Positions 1-64,000 of a stretch of 64,000 nucleotides of DNA are shown piece after piece. The notes beneath the pieces are model-generated. The model was given only the letters and a program-made list of their open reading frames with translations. It searched no databases and was not told where the DNA came from. A program made the translations under genes and the position numbers. The DNA lies in assembly GCA_964106645.2 (NCBI GenBank), contig OZ067045.1; one strand, written 5' to 3'. Origin of the DNA: Podarcis pityusensis. Its lineage: Eukaryota. The stretch's first letter is position 1; every line of letters begins with the position of its first letter.

Positions 1-81
1 TATGGAGGAAATGCCTACGGGTGGCATGCCTACGGCGTGCGTGTTATGGTCGGGCGCGTGTTATACGAGCGAAAAATACGG
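1..81. mobile_element. Right end of a Tc1/mariner-superfamily (Tc2/pogo-like) MITE, truncated by the window edge
   Basis: Ends in GTGTTATACGAGCGAAAAATACGG followed by TA. This closely resembles the TIR of the complete MITE at 26264-26521. Confidence 0.65.
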
Positions 82-285
82 TATATACCTCGCATTTTAG
101 GGTTAAGGGTGCTAGTGGGTATAAAATTTTAAAGTACCAGATCCAAGTGCAAGTAGCAGGTGAGAATCAAGCTAACAGAAGGCAAAGAGGTTGAAAGTAC
201 AATAAATAAATAAATTGCGGTCCCGTCCCGTCCCCACCCCCGCCAGCTGCACACAGCACACCAAAGACTGGAATGTCTTGTATTT

Positions 286-291
286 TTTAAT
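286..291 (-). promoter_or_regulatory. SPEN: Probable polyadenylation signal ATTAAA of SPEN
   Basis: Plus-strand tttaat reads ATTAAA on the mRNA strand. About 20-40 nt downstream is a GU-rich tract (TCTTTGGTGTGCTGTGTG), the usual downstream element. Confidence 0.7.
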
Positions 292-607
292 AAAGTTTGT
301 AATCCAATGGACACACAAAACAAAACGGCGCTGAGAAAACATTTCCATAAATTAATTGTTAGGACGACAAGGACAGGAGGAGGAGGAGGAGGAGATAAAA
401 AGTCTGTACAAGTGTATAACACTTCCACATGTGAAGGAACAGGAAGAGGCGGGGAGGAGGCGGCAATGTCTAAATGAAGCACACTTACAAATGAGTGACA
501 AATACAAAGTCTGAGTATGAAAATAAGATTTTCTCTGAAAACACATTTTTTGGCACAGATTAAAAAAAAGTATGTTGTGGGGATCAGATTTCTTTTTAAA
601 GTCAGTA

Positions 608-651
608 TTATATATTTATATATATATATATATTATATATATATATATATT
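608..651. repeat. (TA)n microsatellite in the 3'UTR
   Basis: Imperfect tatata run visible directly. Confidence 0.95.
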
Positions 652-1317
652 TCTATGTACACACACCCACAGAGTCCTGCATATCCCACCAGGAAGGAAA
701 ATAGTTCTCTCCCTTTTGTGTTTTGCTTTGCTTCAGTGTAAACTGTACATCCCAGATGATGGAGGAGGAAGAGGAGGCAACTGCAGCATTGGGGGAGGGG
801 GGCAGCGCGCGGGGTCATCCGGGAGAAGGAGTGGGGAGACACATCGTGAAATGCTCCTTGACCCGCAGACTGGAGCGGAAGTTCCCAGGTCCTGCGTTTT
901 CTGAGTCCACAACGCAAGCTCGTGCGTGTATCGAGACATCCACCCTGAACGCCACAACACATCTTTAACTGTGCAAAGGTCCAAAATCACTGATTTAGTG
1001 CAAAGGCAGTTCTGGTTCCTCCTCCTTTTTTTGTTTTTAAGTTATTTCGTAGGTTAAAAAAAAATAGCCTTCCTTTCATTCCCCCCACAAGGAGGCACCA
1101 GCTCCCAGGACCAGTCTGCCTCGTTGAAGTGCCTCAGGTGTCCGTCTTCACTAGAGCAATATGTAAACATACAAGGTAGAATGGCGGCCACTACAAAGCC
1201 AGAGTTTCGGGCAGGAGGGTCCAATCCCTTCCGTCCATCCTCCCTTCCTTTGTCATTCACTGTCTCTCTGTTTTTGCTGTAGGGCCTTTGAGAAAGAAGT
1301 CCGTAACTGTAAGCCAC

Positions 1318-1449
1318 TCAGACCGATGCAATGACAATCATCAGGTGAGGAGAGATGTTTGAGATACTGGCGAGGAGGTCTGGGGCGAGGCGGGAGAGGT
1401 GACTCTCAGAGAACTCACAGGGTGGGAAGATCTGTAGGACGTAGGCAGG
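1318..1449 (-). CDS. SPEN: SPEN exon 15 (last coding exon, SPOC domain C-terminus, 132 nt including stop)
   Basis: Acceptor ttccag|CCT; encodes PAYVLQIFPPCEFSESHLSRLAPDLLASISNISPHLMIVIASV*, the conserved SPEN C-terminus. Confidence 0.98.
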   Translation of the reverse strand, partial: PAYVLQIFPPCEFSESHLSRLAPDLLASISNISPHLMIVIASV

Positions 1450-1866
1450 CTGGAATAGAGAAACACAAAGGAGAGGGAAAGGGTGACCACACAAGCTCTC
1501 AATGGCCAACACATTCGCCCCAGGCAGGAGCACAAAGGGCAGACCCTCAGCTGCTTGTGCTGAAAGGCCTGGGGTCCTGTGATTCGAACTCAACAGGCTC
1601 CACCTTCCTGCTGCCTCACAAGTTCAGCTGTGACATCCCCAAAATAACAAAGCAAAGTTGGGGAGCGGGAGAGATGTGGTGGGGATGTCTCTCAAACCTG
1701 CCTGGAAGAGCAGGTGTAGACAAGCCTCATTAAGTTCACACAGTGGTGAAGGAAATGCATTCTGCATATGCTCAGGCACTGCATTCTAACAACAGCCAAA
1801 TAGGTCCTCACATTTAAACACATTATGGGGAGGAAACGAGCCCATCTTTCTCTCCCTTCCCCATAC

Positions 1867-2025
1867 CTGGTTGGAGCCGGGGTTGGGAACGTTGATGATG
1901 CCAGCGGCTTGCTTGGCTTGCAGGTAGCTAATGAAGGCTGCCTTGAGCGACTCCGTCTGGTTCACAACATCCTCTTGGTCTCGTCCACAAGGCAAGGCCA
2001 GCAGCAGGCAATAGTCGCTCTCCAC
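1867..2025 (-). CDS. SPEN: SPEN exon 14 (SPOC domain, 159 nt)
   Basis: cag|GTG ... CAG|gtatgg; encodes VESDYCLLLALPCGRDQEDVVNQTESLKAAFISYLQAKQAAGIINVPNPGSNQ. Confidence 0.98.
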
Positions 2026-2333
2026 CTGGAAGGCAAGACAAGACCCCTGAAGAGCACATCTCATGTGCACGTGCTTTGCTGCCCCATCCCTGCATTCCCA
2101 AGGAACCAGCGCCATATACTCCAGGCACCTGCAAAAGCACATCCATCAACACCCGACAGATAATTTCATGTGCACTGATGAACAACCCCTGCTTTCCCCA
2201 CAGGACGCAGCCATGCAATGTGCAATTCTGCTGCAGACGCTTTGAGCGGCTGGAATCCAATGCAGACGTGCCAAGCGGACTCAGCGGGCGCAAGACCCTC
2301 CTCAGAAAGGAGCCTCTTGCTCCAGCCATTTAC

Positions 2334-2528
2334 CATCATCCTGCGCGCCACGCCCTCCAACTGTGACGCTTCCAGCCTCATGCGCTGAGCAATCCTCAGG
2401 GGAGGTCCCCCTTCTGGGGCTGGCAGGGAGCGGTGTGCCAGGACGTTATTGCCGGAGACAAAGTGCAGCTGGACGGCCGCCGTGTCATTCTTCAAGGCCA
2501 GGAGCCCCTGCCAGACAATGGGGTATTT
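2334..2528 (-). CDS. SPEN: SPEN exon 13 (SPOC domain, 195 nt)
   Basis: cag|AAA ... ATG|gtaaat; encodes KYPIVWQGLLALKNDTAAVQLHFVSGNNVLAHRSLP...LRIAQRMRLEASQLEGVARRMM. Confidence 0.98.
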
Positions 2529-3032
2529 CTGCAAATGGGGGGGGGGGAGAGAGAGAGAGAAAACACTTCAGTGTGAATGGTGAAAGCGATGGAATAACTG
2601 CAAGGAAGCAGGGTAGAGTTGGAGGGGGCGACCTCAGGCCCAGCCACCAAATGCACCCCCAAAACCCATCGTGTTTTTGCCCAGCTGAAATGTATCCTTG
2701 CCCCATGCACATTTGCCTCTGGCCCTGCCCATCAGTGACATGCGGCCCCCCCAGGAAGTTGCCTGGAAGAGAACGCGGCCCTTGGACCGAAAGGATTCCC
2801 CACCCCTGGAGGTTTCAACAACTAGGTGCAAGATTGGCGAGTGCCTCACTGCCAGAGCCCAGCCTCTGTGGTCCACTCAGGGCCCTCCTCCTTTACAACC
2901 AGCCCCTTGCTTCCTACTTGCACTCCCCTTTCCCAACTGAGTGTTCATCACCAGGCCTCCCCCCGCCATCTGCACCCTTCCCCAACCTCCCACCAACAAT
3001 AATTCAATCAAAATCCAGCACGGAAAACTCAC

Positions 3033-3446
3033 GGTCAGCAGCTGGACCATGTCCACCGGTCTCTGGGAAACAGGATGAGGTGCAAGGTCTTGCTTGAGCA
3101 CCGACTGGGGCTCGGGCCGGGAGAGGGGCAGCCCCGGAGGAGCCCCAGGCCCAGAGGTGGTTGGGATAAAGAGCGCCGGCTTCTGCACTGGGGCCTGATG
3201 TGGGGATGGGAGTTCCTGTTTGACAGAGATAGCGACGGGAGACGGGTAGGAGGTCTGGCCTGCGTCTGCCTGGCTGCGCTGAAGGTGCAAGTGGGGGTCG
3301 ATCTGCTGGACGTGCCGGTTGACAGCCACTGGGTGGTGAGTGGGGTCTGGTCCTGCCGCCTGGGCTCCCTTGGGCTCCTGGGTGTGCTGGGGAGTCTTGC
3401 TATGAGCTGGCTGGCTGGGGTGGGTGTGTTCCCCTTCTGGCAGACC
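3033..3446 (-). CDS. SPEN: SPEN exon 12 (414 nt, P/Q-rich linker into SPOC)
   Basis: cag|GGT ... ACC|gtgagt; in frame with track ORF 2877-3329 and ends QRPVDMVQLLT. Confidence 0.95.
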
Positions 3447-4764
3447 CTGAGAGGCACAAAGACAAAATCAGGGCACATTGGAGGAGGAGGAGGAGGAAAC
3501 ACTGGTCTGGTCCTGCCTTCCTTGTGCCTGCTCTCTGAAAGAGGGCTCTGGCAGGCAGCAAAGGAGCAGCAAACTCCAAAGTTCTCAGAAACACCACCAC
3601 ACCCTCTCCCCAGAAAAGCAAACTAGTGCAGGTTTATCATTCTAGATTAAAAAAACTTGTGGCTTCTATCCCTAGGGTCTCCAACAATGGCTCCTCCTCA
3701 AGGATGTCTGCATGCTCAGCCATAACCTGCCTCTGTGGCAGTGGTTCTGGTTTCCAGAGCAGCCTTCTCTGGTTTCCAGGACCTTGATTTCCAAGCCCCC
3801 ACATCTGTCCCCACACAGCTACAAATTAAGGGCCACTGTAGGACCCCAAAAACACTCCCTGTGACCTGCTACCCTGTGCATCGAATGCTTGTGGTAGCTG
3901 CTGCTGGCACACTCCACTTCCTTCTGAGGTGCATGCCTCCCAGCCATGCAAGAACTTGCCACACACATCCCAGCTGCATCAATCCCAAAATGTTTTTATA
4001 CACAAGCCAAGAGCAGGCTTGGAAACTGGGAGGAGGGGTGGGAACGGAAGACAGAGGGAGGGACTTGCTGGTGGCACTTCACTTCCTTGCCTCAGACAGC
4101 CTGGAAGATGCACACGCTACTCCCAAGGCAGAGCAACTCCCAGGCTGTGGAGAGGAAGGAATCAGATTCTGGGCACGTTAAAGAACAGGAGCCAATTCCC
4201 ACCTGGGTCTCTTGCAGCAAACACAACAGCCAGTCTTGCAACACAGGGACCCCTAACCTTTTGGGGCCCAGGGGCACTTTTGATACTGTTGTGGGCACCA
4301 CAAAATACCCATTTACAGAAGAAGGAAGGGTGATGCTCAGAATGCTTCCCTGACCCCAAAACAACTAGATGGGGAAAACTCCACACACCTCAAAATAAAA
4401 ACACAGCAGACAGCCCCCGCCCAACACACACACGTGCGCGGCACAGGAGCCTTAGCACGCACCATGAGAGGAGTTTGAGGGTGCTGTGGTTCTCACAGGC
4501 AACATCAGGGACCTCAGTTAAAGAGGAGCCCGCTTCACGATGGCATAAGCCATAAGTTCATAAGCATGAACAAGATTTTCTTTTCTGCACACATTTTAGC
4601 CCCAACTGAATTTTGCAGACTGCATTTTAATCAATTACTATGACACCTGGAGACATGGAACCTGGTCCACAAAAACTTATGATGCCATCCTAAACGCTGC
4701 TAGTCTCCAAGGTGGTACAAGACGCAGAAGCATCCCACCTATTGATCCCAGTGATTTGGCTTAC

Positions 4765-7700
4765 CTGAGAGGGGGTCATACTCCGAGAAGGCAGCCCGAT
4801 TGGCGATGCTCCGGAAAACTGAGGATGACCTAGCTGAGCCGCTGGGTGGTAGCTCCTCATGTCCCCGTAGACCGTCCTGTAATCGTGGAAGGAGGTGCCC
4901 GCCGGGTGCATGATCTGCACGCCGTGAGGGACGACAACTGGTTGCGTCAGAGGCAGTCCTGGCAGCTGGCCGCTGAGGAGGCGGGGCTCACTGTGGGGGG
5001 AGTGAGCCATCTTGACTTCCGAGGCCTTGGGTGCCTCTTTGCCTGACGGGAGAGTCTTTGTGGCGGGGGGCGTCTTCACAGACCTCCCTTCTGGCGTGCG
5101 GGACTGCCGGGTCTCTGGGTGGTGGTCGCCCCCCACTGCAGCCATGTGTGGGTGCATCATCATCCGCACGTCCCGGGGCACGTTGTACTGGTCGAGCCGA
5201 ATGCCGGAGGGGTGCAAGCGGTAGTCTGGCTGCATGACAAGCACGTCCGACTGCACGGGGGCGGACCCGCGGCACACTGTGTGGTGGTAGTGCATCTCCT
5301 CTTCCGAGGAATGCTGGGAAGACAGAGGTGGCATGACGATCTCTCGGATGGGGGCTGGCTGCGGCGTGCTTGACCGCTGCGGCTGCAGAGCCGCCCTTGG
5401 GGAGTGAAGCGCTTCAGGACGGATGCTGTAAGGCATGCCCGGCAGAGGAGGGGTGTTCATCCTGACCTCCCCTTGCGAGAGGTGCCCCAGGGAGACCGTC
5501 TGGGTGACGCTGTGTGGGGGCATGATCACAGACTGCTCGGGGTGCATGCTGGAGATGTATTGAGGCACCGGGATCCCAGGGCAAGGAGACCCCTGGATCC
5601 CTAGCATGGAGTTGTTCCCAGACAGGGCTGGGGAAGAAGGGCCGCCCGGATGACAAGCCCTTGGGAAGGGAGACGGAGAGTGCCCGCTTGTCCGTGGAGA
5701 GAGGGGCTCCTGCTTTGTGACCCCCAAGTGAGACACCACCCGCTCTGCTGGGGTGCTGGGCCCTGCACTCACATGATTGGCCTCTGGGTGAATCTTGCTA
5801 GACAAGGAGGGGTGATGAGGCCCAACCCCGGGGCTCAAGCTCGACGGCTGAAGAGTCTTGGTCTCCACTTTCAGGGCACCTGGGTCTGGAAGCTTTTTGT
5901 TGGTGGAAGAAGCAATGCTCTGTGGGAGCACCATCTGGTTGTGGACGAGGATGGATGGAGTGTTGGCAGACTGGGAAAGGACTTTGACTGGCCCTGACTG
6001 AGAAGTGGGCGCCTGGACAGAGAGGTGCAGGGGCTCCGATTTTTCCAGGCTGCCCCGTTCCTGCTTAATGGAGGAAAGTACAGGGGAAGGGCTGTACTGC
6101 TGAGCTCCCAGCACAAGGGACGATGGGGCTGAGACACTCCCGTACCCCGTTGGCGTCTGAGAGCCCTTTGGGATTGGCTGAGAGGGGCCAAGAGGCTCTT
6201 GCTTGATCTGGGACTTGGACACCGACTGCTGGAATTCAATGTCAACTGCACTTGCTGGGGGGATCTGGCTGATCTTGGCTGTGATCCGCTGCTGGCCTTC
6301 TGTCTTCTGCTGGGAATAGCTCAGGAGCACGATGCCTTCTGACGTGTTGACGCGAAGACCGGGGCTGGACCCTGTCTCCACCGGCCGATCTTCAATGACG
6401 GACATGGATCCCGGATGGAACCGGCTGTTGTCATTGGTACTTGGCCTCTGCTTGTATTTTGGCGAGAGGGCGTTGACTAGGCACGTCTGGGGCGCTTGCT
6501 TCACCAGAGTTATCCGCGGGGTTTCCTCAAGGTCAATGCTGTGGGGCATCCTGCTTATCACAGAAGTGGCCTTGGGAGCAATGACAGTGATGACCTTCTC
6601 TTTCTCGGTGAAAACTGGGGCCTCTGCAGCTGGCGGCTCCAAAGCATTCATGGCTGGGACAGCTGGCTTGTCTTCTGATCCAGGCCGGACAACCTCTGCC
6701 GGAGGGTGTGGAGGATCTTCCTCTACCAAACGAGGTGAACTCACAGGCTCGGCTATGGCAGTCGTGACATGCGTTGTTGATGCCACGCTGGTTGCAGAGA
6801 CGTACTTGGGCTCCATCAATATTTTCCTCAGAGTGCTGGAATTTGTGTCTATATCCGATGCCTTTGTGTCAGGGGGGAGAGCCGGCGGTGGGGTGGAACG
6901 GGCCCGGGCCTCCTCATGCTTCACAATCCACTCAGTCACCTTTGCTGTGCTGGAGTGAAGGGGGGCAGACCCAGCGGAGACAGGCTTTGCTGCAGCTGAA
7001 GATGGGGCTGCTGCTGGCAGAGGTGTATTGGGGGTGCCTGGTGGAGGAGTCACTGGAGCACTGTCAGCCCCCGGCTGTAGTTTGAAGGCGCTCTGGCTCA
7101 CCTCTTCAACAGGAACCGACGGAGAGAGCAGGTCCACTGCTTTGGGCAGGGGGGTGCTGTCTGCCACAGGAGGTTCTGGAGAAGCCCCCTCCAGGGGTGC
7201 AGCCTTGCTGGCATCAGGGGGACCTGGCTGGGAAGCCAGAGGAGAGCTTTTCTCTTGACTCTCTTCTTTCGAGGCTCCTTCTGACTTCCCTTTAACCTCG
7301 TTGGCCACTGGAGATTTGCTTTGTACTCGTTCGGGCTCAATAGTCCTCGGTTCTGCTGCTGTATCCCCTTTCTTGCTTGTGCTCCGCTTGCGCCTCGGCC
7401 GGGTGGTTTTCTGGCGGCCCCGTTCCTTCCGAGCCATGTCAGCCTCTTGCAAGGTTTCTGCTTCTTGTGCTGAATTGGAGGATTCGCTCACACTCACCTC
7501 CGCCTCTTTGGCAGAGTCTGCCTCTGGGGTAGTGCCAGGGCCTGGTGGGGCAGGCGGCTCAACTGAAGTGGCTTCTGACTCCAAGATATTGCTCACGGCT
7601 TGATCAGTTTCAGGCTCCATCTCTTCTCGTGCGGGTGGCAGCACCAACGGTTCTGCGGGCATTTCCGATTCAGATTCGGTAGGATACGTTGGCGGAGCAG

Positions 7701-10700
7701 GGAAACTTTCGGCCTCTCCAGAGATGTCATAGATGATGGAGCCAATGGCAGCCGCGAGTTCTGTTTCGCTGGCCTGATGAGCAGGCTTGTCCCCGTCTTC
7801 CTCCGGGCGAACGTCTGACACTTCAGCCGCCTGTTCCTTGTAGGCTGCAATCGTCTGGCTTTCAGTGAGCTTTGCAATATTCTCCACAGCCTGCTCCAGT
7901 TCGATCTGCTTGGCCAGCTGGTCTGCTTCAGGAGACTGTGTTGACTCACAAGCCAGATCTTTCTCTGTTTCCTGGAAGGGGTCTTCTGCCTCTGTCTTTA
8001 TGAAATGGGGTGACAATTTGTCTTCCTTCCGGGGACTTTTGTTCTTGGGGGACGATGCCGGCACAGGCTCCGTGTCCTCTTCGCTGGGCCGCAAAGCACC
8101 TTTGACTTCATCCACATTAAGCCGGATTTCAACGCTTTTCAAGCTCTTCATCAAGGAGGCTTTATCGGCGGCCTTGACGTTCCTGGATCTTCCACGTTTG
8201 GACTTTGGAGTTCTCTCAGAGACAGGCTTTCTTTCCACAATCTCAATGGTGCAGGCTTCGGGGACATTTTTCTCCAGCTCGACTTCTTTCCTCTCTCGCT
8301 TCTGGTCACTCAGAAGAGGCTCTTTCTCCACCTTGGGTTTGTTACCGTTTTCACTTCCATTCGAGCCTTGGCCAGAGAGGTCAGGGGGCTCTTCTGGCTC
8401 CACCAAATTCTCAGCCTTCGACTCGTTCTTCCCCCCTTTCTTGGCTTGAGGAGTGCTGGCTGCTGGAGATTGGCTGTGTGCCAGCTTCTGGGATCGAGGC
8501 GACCTCCACCCCTCCACGGGTTTCGGGACTTCCACCATCTCTTTTGATTCTGCTTCTTCTACCTCTGGGTGAGCTGGTTCAACCTTCACGGGAGAGACTT
8601 CCTCCTCAGGCTTGCGACGAGATTTGGGAGGCCTGCCTCTTCTTGGAGGGGTTGGAGTCAAGGCAGAGTCTGGTGGCTCCCTTTCAACTCTTTTCCTGGT
8701 AGATCTGGTGACCTCCAGAGTATCCTTCATAGGCGATGGGCCTTCGTGGTCCCCTGTGGTGGCATAAACTGACCGCACATTCCTGCGCCTTGTCCTGCCC
8801 ACTGGCAAGCTAGGCTCTGGGTTTTCCGGCTCTGGTGCAATACTTGGAGATTTAGCAGCGTTTCTCGAAACCTTCTCTGTTTCCACCTTCAGTGCTTCCC
8901 CGCGGGGAGAGCCCGACCTTTTAAGTTTCTCGCGGTCAATCCTTTCACTCTTCCTTGTGACAGGCTTCTCTGCAACGTTTGCAACCGAAGTCTGGACAGG
9001 GTTTTTGGAACGTTTATTCTTGTTCGGCTTCTTGTCTTTGATGACAACAAGCGGCTCGGCTTCCATCTCCGTGTCGGAGACTGGAGGCAGGACCTCCACA
9101 GCTGGCTCTGCTTTCTGCCCTGCACCAGCCTCAGAGTTCAGAGATGGTGAAACATTTTCTTCTTTCAGCTCAGGCAGTTCCTCGGACCTTGCTGCTGGTT
9201 TGAGTGGTGGTGGTGGTGGGATTATTTCAGGTTCTGGATCTGTGCAGATGTCCGCTTGAGAGAAGGAAGATCCGGGCGTGGGTGGCTTTGTGTCCAAATA
9301 GGAAGGGTGTACTAGGGATACCGAGTCTTCCTCAGGAGGAGTTGCTGCAGAAAGAGCAGGGTCCTTGTTGCTGTCTATTCCTGGCAGTGCTTCCATATGC
9401 TCAGGTGGTTCAGTTTTGACAGCAGCAAGGAGTTCTGGAAGAGGCTTTGGTTCTTCAGCCACAGGACCAAGTTCAGGCAGAGGCTTCTCTTCTCTCAAAG
9501 AGGGCACAATGACCGGCAACTTCTCGTTCGTGACCTTTTCCGGCATGGCTGGCCCTGGTTCTTGGAGTACAAGAGCAGCTGGAAATGGCCCAACTGAAAG
9601 CAGATGCTTATGCTCTGCCACTTTTTCCTCAGGCGCTGCTGCTTCTGGGCTTTTGGGCTGACTCTCCTTCTCCTCCTGCTTTTCTGCTTCTTTGGGCTTC
9701 TGGTCTTTTTCCTTTTCTTTTTGTTGCATTCTTGTGAGCTCCACAAACCTGCTGTGGAAGAGAACCACTGGCTCTGGCACAAAGTCTGACATGCCAATGT
9801 TCCCATCCAGGGATGCCTGCCGGCCGTACAATCTACCAGAGAGGAAGTCAAGGTCTTCGTCTTTCCTTTCCAAGTGTTGCAGGCGCTTCGAGTCCTGTTC
9901 AAAGATGGAGCTGTGCAGGAAGCGCGAGGCAAAGAGCTCTTGCCTCTCTTGCTCATCCTCCTTGTGGTCTTCCTTCTTATCATCCAGCTTCCCTTCAGAA
10001 TCGGTTCGGATTTTCTTCTTTTTCATATACCACGAGGGGATAGGCCTTGGAGCAGAATCCACTTTCTCTTTGTCCTTATTGTTCCTAAAATTAGCAAATC
10101 TCGAGTCCCAATCAAGGAAAGACCAGTTCTCTTCTCTGGAGGATGAGAGAGATTTGGCTCTCTCAAGCAAGGCCTTTGTGTCAGGAGTGATTGTCTTGTC
10201 CAATGCAAAGGAATAAAACTTGTGTCTTTCCGAAGAGGTTGGCAGCCTCTCCTCTCGATCACGAAGTTTCTCTTCCCTGTCCCGTAATAAAAAAGACAAC
10301 CTGGAGCTCTCCAGCAACGAAGGGGTTTTTGGAGAATGGGCTTTATTATCGCCGTCATCGTCAGAGTCCGAAGGCACCTCTCCTGGCTCCAGATCCCGTA
10401 TTGACCGCTTCCTTATGCCATCTCTCTTGACAATGCTGCTTGGGAAGGTGATGTCCACCCTCCCAGGCTCTTGCTTCACTTGGGACTCCCATCGGTTCAA
10501 TTCCTCCTCACAACTCACAGAAGATAATTTTATTTTAGCCATTTCTACCATCTGCTCTCTTCGACTGGAGTCGTAGGGGTTAAATTTCAAAGAATCCTCC
10601 CTTACAGCCACATTAGAATATGGAGGACCCTTTTCATCCATTTTAGGTGACTCTTTGGTTTCTTTCACAGGCACCAGCCTCGGGGACTCCAGCATCTCCT

Positions 10701-12646
10701 CATCCTCATGGAAAGGGAAGGGCCTGAGGCTAGGGGAACAGGCCGTCCTTTCAGAGTCCTCGCTCACCTGCCGAGAGCTCCTGTAGTTTCTCTCTCTCTT
10801 TGTGCTAATTTCAAAGTCGAAAGCGTCAGAGGATTTCTTCCGCTTGCTGGGAGGAGAGTCGTCTGTCACATCTTGCGGGGGTTTCCCCACTTCATGCACC
10901 AGGCTACGCCTCTCATACTCATCAAGATCTTTCTTTGGGCTGCCAAACTTCTCGTGCTTTGCAATTTCCATTTCCATTTGCTGCTTCAACCTGCGACTCA
11001 GCTCCATTTGCTTCCGATAACTCTGTGTGTGATCAATGTCAATGGGAATCTTCTCCTCGATATCGGATGATGGAGGCTTCTCTTGAGCTAGCTTGTGGTC
11101 GGGCACTTCTTCGGGAAGACTGCAGTAGGTTTTCCATGTGTCCTCTCGCTCAGTTCCTTGGTCATCTAACAGCTGTGTATGCTTGTGCTGCAATTTGATG
11201 GAGTTGACCTTCCTTACAGGGATCTCAGGGGCTTCCCCAGGTTCCTCAAGTAGCTCCCCCAGCCTAGCCTGCAGCTCTAAACTGGGCCGTAAACCAATCC
11301 CCAGAGAAATACTGGCTGGCTCTTGAGCTTCTTTGGGGCTGGTCACTGAGGCAAGCCTTTCCAGCTTGGTTTTCTTGGATTCCCTTTTAAGAGTCTCTTT
11401 CCTCAAGGGCTTTCTCTCAGATTCACTACTTGTTAACTCAATCTGCTTTTTCAAAACCACACGCGCTTCCTCCTCCTCCTGACTACTCCTTTTAAAGTCC
11501 ATTTTTTGCTTATCTGGCTTGAGGTTTGCATCCGCAAAGCGTCTTTTGCGAGCTTCCAGCTTTTCTAGATCTACTGGGTTAGTCACTTCACTAGGCAGCT
11601 CTGCCTTCAGGTGCTTCCTAGGCTTCAGTTTTGCATCCTTCTCAACCACTTCAATGTGACTGGCAAGCACCTTCTCTTTTGGCACTTTCACTCGGGCGGG
11701 TTCAAGTTTCAGCTGCTCTGACTTGGTTTGGTCTGCCTGAGAAATCTGCATTTTTTGTTCAAGCAAAGGAGACTTGAGCATGTCGTTTTCTTGCTTCCCA
11801 CGCAGCTTTTCCAAAGCAGGCTGTTCGATTACTTTCCCTTCCTTTTCCTTGACTCGTGTTAACACGACACATGGCATCAGCTCCAGGCGGTTCTTCGCAG
11901 CTCCTTCTTTATCTGCTCTCTCCCGACTCCCTTTGCTGCTGCCTTTGACCTTCTCAGGGGTGGGCTCCCGTTCGGTTTCTGGGTCTGTTTCCGACGACTG
12001 AGAGCTGGGAGAATGATTTTTGGCCCTCCGTTTCTGCTTCTCCGCTTTATCCTTTTCAAGTTTTTCTGGTTTCTCCTTCCTTACCAGGCGCTTGTCTTTG
12101 TCCGTTCTCTCTTGCTCAAAGGCCCGCTCTTTTTCGGGCTTCTCGCTTTTTGTGTAGCGCTCGAGGCGGGCTTTGTCCAGCTTGTCATAGCGGGGTGGGG
12201 AGAGGGAGCTGCAGCTGCCGCTCCGCTCCGAGGACCGGCTGTAGATCCTCCGCTCAGAATCGCTCTGCAGCCTCTCTGATTGGGACGGAGATGCTCCAGG
12301 GCTTTGGGGCCGTCGGGAGTGAGCTGGGCTTTGGCTCCTTTCAATGGGCCTCCTTTCATGGTCCCGGTCCCGGTCTGATTCAAATCGCTCCCGCTCCCGT
12401 TGCCTGTAACTATACTCTCTTATGTCTTGCTCGTAAGGGTCACCCCTGTAATCTCTGTATTCCCGTGGGTCGTCGTAATACCGTGGGTCGTAATACTCTG
12501 CTTGGTAAGGATCCCAGTCAGCATAAAACTCCCTGCTACGGGCTGGATATTCCCTCCGAGGATCTTCTGGATATGTTCCTGGGGTGCGAACAGCCTCATA
12601 GTAGGTACGGTCAGCAGCATAGTCGTAAGATCCTCTCCTTTCATCC
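4765..12646 (-). CDS. SPEN: SPEN exon 11 (giant 7,882-nt exon; disordered middle region with the RBPJ-interaction region)
   Basis: Acceptor ggcag|GGATGAAAGG at 12646, donor CAG|gtaagc at 4765. I checked the frame by hand from 12645 into the 2395-aa track ORF and found no stop. Contains SPEN motifs such as SSSREENWSFLDWDSRF and SEGIVLLSYS...ITAKISQIPPASA. Confidence 0.97.
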
Positions 12647-13361
12647 CTGCCAAACCCAGGAACATAAAAAAGTCAGCTTCTCCCCAGATCAAGACCACCA
12701 TATACAGCTCGACTACTGTAGCTACAGGTTCAATCAAAAGACAAAAAGAACAGCTATTTTCTAAGCAGGCAGCTGATCCTTTAGTTCAATAGTCACCACC
12801 CCACGTCCCACTGCTAAGAGAGGCTTCAGAGGCTTTTCCTAAGCCATGACCTTCAGCAGGAATGAGTGATGGAAAAAAACACTTCTGCTCTAAGGCCCTT
12901 CAGCTTCCAGCCCAGAATCTCGTAGTCCCTTGCTATATATGGAATGTGTCTGGCAGGGCTGGGCGATATCTGTTGCAGGTGCAATTCTGCACTTTCTCAG
13001 GAAGGAAGGCCAACATGGCGCAGGTGCTGCAGGCCACTACAGCAGCTCCCTCACCATCTATGTCTCTTGGTCCAATGTACACCGTGAGACAGCACTCTGG
13101 GCCTCTCCCTCAAAATGTCCCCCTGTTTACAAGCCTTGGTTATGAGCTGCAATCATTTAAACAGGATTGCTACTGGCTACTAACCCCTTCCCCAACTCAC
13201 AATGGTATTTTGGATATCCATTGTAAAAATAAAAAAGCCAAAAAGAATTAAAATGACGGCAGGAAAAATGCCAAAAAACTTGAATTATGAATTGCTGGGT
13301 AGATCCTCCCAACCTCCAGAGACCCATTTTGGGCTGCTGTAAAGACATCAGAGGCACTTGC

Positions 13362-13462
13362 CTTCTTTCTGCCAGCATTTCATAGAAGTCTCTGATATCT
13401 TGACCCGTTTTCTCCATAGATTGATAGAATGACAACTGGCTTTCACGGTTTGCAAAATCCAC
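13362..13462 (-). CDS. SPEN: SPEN exon 10 (end of RRM4, 101 nt; GC donor)
   Basis: ttcag|GTG; encodes VDFANRESQLSFYQSMEKTGQDIRDFYEMLAERR; donor AG|gcaagt. Confidence 0.95.
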
Positions 13463-13969
13463 CTGAAAAACAAGAATTTTTAAAGGCCCATTACTCCCAA
13501 TAACACCCAATTATGAAAAAAGGTTCATCATCTGCATTTAAGACACAGGGAAATTAAGACATGATTAAAAGTGCCCCCCGCCCCATTAAACCATCAGATG
13601 AGGAGAACTTTGCTTGCTGGTGGGTTTTAATGTAGAAGCTAGTTTTAATAGAATATGGTACTTCACAGCTTAGATGTGGGTATGGAAGTATCATAATGCC
13701 ATACACATTATGAAAAAAGAACAGCAACCATGCTGGGCCAATTCAGCAATGGCCAGATACATCTGAGAATATCATAAGGAAGTTGGGGAAGACAGGGTGC
13801 ATTTAGCCACTGATAACCTTCAACATGTTAATATGAGAGTGATTTTAGTCAAAAGGATCACAAGCTAATTATGAATGCATGTATAACTATTGAGACGTTG
13901 TTCTTGTTCTTGCTGTTACTGTTGCTTTTCCCAAGAACCACAATTAAAATGCCTCTGGTCAATCTTACA

Positions 13970-16550
13970 CAGCAAGCCAAACCCAGAATACTAAATCCAC
14001 AGATACTAAATCCCCAAATGCACAGAGTATGGGAAACAAGCAAGATGAATTGGAGCTTTTAGCACAGGATAGCAAATATGACCTGGTAGGCATTACTGAA
14101 AACTGGTGGCTTGAGACTCATGACTGGAATGTAGGAATTGTAGGGTATAACCTGTTCAAAAGGAATAGACCGAAGAGGAAGAGAGGAACTTCAATTTCCA
14201 TGATATCTGTTGGGACTCTAACTCTGCCAAGAATGCAAGGTCCAACAAATTCCTCCATTGCCTCTCCGACAATTTAATTTCCCAGAAGGTGGAAGAAGCA
14301 TCAAGGGGATCATCAAGAGGAACTGATCGACAAAGTGGAAGTACAAAGAAACTTGGGAGAAAGTGATCATGTTCTTCTGGCTTTCATGATACAGAGGCAA
14401 GGGGAAACTGTGTAGTCGGACACACACTCTGGATTTTAAAAAGGCCAATTTTCAAAAAGCTTAAGGAACTACTGGGTGTGATTCCAACAGTTGCAGGGGG
14501 AAAGTCAGGCTGGCTAAAGCTCAGAATGAACAGGCTTGCAAGGGAGGTTAGAAATAATTAAAAAGGTTTATTTGGCTATGTCCAAAGTAAGAAGAACAAG
14601 GAAGTGGCGGATCCTCTCCTTGGAGAAGACAAGAGAAAAGCTGGAACAACTCAACACCTACTTTGCCTCTGTTGTCACCCAAAAGGAAAGTGATGCCGAA
14701 CCTGGTGATAACAGAATAAATGATGTAAGGAGGGAGCTGCGTCCCAAGATAGGAAAAGAGGTATTAGGGAACACCTAGTTACTTTAAATGAATTCAAATC
14801 TCCAGGGCCTGGTGAGCTGCATCCAAGGGTACTAAAGGAGGTTGTGGATGTAATTTCAGAGCCTTTATCTATGATCTTTGAGAAATCTTGGAGAACAGGT
14901 GAGGTCCCTACAGACTGGAGGTGGGCAAATGTTGTCTCCTTCCTTAGAAAGGGGGGAAAGGAAGACCCGGGTAACTACCAACTGGTGAACTTGACATCAA
15001 TACCAGGGAAGGTCCTAGAACAGATAATTCAACAGTCGGTCATTTAGAAAAGGATGCTGTGATTACTAAGGCCTAGCATGGGTTTCTCAAAAATATGTCA
15101 TGCCAGAACAACCCGATTTCTTTTTTTGATGGAATTACAAACTTGGTGGATCAGAGAAATGCTGTGGACATAGTGTATCTTGATTTCAGTAAGGCTTTTG
15201 ACTAACCCCCCCCCCCCCCCCCACAATATTCTTGCGAGGAAGCTGGTAGAATGTGGGTTGAACAAGGTGGATTTGTAGCTGGTTGACTGACTGAACCCAA
15301 AGAGTACTCATTTTTGGTTTCTCGTCATCCTGGGGAAAAGTGACAAGTGGGGTGCCGCAGGGTTCTCTCCTGGGCCTGTTGTTCAACGTCTTTATAAACG
15401 ACTTGGATGAAGGAATTGAGGCGATGCTCATCAAATTCGCAGATGACAGAAAACTGGGAGCAGTAGCTAATGCCACAGAAGACAGAATCAAAATTCAAAA
15501 TGACAGATTGGAGAACTGGGTGCAAGCTAACAAAAAGAATTTCAATAGGGATAAATGTAAGGTTCTGCACTTAGACAGAAGAACCAGATGCACAAATATA
15601 GGATGGGGGACACCTGAGTGACTAGCAGTACATGTGAAAAGGATCTAGGGATCTTGGTGGACCACAAGCTTAACATGAGGCAACAGTATGATACAGCAGC
15701 AAAAAAGGCTGCATCAACAGATGTGTTTAGATCAAGGGAAGTAATAAAAAGGTAAAGGACCCCTGACAATTAAGTCCAGTCGCGAATGACTCTGGGGTTG
15801 TGGCGCTCAGTTTTTCCGGGTCATGTGGCCAGCATGACTAATCCGCTTCTCAGGGAAACCAGAGCAGCGCACAGAAACGCCGTTTACCTTCCCTCCGGAG
15901 CGGTACCTATTTATCTAATTGCACTTTTTGCCATGCTTTCAAACTGCTAGGTTGGCAGGAGCAGGGACCGAGCCACGGGAGCTCACCCTATCGCGGGGAT
16001 TCGAACTGCCGACCTTCTGATCAGCAAGCCCAAGAGGCTCAGTGGTTTAGACCACAGCACCACCTGCGTCACAGGGAAGTAATAGTACCACTCTATTCTG
16101 CCTTGGAATACTGTGTCCAGTTCTGGAATACTGTGTCCAGTTCTGGGTGCCACAATTTAAGAAGAATGTTGACAAGCTGGAACGTGTGCAGAGGAGGGCA
16201 ACTAGGATGATCAAGGGTCTAGAAGCCAAGCCTTATATGAGAGACGGTTGAAGGAGCTAGGTATGTTTAGCATGGAAAAGAGGAGACTGAGAGGAGATAT
16301 GATAGCAATCTTCAAATATCTAAATCGTTGTCAAATGGAAGCTTGTTTTTTCCTGCTCTGGAAGGTAGGACTCCTACCGATGGCTTCAAGTCACAAAAAA
16401 AGAGATTGAGATCTGACAGTAAGAGCTGTTGAACAGTGGAACAGCCTCCTCCCTTGGGGGTTTTTAAGCAGAGGTTGGGTGGCCATCTGTCATGGATGCT
16501 TTAGCTGAGGTTCCTGCATTGCAGGGGTCCCTTCCAACTCTATAAATTAG
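13970..16550 (+). mobile_element. Degraded CR1 LINE (ORF2 endonuclease and RT, plus 3' end) in intron 9, antisense to SPEN
   Basis: Translated fragments: MGNKQDELELL..YDLVGITENWW (APE), SWRTGEVPTDWRWANV..GKEDPGNYQLVNLTSIPGKVLEQII, SGVPQGSLLG..FINDLDEGIE..LIKFADD (RT). CR1-type 3' end CCCTTCCAACTCTA; many frameshifts and stops. Confidence 0.93.
15747..16072 (-). mobile_element. Sauria SINE nested in the CR1
   Basis: ACCTTT-type tail and tRNA-like head on the minus strand. 12-bp TSD AGGGAAGTAATA at 15735-15746 and 16073-16084. Confidence 0.9.
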
Positions 16551-17561
16551 ATTCAATAAATCCCTCTCTCAGGAAGTTGAATAAACAATCCTCAAACACC
16601 TGTTACAATGTCAAAAAACCCAAACGGCTAATTTTAATCAAAGGCCAGTAATTAAAAGGTTTAAGACGGATGCACCGGAAGACATTCTGTAATACTCCAC
16701 AGCAACAGGGCAGGCAGACATCAAACTCACTGAAGCCACACAAGCTATAGAACTAGCACACAGGAGGCTCAATGTTAAATTCATCCTTTACAATGCACCT
16801 TTAAGGTGTTCACCTCTTAGTGCAGTCCCCTGCCCCGCCTACCTCCCACCCCCCCAAAAAATATATATGGTGCCTTCCTGCTGGCTGGGGCTGATGTGAG
16901 TTGTGGTCCAAACACTGGGAGGGCACTAGGTTGGGGAGGGCTATCCTACTGAGTGTGTGCAAGCACCCAATCACACGCCTGACACAAGGTAGGATGTCTT
17001 ATTTGGAAGCAGATAACCAAGCAAGACAAGAGGAGACGACATTTCAAAGGCCGTCCTGGACAGTGCCCAATGCACCACAAGAACCACATCTTTCCTCTGA
17101 CGTAGAGCTTATCTCCATCTTGGAAAAAGCACCATGGGACACAGCACATGCCTTTACTATGCCCCAAATGGCACAGGCCAGGTGGTCAACGCACCTGGCA
17201 CATCCATGTACACAAGCAAGACTCCTGCGCTCAAGGTGATCTCTCCTTGGGAAGGACGCAGTGAGCCAAGAGGGCCAAGGAAATTCTACAGCTGCAGAGA
17301 TGTTAGCGGCACAAGGTCCAGCAGCCAAAGAACTTAGGAAAGGAGAAGAACTGAGCAAAGCAAATGACAGGAAGGGAAAGGCTACAAGCAGCAGTTGGAG
17401 ATGCCCGCACAGCTCCACTCGGCAGAGGGGGTGACAATAATCAATCTTAGAAAAACTTTGGCAAAGCATTCTGTGTCATTAAGCAATTCCCCTGCCTGGC
17501 CTATTATTTACTATTGTTTATTATCATTACTACTAATCTTTAGGAACTTAATTTTGCAGAC

Positions 17562-17675
17562 CTTAATTTTATTCCCACCGATTTTCCTCCCCTTGGTCTC
17601 TTTTACAGCAGCTTGTGCATATTCAATTTCATTGTAGATAACGAGAGCCATGCCTTTTAAGCGGTCAAACACCAC
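17562..17675 (-). CDS. SPEN: SPEN exon 9 (RRM4, 114 nt)
   Basis: cag|GTG ... AAG|gtctgc; encodes VVFDRLKGMALVIYNEIEYAQAAVKETKGRKIGGNKIK. Confidence 0.96.
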
Positions 17676-18718
17676 CTGTAAGAACAAAAAAACAAAACAA
17701 AACCAAAATAAGAGCCTCATCCACAGGACAGAAACGTCAGTCCCAGCAAACAAATGCAACTAGGGGCAGGGAGAATAGATACGGTTACAACACCAAATTT
17801 AGAGGCGTTTTCAGCCTTCCCCGCAACAAGGCATCTTGTAAGAGAGACAATAAAAAGGGGCGAAAGGGACTGCTCTAGGTTGAGAATCATGTGGCTTGAG
17901 GCATTGGTAGGCCTTTATTTTGTTTTTCTGTATTTTACTTATTTCCCTGCAGTTGCAAATTTTATGCCCAGAGAGTACAAATTCTGTTTAAAAAAACAGA
18001 ACAAAAACAAGTGTAAGAAACCACAGTTTCACTAAGGAGATAAACGTGTGCTGCTCGAGACACAAGGCACCAGCAGGCTCTGTGGAAGTAATGCCAAGAG
18101 TTCAAAATCCCACCCACTCCCTGCAGAGATTATACAGGAGGCATTCCTGGCTCAAGCTTGTCCAACCTCCCTGCATGATTCATTCACGCAGAGGTGCTAC
18201 ATGACTTTAAGATCAACCTCTGCTCCAGAGATTAAAAGGCAACTCAGTGCATGTACCTGAGATACCTGCAAGGGGGAAGAGGGGAGATTAAAGGCATTGG
18301 GGGGAGGCAGGAGAAGTCAGTTGCCTCTGCATTTAGAATGGGAGCCATAAGACAACTTCTGGATCTAATGTGACTGATCTGAGCCCTGTCACTGAAGTGG
18401 GCCATGCACCCAAAATTCTAGGGGGAGTCACAGTTTTGCAAAGGGGGGGGCAGGGGAGGAAGAGAAGGTGGGCAGACACACCAAGCACTCTCTGCACACG
18501 TTTGGCTTGCCTTAACATGCCATTTCCCCAACTGGAAAAAAGGTGGCGAGAGCTTTGGACCTCTCGGAAGGATAGGCTCAGCCCGGAGAGACAGAGAGAA
18601 ATATAGAGACAGAAGCAGGTCTTCAGGACGGAGCTTGAATGTGGGGTCAGAAAAGAGCAGGTTTATTGAGGAAGGAAGAGAGGAGACCTCTTCGTGCTGC
18701 AGAAAGCCTCCCACCTAC

Positions 18719-18832
18719 CTTCACCACAGGACCATAGCGGCAGAAATGTCGCGTTAAATACTGATCCGTCACGTTTGTCGAAAGACCATCCAACCACATG
18801 CAGTTGGTGGGCATGCTCTTCCCAAAGCCCAG
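18719..18832 (-). CDS. SPEN: SPEN exon 8 (RRM3/RRM4 junction, 114 nt)
   Basis: cag|CTG ... AAG|gtaggt; encodes LGFGKSMPTNCMWLDGLSTNVTDQYLTRHFCRYGPVVK. Confidence 0.97.
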
Positions 18833-19367
18833 CTGGACACAAAAGGGCAAAACTTCCAGTCAGTCAAAGAATTCACAATTAAGCTCATTTAACAAGAGCA
18901 GGCCTAATTCTAAACTAAGATCCGTAGAGCAGGTGCGAGCAAGTACTAAGCCAGTTTTGGGTTTTTTTTAAAGCCAGTTTTAATTAACACAAATTCCAGA
19001 AGCTTAAATGGACACAAAGTGTGGCCCCTTCCTATGGCAAGTGAATCAAGTGCAACTTGCAGTCTGTACAGGACAAGGAGCTGGAGAGAAAACTGTGAAT
19101 GGGCAAGAAAACAAATGCCACCTCCACGCCCATTCGGTTTCCAGGTTCTGCACCAAGATGGTCAAACAACTTTGCCCATTCGTGCCATCTGGAGGGACTG
19201 AAAAATCCCAGAAACAATCCAATCTCATCTACAAGCAAACAGAAAGGCCCTAAGAGGGACACAGGGCATCTTATCCTTGCTTCACGGCTCAAGCTGACAA
19301 GAATCACTTAAAATCTCTGGAAACAAAAAAACCCCTCAAAGAGCAGCACTTCTAGGAGAAAATTTAC

Positions 19368-19493
19368 CTTGAGCCGATTATTTCCGAGATATTCCCCATC
19401 CATCTTCTTGATCGCTTTACACACACTTGCAATATCACAGTACTGCAGGAATGCATACTGGGGAACCCCATTCACTTTCTTGATGTCAATATC
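19368..19493 (-). CDS. SPEN: SPEN exon 7 (RRM3, 126 nt)
   Basis: cag|GAT ... AAG|gtaaat; encodes DIDIKKVNGVPQYAFLQYCDIASVCKAIKKMDGEYLGNNRLK. Confidence 0.97.
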
Positions 19494-20058
19494 CTGGTGG
19501 GGAAGGAAAGCAGTTCACACTGAGAGACAGACTAGGCCACAGGGCACCAAGAGGACTGCTGGTCAAAGAGAACGCCCTGCTAAGGCAGAAGCAGGCTCAT
19601 AGTTTTACAGGTTAGCCTTCAGGGATGAAGCTGGACCCCAGTTTAAAGCAGTTGTTGGCCAGTCAAAAACACACACATCCCGCTAAAGCTCAGCAACATA
19701 AGTGGGAGTCTGCAACTGGTGGTCCTAGGTCAAGTATCCACTCACATCTGTGGATTCTCTTTTGCTTCCTAAACCAGCAAGGTCAGGTTGGTGTGTGGAC
19801 ACAAGTGACAGAAGCAGTTTCCCCTCCTCAGCTTCTTTTTCTAAATGACAATACCCCCAAACCATTCAGTGTTCCTGTCCTATTTTTATGCTCTTAAAAA
19901 TACTGCTCATGGAAAACCACAACAATCCACTCTTCCCTCCCTTCCTCATCTTGCAGCTCATTCTAAACCAAGATGACGCACACAGTAAAATCCAGATGAA
20001 CAACAGCAACAATGCAACAACATTGTGATGCTGATTAATTATTTGAATGCTGGCTTTT

Positions 20059-20061
<3 letters not shown>

Positions 20062-20092
<31 letters not shown>
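20062..20092. repeat. (TA)n microsatellite
   Basis: Perfect dinucleotide run. Confidence 0.95.
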
Positions 20093-20094
<2 letters not shown>

Positions 20095-21369
20095 TTAGCA
20101 ACAGCTGAAATCTAAGTAGTGACTAAGATACTCTGGAAATATTTAAAGCCTGTGCTAGAGAAAATTATCTACCTGGGGATTTAATGGGCTTAGGCAGGCA
20201 GAAGGATAAACAACATTTTGGCCAGCCTTCACTCTGATGACTAGGAGCCGAGGCAGGCACAATGTTCTCTGAGTAGGACGAGTCATCCTCCCAAGCTAGA
20301 AATAGAAGCTGGACACTTTCTATTTTTGCAAAACAACACTCACTTCTGCCTTTGTGAGCAGTGTGTTAGGAGATTCAGGCAAGGAAGGAGACTCCAGCAC
20401 CTTCAACAAGTCCAGGGACAAGAGCAAAAGATCCAGAGAAGACTTCCATTCCCAGAAGCCTTTGGCTCCAAACAAAGGTGAGGAAGCAAAGACTTGCCCA
20501 AAGAGGGGACTTCTCTAACACCAGCCAGTCTTTGTTCTAGTGACATAGCAGCATAGGAGCTTCCAACTTAGGGTGACTGACTTGCCGTGAGCAAGCAATT
20601 AAAGCAAAAACAAACAGCTACACCCCTAGGGGTCACTTTTCCATTAATGATGAGGCATCCACACAACAGTGGATCTGCAACATACCCCACTGCCACGGTC
20701 TGTGTGAGCAAATGACAGTCTCTTTTCTTGTGGATGTCTCGAGTTTGCATGCAGTGCTTTTCAGGGCATGCAGGTGGGAGATTAAAAGGCCTGGCAACAC
20801 TCAACCCAGGCAGCTCTCGGTCCTGCTTGCTAACACACTCTCCTTCCCCAATGCCAAACACACAGAAGCGGAAGCAGTTTCTGCTGAACCAGACTTGCAT
20901 TGTTCAGCCATGGACATGAGTTTAGCAAATGCCTAGTAAGCAAGTGAAAAGGCTCCACCTCTTCAAGACAAAGCGAGAAGAGCTGCGCCCTTCAGGAAGG
21001 GAAGTCCCAGGGCTGCACAGCTGCCCCCAGTGCTCTTCCTCCTTGGGCCCTTGTAGGTGGGAAGGGCCAGGCAAGCCTTCTAACCATCTGCCTCAAGTGC
21101 CACCTCTTCTTGCAAGGGAGCACAGCAAAGGAGGCAGTCTCTGACACATGTAGGGCTCAGAGTATTCAGCAGAGCAAACGGGGTTGTTTTCAATGTAAGG
21201 TTGCTAAGACACTGCTACCCAGGGATAGGGAAGCTGCCTTTTCCCCCTTCCAAATTTATTATTTCTATATCATGGCTTCATAAGATCCAGTGATACTTAT
21301 CAGATTAATGGACCTTCAGAGCTTATATTTAATGAGCTGAAACATGCTTCTCTCTCAAATGAACTGATA

Positions 21370-21372
<3 letters not shown>

Positions 21373-21400
<28 letters not shown>
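21373..21400. repeat. (AC)n microsatellite, (GU)n on the pre-mRNA, ~10 nt downstream of the exon 6 donor
   Basis: Directly visible. Confidence 0.95.
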
Positions 21401-21409
21401 TGTACATAC

Positions 21410-21561
21410 CACTATCCCTCCAAAACGCTGGAAGATGTTGCGAAGGTCATGATATGTGGTGGTTTTTTCTAGATTGCCGATGAACAGAGTTCTCGTTGCC
21501 TTGGGGTGGAATTCATCTATTCTTTCATCTAAAGGCCGAAATTCATTCTCGCTCTCTGTTT
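21410..21561 (-). CDS. SPEN: SPEN exon 6 (start of RRM3, 152 nt)
   Basis: cag|AAACA ... GTG|gtatgt; encodes ETESENEFRPLDERIDEFHPKATRTLFIGNLEKTTTYHDLRNIFQRFGGIV. Confidence 0.97.
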
Positions 21562-21929
21562 CTGGAGGCAGGTGATTTAAAAAAAGTTCTTTTAACATTC
21601 TGTGGTGTCTTCTCTCTTTAACATTCTGTAGTGTCTAAATCTCTCTACGCTGCCATGTCAGGAGGGCTGAGCTTCATCCCACCCCATTTCAAATGATTAT
21701 GGATCTAGTAATGCCAGCAAATCAAAGGTCAAAGCAGTCTACCAACTCCTATTCTGTAAGCAGAAACTAAATTCAACAGACTAATCTGGAGGGAAAACTG
21801 AAACAAGAGCTCCCGCCCACTTCAATGGGATTTGTGAAGAGGTTCCTGATGGATGGTGCCAATGCACCAAAAATGACCAGCTGGCTAATGTTTTTGTTAG
21901 GGCCAACTTAAGCATCGCTAAACTTGAAG

Positions 21930-22012
21930 AAGAGCCATAGCTCACTGGCAGAGCATCTGCTTTGAAAGCAGAAGGCCCATGTTCAATTTCCAACACCTCC
22001 AAGTTTCCTGGA
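21930..22012 (+). mobile_element. tRNA-derived squamate SINE head fragment (Squam2-like)
   Basis: GCCATAGCTCACTGGCAGAGCATCTGCTTTG...GTTCAATTTCC with degenerate A/B boxes; related copy at 52468-52660. Confidence 0.6.
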
Positions 22013-22209
22013 TTCAGTATTTCCTATGTAAAGCAACAGCAAGCTCGCTTTTTTCATGAATTTTCTCCATTCTGGAGAACTTAAAAACCAGCTCGTGGCT
22101 TTGTTGTGCTTCAATTGGGCCAAACTGTTGTTATTTGGATTTTCCTTTGAGGGGCCAGCACAAGGCTATCTGCCATTTTCAAGGGCCAGCAACAACCTCC
22201 TTGGCTCAC

Positions 22210-22410
22210 CTGGCCCTATCCAAGCAGTCACTTCAATCTGCATGCCAAAGAAGAGTTTCCCTTTGGAAGCATTGAGCGCTTTCTCCTGATCCTCCTGTTG
22301 CCGGAAGAACACCAGTCCGTATCGCTCTTCAGAGGCTCCGTGAATCTGCACAGATGTCACCTTCCCGTACTTCTTGAACTCGTGGAATAAACCATCTTTA
22401 AGGCTGGTGT
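22210..22410 (-). CDS. SPEN: SPEN exon 5 (RRM2, 201 nt)
   Basis: tag|ACACC ... CCAG|gtgagc; encodes DTSLKDGLFHEFKKYGKVTSVQIHGASEERYGLVFFRQQEDQEKALNASKGKLFFGMQIEVTAWIGP. Confidence 0.97.
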
Positions 22411-23154
22411 CTACACCCCAAGAAGCAAAGCAGAAGATTCATGCTGATGGTTACAGAAGACACTGTAGCCTTTTTGGCAAACGCAGCACAAAGGTTGCAG
22501 TTTGTACTCTTTCGTGTTGTGAGTTTCTATTTTAAAATGTATAGTGTTACATACACACAGAACTGCCCCCTGCAGAACAAGCTGCTTGGGTTCACCCTTC
22601 TCCCAATCAAACATGCCACCTCTCCTCCCCAATTCCCCTCTTTTCACTGTGAACCATTCCCTGCATTGAGTGATGTGTAGTCTGCACTTGGGAGAAGCCT
22701 CGCAGAATCACCCTGGCCAGAAGGGAACCTCAATACAGCCTCCACTGGTATTGTTCTGTTGCTTCTTGCTCTTTTCCATGATGAGCGGAACCAGAACTGT
22801 GCAAATGTGCGAATTTGCTCAGTCCTCTTTTGTGCAAAACTGTGCACAGAATTTTGATTTAAAGGCACATACACAGCCCTGCTTTGACTGTTATATATCT
22901 TTCACCTGTGGTAGGAAAATTCCATGCACCTTAGGTTGATGAACCAGACTACTTAAAAAAACCCTCTTTCAAAATTAATGCTCCCCCATTTGCAATATGA
23001 CATATTTTCCACCAGCATTCGCGTCAGCGGTAGCCTACCAATGCAGTTCAAAGATCATTAAACAGGGCTTGCGTTTTCCAGTGGAATATTATGGGCAGTC
23101 ACAATATTGCTTTGGTTTAGCATTAATTATGGATGATGCCTCTTTAGCTCTTAC

Positions 23155-23315
23155 CTGTGGAGCGCACTGGAAGATTCTGAACCTTAATCCCAAAACTTTT
23201 GCGGGGCTCATCTTTTTCCAGAGATGGAAGCAACTGGGAGGTGGGTGCTGGAACTGCCGTGGATTGAACTGAACGGGCCGGAGACTCGTCGCTTGAGCTG
23301 CTGCTGGAGTCACTG
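23155..23315 (-). CDS. SPEN: SPEN exon 4 (Ser-rich linker and start of RRM2, 161 nt)
   Basis: cacag|CAGTGAC ... ACAG|gtaaga; encodes SDSSSSSSDESPARSVQSTAVPAPTSQLLPSLEKDEPRKSFGIKVQNLPVRST. The ORF track misses it in this frame. Confidence 0.96.
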
Positions 23316-24992
23316 CTGTGGAAGCAAAAAAAGAATGCAAAATTCAGCAGAGGGAGGCTGCCAGGTCATTGCCTTGAAACAAAAAGGTGCCCAAGGCCAA
23401 ATTCTTTTACCCATCAGCAGAAAAGCAGCATATATATATCTGAGGACAGCATGAGGATGCCAATGTCTTCACTGAAGAATAATCAAGGGTATGGGAGATG
23501 GTTTGCTTTTTGTACCTGGGAAAAACTCAAGGGTCTGGTCAATTTGAGATCTCTTTTTAGTCCTAAGCAGGGTTGGCATTAACAAAATAATTATGAAACT
23601 ATCCTGTGATTAAGGAAACCCAATACAGTCAAATAACTGGGGAGTTATATAGACTCTTAAAGTTTATTGTAAATCTGGGCATACTGGTTGCTGCCTGCAA
23701 GTTAAATCCAAGATTCCAATGTCTCAATTCACACGTTGCCTGAATAAAAGTGAATTTTTAATTGTTATAACAATTAATACATTAAATCCAAAAACTAGTC
23801 ATTCCACTTTCACACTATATACAGGTAGCCAAATGTTACACGCGTTCCGTATGTGTACGATGGTGTATACGCGCATCATGCTGATCCCGGAAGTGACCCA
23901 GAAACATCATAAAGACATCACTGAAACATCACTAAAAAGGCAGAATGGGGGCAGGGGAGGTCAGAACGAGGCACGGCAGAGCAGAGCAGGGGTAGAATGG
24001 GATGTTTGCAGGATTTTTCAATGGGTCAATTGCACTCAATTTCACTGGTACGTTGGGTGCCTCAGTACGTAACTCCCGCATCATATCTGCTTACAGACAA
24101 GCTCATAATTAGGAAATTAATGTTCTGCTTTTTCTGTACATATACAAGGACACAAGGCAAAATGACTCGCCTGAAGAAAAGGGCAACAAACCAACACAAA
24201 GTTAGATGGCAACACAAAGTTAGATGGCAACTAAATGTCCAGAGCTGTAAGAAGACTGTTAACTACTAAATAAAAGTTCTCAATAAATTGGTCACGGGAG
24301 AGCGGAATAAGTCACACACCCTTTTGGGCGTAAGCTTAAAGCCCCAATCAAGTGAAAATGAAAAGGAAGCAGAAGATAAACAAAAATCTTCACAAAACCA
24401 AGGGACTCTACTTGTCTTGGAACAACTCCCTCTTCACAGTGTCACGTGAACTGGCTTGCTGACTCCACTGATGCTAACCGCTAATCATGGTGACACCTTG
24501 ACAATGATTGGCTGATTGGTGCAATGGCTAGGACAGTTCAGAGCAGCTCACAGTCCACCTTCCATGAGGAAAAGGGTGTTGGTTAGTTGGGATTAAAACA
24601 TTGCAGGGTTATGGTTGAAAATTTTGATGGCCCTGAGAGCAGGTAGAGAAGCTAATGGAGCCCCGAGGAAAAGAAAGCTATATGAAGGTGCACAGTGGGG
24701 AAACAAACATTTAAAAATTGCATTTTTAAAATGCCAATTTAGATGTATGTGTTGGTTTTGTTTTTTGATTAAAATGTTGTAAGTCGCTTTGAGTTCCCAT
24801 GGCAAAAAGCGACTAGTACATTTAATAAGCAAGGAGGAGGAGGAAGAACCGGAAGGTAGGGTAAGAGAGGGGGAATTAAGGCATAAAAGGGCAACAAGGA
24901 GAAATTAAATCCCAGGAGGAATTTCACAGTGCTTAAGACAAGTAGAATTTTATTTGGGAGGTGGAAGAAAAACTAGGGAGAATGATCTAGAA

Positions 24993-25291
24993 CGGTGGTT
25001 TCCAAACTTCCCACCCACAGTCCACTTGAAAACTGCTGAGCGTCAGGGTGGACCACTTAATGGTTTTTCTGCCTGTTGTTTAGGAACTGTAACACACTGT
25101 GCATTACAATTTTATGGAATTCAAACTGTAATACAATAAAATACAAAATATAAGAAACAAAAGAAGCAAGAGAAATATAATTAAAATCAATATGAGTATT
25201 TAATGTGATGGATGTCTTCAGCCACAAATCGTGGCATGGATCACCTGAATGAAGTGTGAATGGTCTGTGGACTGCAGTTTGGGAACCCCTG
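24993..25291. mobile_element. hAT (Charlie-like) MITE
   Basis: TIRs CGGTGGTTTCCAAACT / AGTTTGGGAACCCCTG. Perfect 8-bp TSD ATCTAGAA (24985-24992, 25292-25299), fitting the NTCTAGAN Charlie target preference. Confidence 0.88.
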
Positions 25292-26263
25292 ATCTAGAAA
25301 CATGGTAAAGAAAAGAGAGGGAACAAAGTAGACAGTGGCCAGAGGAAGTAATGGGTGGTAGGGACATGGGAGTTGGAAAAGGAGGGTTGGAGACAGGAGG
25401 GTCTGGGTACAGGAGTAAAAGGAGCAGCCAAGGGGCATATGGTTGCTTTGCCTATACAGAGACATTTCATCAGTTATGACCTCTGCTATCACTGCAGCAC
25501 TGTGAGCCTGGCAAGCAAAGGGACAGCGACACAAAGACTAAGAAGCAGCAGAGATGGTATGACTGAATTTCACACTGATTTTAAATTACTAGCCAAGTTT
25601 CGGTTCATGTGCCCTGTTAATGGATTCTGCTAAGCACAATTATTTGGCAGTACAGCTCAACTTAAAACTGGGTTGGGTTACCTATCAATGGCATGAAAAT
25701 TATGGTTTTATGTACAAAAGGATGGCATCTGGTGATTCGATTCATTAATGAGAGATTATTGTCTTGCGAGAAAGGAATGTCCTGGAAGATCCCATTCCTT
25801 TCCAATGGATGACTCATTTCAAGAGTAAGGTGTATAGCCAGCACTCTGGTAGCATCACTGAGCCATGATCATGTCTCTGCCAAAGGCAGGGAGTTCAGGT
25901 TGAATGCTTCAGGCATAATGGAATGAGGCCAATAAACCAGCTCCAGTTAGGAAGTAGAATGCAAAATTGCACATATTCCAAGGGTCCAGACCCTCATTCA
26001 CCTTACATTCAGTGTTCAAAAGACACTGCTGTGCGCCAGCCAACCAGCCGATCTGTAGAGATGCCTTGTCGTTGTTTTATTCTGGATTGCTTTATTTATG
26101 GCTTTAATGTGTTGTAACCAACTTTGAGATTTTTTCTTTGAAATACAAAGTGGTATAGAAGTGAAATTAACAACAACAAATTCCATTCAGGAAAAGAAAT
26201 GCAACTAGACATTCCTTTGTGGCAACTGTAACCCAGGTTTAAGGTGCCATTATTTGGTGATTA

Positions 26264-26521
26264 CCGTATTTTTCGCTCTATAAGACACACCAGACCACAA
26301 GACGCACCTAGTTTTTGGAGGAGGAAAACAAGAAAAAAAATATTCTGAATCTCAGAAGCCAGAACAGCAAGAGGGATCGCTGCGCAGTGAAAGCAGCAAT
26401 CCCTCTTGCTGTTCTAGCTTCTGGAATAGCTGCGCAGCCTGCATTCGCTCCTAAGATGCAAACACATTTCCCCTTACTTTTTAGGAGTGAAAAAGTGAGT
26501 CTTATAGAGCAAAAAATACGG
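26264..26521. mobile_element. Tc1/mariner-superfamily (Tc2/pogo-like) MITE
   Basis: TIRs CCGTATTTTTCGCTCTATAAGAC / GTCTTATAGAGCAAAAAATACGG, TA TSD on both sides, internal palindrome. Confidence 0.9.
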
Positions 26522-26644
26522 TAGCTTATATATCTAAGTTTCTAACAGTTCCTTAAGCTTAAGCAGTTCCTTAAGCTTTTTGAAATTGGCCTTCTTAAAG
26601 TCCAGTGCATGTCCAACTACACTCAGTTTTCCCTTGGCTGTGTA

Positions 26645-26854
26645 CAGTGGTACCTCTGGTTACATACTTAATTTGTTCCGGAGGTCCGTTCTTAACCTGA
26701 AGCACCACTTTAGCTAATGGGACCTCCTGCTGCTGCCGCGCCGCCCGCTGTGCAATTTCTGTTCTCATCCTGAAGCAAAGTTCTTAACCCGAGGTACTAT
26801 TTCTGGGTTAGCGGAATCTGTAACCTGAAGCGTATGTAACCTGAGGTACCACTG
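26645..26854. mobile_element. Tigger/pogo-like MITE
   Basis: TIRs CAGTGGTACCTCTGGTTAC / GTAACCTGAGGTACCACTG; TA TSD. Confidence 0.9.
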
Positions 26855-27368
26855 TATAATGAAACCCAGGAGGATATAATCACTTCTTCCCAAGGTTCCC
26901 TGTACTTTCACTTCTTTCCTGCCTGTTGGTGAGCACCGGGTCAAAGAGAGATGACCTGCTTCTGGGAAACAAAATTGTCAGCGAGACAACTGAGGAATTT
27001 GTTGGACCTTTCATTCTTGGCAGAGTATGAGTTCCAATAGATATTGGAGTAATTGATATTGGAGTCTGTCATGACTACTATATCACTCTCCTTTTTGAAT
27101 GTTTGGTAATCTGCTCTCGGAAGGAATCATCCAAGTCCTCAATCTGGCTTGGAGGTCTATGAGCAGACACCCACAATAAGGTCACTGCTGTTTTCCTCTC
27201 CTACAATTTTTACCCATATACTTCCAATCTGCCTTCCATGCTCCAGGTCATGGATTTCTTCACAAGCATGCACATCCTTTATATATGATGCTACTCCTGC
27301 TCCTTTCCTGTTTGTTCTATTTCATCTGAGTGAGTTGTACCCCCCAATTTCTACATTCCAGTCATGAG

Positions 27369-27458
27369 CATAGCTGTCAACGTTTCCCTTTTTTTAAGGG
27401 AAATTCCCTTATTCCGAATAGCATTCCTCACAAGAAAAGGGAAAAGTTGACAGCTATG
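27369..27458. mobile_element. 90-bp hAT-type micro-MITE
   Basis: TIRs CATAGCTGTCAACGTTTCCCTTTT / AAAAGGGAAAAGTTGACAGCTATG. Perfect 8-bp TSD GTCATGAG; removing the element restores the CR1 sequence. Confidence 0.92.
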
Positions 27459-29698
27459 GTCATGAGTCTCATCTCACCAGCTTTCAGTATTAGGTCATGT
27501 TTGCCATCCTGTATTAAGAGTTCAAGTTTTTCTTGCCTGTTTTCCATACTCTGGGCATTCATGTAGAGACAACTGAAACCAGGAGTCATTCATCCTCACA
27601 CTGCTGCCTCTGTCTCCCTCCATTGGGAGTCACCACACATCTCTCCTCTGGGGACTGCAGGAATCGTTCTGTACACTATCTTCCACTTGGTATGTTCTGA
27701 GGCCTGTAACCACTGTACTTGCTCCTCTGGCCAGGAACTGGTGTCTGAGGTGAGGACATGGAACTGATTTTGTAATTCCAGAGACACAGCTTGGCTCCTG
27801 ACAGTCCTGCTTTTTCGTGTCACGCTCCAATCTCCTGCATCATTTCCCCTCCTACCACTAGATGGCAATGCTCCTCTGTTCTCACTGTATTTTGAATTTA
27901 AAAATCACCTGCCACTGGCAGGTTTTCTCTTGCCAGATTTTCCCCTTCTGCCATAAACTGCTTAGGATTTGTTACTCAGGATTTCAAAATACAGTGGATA
28001 AATTAAACTCTTGAACACCATACTTTCTGGCTGCTCAAACATATTTGTTCCACTGACTGCTTTGATCCTGCAAATCTGCTCTGGCTCCTGGAAGGTATCA
28101 GAGGGGTGGGAAGTGTTCTAGCGGGGGGGGATCTCTCAAAGTAGGGTTGCCATACATCCGGATTTTCCTGGACATGTCTGGGATTCCAATGCCAGAATTA
28201 GTGTCCGGGGGGAATTTCAGACAATCACTTAAATGTCTGGATTTTTTTAAATTTCTCCCCAAAAGGCTTAACAATGCCCCCCCCCAAAAGCTTATGTCAA
28301 GGGGACTTCTTACCCTCCCACTACTCTACTTTTCTGGTTCTTTTTTTTTATTCTGTTGTTTGGGTTTGAGTTTAGTTTATTGTGTTACTTTGTGGTTTAA
28401 TCTTGTAAACCTTCATGATAGCGGAAAACAATTTCCTGGTAGCCATGCAACACATAGCAAGAGAAGCACACAAAAAAACATAGATGGTGAGCATCTTGTG
28501 ATGAGGATGGCTTCTTCTGGGAGACATACATGTACCATCCAGAAACAGTTTTTTCCTACAGCATTAACTTTTTTTCAAGCTGCAGTCAGATTCAGTTAGA
28601 TCGATGGACATTATCATTTCTTTTAATTGTGTCACAGTCCCAAAAATACAGATATCGCTTTGTCCTGGGCCAGACATGATCTAGATTTGATTATCTAGGT
28701 ACAGTTCTCAGACTTGGATCATTTTTTTCCTAACAGAAATTTGTTCAGACATTGTTTTGTTATCAGAGTTTAAGGGAGAACCCCAATTTATAAACGGATT
28801 ACATTATTATTTTGATTAAATATTGAAGCACGGTGCCCTTTTCCAGTAGGAATAACTGGAGAGGGTTCCTTAGCCTGGTGCTTTCAGTGGGGGTTGCCAG
28901 AGTGTTCTGTAACAGGCTGCAGTGTCTTCTAGCTTCTCTTTTCAGGGAACAGAGAACAGCAGCAAAAGCAGTCTCTGTTCTGAAATCAGTTTGAAGAAAT
29001 GTTCATACTCTGGCTCCTCAAAACAGCGTGTGTGCACGAGAAAGACAGAGAGAGAGAGAGAGAGAGGAGGCAAGTTGTGAGAGGCTTGCAGGCATCCTAT
29101 TACGCTGAATTATTTGCAGGATCTTTCATCTTCTTTGCTGTCACAGGATGAAAATAATGAACTACTGCATGTCAACACACACCCCTTACACAAAGCTAAG
29201 CTGTGCCTTATTTACTACCCAAATAGAATGCCTAGTAAATATTTATGAGAAAAAAGATATAAAAATTGTGTGAGATTGGTGTAGAAGTAAGAGTATGTAG
29301 AATCTGGGAATTTACCATCAGTGTGGTAATTGGAAGCCTTCCTGGAAGTGCCCTTTTAGAGGGTAGCCCTATGTCCTGTTGCAGGAGCATGGAGGCAGCT
29401 AATGATTCAGATTTGTTCAGTTAATTCTCAGTCAACTGGCAAAATGCTCCCCATCAGTTAACATGAGAGTGCCAAAGACATTTATATTGAAGATGAGGGT
29501 GTTTCTCTGCAGCCATTTTTCATTCCTTTTCACCGATTACACATACAAAATTACAAAGCTACTTTCTTATTCTAACTCTCAGCAAACAATACAGTGTAAA
29601 TATAAAATACAGAACTCTTATTCCAGCTGATTATCATTCAGTCCTGGCTACTCTGGGCCCAAAACCAGGTAAACAGACCCTGTTTGATTAGATCTTCT

Positions 29699-30279
29699 CA
29701 GTGTTAGAAACCAGATATATAAACTAATTGCCAAATGTCATCTTAAATCTAGGTTACAGTCACCACAACAGTATGTCTAGGCGCTATTCCCACCCCGCCC
29801 CCCGTGAAACTGGTTGTTGTTGTTGTTGTTGTTGTTAATTTCATTTCAATTCTGCTCAATGTTTTAAAGAAACAATCTCAAAGCAGTTTGCAAACACATT
29901 AAAACGTCAAATCAAACAATCCAGAATAAAACCAATTCAAGCTTCAAGGGAAATATTTCAGATCCTTCTCTAAGTGACATATTGCTTTCCCCATATTTAT
30001 TTACCTACTTAATTTATATCGCTGCCCCATAGCAGAAGTATTCTAGAAAGCCAGTGTGATGCAGTGGTTAGATTAGGACATGGGCGATCGGGGTTCAAAT
30101 CCCCACACTCAGTCATGAAGCTCCCTGGGTGACCTTGGGCCAGTCAAAGCCTCTTAACTACCTTACAGGGTCGTTAATCCCTACAACTGAGGAGGGGAGT
30201 GAACCATGTACTCCTTGGGGGAAAAGGTGGGATATAAATGCAGTACATAAGCTCTTCTGCTTATCTCCTTAAGAAAGTT
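29699..30279 (+). repeat. Composite repeat unit (CAGTGTTAGAAA-headed module, AT-rich module, Squam3-like SINE); inverted partner at 44982-45479
   Basis: Collinear reverse-complement similarity, e.g. GCTGCCCCATAGCAGAAGTATTCTAG, TTCAAGGGAAATATT, TCTTCTGCT...TTAAGAAAG. Confidence 0.8.
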
Positions 30280-30284
30280 ATGGC

Positions 30285-30444
30285 TATTTGACAGTGGAAT
30301 GGCCTCCACAGGAAGGTGGTGGACACTCCTTCATTGGAGGTTGAATGGCCATCTGTCATGGATGCTTTAGTTGAGATTCCTGCATGGAAGGGGTATGAAC
30401 TAGGGGCCCCTCGGGGTGCCTTCTAATAAAATTCTATGATTCTA
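30285..30444 (+). mobile_element. CR1 3' end fragment
   Basis: GGCCATCTGTCATGGATGCTTTAG...TTCTATGATTCTA tail; similar to 16430-16550. Confidence 0.8.
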
Positions 30445-33400
30445 AGCACTGTGAGCTGGTGATTACAGGTCAAGTATCCTTACATTCACTTATCACATTA
30501 CTGCTTCCCACTGTTTTTTGCCTGAGATGTCTCACCCCACCAATATGTCCACTCCGGTGTGCAAGTCAAGAGTCATTTCCAGAAGAACTCGAGGATTACG
30601 TACCACAGTAACAAAGAAGATGGGCACTGCCAAATGCAGGTTCTTTCCAAGCATGGGAAAGTATCATTACTTAATAAAAAACATGAATTTATACCCAGTT
30701 CACTTCTCTGACCCAAATGATACAAAGAACCAGACCTTTCTCAAAGGTCTGTAACCCCCTGCCTTTCACGGTAACCTGCCCCTTTTTAAAAGAAAAAAGA
30801 AAAACTATACTTGCTTAGTTTCAGCATTTGGTTCTCTCAGTCCATTAACACATTGACTTCACGGGGAAAACTGCTTTCAAACTAAGGGGACCTACAAAAG
30901 CATTATGGGATATGGCATGGGATGGGGAGGCTTGTCTCATGGGCTAATTGAAGACCAGTGTGGTGTAGCTGGCAGGTGTCCAATGTATTAATGTTAAACC
31001 CTGGTCTTCAGTTCCATTCAAACATTATCTTGGCGGCCTTGGGCTAGTAATTGCTGTAACTAACCTACCTCAGAAGATTGCTGTTAGAAATAAAAGCATA
31101 TGTGCCCCATATCTCTATTTCCAGACCCTCCTACAGGTCAATCACAAAAAACCCCACCTCAAATATCCATCCAACTTGGGTTTGCCTAAAGTAGCACTTC
31201 GGATCTGTGGGTCAGGGACTAATTATTCCAGGCCTCCAGGCAACCAACCAAGGAAACTTTTTAAAACTTAAAACTGATCTCTCCCCCAACTCTGCAACAC
31301 GCCTCCCCAGGCTGCCCCTGGCCTGGTCCACAAACAACCAACACCAGCAAGAATCCTAGGAATTCAGGATTTATCCTGCAATATTCTCTTCTCACTCTCA
31401 GGAATATGTGAAGTGAGGCTAATGATTTGCTGCTACCAAAACTTGAGCTGATAGAACCTTCCATATGTTCACTTTGTGCCATGGACTGCACTTTTTCAGG
31501 CTAGGTGACACACAAAAAACAGAGTTAAAGCTGCTGAAGAGTTAAGTTAGCTTTACCTCCTTGGTCAAACACCTCTGTTTAGCAACATCTGCAAAACTAA
31601 AGCATTACCGTCTTGGAGTACAAGTCAATTAACTCAAACAGCCTCTGAACCTAATAGCTTAGTAAACATGCCAAGAGCACAGGTACCTGAGGTGACCTAA
31701 TTTTCTATTAGTGCTGATCTATTAGTGTTGAAAAGGAAAGTGCGAAGATGCTCTCTAGGAAGTTCAGATGTAAAAATAAGGCAGAACTGAGAATAAAACA
31801 CTCACTTAAACACATGACACATTAAAAGCAACTGTGCTTGCAGGCAAGAGAACACTTTTAAAAACTGCAAACTGAGCTGCAGAGGAAAGCACTCCACAAA
31901 GCACACCACAATCCACATTTTTAATACCACCACACTTTATAACAGCAGGTTAATCAGTTAACTAAATGGGGGGGGGGACACAGAGGGAAGCACGGAATGG
32001 AAACTGTCCCTCCCAAGTCAAGACCAACCAAGCCACAGAGCTTGTTCGGGATTGGGGTGGGGAACCATCTGTAGACCCCCACATTTGTGCAGTCAACCTT
32101 TCCGCAACACCCTGGGGTCCATACAAGGTGCCAAACATGGAGTATGAAAATTAGATGCATTCTTTCATTCATTCCATAAATTTTATATACTTGATTTTTG
32201 GGGGCGGACGGCAGACCTCAAAGTGGTACACGAACTAAACAATGTGTTTTCCCCAAGCTGACACAGCAGATGGGATTCCTAAGCCTCTCACTTTTCATTT
32301 TCAAGTAAAGCAAACTATTAGGCTTGAACTGCAGAGAGGAACTGAGAGAATATTCTATGTTCTGTGGAAGGTTCAAGTTGAGGCCTGGATGGGGGGTGGC
32401 TGACAGTGTATGGGAGAGGGAAGAGAAGTTTCCATGCTCCATATCCTCCCTTCACAGTCTTTTCCAGGGCTCCTGTCCCTTATCAATCTTATCCTTGGAC
32501 GTAACCAAAAAGCCGTAACTAGAAATCAAAAGATAAACTGAACTACTGCACTATCAGCCAAGTAATCTGCAGAAGGATCATAGGCATGAATGCAAATCTA
32601 CATAATGTGCAGAACTGATTTTACACATTTCTTTAAGACAGAACTTAAGATTTCTTTCTGGCATAGAGCACTAACACAGCTCTAAACTCGGTGTATCATT
32701 TTCAATTCAGTTTTCATCAGGAGAGACAGCAAAATTTCCCTGTAATCCCTTAAACTCCAGAAATTCAAGCCGTTCCAAACCCCAAACAGGTTATTGGACT
32801 CTGATTCGCTCTTCATATACACTTACAGCCGGGGGGGGGGGGAGGACCAGTGACCTCAGAAGAATTTTATTTATGTGCCTTTCTAATGAAGTCTAATCTG
32901 ATTAGCCGACACATTGTAAAAGAGCCAATCTCAAGTGATCCAATAATCAACGCTTGTTTTCAGACACACGTAGGCAGAAGTAATTACAACTAATTCCTAC
33001 ACACAAGTCCCATCCTTCTCCCAAAGCCTCCATACTTGTATAGGAGACAACACAGTAGAGTGAAATGAAGCATGTGAGACTTTTGAAACAAGATCAGGAT
33101 CGGCCTTGAGAATTCACTTGTTTCCTTGGCACGCTACTTAACCTGAGTTTCTCTACCTGCAGAATGGGGAAAACTAGTGACCTACCTCAGAGGGATACTG
33201 GAGAAAAGAATAAGGAAGCGTTAACATCCATCGAGTCTTTGAAACAGAGTGAAATGTAAATTCAGGAAACAAGCAAGCAGCATACAAGAGAATATGGTCT
33301 GAAGATCCAACATATCCTTTCATCAAGGCAAACTAACTTTGTCCTCACAACTCTGACCTACATAAGACGGAGGAATCAGCTGGTGGCCATGTGTCACGTC

Positions 33401-34041
33401 CTACTAGTTAATATTGTCATATGACCGTGTCGATAAACAACTACTGTAATTCCCCCCTAGCTAAAAATAGGCCAGTGCTCAGGCAGAGTCCAGAGGTTCT
33501 TAGTCAGGCACAACACACCGGTTTCTTGATTTACATACAGATTACAAGGTGACAGTAAAGGACTGGTTAAGCATGTTAATGACCTCCAAATTTTGGACTT
33601 GTGTCTAATAAGCAGAATTTGGAACACATCCTACAGGTAAACACATGTGCCTTAATTTGAAATGGGTGGTGAAATACATTTAAGTGTGTTATTTCACCTG
33701 GTATTCTTGTAGACAATGGCCTTAAGAGAGATATTCAAAATGCTTCCAGTACCCAGATACGAGGTCTTCCTTAGGACTATTATTATTTCAAAAACTCTAG
33801 TAGTATTGATTTACATAAGGTGCAACACCAAGCCAAGGGGGATGGGAATTACATATGATAATATATCTGGAGTGGGTTGGCAGGGGTTTTAGCAGTTTGT
33901 GCTAAAATGTAGAGATGATTTTTTAAAAATAAACAAACCTGTCCCACTCTTTAAAAAAAGACTTTAAAAACAGAGGATATATGTGTTTTCTGAGTCACTT
34001 TATGTTTATATATGATTTGAAGTGTTATAGTAGCTGCGAGC

Positions 34042-34412
34042 GGGTGGCGCTGTGGAGGGACGCGGGTGGCGCTGTGGGTAAAACCTCAGCGCCTAGAACT
34101 TGCCGATCACATGGTCGGCAGTTCGAATCCCCGCGGCGGGGTGCGCTCCCGTCATTCGGTCCCAGCGCCTGCCAACCTAGCAGTTCGAAAGCACCCCCGG
34201 GTGCAAGTAGATAAATAGGGACCGCTTACCAGCGGGAAGGTAAACGGCGTTCCGTGTGCTGCGCTGGCTCGCCAGATGCAGCTTGTCACGCTGGCCACGT
34301 GACCCGGAAGTGTCTGCGGACAGCGCTGGCTCTCGGCCTATAGAGTGAGATGAGCGCACAACCCTAGAGTCTGGCAAGACTGGCCCGTACGGGCAGGGGT
34401 GCCTTTACCTTT
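34042..34412 (+). mobile_element. Young Sauria SINE
   Basis: tRNA-like head (GGTGGCGCTGTGG, GTTCGAATCCC), CCTTTACCTTT tail, CpG-rich. Perfect 14-bp TSD TAGTAGCTGCGAGC (34028-34041, 34413-34426). Confidence 0.93.
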
Positions 34413-34999
34413 TAGTAGCTGCGAGCATGTTTTAAGCTGGAAATCTCATGCTCATCTCTCACCTCTGCCATGCACTAACTGCAGGGCCTCAGCAAGCCAC
34501 TCTGATTCAACCATAGTCTGAGCCTGCCATCTCTAATAGAGGGGGAACCTATAGTCCTTTTTTGTCAGCCCACTGGTTCATCTAGATGTGCTGAACCAAA
34601 GCTGAGATGTTCTGGGAGCTCTGCAAACACCATCTGGATAGTCAAGTTAACTCTACAATTACTTTAACTGGTAGTTGTTGCAAGATTGAGCTGATATATA
34701 ATCATATTTGCTTGCTTTGATGCTATGCTTATCTCTGGGCCCTGGGATGCTGGGCTCTTGGCCCAGAGAGGGAAGCTATCTTTAAGCCTTGGATATTTGC
34801 CATCTATGCCCTCATAGGTCAGGTGGATTGATGGGAGGTTCTGGTCAAACTTACTTATGTTGTTGTTTGTATAAGTAATGCTTACATTATACAAATTAGC
34901 ACCTTGTGGACAAATCACAGTAACCTCTCACTGTTGTGGTGTCCGGTCCTAGGTCTGTAAAGCCACTGAGGCTTTGTAAGCTGCATTGTACGTTTACAC

Positions 35000-35387
35000 C
35001 AGAGGTCGGCAACCTAAGCCCCATGGGCCGGAAGTGGCCCATGAGGGTCACTTAACCGGCCTATGAGCCACCCCCGAACCGAGCTGCCCATTCGGTGAGT
35101 CCCCGCACGCTGCGCTAAACTGGCACAGCACGGCGCGGTGACTCTCTTCCCTGGCTCCGAAAATCACGTCTGCGCGTATCTGCGGTGCCAGAAATCACTT
35201 CTGTGCATGCCCAGATGCCGGAAATCGCTTCTGCGCAGGAGCGATTTCGGGTGCCTGGGTATGCACAGAAGCGATTTCCGGCGCTGTGGACATGCGCAGG
35301 CGCAATTTCCAACTGCACCAGTTCAGCCCACAGAGGATCTCCGCGGGTGTGATCCGGCCCATGCCCAGTAAGCCTTGCTGACCCCTG
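35000..35387. mobile_element. hAT MITE with internal ~36-bp tandem repeats
   Basis: TIRs CAGAGGTCGGCAA / TTGCTGACCCCTG; 8-bp TSD GTTTACAC/GTTTGCAC. Repeated GAAATCGCTTCTG units occur in both orientations. Confidence 0.85.
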
Positions 35388-36499
35388 GTTTGCACCTTTC
35401 TTTAATAAAGCACTAGAAATGGCCACTCTGGCGTTTTTGACATCCTTGTTTGGTATCCCTGCATCAAACCACTTAACTCAGGCTCTCTTTTGGGCCTGCA
35501 ATTCACAACACTCAGCAAGTATGGCTTACTCTGACTAGCACCAGCTCTCCTGGTGTCTTTCCAGTTCAGCTGCCCAATAAGCTTTCAACTGAATATGATA
35601 TCAGCTCTCCCAAGATTTCAGACAGAGATTTCCCATTCCCCGAATCCTTTTGGTAGAGATGTCAGGTATTAAATCTAGAACTGTGAACATGCAAAACATA
35701 ATGCTCCACTGCTAATTAGCCATGAAAGCTTGAAATTCGGATCTCTTGCCAGCATCCTTTCTATTTATGACAAGTAGTGCTAAATTCACACCAATATCTG
35801 GAACTGAGTTCATCCACAGTCTAATTCCCCAACTGGGAACGTGAGTAACCAAAGCAGCCCAAGGTTATGGTCAAACTTTCCAAGAACTTCTGAGAATTGT
35901 CTTTCTTCAGCCAGCATAGCAAAAAAGAAACATTCCCAACCCTTAGGCCTGTTTTTGAAAACCTGGTGTGAAAACTGAGCAGGTTCAGACAGTATGTCCT
36001 TAGACGTTACTAGCCAGACTCCCTACAAGTTTACAGAAAATTTTTCAACCTGATCACCTGAAGACAACATTTCCTCATGGGAATCATGTGAGCAGCTATT
36101 TACAAAACCCAGGTTCAGGTGTTCTGGCGATAAGCAGCAACAGTAGTGATCTGGCACAACCGTTTTTTAGTCTACCAAGCTGCAAAAGTGCTTCTTCCAA
36201 TACACTCATGGGCACCTTATGCACAAATAAAATTTCTAAATGCAAGTAGCAAGCATCCATGCAGAGAACAGCATCCTCCAGATATAGCTATGTGTAGATA
36301 CATGGACAGCAAATGTCAGACATTACCATTTTGATCAGAGGTGTCCTTGAACAAGGTTTGGGGAAAGAACAGAAGATTGCCGCCCACACCTGCTGTTGCA
36401 AAAACAGCAGCAAAAGACCCAGCAAAAAATGATAGTCATAAGAGCCAGACTGTCACACTATTTATGTATTTATTTAGTGTCTGTCAATGACATGCTAGG

Positions 36500-37440
36500 C
36501 TATGGGACTGGGTTATATTGCCCAAGACCAAACAGTACACTGTTCATACCAACAGCTCCATTAATTATGAATCCTGAAATCTGGGACCCCCTCCAAACCG
36601 GCACCAAAATTTTGCAATCTTTTTGAAGCATGCTCAAAGCATAGTAAGTGATACATCAACCCGGAGCTTGTCATTAACACCATTCAAAATACATCATTCT
36701 CCTCCTATTTACTCCAAACTGGTGCCAAGCGGCTGCAATTGTTTTGCAGTGCAAACCCTATGTTTTGCAGCACCTCAAAAAATGAGTAATTGGTACTCAA
36801 ACCGGGGGTCATAGGTATCACCCAAGAAACCAACACTGTCCAATTCACTCCAAACCACTATCAACATTTTGCAGCTGCTTTGCAGCATTTTGTAGGGCAA
36901 ACCCTACACTTTGCAGTGCGTGCCCCCCGCCCAAAGTACAGTAAGTGATATATCTAACCAGGGCCCCTAGTTAACACCACTCAGAATCCAACACAGTCTT
37001 GATTTACTCCAAACTGGTGCCAAAGTTCAATCAGTGATTTACTCCAAACCTGTGCCATATTTTTGTACAGTGGTGCCTTGCAAGACGAAATTAATCCGTT
37101 CCGCAAGTATCTTCGTCTAGCGGTTTTTTCGTCTTGCGAAGCAACCCTATTAGCGGCTTAGCGCTATTAGCGGTTTAGCGGCTATTAAAGGCTTAGCGGC
37201 TTAGCTGCTAAAAGGCTATTAAAGGCTTAGCGGCTTAGAAAAAGGGGGGGCGGGCGAAAAAAAAATCTCAAGACTCGCAAGACATTTTCGTCTTGCAAAG
37301 CAAACCCATAGGGAAATTCGTCCTGCGAAGCGCATTGAAAAACGGAAAACCCTTTTGTCTAGCGGGTTTTCCGTCTTGCGAGGCATTCGTCTTGCGGGGC
37401 AGCACTGTAATTGTTTTCAGCATTTTGCAGTGCTCTTCTA
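36500..37440. repeat. Degenerate ~150-bp tandem array, interrupted by a MITE
   Basis: Recurring ACTCCAAAC(T/C)G, AGTAAGTGATA, GCAAACCCTA and TTTTGCAG motifs at roughly 140-160 bp spacing. Confidence 0.65.
37068..37407. mobile_element. Tigger/pogo-like MITE with internal TTAGCGGC repeats
   Basis: TIRs CAGTGGTGCCTTGCAAGACGAA / TTCGTCTTGCGGGGCAGCACTG; TA TSD. Confidence 0.9.
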
Positions 37441-37969
37441 GAAACTGACGAGAAACCAAAACATTTATACACACATTCAACATTCATGTAAACATATATA
37501 CCAACATCAGCTGCAAATATCTACATACACATGCACATCTACATACACATGGTCAATTACTGAGAAAAGTATTTATTAGCTCAAGTTGTTATCACCAAGA
37601 CCTGCAAGAATTCCAGAAGTATAATGTGTGAGAATGAAAATAGACCAGACTGAGGAATGTGGGAGCTTTATATGCACAGATTCATTGTTTTAAAAGCTGT
37701 AAGACACTATTTAGAAATTATAACATAGTGTAAAATTGAGTCTCCAAGAAGATAGCACGTTTCCTGGGAACATCCACTGAAAATGTTTACTGGCTCAGTT
37801 GCCAAAATATTTCTGTGTTCCAGTTTCATAAGGTTACAGAAAGCTTAGTGCCAAATTTGTATGTTTCTATACAGGTGTAAATCTGTATATGACAAACGAT
37901 TTGCCTATTTTTACTGCATAATGACTTCTTGTTCCTTAGGTCATTGTATTCCTCCCACATGTCATGATG

Positions 37970-40130
37970 TCTCGGAGAATATGCTACATAATGCTCCATG
38001 ACATTCAGGAGGATTGATTGGCTCCCTCGGAAACGCACAGCACCTCTAAGAACATGTCACACACAGCAAAAAGTGATGCACTCTCTTAAAATTGGAGGGG
38101 GGGAATCCGTAGACAAAAATAAGTTCTACGGGATTAAAAAAAATTATACAAAACTATATAAATCTGAACCATTGGACTCCCAAATCTTCACAAATTTCCT
38201 AGAAGAAAAAAAATGAATCCAAAATTTAATAAGACTCTTAGCAGAAATCCAAAACAGAAAAACAAAACAGAAAAATCTCACATTTTCTTCTGAAATTGTT
38301 TCTTGACATACAGAATAGAGGCCAAATTCCTGAAACTTGGCATATCTCGTTTATCACAGTCATACCCAAACCACAGAAAGAACTTGATCAAGTTGAATTA
38401 TATAAACCTTTTTCATTGATTAATGTGGATGCTAAATTATTTACAGGCATAATGGTCAGTGGACTTTCAAAAATTTCACCCAACTATGTCCACCATCACC
38501 AAGTCAGATTCTTAAAGCTTTCTCTATTAGAAGGATTCAATGCAATTTTTAAAGAGTTAATCACATCCAGAACCTACTGTTTTCTCGATGCTAGGTGCAG
38601 TAAAGGGATTTAATGGTTTAAACTGGCAATATATCTTTACAATTCAATGTTCCTTTGGTATTAGTGCATTCTGGGTTGATAAGCTTTATAATTTATACTA
38701 TGAGTCACTGGTCCATGTTTTGGTGAATGGGGAACTCTCTTTGACATTCCCCATTGGTCGGGGCACAAAGCAGGGCTGCCCACTGTCTGTCCTGCTTTTT
38801 ACCTTGGTCAAATCTGCTATTAACCACTTTCTAAAATCAGATTTTACCATATGGAAGTAATGGAGACTGAACTTCTACCTTCTGATTCCCTCTTTAGTCC
38901 CAATAACTCAACACTTCCTTTCACAAAGCAGCCAAATCAGGCTGATTTCCTAGGTGGGAAACAGTGGGATTATATAAACTCAGACACTTCTACAGTAATC
39001 AAAAGCTCCTTACAGCTCCAGAATTATTATTTTCCATTGGGAGACAGATCATATGGCTGGTTAGAGGTACACCAGATTATACATTTTCTAAATCAATCAA
39101 ATATAAAGACCCAAGCATTATGCAGCTTAAACAGTTTGGAGCAACTACTCAACTCAACCAACTCATCCACTGAGAAAGGTCATCTCCCAACTATATAAAA
39201 TCCTCACACAACTGGCTACCCTTCCTCTCACTTCATTAAGACTAAAACAGGGAAAGACTTTGGAGAAAAATTAGAGAAACAACTCTGGGAACAAATTTGG
39301 AATAAACTACCATTTGGATTAATCTCAGTTAGAACTTGAGAAAATGCTGTAAAGATAGGCAAAGTAAAGGACCCCTGGACAATTAAGTCCAGTTGAATTC
39401 AACTATGGGGTGCGGCACTCATCTCCGCTTTCAGGGCGAGGGAGCCAGTGTTTGTCCACAGACAGCTTTTCCAGGTCATGTGGCCAGCATGACTAGACAG
39501 CTTCCGGTGCAACGGAACACCATGATGGAAGGCAGAGCACACAGAAATGCCACTTACCTTCCCACCACAGCAGTATCTATTTATCTACTCGCGCTGGTAT
39601 GCTTTCAAACTGCTATGTTGGCAGGAGCTGGGACAAAGAGACAGGAGTTCACCCCATCACGCACATTCAAACTGCTGACCTTATGATCAGCAAGCTCAAG
39701 AGGCTCAGTGATTTAGACCACAGTGCCACCCATGTCTCCTGGTACACGTGCCTAGCAAGACTATAGAGAAGTGATCATAACACACTCAACCTTTGCTGGC
39801 AGAAATGCAATTTACCTGGCTCTCTAGTATGTTGTGAACAGCCCTGAGATCTGCAGATGAAGGGTAGTATGCAAATGCAAAAATAAATTAACAACAACAA
39901 CACACATGTGGTGGTTTTGCCCAAAAATCATTTGCTTTTCAGGAAAGAAGTTTTTCAAACAAATTATCAAATGATGGGACAATTGCTACAACCAGACCCA
40001 AAATAAACCCTATTATCTTACATTTATCGGGGGCAGGGGGAAGACTCACACCTTTTATATGACATGGTGTCCTTTTATTAACTTTGTTAAGACAACGGAA
40101 CATGGTTTCACCCTCCACTGACTCATGGAA
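37970..40130 (+). mobile_element. Degraded L1-clade LINE ORF2 (RT and C-terminal cysteine-rich region)
   Basis: IPKPQKELDQVELYKPFSLINVDAKLF, VNGELSLTFPIGRGTKQGCPLSVLLF and, near 39790-39925, CWQKC...HMWWFCPK. Confidence 0.85.
39360..39740 (-). mobile_element. Sauria SINE nested in the L1 fragment
   Basis: Highly similar to 15747-16072 (GACAATTAAGTCCAGT, GGTCATGTGGCCAGCATGACTA, TTTAGACCACAG). Confidence 0.9.
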
Positions 40131-40269
40131 CCTTAAGGAGAGACACTTTCATTTGACTGCCTTGCTTAGACCGTCTAATACCACCATCAGCTCCTATTTT
40201 TCTTTCTTTTCTGTACAACTACTAAGCTCTAGTTTCCTTGTATGGGAATGTTTTGTTACTTGAGATTAA

Positions 40270-41252
40270 GAATCAATTTAAAAATCAGTTCTCATTGTCC
40301 TTCAACTCTGCCACACAGAGCATCAGAGGTTCTTCTGCTAGGATGTTTCCATGCACTTCTTTGGTTGTAGACAAACAGTGTGACTTTATCACTTCTAGCA
40401 CATTGATGATACTCTGGCATGTGTGAATCACCTTCTCTTTGTCATCCTTCTCAGAAATTGGACGCAGTACATTATCTGTCTTTCCTAGGTATTGTTACTG
40501 TATTTGCTTTTCTGTTGAGCATTGTCTTGAATAACATGTGATTCTGGGAATGTTCAGAAATCCTCCCCCACTAGGTTCAGAAGCACATCAAGTAGTCACC
40601 TTTTCTTGAACCATTTCTTTCCTATCATCCTCAATGATCACAGATGTAGGTTGAGCTGCAGCAGCCAGCTTCCTGGTACTCTCTAATGACTGACTATGCC
40701 TGAAAATGAAGTCACCCAGATGCACAGGTAGAGTTGTATGTTTGAATTCTGTACACTTCAGGTCCTTGAAATAAGCCTGACTGGAAGCACTGCTGGCTGT
40801 AACACCACTATACCCATAGAATGGGACCATCACAGCTGTCCACAGTGGAATCAAATGCAAAACATTGTCTAGAAGCATTTGCTGGTTACTTCTAGTTCCA
40901 GAACAACCTTTGTGGCGACAGTATTATTTTATTTCCTTCACAACGGCACCTTTCTATGGAACCAGAAGACATACTTCACTGCATTCTTCTTTACCTCGCT
41001 TAACTCACAATCTGCTGGCACGCCTATATCCTTGCCCTCTCCCTCAGTTTCGCTCATGGCAACAGTGATAATTTTATATGAGGTGTTTGACCTTAAGTAG
41101 CAATACTCCTTAGGTAGAAGTGACGAGTAAGGCGTTATGGTCCTCACAGAGTAGGCCATTTTGCCATCAGGTTAATCATGTGTGCTATGTCATAGGGCAA
41201 ATTTGGCAATCCCTTATTTTCAATCAAAATCTTAGTACACTCATTCAGGTAC

Positions 41253-41254
<2 letters not shown>
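40270..41254 (-). pseudogene. Fossil FB-NOF-like (MULE-NOF) transposase
   Basis: Hand translation across stops and frameshifts gives, in order: KYLNECTKIL...DIAHMINLMAKWPTL, RHFYLRSIA, IITVAMSETEG, IPLWTAVM, SSASSQAYFKDLK. As I recall the family, this matches the NOF-like motif series D(V/I)AH..W, FYxR, VAxSExxG, PLWxxxM, SSAxxExxFxDLK. Confidence 0.7.

Positions 41255-41288
<34 letters not shown>
41254..41288. repeat. (ATT)n microsatellite
   Basis: Perfect trinucleotide run. Confidence 0.95.
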
Positions 41289-41289
<1 letters not shown>

Positions 41290-44062
41290 TGGGAGAGGAA
41301 CAGCACCTAGGCATTCTGTTGTGGTGCTCATAGCCTAGGTTTAAGGTGCCATTTGGCGATTGGCTTATATTTCGATTGGCATTTCTAACACTGTGTGCCT
41401 CGCCTTGCCTTTTAGAGAGGCTTTTGGTGAGGTGTTCAAGGGAAGATCAGTTGTGCAAGCTGCTTACCATTCACACAATCCAATATTATTAAATGACCAG
41501 TGTTCTCTCACTTGCTCTGGAGATCTAAAGCCAGAGTTTCAGCTGTGAAAACACTTTTCCAGTTCAAAACTGGTCTTACTGATATTCATAAGGTCAATCC
41601 TCTATTCAAATCCTGATAGATAGTGAGTGTGTTTGAGTGGGAGAAGATATAGCCACACTTATTTTAATCTACAGACTGGATCCTGATCTTTCTTAATCTG
41701 GATTCTGTCAACGAGGGAGACGAAAACTTCACTACTCCTCAAACAGCAGATTACAACAGGGGTGTGATCTGAAATGTCTTGTTCAACTTACAAGTGGGAG
41801 TGGTGCCTTTCAAAGCCTCCTGTTGGCCATTGTCACTTTAAACATCTGCACTCCAATGTCAAACTAATTTTCTGTGCCTTTAAGTGTCATCACATCTGCC
41901 AATGCTGCACAAAAATAAGACAACAGTATTGCCAGCTCCTGGGTACCAGACTTGCATTTGAGTCAGTATCCCAACCAAGAGAATTAGATGCTACAGATTT
42001 TGCGCGCCTTCTGACAGTTCAGTATTCTCATTCAACTCTATATCCTTCGTAAGAGTAAGGATACATTACTATAATTCTTGTAATGTATCTAACTTCCTAA
42101 GTAGAAACTCTACCATCACAGAACAGAAGAGATACTGGAAAACAAGAATTGTATCTCCCTTTCTAATTCAATGCTATCAATACCATCACTACCACTTTGC
42201 AACTCTTTCTGCTAACAACAAAAACAGTAACAATTTTATAGCAATTCTATCTGGGGTACACACACACAAACTACACAATGATCAAATTAATCAGTTTTCT
42301 CGCATTAATTAACTCAAAAGTATCAGGAGTTGAGTGTCATACTATTCCCCCATCAGCCATGAAGTTCACTGGGCAACCTTGGGCCAGTCACTCCCCCTTC
42401 ACAAATAAAATGAAGAGAATTATGTATGCAAACTTGAGCTTCATGGAGGAAAGGTGGGGCAAAAATAGGATAAATAAAACAAATAAATAAATGTGCTCAG
42501 CCAAACCTGAAAAAGAGAAAGTTGAAGATGACAACAGTGGGTGAGGGGTGGAGACCAGACAATATAAACAGGTCAATCAGGCAAAAATTTAACTCTCCAC
42601 ATTAAATAATATTTGGAGTGGGGGGGGTCACATAAATAAGTTCTAAAGTTAGGCCTCCTAGCTCTGGTTGGGGGTTGTTTTTCAACAGCAAAATTCAAAA
42701 CTGGAAGAAAAAAAGGAAATAAATCTTCAGCCCTTTGCTGCAGAAAGGCAGCAGGGGCTAATAAAGAGAGAGCGCTCATAATGACTGAACACAAAAGATG
42801 AATAAAGCACAGAAGGTGCAACAGTCAGCACTTCAAAAGATGCTGGCTCTTTAGCGTGTGCCTAATTAAAGGTTTTCTGCACTGCTGTGTGCCTCAGAGA
42901 GTACACATCCCAGGTTAAAGCAGTCACCCCTTCAAATCCAGGGATCAGCCCTTCCCTTCTAGGGATGGCCAGAGGTCCCTGTCTGTCACAGCAGCTGAGG
43001 AGTTGCTTGTTCTCTCAGCTCTCTCCCACAACTTTCTGCTTTGTACAAACAAAACACCAGGCCGGCAGGACCTACATCTAACACAGCCTCTTGGGAGGCG
43101 GCACACGGCCAAATCCGACTGGATGATTCCAGTTCAGACTGGTTCTGGGAACACAAACAAGGAGGTCCTTGCACAGTCGACACTATTTGGACACAGCAGC
43201 TCCCACAGCATACAAGGCTGCTCCTTGCTTATCAGCTGTGGAGACCTGAGGCCTCGTTTGCCCACATTTTTCCGGCCACCTTATCTGAGTGGAGGAAGGT
43301 GGGATACCAGTGTTTTTCTTTTAATTCGTTTCACTGTAATTATAATTTTTGCTACAGAAATCAAATAAACTCCGCAAACATGGCTGATTTGCAAATGCAC
43401 CTTGACTTAGACCTGTACAAATGAAAACAAAGCCTCAAGATGGAATTAATCAAGAAATGTTTTTGAATGCAAAGCATCTGAATGAACAATGGTCTTGGGT
43501 CCTGTCCTCCTGAAGGATTTTAAGATGAGATCTTCCCACAGGAACGGAACATCCTAGCAAGCAGCCTTGAAAAGAAACCCTAAACACAGACACACAAATC
43601 AACATGCCTGATAGCTACACTCCACACTGCTGAACAGTAGGGGACAGCTTAAGGCAAGGAATGCTAACACCTCTGGAAGAGACTGAGCAGTTAAGGAGAG
43701 CCTTAAAGAGCAAGAGAAAGGCATATCTGACAGGGCAGCTTTTGAAATTACTACTCTAGAGAGAAGCTAACACAATCCGCAGTTTACAACCCTGCAACCG
43801 AAGCTAGCCAACAGGCGTTTAGTCATTCAGCTTCTGGCTTAAGAAAGTTCTCTTTGTCCTAAAAGAATTACATAAAAATATCATAACAACGTAATATGTA
43901 AAAATGAACAGGGCTCTTTCTCTTGAAGAACTGTGTGTATGCTTGGAGGGGTGGGGACAGGGACATCCAATATTAAATTAAGAAAGGAAGGAAGAAACTG
44001 GTTATGTTCCTGAATGCTTGCACCATTAGCATGGGCATGACAGGCAACAGAAACAATTCAGA

Positions 44063-44216
44063 NNNNNNNNNNNNNNNNNNNNNNNNNNNNNNNNNNNNNN
44101 NNNNNNNNNNNNNNNNNNNNNNNNNNNNNNNNNNNNNNNNNNNNNNNNNNNNNNNNNNNNNNNNNNNNNNNNNNNNNNNNNNNNNNNNNNNNNNNNNNNN
44201 NNNNNNNNNNNNNNNN
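44063..44216. other. Assembly gap (N run)
   Basis: 154 N. Confidence 1.
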
Positions 44217-44981
44217 TCTCCACTCAAACTGCTTCTCCACCAGCAAAACCACATGGAAAATGGCCTTTGTTGAGCCTAAGTTCTGAAGCAGTTTTCCCCA
44301 ATTGTCCCCATGAACAGGAAGCACCTAACCCACCCACACTCCACTAAATACCATTTTAAGCAAGTGATTCATCCTTAGTTGGCAAATTCCAGAGCAGGAA
44401 AGAAAGGAGGGGGTGCCACAGGAGGGAATGGCCAGTATTATGTAATGCAATAAAGTTTGCCAATGTCTACTTTCACTCCAGGAGAGGAGGCTGGTAAGCA
44501 AGAGACAGCAACCAATCTCTCCAGCCAAGTCTCAGGAAACCTGAATGTTAAGTCATGGTGGTTTTTCTAGCACCTTTCACTACAGTAATTTTCATCTTCA
44601 TGTTTCAGGATACATGCAAGTAATCAATTTTAAAAAATCCATGACAAGGGCAAGTTTCAACAAAGAAGACAAATTCTTTCTAAAGTTCATCTGGTTTAAC
44701 CAAAGAGTCATAGTCCATTAATCACAGCAACTACATTAGAAAACACAAGAATTAATTCAAGTGGAATTCTCGAAACACATTCTAGATAAAAAGAAGCTCT
44801 GTGGTCTCTACAGTAACATTACTTGAAAGCTGGGCTTCACCACAAGTATGTGAGTTTCACAAGCCCAATGTGAAATAATCACTGTTTGAAATTCCCCAGG
44901 CACTAGGCACGTTCTGCAACTGCTACGGGTCCAATTGCAGAGGTTGGCCTCTGACATCTCCATCTGACTGGCCCCTCCAGC

Positions 44982-45479
44982 TTTCTTAAGAAGGTGAGCA
45001 GAAGAACTTACATACTTTATTGCATTTATATCCCACCTTTGAGTCCTCCTCCTCAGTTAATCTACCTCACAGGGTCATTGTAGGGGTTAGGAGGCTGTGA
45101 GTGGCCCAAGATCACCCAGTGAGCTTCATGACTGAATGGGGATTTGAACCCTGACCTCCCAGGTCCCAGTCAGACACTCTAACCAGTACACCACACTGGC
45201 TTCCTAGAATACTTCTGCTATGGGGCAGCTATATAAATTAAGCAGGTAAATAAATATAGGGAATATTTCCCTTGAAGCTTGCATTTATTTTATTCTGGGT
45301 TGTTTAATTTTCTGTTTTGATGTATTGTAAACTGCTTTGAGATTTTTTTTCTTTGAAATATAAAGCAGTATACAAATGAAATTAATAATAATAATAATAA
45401 ATTAATTGCAAAAAAAAAATGGGGATTGTAACCTAGATTTAAGGTGCCATTTGGCAAATAGCTTATATATCTAATGCTG
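44982..45479 (-). repeat. Inverted copy of the composite repeat at 29699-30279 (contains a Squam3-like SINE at ~45020-45200)
   Basis: Collinear reverse-complement similarity through both the SINE and the non-SINE flanks. Confidence 0.8.
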
Positions 45480-46606
45480 GAAATAATACATTCAACAACA
45501 CCAATCAGTATTTCAGGCAAGTATGCCAGAGTCAAGTCTGCAAAAACCGTGTACTAGTGGTCAAGCACTAACTAGAATAAGGAAGACAAAAATTAGTTTG
45601 ATGAAACACTGAAAACACATTTCAGTTGGTAAGATTTTTATAGACACCAATAGAGGATAACATTGCAATGTTGGACCCTTCTTTTGCAAAGTCCTTCGCT
45701 GATTGGAGAAAATTAATTTTCAGAGCTACCAATTATTTACAAGCATCTATAGCACTTTTCCCAAGTACCTGTAATGAACATTTGGACATGGTTCACATAA
45801 AACACATAGGCAAATTATGGCTTTGCGAGGACAAGCAAGTGTGCCAGTACATACATGTGTGCCTCACCCTGTCCCGTTCCACCCCCGTTCGGCCTTCTAC
45901 CACGTCCAAAAGGACCCACGCATCAGCGACTGTTCATCAATTGGACATGCCTAAAATGGCTGTCGCCTGTACACACATACAATTTGACTGGGAAGGAAGA
46001 TACAGTCCTTTAAAACCAGTTTCATATGATACACATTCTATTCCAAAATTTCTCTCATTCTCCCACAGCTCTTCATTGATAAATAGAAACAAAACAAAAA
46101 AAATCCTTCTATCAAGTCCTTGCTAAGCTTGAACAACATTATTTTGCCACAGTAATCCATTCAGCTACAGCCACAATTTAAAACCAACACTCCGTTCATC
46201 TCTCAGGCGTCATTACCAAGAGGTTATTCCTTTAAACTTACAAAATATGCTGGAAAAAACACATGCAGGCAGGGGGTGGGAGAAGAGAAAGCAAGGCAGA
46301 CAATGACTGATAATTGGCACTGGATTTTAAATAGAAGTGGGAAAGCCGTATGAAACCAATCATATTAACTTTGTTCCATGAGGCACCATTTAAGTTGACA
46401 CATTTTGAAATGTAGTACATATAAATGTCAACAACTTCATTCTTAAGCAGGGGCTCAAATGCTGAAGGCACAGGTCTTCAGGGGGCAGGGGACTAGAACA
46501 ATAAGAAAAGGACACTGCAATATCCCATGGGTAATCCTTGGGAATTCATATCAGGGCCCAGGATGAAAACATGGCATTAATAAATATGACAGGGGCGTTT
46601 ACATAC

Positions 46607-47083
46607 CTGTCACTGCTGGTACTGCTACTGCTGCTGATTGAATCACTGCTTGATGATCTGCTCCTAGAGCCACTGCCACTAGGGGACCTAGTAGGTCTTG
46701 ACGCTTGGCTCGCCAGCCTCTGAGGAGACTGGGTCCTAGACTGGGATGAATGTGGTGACCGGCTCCTGCTGTGCTGGTAATTCCGCTCTGGCCTCCGGCC
46801 TCGTACCTCCCGTGTGAGATCATCCCTGTAGATATCCCTGTGTACCACGCTGGGCAAAGTAAACTGCTCCCGGGCCCGAGGTTCGTAACGGGGGTCATGA
46901 GCATCAAAACGGCTCGGGCTGCGACTCCGAGAACTGTAATAGAGTCCATGTTGTAAAGTCCGCTCTCGAGGATCTCTATAGTAATCCTGATCATAATGTC
47001 TTGTCCGATCAAATCCTCCTGTCCCCCGTTCATGGTGTCCATAGGCACTATGTTCATAAGCACGCTCCCTGTTATCTGAAGCC
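46607..47083 (-). CDS. SPEN: SPEN exon 3 (R/D/Y-rich and RS/Ser-rich region, 477 nt)
   Basis: gcag|GGCTTCAGAT ... GACAG|gtatgt; encodes ASDNRERAYEHSAYGHHERGTGGFDRTRHYDQDYYRD...RSRSPHSSQSR...SSSSSTSSD. Confidence 0.97.
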
Positions 47084-48912
47084 CTGCATTTAGGAGGGGG
47101 AAAATATTTATGTCAATCAGAGATGGAGGAGAAGGTCCCAACATCATGCAAACATTTAGTGTGGCACTGGCGATCTTCACAAGTAATATTAACAATAAAA
47201 GACTCTAAATGACTATAATGACTATTAAGCAAAACCAATGAGCTTGGTTCTTCCACACAACTCCTCAGTTACATCTAGGTACAGCACAGTTTGGCACTGA
47301 TTCTGCTTCACTGATTAAACTGGGCTTTCATGACCAGAGTTCTGCATCACAGAACAAACTAATGATCTTCTGGGCCCTGAATGATTTTCACATAGTTTTT
47401 TTGTTTTATAAAAAAAATCACCAATTTAAAATATATTTTTTCTAGGACCACAATGCTCTAGGATTTTAAGTAATTACAACTATTCATGTTTTTCATTGCA
47501 TGGGTATGCTGAAGATCTTTTGCTAAATGTTTGGCTGGCCATGAAAGCCCCTGTGAAAAGCATGAGTCCAGAAAAGGCAAGTTACTGTTAGCATTTTAGT
47601 TGCTAAGATTCCTTGGATATAATGTCAAAACAGTGAATGCTCAATACATTGATCCTATTAATTATCCAAGAGGTAGGTACTTTTAAGTGCCATAGACAAT
47701 GTGGAGACAAAGCCATGCCCACAAAGGTATTAAGTCCCCAAAGCAAGATTTCTGTTGATTTACTGGTAAGCTGTGGGTATTTTTGTAAGCAGCTTTGAAT
47801 CAAAGAAAAGTGGGGTATTAATATTTAAAGAATAAAGCTAATTGCCACAGTTTCTATACTCCACATAAATAATCAGCAGTTTGCTCTACTATGTACTTCA
47901 GAGTTAATGAGAACACTGTGCCTGTGACTCAGTTCTATGGCCCAGAACACTGATGAGTATTTTCATAGGACAGTATTTCAAAACAGAAAGCAAAATGACC
48001 CAGAAGGCTTCCAATAGTTTAGTACTCTAATTTATTAAAAGTAAAAGGATGGCCAATCTTTAGCGGCATGGCTAATCAAGAAAAATAGTAATTCAACAGG
48101 AAATGTTTGTGGATTTAGTAATAAGCCAGAGCCTGAGTTAGTTGCAAAATTTAAAGCCCCATTTTAGGAAGAAGGGTTTTAAGCCATCTCCCTTTGTTCC
48201 AACAGTCTTCTTTGAAAACCAATTCACAGCTACTTCAGTTCTAGGCACTCAATCCTCTCCCACCTCCACCCCCACAGTTCCTCCTCTTCTGCTGGGTCCC
48301 AGGACAGATCTTCTCAAAAGCTTGAACTCTCTTGTATTTTTCTTTTGTTTAGTCTTAAGAGTGGATTAGAATCTTCCTTGATTATAAATTTCTCTCTCTT
48401 CCTACACATGCATCTCAAGCACAGGGCTAGTAATCCCTGAGATGAAGGTGCTTGATGAATCTTAAAGGCTTTCTTTTCTCTGAATTCCTGCCTCTTGAGC
48501 AATTCAGAGTTGTCTTAACAGAAATGCAAAGCAAAATTCCAAAATGCACAATATACATTTCCAATTATTTGCAGCTACATGCAAATAAGGCAGCAAACTG
48601 TTTCCAAATGTGTGCACGTGTGTGTGCATGTGTGTCTTCTTCCTTAAAAGAAGAAAAACAAGCAGCACTTTGCACCCTATGGAACATTATGCCAGTGAGA
48701 GCTGGTGTAATAAAGGAACAGAAGCAATACTCCTAGAGGGTTACTGGTATAGTAAAAGAGCTCCTTATCCATTAGAAGGACACAGAAGACAGACAAAAGA
48801 ACTAGCAGAGCTGAAAATCTAATGACTACAGCAGTGCTGATTATCTATTAGTACTAATTACTACTGGAGTTAGTGGAAAGAGGGATTGACTTGGGTTAGG
48901 AGAGGAGCTAAT

Positions 48913-49076
48913 NNNNNNNNNNNNNNNNNNNNNNNNNNNNNNNNNNNNNNNNNNNNNNNNNNNNNNNNNNNNNNNNNNNNNNNNNNNNNNNNNNNNNNNN
49001 NNNNNNNNNNNNNNNNNNNNNNNNNNNNNNNNNNNNNNNNNNNNNNNNNNNNNNNNNNNNNNNNNNNNNNNNNNNN
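48913..49076. other. Assembly gap (N run)
   Basis: 164 N. Confidence 1.
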
Positions 49077-49199
49077 GATGAGCGAGCAAGAAAAAAAATC
49101 TTAGTGACAAACAGGGAAAAAAATCCACTGGAAGCCAGTTGTCCCAGATTGACATGAGGACTCTGTAACCCCCAGACTTCATTCTTCAGGCAGCAAATC

Positions 49200-50257
49200 A
49201 CGTCTAGGTATATCCAACAAAAGAGAGTGACTCCAGCTCTAAGTCTGAATCAAACAGTTGGTAGAAAATACACCAAGATATGAATAGATGAATGCCTCTC
49301 ACTGCTGGCTAGCAGACATCCTCTGTCCATCTTTGTAACCATCCAACAAAGTCAATTTTCTCTTTATGTATCCACAAGCTGATTATCAACAGAGTGTCTT
49401 TAAAGCTAAAGTGCCTTTTAACTGTACAGTGACAAGTGCGCTCTTAACAAGACTAGATAGTAATCCACTCCCCTGGGCCACTGGGATCTTGGCTGTGTAC
49501 CATCCCACAAATTCGAGGTAGTAGCCATTATTCCAGCACCTTAACAGATGGCCTGTAATTTCCAAGATTTAGCAGTGTCCATCTCCTTCACTTTTGCCAA
49601 TACCACGAGGAACAGTAATCCCAAGATATACGGAAGTGGTGTAGATCCAAAAGTGGAAACATCAAAAGCTGCCTTCTGCTGTCTTCACCATACCACAATG
49701 TATTCCCATGGCTAGAGGTTGTTTGTAGAATCCAAGACGATGAATGCATAACTTTTAAAAAGCCTACTAGAAATTTTTGGAATCAATCCAATTCTATACA
49801 TAAACTATGCACACCAGAAAAACCCTGAAAAAACTAGCCATGAAGCTTCTCCAAGACTCTGTAGGTTCTACATTCTGAAGATACTCCATACTGGGTTTTG
49901 AGGCTTGCAGTAACGAAATAGCTCCATTTGATAATAAGGATACATCCGAGTAAAGCCTTAACGTTATCCAAGAATGAGATTGTTCTAGAAGTTCTAGAAG
50001 AATAGCTCCATAATCGAGGATGACCATCGGAAGTCTTCCGTCTTAGGACCAAGTATCCAACCAGCTGCAGGAAATATCCTCTACAGATCCACAAGATACC
50101 AGCCACTGGGGCGGGAATCACTTCCGTTTCCAAACCCAAAATAGGAAACGCAGATAAATCCCCAAATTTTAAATCCATCTGGGGGCCCTATACAGGAGTT
50201 TGTGTTTCTCACCACATCAAATACAAAATACCTGCCTAGTGAAACCTTGGAACTTAC
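49200..50257 (-). promoter_or_regulatory. Candidate cis-regulatory RNA element at the 5' end of SPEN intron 2 (UGGA-rich, TE-free)
   Basis: 21 TGGA on the transcribed strand against 2 on the other strand in 49201-50220 (hand count). Repeated ATGGAGCTATT motif; no recognisable TE. Confidence 0.55.
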
Positions 50258-50578
50258 CCATCAAGTCTCCGCTCATAGCGTCCTTCCCGTGCATGAAGCG
50301 ATGGTGGTGGGCCATACGTGGGCCCACCACCACCTCCTCTGAACCCAGAAACCTCTCTACTACGAGATGCTATGGAAACTGTATCATCCAATCCCCGAGC
50401 AGCGCTAGGAATGGTTCCCGGTTCATTATAATCCGTCCGAAGGTCTCTATCTCCCATTTTGTTGACAGAGTTGTGTGCCTTCTGGGCACTCTTGATGTCC
50501 ACAAAATCCACAAAGGCTGCCACGCCACCTTCTGACCCCCTTTTGGGGAGAATTTTGACACTTTCAACACGTCCATAT
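50258..50578 (-). CDS. SPEN: SPEN exon 2 (RRM1, 321 nt)
   Basis: ctag|ATATGGA ... GATGG|gtaagt; encodes YGRVESVKILPKRGSEGGVAAFVDFVDIKSAQKAHNSVNKMGDRDLRTDYNEPG...RYERRLDG. Confidence 0.98.
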
Positions 50579-50997
50579 CTAGGGGAGAAAGAAAGAAAAA
50601 TAGTATGTATTAAAGGCTCACACAGACAGAACATGTTGTCGAACCACATTTTATTTGGCTGAAATTTCCAGCACTGAGGCTGTGATGCTAAGCATATTTA
50701 TTCTGCAATCCATATGTGACTCCCCTCTATTTTATCTGTCCTTGTAAACAAAGGTTTCTGTTAGATTTGCTTTTGATTTTATTGTGTATTTAGTGTCTGT
50801 CGATGTTAGGGATGATGTCACAACCATTGGCATTGGCTCACACAATAAAAGTTTGACTTGCATATTTATTTTGAATTTATTCCTGTTAAACGCATTGCAG
50901 TAACTGTGCTTCACATCATGGCTTTAGTCTGTTAGAAACAAAGTTTCAAACAAACTGCTTTTTTACTCAGCTGCTCCTATCCTTCCCATCGCACTTT

Positions 50998-50998
50998 A

Positions 50999-51030
<32 letters not shown>

Positions 51031-51042
51031 CAAACAAACAAA
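50998..51042. repeat. Compound (TAAG)n(AAAC)n microsatellite
   Basis: Directly visible. Confidence 0.9.
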
Positions 51043-52467
51043 GCTGTGATACAATATTCAGTTTTGAATACCCCTAAATATATTTTTATAAAATTATGCT
51101 TTATACTGAAAGAAAAAGTCTTTTACATAAAGGTTTGCCACAGCTCCAATATGCTTCAGTTCAATCAGCCTTAAAAGTAACCAGATCAAAGGATTTATTG
51201 AATGTGTGTATTTCCAACTTGCTCACAGTTTAGTAATAATATTTATTATTTGCAAGGCACTGCTATAAAAATTTTAAAAATAGAACTAATAACCAAGTCC
51301 TGCCCATGGGCTTACTATCTAAACAATGCTGTAAATCGCAGGTTTGGAAGAATATTTGGGAATTCCTAGGAAAAACCAGATAAAATATTTCATATCCCTG
51401 GATATCAGCACCACAGTTTGCACACACCAGTCAACCAAGGAAGTTTCTGTGTTTTTTGCAACCCCAGTGAGCAGGGAATCTGTTTGACCACTAATATACA
51501 AATGTGGGTTTGAAGCCAATACACAAGATAGTCCTATTGAAATCAACAGACATGTCTGCTTTGAGTATGACTAATTTGATACAGCCCCTGGAAATATTTT
51601 TAACGTTCCCAAACTGGATAGACAAGATGGAAGTTCTGAAATAATCCAGTTTTAATAAATCCACTGTAAAGACCCTTTAACTGAACTCCCAGCTCCTTTG
51701 AACAAAATAAGTTATTCTGTAAGCATTACAGTTCCACAGATGTTCTATAAATGCTCCTTTTTAAAACAGAAAATAAACTAACCTGGAGAAAGATGACAAA
51801 ACAGTGCTATCTCACTAGAGAAAGTGCAAGAACTACCAAGGTTGTCAAGACAACCTTCGTGTATCTTTAATTACCCTTTAATTATAGCTGAGGAAAAGAA
51901 CCAATTTTGACACACCTGACTCCATTTTCAAGAGTCTGAATTAGAAGTTTTAGGCCCAAGCAGTGAAAGAACAAGAGTCAAAAACCCAGAAACACAGTTA
52001 CATAGACTAGCCACATGGCAAAAACAAGATCAGATTGCTTTAACAAAAGGAAAGACACAGGGACCACTGACAACAATATGTCAGCAGCACAATTCCCTCA
52101 GCATCATTCTTTCTCCTGGCTCATAGACACCAGCGAAATCCACAGATTCATCCTTGTGTGAGAATTGGCACCACCCAAGAAGTTCCACAGGAAGGGAAAC
52201 CTGCTGAGTATTGCCAGGAAAGGCCCTACATCTCTGCCACAGGGAACAAGGGGGCCACTAATGCTCTTCAGTAGAAGCAGAAGCCTGCCACAGAATTTGA
52301 GGGTTATTACTTGCTTCACTTTCTCCAATGCTAGAGCACGTTCTGTTCAGATGACTCTAAGTGTTTTCAAAAACAACTGATGGGGTGATGTAGGACTCCC
52401 AGCCTTGAAATCTCTGCTAGCTACACGAAGCTCATTCTAAATCAGCACAGCCAATCAAAGGGAGGGG

Positions 52468-52660
52468 GGGAGGACCACAGCTCCGTAGCAGAACACATGC
52501 TTTGCATGTAGCAAGTCCCAGGCTCAATGCCTGGAGATTTCAGGAGCAGATGACGGGAAAGGCCTCTGAATCCAAGAGCCCAAAGGGCCACAGCCAGTTA
52601 GAGAGCCTAATACTAGGCAAGATGGAGAAATGGTCTGCGCTGGTTTAAGGCACTTTCCTA
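52468..52660 (+). mobile_element. tRNA-derived squamate SINE (Squam2-like), degraded
   Basis: CACAGCTCCGTAGCAGAACACATGCTTTGCATG...GTCCCAGGCTCAATGCCTGG head and ...GATGGAGAAATGGTCTG...TTCCTAT 3' part. Confidence 0.6.
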
Positions 52661-55314
52661 TAATCAGAGGCACAGGCCAAATTTACAATATGTGTGGGAG
52701 GAAGGAAACCTATGCAGTCCAATTTCTCCATCTACAGTTTTAAAAACCAGGCACAGCTGGAGACACTATTGCCAGATTACTACCATAGGGATTGCCCTAA
52801 TTTTTTCAGCCCTAACACAGATTGCACAATACTTGTTCACCCACACCTAAATCTCAGGGCTGTGTAACTATTTGGCACAGCATGTCTTCTCATGCAACAA
52901 GCCGCTGGGATGCGTGTGGCAGCTGCTTTTCAAGGAGGAGAGAGTAAAAGTTACACATCCTCACCAACATACACACAACCCTCAAGACAAAGCAGCTGTG
53001 CGAGCAGGAAGGCTTTCAACGCTCTGTGCCCTAGCATCGCCTGCGCCTTTTTAATTGCACATACCTTTTAGTCACCCACCGTGAAGATTAATCTGCCTAG
53101 TGATCCAGCCCAGCCCCACCCATTGGCTACTCTCCAAACTGCTCCTGTGGTGGCAGTTCCCGCGGGGAGGGGAGCTGCACTGCTTCATGCTATCTGATCC
53201 AGAAGGAAGGGAGGGGAGGGAAAAGATCTGCAATGTTGCATCACGGGATCATTTACTGCAGCAGAACAATGCACGGCAAGGAGAAGAGAGGCTTTCTGAA
53301 GGGCTGCCGGAGGACAGGCAATGGAGGAAAGGGAGAGCATTTTTCACAGTGGCATTTGCAAGAGCCACAACAAGGAAGGAGAAACAGCAGAGAAAAGCTT
53401 TTGTGAGGGTAACCTTCGTTGGGAAAGAGACACAAAAAGGACAGGAGCCATCATGACCTTCACCATGCTGAAAAGAGCCCTTGTGAAAACGCTTCCTCCA
53501 TCTCTCTTTACTTACCTCGGCCTTTCCAAGAAGTAAACAGATAAAAAACAGAGCAAGGGGGGAGAGGGGGAATTTGCTGCATGCTGGCTCTAAAGATCCC
53601 CATGAAAACAAAGCTCCTCTTGTTGCTCTTTTTTAGCAACCTTCCCCACCTTGCATAATTCATGTTAATCAATAAGTAACTCGCAGCATGTCAGACAAGC
53701 TGGTCTCATTGTATGGTTTGCTTTTCAGTGGCTTCTATGAAGCTCTTTCTGCAAGTAGAATCCTCTGGGGGCATGAAGCCCTTTTCTTGGTTCTCTGGAA
53801 CAAGTTAAGACCTTTCAGTTGATCTGTTCCTTTAAGGAACCTGAAGGCTACAGAAGACAGGACAGCAAAACTGGGACTCAGGGCCCCTTGTCAATTACCC
53901 AACCACAAGGCCATGCTAAGCCAGTTTTTCTGGACTTAAACATGATCAGCACATTCACCTTAGACCAGGCTACCACAAAGAAGCCAACAGGGCAGCTGTG
54001 CTGCCCCCTCTCATCTTTCTTCCTCCACAATGGATCCTGGGGCAGGTGGTATTTTTCCAGGCTTAATTAAGTAGATTTCTTCATTGTCATCCTTAGGCTA
54101 CGTGTCACCATGAGACAAGCCTCAGCTGAACTGGGGAAATGGGGAGACCTGAGGAAGCTGTCTGCAATAATCCATCATCACACTCCATAGCAACCTAAGT
54201 TAATGATGTGCATGTTAGCATTTTTGTTTGTTAACTATAATTAGTAAAACTGATTACAAAAGATTATGACACTGAGGACATTAAATCTGGGGAGACAGAA
54301 GTCTGCAAAGGCCACCAGAAAAAAATAGGACAGCTTAACAAAATATAAACGGAAAGAGCAAGAGCCAATGTGGGGCTGTTTTCCAAAAATAGGCATTTCA
54401 TGGTAACAGGGATATGGTGACCGGAAGTTTAAAAGTCAATATTCTATCACTGAATCCAACTTAGTACTCATTCCAAAGACTAACACAATATCTAGATTTC
54501 ACACATGCATTTTGTACAGTCATTATTGGTCAATTTAGTCCTTTTAAAAGCATAGCTGTGAAAGAGAGCTTGTGGTTTGCAAAACTAGGTTCTCCCAAGC
54601 TACTGAAAGCAGAACTAAACTGCTGCTGCTTATTTGCTGGCAACAGATTCCAAGGGCTCAAGGCAGAAATTGGCTTAATTAACAACACTGATTAGGAGAA
54701 AACCATATTCACAACTGCTGCAATGTGTATTTAACCAAAAAGAAAGTGTGCTAAACGTGGCAGTTGGGGAGGGGGGAGATTCCAGAACCTGCCATTCACA
54801 TTTTTACAAGTCACTCTTCTTTAGACAAACGCCAGCTTTGCTCAAATCTATCACGGAATTGGAGGAGGGTGCGTAGACACATGTACAGGTACTATAGGCT
54901 CTTGCTAAGCACTATAGGTGTGTTCATATTGCTCATCTTTGTTCATGCAAACACAGCCCAACCAAGTGAGGTCAACAGCACTGCTGACAATGTGAATGCA
55001 TATATTCTATTCAATTAAAATCTCTATCTCCCCCCCCCCCCACATATCCCATGGGCACATAAGCCGGTTAGCAACACACACATTTAAAAAAAACCAATGC
55101 CCAAATAAATTATAGGTATTGCAGTACTGGAACACCTACAGATACACTGATTTAATGGCATGCACAGAGCAGGGCAATAATCTTATGCTGCCTGTTACCA
55201 TTTCCCACTAGTCTGCTTGTATATGTCTATAAAAATAGGTAAGGAAGTTGCAAGCACTTTCCTCTATATTTACTGGAGTCCTAGTAATTATCTATGTTAA
55301 TTTCAGGCAAGTAC

Positions 55315-55496
55315 GGGCAGCTCCATACCATACATTTAAAGCATATGGCTTTCCCCAAGGAATACCAGGAACTGTAGTTTGTTATGGGTACAAAGAACTG
55401 TAGCTCTGTATGGTGAAAACTACATAATTCTTTGAGGAATTCATGTGCTTTAAATGTATGTTGGATCTGTTTTAAATGTTTGGTGTGGATCTGCCC
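55315..55496. mobile_element. Palindromic non-autonomous DNA transposon (possibly PIF/Harbinger-like)
   Basis: Imperfect TIRs GGGCAGCTCCATACCA / TGGTGTGGATCTGCCC and an inner inverted pair TACATTTAAAGCA / TGCTTTAAATGTA. Confidence 0.6.
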
Positions 55497-56459
55497 TAGC
55501 TCACAAAAGAAAATTCTATATCACATAAAATTTACACCATTAAGATGATAAATCCAGAGGAGTTAGGCATGCTGAAGTTCTTCCAGGCAAAGAATAACAG
55601 TACCTACTTCTTCACTATAAGCTCCATCAAAACATCAAACACTTGTTTCATGTTAGTTAGTTGCTAAGCAGTTGTTGTCACAGGCATGTTTAGCAAGCGG
55701 CTAGTTTTATCACACTGACCACACTGCGATAAATGCTGAACATATAGCAAAAAAGCATTACTGTAAAGGAAATGACACTTGGTCATCCTCAGAACTGTTC
55801 TCCGGGGCAGTGTGCATCCCTCTTTCAAAAACTATGCTTAAGTTCAATGCCCTCAACATCCAGGGCATTTTTGGTTAACCTAAAAGGGAGGTGCTAAAAA
55901 AAAAAAAAAAAGGCCATTCCATATAGCTCTCCCCCTCTAGCCAGATTAAACACTGCACATTTTCCCTCAAATCAAGGGATAACTAGCTGGAGGTGGTCTG
56001 CCTTTGAAAAAACAAGAAAGCTCAGTTCCAAAGAAGTCTTCGGTGGCATTAAATTGAACTGGTTGCAGCTCTAAGCTGCCAGTGCATTTTGGCTTTCACC
56101 ACAGACACATAAGGAGCACACAGCAGCTCTTCCTGGCATCCACAGATCTGGGTGGCCAGTGCCAGTTTTCAAGCTGCTGACAGAATTTCAGACTGTGCAT
56201 CATTCCAGTCTATCCTCGAAAGAATAGCAGATGACAGCTATTTTCAAATGCAGTATACAACCCACCCACCCTCAAGGATCATCAGTGCACCAGTTTGGAA
56301 TTAAAACACACACACACCACACCTCCCATGAAGCTAAAGAGCACAGGCATTTTTTTTTAAGGGGAGGGGAGACAGTGAAGGTGCAAGTATGCAAGACTGA
56401 GATTTTTGATTCGTTTGCCAATGCATCAATTCAGGGTGGGGAAAATATTGGTTGGTTGG

Positions 56460-56625
56460 TTTATACAGCACATTTATCTTCCGGTGATCTCATGGTTCTC
56501 CTCCTCTCTACTTCATTCTCACAGCAAACCTCTGAGGCAGGTCAGGCTAAGAGATGGTGAGTGGCCCATGGTCACTCAGTGAGCTTTATGGCTGGGTGGG
56601 GATTCAACCCCAGCTCTCCCAGGTC
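56460..56625 (-). mobile_element. Squam3-like SINE fragment
   Basis: GTGAGTGGCCCATGGTCACTCAGTGAGCTTTATGGCTG...GGGATTCAACCC resembles 45097-45160. Confidence 0.6.
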
Positions 56626-58750
56626 ATAGGTGTGCAGTTCAAGCGCTATAAGACTAAAGGCAAGGCATGAGCCTAGCAATCATTTTGACACAAGACTTCC
56701 TGCCACGGAGAACGAGAGTTCGTTTCTGAACATGTCATGGAACCAGTTGGGACTGCATAAGACTTGCACTGGTATAGGGAGAAGCACATGTGGGCACACA
56801 GAGTTCTACCTGAGTCTTCAAAGAAGTTGTAAGTTTTAGAAATAAAGGCTGGGCCCCTGAACAATAAGGACTATGTTATGTCCTCCAATTGCTCTTGCAG
56901 CAGGCGCAAATAGGTCAGAGTCCTGTGTTTTCCCATTGTAACATGAGGCTAAGGAGACTTACACAAACAGAAAAGAGGTGTTCTGAAAATCAAGAGGGAG
57001 GAGCAGGAATCATCAAATGCATCAGCCAAAGACAGCCCAGCTGTCACACAAACCATATCTACCTGAATGTAGCTCACAGTCAGGTTGATGTCACTCAAGT
57101 GTCCTAAAGGCCATCTTGGCACAGCCTCATCAGAGATGTCCTGTTCCCAAAGTGAAGAGAATTCCCTAACATGGGGAAAGTTTGCCAAAAGGGAGATCAC
57201 CCCACCTACTGGTTTTAGAGATTCTCTTTTGCTTTCCTTAAAAAAATGTGTTTCTTCAGACCGATGGCGAAACCAAAGACCGTTACCATTTGTGGGGCTG
57301 CACTTGCTCAAGGCTGCTGTCCACAGACCACAATGAAAGTCTCAGGGTACCACAACACATGTCAGAACAGCTTCTGTTGCTTTGGAAAATGTTTCACAAG
57401 TGAATCAACTTGCAACCTTATATGGTTGTATCGAACATTAGTCCTACTAAGAACAGACCCATGGAAATTAATGGACATGACCAACTTACTAGGTTTAATT
57501 TTCAAATGTTTTGATACTCAGCACTTTTGCTTTTTTAAAAAAGCTTCCCTTTCTACAAAATATAACATAGCTTGCCACCATTAAGGCAACATACTTCCTA
57601 CATCTGTGGTTTGACAGAAGCAAGGCCCCCATGACCTCTGCACAGTGTTCAAAACTCCCATTGTTCAAGGCGCATTTTGTGACAGGGAATTTCATTAGGG
57701 CAAGCAGTTTCTGAGCTCTGGGTGCAGTAGTGTGCCTAAGATTTCAGATTAAAACTGCAGAGTGGAAGGAAAGGAGGACCTTTTTCCTGCCTTCCCACTT
57801 CCAGCTACTCTCTGAAGACTGGAGAAGAGCCCCTCTGAAGAATATTAGGGGGCTGGACAGGGGAAGAACTAAACCATGTGAAAAATGAACATAATGTTTT
57901 ATATCTCAGTTCCTAACACTGCCTCTGCACAGTTCTAACTCGGAGCTAGTACCATGGGAGCAATTATGCAGGAGTCAAATTGCAATAACTTACCCATATA
58001 AGTCAAGAGATTGGTGGCAGCATGTCAAGACTAGTCCTGACCCAATACCAGACACTAAGTGCTGTACTTGAAGGGAAAACCAGATTTCCCACAAGCCGAG
58101 GCCCTTGGGGATCAGGCAGTGTCCCCCAGAATTAGTGTTGAGGATCAAAGGGGAAGGCGGGAGCCCTGCTCCCTGCATCTGCTGGCACCGAAAGGTCCAG
58201 TTCTGGGCCAGACTGACAACAGAGCATACTCTGTGGACTCAAAGTCCACCGAGCCTCATGAGTCAAGGGCATCCTCATGAGCAAGTAATCCCTGAAACTC
58301 CTTCACCACCAGTAACTGTGGTTAGGGTGTGGTCTAGGAGGTCTGAGTACACAAAGTCTGCCTCTTGAGCCTCCGAGTTGCAAGTAACTTCCCATATCAC
58401 TGGTTCCTTGTTTCCAAGCCTCATCTCCCCTCCTTGTTGCGCTGCACTTTGCCTGGACTCCCTGAGGTATTGACCTCGGACTGCTGCCTGGCATTGCCTC
58501 TGCATCATGCTTTGCACCTGAACTGATTCCAGGTGTCTGACCCTGGTTTGTTTGGACTGGACTGCACCTTCAACCTTGTTTTCCTTGGCGAGTGTTTCTG
58601 TAAGAGGCTTACAGCTCCTGGAACTGGGACCCAAGCTCACTGAAGAACAACACAGTAGGGTGGGGGAAGAGAATGAAATAAATTCCTTGCATCAGATTAT
58701 AAGGAACATATGATCATGTTAGTTTTCCATACCACTTATATAGCCAAGGC

Positions 58751-58958
58751 CAGGGGTCAGCAACCCGCGGCTCCGGAGCCGCATGTGGCTCTTTTACACC
58801 TTTGCTGCGGCTCCGGGGCGGATACTAGCGAGGGGAGGAGGCGCATTGTGTGCCCCGACACTCCCCACTGTTTTAAATGTCGCAATGGTTTTGTGGCTCC
58901 CAGTTTTTTTTTCTTCGGTCCAAGTGGCTCTTTTTGTCTTAAAGGTTGCAGACCCCTG
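58751..58958. mobile_element. Young hAT MITE
   Basis: TIRs CAGGGGTCAGCAACC / GGTTGCAGACCCCTG; perfect 8-bp TSD GCCAAGGC; CpG-rich. Confidence 0.9.
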
Positions 58959-61564
58959 GCCAAGGCAATATACAGCAAAATATAAACCAACAACCATTAA
59001 TAAAATAGGGTACCCAGCCTTTAATACACTAGAAGGAATGCCTTAATCTCAAGAACAACTCAATTTTACAAGTGTTGTTTTATTAATGTTTATTCTATGC
59101 ATTTATTATTGCAACTCACCGTGGAGTCTTACGACAAAAGGGTGGAATATTAGCTTTAAAAATAAATTAAAGTAACCTTTCAAGAAGTGCTCTGGGAATG
59201 TGTGTATAAGTCAGTGGTATGGATGCAGCCCATGGGGCCTTCCTATCCAGCCCCCGTGTCCCCTTTTCACCCCCACCACAATTAAGCTTGGAAAAAATCT
59301 GTCTAGTGGCTCAAACAGAATGTTTTTTCCAAGAGTAGTTGTTGGGGGTTTCTTCTGGGGGGAGGGATGGAGAACTGGGTAATCTTCATGGAGAATGCAG
59401 CTAAAAGAAAGGTCAAGCCTCCCAGCTGTAATCTCCAGGAAGATCACATAATTGGGCTCCCATAAAGGCTCAAATGCTTTTTCCAAGCCTAACTGTTAAG
59501 CATGGAGAGTGAATGTGTATGTTGCATGTCTGTGCTCAGTATCTCTACCTACTTTTGTCTTTGCCATGCCCACTGTTGGCATTCCCCCCCCCAAAGGTTA
59601 ACCAAGGAAGTATGCAACCTGAGGGGTTCCTCTCCATGCTAGGCAGGCGTATTATCTCTCATACACACTATCCATCAGGGATCTAAGTAAGAGCGTCTAC
59701 AAGTACTAGTCATGCTTCCAGTTTCAGGATACAGTTTGATGCACCAAAACATGATGCAACACTAGCTTAACTAGAGGCCACAGTGGGACATACATGCACA
59801 TATGCCATTAGTAATGACTAACCTACACCACTGCCCTTCAGTATCTCAAGTAAACAGACACACAACCCTTTCTTTATCTATTCATTTGTAAGAATGAAGC
59901 CAACAGATCATTAATGCATGTAATTAGCAGTCAACTTAGTTTCGTCAAGTTTAGTCACACTGAGTGAGAGTATGACCACCACTCCCCTCCCTCGCCAAAA
60001 GCACAAAAATGTTTGCGGAATAAGAACATTTACTTCTGTAGTTCAAAGACTTCAGGCTTTGCAACAAGGAACCCATGAGCCCATCTTGCAACACAAGTGA
60101 CCTTTGTCTAAAGCTTTACTGCATACAACCAACCGCAACAGAGATATTATGAACTCAGCATCATATTTCTTGCCCCTGGAAGAATTTCAGCCTTCCTAGA
60201 AGTTTTACATCTGGCAGACAAGGAGATAGTTTACAGCTAGAGATTATAATGATTGCCTTCTCTCTCAGCTCATTTAATTACCTCCTTATCAGACATGTCC
60301 AGTTTCACAAAAGTCAGCTAAGATTCCTGGAGCTCACTTGGGTTAATTAGAAATTTGTAGAATACAAAAGGCTGAAATCCTAGCACAATTACAAGGAATC
60401 AAGTCCCATTTAATGCAGCGGGGCTTGCGTCTGCGTAATCAGTTTTGGGATCAGAATTCAAGGCTGACTTTGGGAAGGTTATGTGCTTCAGTGCGTACCT
60501 TTCTCAAATAGCCAAGCCACTTGCAAAACAGGTTGCAGATCACATTGCGGAATGTCAGACATGGTATCACTTTTATGGTATCATGACTATTTAGAAGCAG
60601 GCTCTTCTAGAACAAGAAACAAAGCAGCTATGTGGGAAGTTTAAGAAAAATACAGCCCAAGAAGTTTCACCCATTGACACGAACTTTCTAGAGGTTTGGC
60701 TGCTTTGTGGCTTTTATGTGTTTTGAAATGTTATTTATAGAACACTGTCATAGAATGCAAAGAACCGCTCCCCAAAGGAAATTTCAAGGCTGCCCCCACT
60801 TTATGGGCATGAGGCTTGCTCAAGGCTATCCAAAAATCCATGGCTGAATCAGACGATGTGAGGCTGCCCCTCCTGTTCAAACACTCATTTCATGTCCAGT
60901 GGGCTGGCAGGAAGGAAGCATCCGAGGATTTCTCTGGGGAAACGAACCAGCAGCCTCAAGCTGTTTAACAAGCATGTAGATCTGAGGAATCCTACACATC
61001 ATGAAGTGGCAGACAGCAGAACAGTTCTGTCAGCCATAGCATAGCAGTGATCCCACAGCTACCTAGAACCTGGAGCACTCTGCTCCTCTTCCTCCAAAAG
61101 ATAACAATGAGGGTGTGGGTAGAATTCAAAACACAATAGCATTAAGGCAGCAAACCAAACTTTGCCAATATCAATTGCAGTTATTCTCATGGGGATCTCT
61201 ATCCGTCTTCAGAAGGAAAGCCTACTTTCTCTGCTACATCCTTCCCAATGACTCATTCCCTCTCTGCACCAAATCCTCCTTCTGTCAAGTCACTTGCAAA
61301 ACAGGGTACGCAACACCACGCAGCTGCAAAATTTAAATGAAGGTGGTAGTTTACTTAGGGAGCCATGTACAAGATCCAGATCCAGTCATCTCAATCCGTA
61401 TAGCCTTGGAAGCGTGTTTAGGCTTTCATTAGTCATGCAGAGGCAGAACAGTGAACAGAGAGACTAGACAGCTAGCATCCAGCTGTACATACTCCTGTCT
61501 GTGGGGGATGAAAATGCCAGAAGGCACGCAGCTTGCGCTGCTTATGTGCATTAGTGGAAAGGTA

Positions 61565-61692
61565 GATAACATGGCGCCCTCCAAATGTTGTGGACTCCCA
61601 TCAGCCCCCTCGCCCCCACCTCTGCCAGCACGTCATGGATGATGGGAGCTGTGGTCCAACAGCAACTGGAGGGCACCACATTGGTAGAAAGG
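61565..61692. mobile_element. Palindromic squamate MITE fragment
   Basis: GCCCTCCAAATGTTGTGGACTCCCATCA ... TGATGGGAGCTGTGGTCCAACAGCAACTGGAGGGC forms a long inverted repeat. Confidence 0.6.
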
Positions 61693-64000
61693 AAGAGGGA
61701 GCAGTATGCGACTTGAAGTCACCAAAAATAAAGAATGTACAGGAAAAGGCCTTAAGGAAAAACAGGTCTTAAAGGATACCAAACTGGTGTTTTTCTCCCA
61801 AAATAAGACTCAGGGCCTAAAAAGGGTAAAATGAAATGGGAAACCTCGAATGTCACTTTTCATGCATCTTGTGAACATGAAGCAGCACAAGCTCTTGAGA
61901 AGCACTCATTATGTTAGTGACGCCCATCTTTAACAGTCACCATTTTATTAATGGACTAAACACACACATTATCTTATGTACTTAAAACAGAAGTAGTTGA
62001 GAGCAAAGGTTCTTATTTTTCTCCTCAAGTTAATCGTGGAGAAACGTGGACATTTGGCATTTGTGCAGAGGAAAAATGTTACTATATTTAGCCTCCTTCT
62101 CTTTGCAGGCTGCCATGCTTCTGTTTCAGCAGTGGGAAAGTGCTTCAGTACGTCAATGACTGAAATGATTTGGATGCATTTACACTAGCGAAACACTTTC
62201 AGTTGCAACTAATCAACTCCTCAGGCCCTGAACAGAAACCATGAAAGGAAGGGGTACCTTAGCAGTTTCAGATGCCGTTTTAAATACGACGTATAATCTG
62301 TATGCACCACCTTAAAGAGACTTAAAAAAAAGAAAAAAATCTGTATTTCCAGAATTACATATCACCTCCACCATACCTATCACATAGCCCCCTTACCAGC
62401 AGTCATGTTTTAGACTGTACGTTCTTTGGGGCAATAGACCTGTTTTTTCCTTCTAAAACTCTGTAAAGTGCTGTGTACATAAAGGGCACTGTATGTATAA
62501 GAAGAATAAAATAGTATCTTTGACACAAACAAAACCTCAGGGCAGTTTTCAAAAAAAAAAAAAAGGATCACAAGAACTGTCAAAATTACAGGCAAAACAT
62601 TATTCGGATATTATAGTAACAGCCCCCAAATATACAAAAACACAAATTTACACAAACTAATAAAAATGGTATGTATCCAAATTCATTTTACAGAATTCAG
62701 AAGCTTACAAATTTATGACATTTTGCTTGGTCCTAATAAAGGCATTATGGAAAAGGAAGTTTACTTGAGACTTCCAAGCCTCTCTCCTCAATTCCCTTTA
62801 TAAGGTTTTAGAGTTAGGAGTCCCATTCGAAAACAATTTTTTTCCTCTTTAACGAGTCATTCCTAAATGTACTTTTTTTAGAGTACATTTTTTTTAGAAC
62901 CCTGGAATGAACAACTTGAATGTGTTTTCTTCTGAAATGAGAATGTATCACCAGTACCAACTAGAATGACTGCATTTCACGCTGGTGTGCTGCTAACCTT
63001 TTTTTACCTTTTGCTGCTAACAGAGGCTAGTATTTGGCTATGCCTGCCATTTATGTCCGGCAATACAGCAGGTAGTTTTTTTGCCTCTGCAGCTAAAGGA
63101 TGATAATTACTGCTTGCTCAGACTCTGCATATTCTTTGTCCTATTTTCAGACTGGGGGGATGGGTGGGAACTTTGCACAGCCCAGCTAAATCCAAAAAGG
63201 CTCTTTTCACTCTGAACTAAAAGAGGTCCTCTCCTGTAATTAAACCTTATTCATTCTATAGGCAACCACTATCAGCAGCCTTTCAAATATATATGCAAAA
63301 CACAGCTATCCTCCAGCACACTGATCTGATCCTCAACTGGCAGGTCAGGACTCACTAGTGGGTCACAGCCTGATCCAAGGTGGGTCATAAAAGGAGCACT
63401 ACCATCATGCAAATTATGGTAAAAGGATAATAAATGGGTCCCCAGTTGCATGTTTGGGTTAAAAGTGGGTCCTGGGCCTGAAAGGGTTGACAATACCTGC
63501 ACAAGACAGCCAGGCAGTTATTGTGCAACTGGGCTCTGCCCTTCCCCCACACAAGCCAGGGACATACAAAGGAAGGGCTGCTCTATTGTCAGTGTACAGT
63601 ACTCACAATGGCCTCCTCCTGCCAACCGAAACTCAATTCAACAGATATCTGATAGTGAAAGGATTCAGTAATCCAAGTAGCTAGAAGCAGATGGAAAACA
63701 CTTTTGCATATTTGGCCATATCAATTCTGGAATGTGCACCTTAGTATTTACCAGCTCCCACCCACCCCCAATTCCAAATGCAACAGCCAAATAAATCTGA
63801 TTCTGAAATCTAAGCACATACACACACTAAATTTCAAGACCTATATTTAAACTGATGGCACATTCAGAAAAATGAAAGAGCCACTTAATTCAAATCCTTC
63901 CATTTTTCTGAACCATCACTAAGCAACAGCACCATGGCAACTTTGTCCAGCATTAAAAATGCTCTGTGAAAACAGGGTGAAGACGACACTGCAAAGTCAG

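What the first reader, a model, noticed from the sequence alone, without database searches (positions are those of the whole stretch)
49200..50257. Strand-specific UGGA-rich, TE-free 1-kb element at the start of intron 2: candidate RNA-based SPEN autoregulatory module
Seen: in 49201-50220 I count 21 TGGA on the transcribed strand against 2 on the opposite strand, where about 4-6 each would be expected by chance. ATGGAGCTATT occurs twice (49917-49927, 50001-50011) with a variant ATGGAGTAT, plus a TTCTAGAA tandem palindrome and a CGGAAGACTTCCG inverted repeat. The stretch retains CpGs and lacks TEs, unlike the neighbouring large introns. Established: SPEN RRM2-4 bind structured repeat RNAs (Xist A-repeat, SRA) and recruit NCoR/SMRT-HDAC3 through SPOC; squamates lack Xist. 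From memory and unverified: this intron start is highly conserved in mammals and SPEN has been reported to crosslink to its own pre-mRNA there. Inference: the nascent intron may be a built-in multivalent landing pad for SPEN or GGA-binding SR/hnRNP proteins, acting as a cis negative-feedback loop. It could be an ancestral SPEN ligand that predates Xist.
Basis: partly seen in the sequence, partly recalled or inferred. Interest (0 to 1): 0.78.

Follow-up and report, generated by a model that had tools for sequence, protein, structure and literature searches.

The report
Conserved UGGAU array in SPEN intron
The first 1.2 kb of the second intron of the lizard SPEN gene carries about twenty copies of the short RNA word UGGAU, on the transcribed strand only; selection has kept these words from fish to birds, and they most likely help decide whether the gene makes full-length SPEN or a dead-end transcript.

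Summary
The count is correct: 21 TGGA on the SPEN (minus) strand against 2-3 on the other strand. After correcting for post-hoc motif choice, the count alone is only borderline. Cross-species comparison shows it is real.

- **Alignment.** The first 1181 nt of intron 2 align end to end in eight sauropsids, at 76% identity between lizard and crocodile or crane. The rest of the intron does not align.
- **Motif.** In an unbiased k-mer test, GGAT (14 of 18 copies invariant) and TGGA (13 of 22) are by far the most conserved words; the baseline is 16%.
- **Fish.** The same place in killifish is unalignable but has the same strand-specific excess (TGGA 33 vs 6; GGAT 22 vs 1). There too the array ends at an ultraconserved core, which is N-masked in the window.
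- **Not found.** It is not coding, a TE, a tandem repeat or an Rfam family, and base-pair covariation gives no support for a conserved fold.
- **Product.** Reading into the intron stops the ORF at once. Such 133-135 aa forms are annotated in more than 20 teleost species.
- **Mouse papers.** This intron start is conserved, m6A-marked and alternatively spliced. SPEN crosslinks at exon 2 and represses its own RNA.

Best reading: a multivalent pre-mRNA element that controls unproductive processing. Whether SR proteins or SPEN itself read it is unresolved.

The parts
50258..50580 (-). SPEN exon 2 (C-terminal part of RRM1 plus a Gly-rich stretch); its last base is 50258.
   Evidence: The translation is 100% identical to SPEN in seven other sauropsids. 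Four-fold sites are themselves unusually conserved (0.73 identity to crocodile).
50252..50257 (-). 5' splice site GTAAGT. The in-frame codon after GG|G is TAA (50254-50256), so any read-through ends the ORF at ...RRLDG.
   Evidence: All short ORFs found end at RRLDG.
50058..50257 (-). Near-invariant first 200 nt of the intron. It includes two conserved weak 5'-splice-site-like sites: CAG|GTATTT (G at 50231) and GTG|GTGAGA (G at 50212).
   Evidence: 155 of 200 positions are invariant in 8 species. Splice-site scores are 1.6 and 2.7 on average, and 4.7 in crocodile and crane for the second site.
50113..50162 (-). Candidate conserved hairpin (19-nt arms, 12-nt loop) that would sequester TTGGAAACGGAAG.
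   Evidence: It is an inverted repeat (I2). RNAalifold pairs A1 columns 102-151, mostly with one-sided G-C/G-U changes and one compensatory change, but several pairs are broken. This support is weak.
49077..50257 (-). Block A: the (U)GGAU array. It holds 22 TGGA and 18 GGAT on the sense strand, against 4 TCCA and 3 ATCC (ATCC counted over 49200-50257).
   Evidence: It aligns end to end in 8 sauropsids. Motif-specific conservation is shown. Spacing is more regular than random.
50055..50070 (-). Invariant run CTGCAGCTGGTTGGAT. In Tiliqua and Gekko it continues as GGATACCTGC / GGATATCTGC, which resembles the Xist A-repeat word.
50086..50095 (-). Invariant run CTTGTGGATC.
49964..49972 (-). Invariant run CTTGGATAA.
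49724..49736 (-). Invariant run CTTGGATTCTACA.
49640..49648 (-). Invariant run GGATCTACA.
49459..49472 (-). Invariant run GGGAGTGGATTACT.
49337..49345 (-). Invariant run TGGATGGTT.
48913..49076 (-). N-masked stretch, not read or filled. Its position corresponds to an ultraconserved core that closes the array.
   Evidence: In six other sauropsids the segment between blocks A and B is 163-165 nt long, 96.7% identical pairwise, with 148 of 167 columns invariant. A profile built from it hits killifish intron 2 at L008:16670-16761 with E = 1e-14. No Rfam family matches. No letters were printed.
48650..48912 (-). Block B: the conserved flank downstream of the core.
   Evidence: About 80% identity to crocodile, crane and Sceloporus, and 89% to Gekko.
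47083..48649 (-). The remainder of intron 2. It is not alignable beyond close relatives and its TGGA/TCCA counts are at background level.

Best explanation
The stretch is a cis-acting element of the SPEN pre-mRNA.

**Anatomy.** About twenty copies of (U)GGAU, all on the transcribed strand, fill the intron from the exon 2 splice site to an ultraconserved core about 1.2 kb downstream. The first copy lies about 80 nt in. In killifish the same interval is about 1.75 kb.

**Proposed mechanism.** The array is a multivalent platform for an RRM protein that reads GGA or GGAU. Candidates are SR proteins of the SRSF1/SRSF9 class, SPEN itself, or both. Bound protein shifts the choice between two outcomes:
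- productive exon 2-exon 3 splicing;
- an unproductive outcome, by a downstream alternative 5' splice site, intron retention or early termination.

In the unproductive outcome the ORF stops at the first intronic codon. That leaves a 135-aa RRM1-only ORF or a decay or retention substrate, and so sets SPEN dosage.

**Shown.** Anatomy, strand specificity, motif-level purifying selection, recurrence in fish, and the immediate stop codon.

**Taken from papers.** In mouse, the conserved, m6A-marked and alternatively spliced state of this intron start, and SPEN self-crosslinking and self-repression.

**Inferred.** That the words are protein-binding sites, which protein reads them, and the direction of the effect.
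For: 1. Eight sauropsids align over the whole 1181 nt (98% Zootoca, 91% Rhineura, 83% Sceloporus and Tiliqua, 81% Gekko, 76% crocodile and crane). The 3' half of the intron does not align. This is the only long conserved intronic block in the gene.
2. Unbiased test: GGAT is invariant in 14 of 18 copies and TGGA in 13 of 22, against 15.6% for all 4-mers; the next best word has 6. Beyond nt 210, GGAT is invariant in 11 of 13 copies against a 10.5% baseline. Permutation gives p < 1e-4. TGGA sites are kept in 17-22 of 22 positions per species, whereas no TCCA site is shared by all.
3. Pre-specified replication: the first 2 kb of killifish intron 2, unalignable to lizard, has TGGA 33 vs TCCA 6 and GGAT 22 vs ATCC 1. 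Shuffles give 12.2 +/- 3.2, and 0 of 3000 reach 33. Counts return to background further on. The array ends at a homologue of the same core (E = 1e-14).
4. The complement word is rare and covariation is absent, which fits single-stranded protein sites.
5. GG|G TAA gives an immediate stop. Exon 1+2 proteins of 133-135 aa are annotated in more than 20 teleost species, one of them as 'isoform X2' of the gene, and occur on Logan contigs.
6. Papers on mouse Spen:
   - Intron 2 has an m6A peak region of about 1.17 kb next to the 5' splice site with phastCons 0.85-0.99, and is shown with an RBM15 irCLIP track.
   - It also has an unannotated minor alternative-5'-splice-site form that depends on METTL3 (PMC8327914).
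   - SPEN irCLIP signal lies across exon 2, and Spen knockout raises Spen RNA (PMC7282817).
7. Papers on candidate readers:
   - The pseudo-RRMs of SRSF1 and SRSF9 read GGA.
   - SRSF1 binds UGGAU-containing RNAs at about 55 nM.
   - SRSF9 binds intronic CUGGAUU (PMC9022966, PMC7813835, PMC6101530).
Against:
- No strong conserved downstream 5' splice site and no conserved poly(A) signal were found in block A or around the core. The best sites score about 2, against 4.7 for the authentic site.
- The regular ~40-nt spacing is not seen in killifish.
- DRACH words are not enriched on the sense strand (15 vs 27), so the mouse m6A story does not by itself explain the array.
- The teleost short proteins are annotation models and could partly reflect pipeline behaviour.
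- No binding protein was tested.
Confidence: 0.6

Rival explanations
1. The nascent intron is a landing pad for SPEN itself. SPEN tethered to its own nascent RNA recruits NCoR/SMRT-HDAC3 through SPOC and silences its own promoter in cis. This would be transcriptional feedback rather than a splicing switch.
For: [quoted passage not shown]
- High-affinity SPEN binding to the XIST A-repeat needs at least 4 units, and binding protects the GAUAC within GGAUACCUGC (PMC10870365).
- The array has 18 GGAU.
- A few copies read GGAT[A/G][C/T]CTGC (Tiliqua, Gekko, and position ~937 in several species), and GGAT-N0-2-CT[AG]C occurs 3-4 times on the sense strand against 0-1 on the antisense.
Against: - Spen ranks only #204 among SPEN-bound RNAs, and the published track is described as exon 2, not the intron.
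- That study found only AU-rich content and no shared motif at SPEN sites.
- The extended pattern was designed after looking at these sequences and is absent from killifish.
- There is no repeated GC hairpin, no tandem repeat and no covariation.
- Most copies are UGGAUU, UGGAG or UGGAA rather than GGAUAC.
Confidence: 0.15
2. The block is the 3' UTR of a genuine short SPEN isoform (exon 1 + exon 2, 135 aa, RRM1 only) made by termination inside intron 2. The UGGAU words would control that mRNA's stability, localisation or translation rather than the splicing choice.
For: Exon 1+2 proteins of 133-135 aa ending at RRLDG are annotated by NCBI, Ensembl and individual projects in more than 20 teleost species. 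One is 'msx2-interacting protein isoform X2' of Antennarius. Several sit on Logan contigs that must be spliced. Long conserved strand-specific sequence is typical of 3' UTRs.
Against: No AATAAA or ATTAAA is conserved in the block: none in the first 2.2 kb of the window's intron and none in the whole Gekko intron. No tetrapod annotation of the short form turned up. In mouse the event is classed as an alternative 5' splice site, not an alternative last exon.
Confidence: 0.1
3. It is a DNA-level element: an intragenic enhancer or silencer with a homotypic cluster of sites for a factor reading GGA(A/T), such as ETS-type factors.
For: Deep conservation and an ultraconserved core are also typical of developmental enhancers. 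Some copies are good ETS-like sites, for example ACGGAAGTG and the GGAAGACTTCC palindrome.
Against: - The strand bias is extreme and conserved (GGAT 18 vs 3; killifish 22 vs 1), which orientation-free DNA sites do not need.
- Most copies (TTGGAT, GTGGAT) lack the ETS flank.
- The block starts exactly at the splice site and ends at a fixed core in both lizard and fish.
- In mouse the RNA of this region is modified and alternatively spliced.
Confidence: 0.1
4. It is a chance or compositional artefact, or a decayed repeat, pseudogene or numt.
For: After correction for the choice of motif and window, the single-genome count is not exceptional: it ranks 4th of all k-mer by window tests. The sense strand is T>A and G>C, as in many introns.
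Against: Motif-specific conservation over about 280 Myr and independent recurrence in a teleost. No Pfam hit in any frame, indels not in threes, single copy, and no tandem repeat.
Confidence: 0.02

Closest known systems
Mouse Spen intron 2 'alternative intron' (Wei et al. 2021, Genome Res, PMC8327914)
   Same: Same gene, same intron, same end. A region of about 1.17 kb next to the 5' splice site has phastCons 0.85-0.99, and conservation fades about 2 kb in. That matches block A + core + block B here. The mouse region is alternatively spliced.
   Different: The paper describes m6A, RBM15 and an alternative 5' splice site. It does not mention a UGGAU array. In the lizard, DRACH is not enriched on the sense strand. 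I could not read the mouse DNA, so orthology rests on position and size only.
Ultraconserved unproductive-splicing ('poison') elements of SR and hnRNP genes (Lareau et al. 2007, cited; SRSF3, TRA2B and SRSF7 papers listed)
   Same: An RNA-binding-protein gene, deep non-coding conservation, and inclusion that brings an in-frame stop. An ultraconserved core sits inside the intron.
   Different: Those elements are compact cassette exons of 100-300 nt with clear splice sites. Here a 1.2-1.8 kb motif array links the upstream splice site to the core, and no strong splice sites were found at the core.
Xist A-repeat, the SPEN ligand (Button et al. 2024, PMC10870365; Carter et al. 2020, PMC7282817)
   Same: Many copies of a GGAU-containing word (GGAUACCUGC in the A-repeat), spaced tens of nucleotides apart in U-rich RNA. 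Multivalency is needed for binding. It concerns the same protein.
   Different: The array is not a tandem repeat, has no AUCG-hairpin half-unit, and only a few of its copies extend to GGAUAYCUGC. Per Carter et al. the A-repeat is TE-derived and eutherian. This array is at least as old as bony vertebrates.
SR-protein GGA platforms: the CE9 element of the hnRNP A1 intron (SRSF9, CUGGAUU) and HSATIII (GGAAU)n RNA (SRSF1/9)
   Same: The word matches: UGGAU and CUGGAUU occur repeatedly, including three exact CUGGAUU in killifish. The position is intronic, downstream of a 5' splice site. The array is multivalent.
   Different: CE9 is a single short element, and HSATIII is a satellite transcript acting in trans. 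Neither is a conserved 1-kb array inside a target gene's own intron.
YTHDC1 intron 11, WTAP intron 6 and the OGT detained intron: conserved intronic switches giving homeostatic feedback
   Same: Conserved intron sequence near a 5' splice site that diverts transcripts to a non-productive form and tunes the level of a dosage-sensitive regulator.
   Different: The effectors are different (m6A/YTHDC1, O-GlcNAc signalling), and no GGAU array has been described for them.

Membership tests
Conserved unproductive-splicing element of an RNA-binding-protein gene | Lies in a gene for an RNA-binding or RNA-processing protein | tested here: met
   SPEN (msx2-interacting protein): RRM, MINT and SPOC domains, 97% identical to Zootoca SPEN.
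Conserved unproductive-splicing element of an RNA-binding-protein gene | Non-coding sequence conserved as well as, or better than, neighbouring coding sequence | tested here: met
   Block A is 76% identical to crocodile, against 73% for the 8-kb coding exon and 0.73 at 4-fold sites of exon 2. The core is 96.7% identical among six sauropsids.
Conserved unproductive-splicing element of an RNA-binding-protein gene | Inclusion introduces a premature stop | tested here: met
   GG|G TAA: there is a stop at the first full intronic codon in all species examined, including killifish.
Conserved unproductive-splicing element of an RNA-binding-protein gene | The element is actually included in some transcripts | tested here: inconclusive
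Short exon 1+2 forms are annotated in more than 20 teleost species and occur on spliced Logan contigs. A minor splice form is published for mouse.
Conserved unproductive-splicing element of an RNA-binding-protein gene | Defined alternative splice sites bounding the included part | tested here: inconclusive
   Only weak conserved GT sites were found: +27 and +46 in the intron, and scores of about 2 inside the core. The window letters of the core are masked.
Xist A-repeat-like SPEN ligand | Four or more tandem units that each carry GGAUA(C/U)CUGC | tested here: not met
   There are 18 GGAU, but only 3-4 copies per species fit GGAT-N0-2-CT[AG]C, and none does in killifish. TRF finds no tandem repeat.
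Xist A-repeat-like SPEN ligand | A GC-rich hairpin half-unit and inter-repeat duplexes | tested here: not met
   There is no repeated hairpin. The RNAalifold covariation term is +0.58 kcal/mol, and only 17 of 265 pairs show compensatory change.
Xist A-repeat-like SPEN ligand | Direct SPEN RRM binding | not testable with these tools
   The only evidence is the published mouse irCLIP 'across exon 2 of Spen'.
SR-protein (SRSF1/SRSF9) binding platform | Clustered single-stranded GGA words, optimally UGGAU or CUGGAUU | tested here: met
   34-37 GGA and 10-16 TGGAT per species on the sense strand. The complement word is rare, and no structure is supported.
SR-protein (SRSF1/SRSF9) binding platform | Binding by the protein and an effect on splice-site choice | not testable with these tools
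   No CLIP data are available through these tools.
m6A (DRACH) cluster | Excess of DRACH on the transcribed strand | tested here: not met
   15 sense vs 27 antisense in the window, and similar counts in six of the seven other species. Only 3-4 GGAC per species.
Transposable element, tandem repeat, pseudogene or known RNA family | Repeated copies, a coding remnant or an Rfam match | tested here: not met

The most novel reading that the evidence does not exclude
The UGGAU array is SPEN's own ancestral RNA ligand. SPEN loads onto its nascent intron 2 through the GGAU(A/U) words and shuts down or diverts its own transcript. This feedback loop would be as old as bony vertebrates. The eutherian Xist A-repeat (GGAUACCUGC units) would then work because it imitates this pre-existing self-recognition code.
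Probability: 0.2. Interest if true: 0.9.

Novelty: new variant of a known kind. Interest (0 to 1): 0.66.

Why it matters
SPEN is the effector of X-chromosome inactivation and a dosage-sensitive co-repressor, yet how its own level is set is not understood, and neither is what its RRMs recognise outside Xist.

This element gives a concrete handle that can be mutated: about twenty conserved words whose removal, inversion or blocking should change SPEN output. It ties together three separate published observations in mouse: SPEN self-crosslinking at exon 2, self-repression, and m6A-dependent alternative splicing of intron 2. It shows that the underlying sequence feature predates mammals and Xist by hundreds of millions of years.

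Tried and rejected
**Readings tested and rejected**
- Coding remnant or numt: six-frame translation under standard and mitochondrial codes, plus Pfam on the ten longest open pieces, gave nothing. Indels are not multiples of three.
- Tandem repeat or TE: TRF and repeat finders show only a 9-nt lacertid duplication and short chance pairs, and the block is single copy in the window.
- Known RNA family: Rfam gave no match in the window, crocodile or killifish.
- Conserved RNA fold: covariation gives no net support.
- m6A motif cluster: DRACH is not enriched.
- Conserved poly(A) signal or strong alternative 5' splice site: none found.
- Cassette exon in the core: conserved pyrimidine-rich AG sites exist, but there is no good 5' splice site.

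**Steps that failed**
- Mammalian orthologue: the aardvark gene range was just over the 100-kb limit, so no DNA came back.
- Three look-ups of non-longest isoforms found nothing.
- Sequence homology of block A in killifish: none by blastn or nhmmer. Only the core is alignable.

**Not replicated**
- The extended A-repeat-like pattern was designed post hoc and is absent from fish.
Full report
**Where it is.** The window carries most of a lacertid SPEN (msx2-interacting protein) gene on the minus strand. The 2395-codon open frame at 4690-11877 is 97% identical to Zootoca SPEN. The ORF at 50254-50649 holds the RRM1 exon, which ends at 50258 with GG|GTAAGT. Mapping a lacertid SPEN protein onto the window puts the next exon at 46609-47082, so intron 2 is 47083-50257 (3175 nt). 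The finding covers its first 1058 nt. I searched the exons one at a time by reference and left out any joined spliced model.

**The observation.** The enriched word is really wider than TGGA: most copies read [T/G]TGGAT on the sense strand. Dinucleotide shuffles give 7.3 +/- 2.4 copies against 21 observed (0 of 5000), and no other 1-kb window of the 64 kb has as many. The motif and window were picked after looking, however. Across all 4-mers and all windows this excess ranks only fourth (p = 2.6e-5). So one genome alone would not settle whether it is real.

**Conservation.** I fetched the SPEN locus of Zootoca, Rhineura, Sceloporus, Tiliqua, Gekko, Crocodylus and Grus.
- Intron 2 is 3.0-3.36 kb long in all of them.
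- Its first 1181 nt, up to an N-masked stretch in the window, align end to end. Identity to the window is 98.5, 91.5, 83, 83, 81, 76.5 and 76% respectively.
- About 260 nt after the mask align at about 80%. The remaining 1.5 kb does not align outside close relatives.
- No other intronic block in the gene comes close to this length.
- The block is as conserved as the 8-kb coding exon (73%) and as the 4-fold sites of exon 2 (0.73).
- The first 200 nt have 155 invariant positions.

**The motif is what is conserved.**
- Of the 22 sense-strand TGGA in the window, 13 are invariant in all eight species and 21 are kept in crocodile. Only 15.5% of all 4-mer positions are invariant (permutation p < 1e-4).
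- In a ranking of all 4-mers by number of invariant copies, GGAT (14 of 18) and TGGA (13 of 22) lead, and the next word has 6. The lead holds when the near-invariant first 210 nt are excluded (GGAT 11 of 13 against a 10.5% baseline).
- Ten of the 14 invariant runs of 8 nt or more contain GGAT or GGAA.
- Every species has 21-28 TGGA against 1-8 TCCA, and 10-16 TGGAT against 0-1 ATCCA.
- TCCA sites are not conserved.
- Spacing is more even than random (CV 0.50 against 0.95, p = 4e-4). The first eight gaps are 32-49 nt.

**Replication in a fish.** A 135-aa killifish protein brought in its locus, L008. Exon 3 lies 7.2 kb downstream of exon 2, so this is the same gene and intron. The fish intron does not align with block A by blastn or nhmmer. 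Even so, its first 2 kb hold 33 TGGA against 6 TCCA and 22 GGAT against 1 ATCC (shuffles 12.2 +/- 3.2; 0 of 3000), and counts fall to background further on. Apart from T-runs, these are the two most strand-biased 4-mers, as in the lizard. TGGATTA occurs five times, TGGATAC three times and CUGGAUU three times. Because the motif and location were fixed in advance, this test carries the most weight.

**The masked stretch.** I did not fill or read the N run at 48913-49076. Using only six other sauropsids (not the lacertid) and printing no letters, I found the following.
- The segment between the two conserved blocks is 163-165 nt long and 96.7% identical pairwise, with 148 of 167 columns invariant.
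- A profile of it hits killifish intron 2 at L008:16670-16761 (E = 1e-14). That is about 1.76 kb into the intron, exactly where the TGGA-rich zone ends.
- It matches no Rfam family.
- It has conserved pyrimidine-rich AG sites but only weak GT sites.

So the layout is exon 2, then the GGAU array, then an ultraconserved core, and this layout is shared by teleosts and sauropsids.

**What it is not.** It is not coding, a numt, a TE or a tandem repeat. It is not a known RNA family. It is not a fold supported by covariation: the covariation term is +0.58, and 17 of 265 pairs show compensatory change. One 19-bp hairpin at 50113-50162 is compatible with the changes seen, but support is weak. DRACH is not enriched on the sense strand. 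No poly(A) hexamer is conserved. The only conserved 5'-splice-site-like sites are weak ones at +27 and +46.

**Products.** The codon after GG|G is TAA, so a transcript that keeps the intron start encodes exon 1 + exon 2 only. Such proteins of 133-135 aa, ending in RRLDG, are annotated by NCBI, Ensembl and genome projects in more than 20 teleost species, once as 'isoform X2' of the gene. They also occur on Logan contigs that must be spliced between exons 1 and 2. One Logan ORF of unknown species (P0150) joins a different 5' exon to exon 2 with the same stop. I did not fetch it or the other unnamed tetrapod contigs, because they could be human. Fourteen small runs from two relatives hold 66-80% of the block's words, but they are only guessed to be RNA and could be capture data.

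**Papers.**
- *Wei et al. 2021 (PMC8327914).* Mouse Spen intron 2 is a showcase of intronic m6A close to a 5' splice site. It is shown with an RBM15 irCLIP track, and it has an unannotated minor alternative-5'-splice-site form that depends on METTL3. Their code files give mean phastCons60way of 0.99, 0.85, 0.88, 0.89 and 0.96 for five contiguous pieces spanning mm10 chr4:141,520,883-141,522,052. Control pieces 2 kb or more into the intron score 0.06. That is the same size and position as the block here.
- *Carter et al. 2020 (PMC7282817).* SPEN RRM2-4 irCLIP signal lies across exon 2 of Spen, Spen mRNA rises on Spen loss, and the authors propose self-repression in cis. Spen ranks #204 among targets, and they found no sequence motif.
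- *Button et al. 2024 (PMC10870365).* SPEN needs at least 4 A-repeat units and protects the GAUAC within GGAUACCUGC.
- *SR proteins.* SRSF1 and SRSF9 read GGA through their pseudo-RRM. SRSF1 binds UGGAU RNAs at about 55 nM. SRSF9 binds intronic CUGGAUU.

**Reading.** The strand bias, the start at the splice site, the fixed end at the core, and selection on short words rather than on structure all point to a single-stranded, multivalent protein platform on the pre-mRNA. SR proteins bound downstream of a 5' splice site repress it and activate a site further downstream. This is established knowledge that I recall (Erkelenz et al. 2013) and did not check here. An array placed between the authentic site and the core would therefore favour a long exon 2 extension or retention that carries the immediate stop. 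That fits the mouse minor isoform and the fish short forms. The self-CLIP result and a few A-repeat-like copies (GGATACCTGC in Tiliqua, GGATATCTGC in Gekko, GGATGCCTGC at about position 937) are suggestive. However, that pattern was defined post hoc and is absent in fish. A DNA-level enhancer is unlikely given the orientation bias, though I could not exclude it.

- I took no contig for human and compared none.
- From the papers' human XIST text I used only the 10-nt consensus word.

Noticed in passing
window 48913-49076 (N mask); L008:16670-16761: The masked stretch sits where six other sauropsids have a 163-165 nt ultraconserved core (96.7% identity). Part of it is recognisable in killifish (E = 1e-14). 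It matches no Rfam family and has only weak splice-site-like signals. What it does is unknown.
   Followed up: partly
window 1-1400: The + strand is strongly enriched in GGAG and AGGA (18 observed against 4.7 expected, p = 2.5e-6), which is the top k-mer excess in the window. The region aligns to crocodile at about 75% (300-1452). It lies beyond the SPEN stop codon on the minus strand, so it may be 3' UTR or a neighbouring gene.
   Followed up: no
window 53050-53306: A short conserved non-coding block in SPEN intron 1: 75% identity to crocodile, 83% to crane, 77% to Gekko.
   Followed up: no
window 43084-43172 and 44257-44411 (beside the second N mask, 44063-44216): Conserved islands in intron 3: 86.5% identity to crocodile over 89 nt, and a conserved flank next to the second masked stretch in Gekko and Sceloporus.
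   Followed up: no
window 49982-50000: The TTCTAGAA 'tandem palindrome' is a 9-nt duplication (GTTCTAGAA x2.1) present only in the window and Zootoca. It is not part of the conserved element.
   Followed up: yes
window 50260-50580: Exon 2 encodes an identical peptide in all eight sauropsids, and its 4-fold sites are also unusually conserved (0.73 identity to crocodile and crane, 0.92 to Gekko). This suggests nucleotide-level constraint on the exon, which is where SPEN irCLIP signal was reported in mouse.
   Followed up: partly
protein P0150 (Logan contig, 1037 nt, species unknown): Its ORF joins a non-canonical upstream sequence to '...REEKIIEHFK' of exon 1 and then exon 2, and stops at RRLDG. 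That makes it a spliced transcript reading into intron 2, from a species whose exon 2 carries the GPAYGPP variant rather than the sauropsid GPTYGPP. I did not fetch it because it might be human.
   Followed up: no
L003 (Sceloporus) intron 2, A1 columns ~483-515: A lineage-specific (TA)n(GA)n microsatellite is the longest insertion seen in the conserved block in any of the eight species.
   Followed up: no
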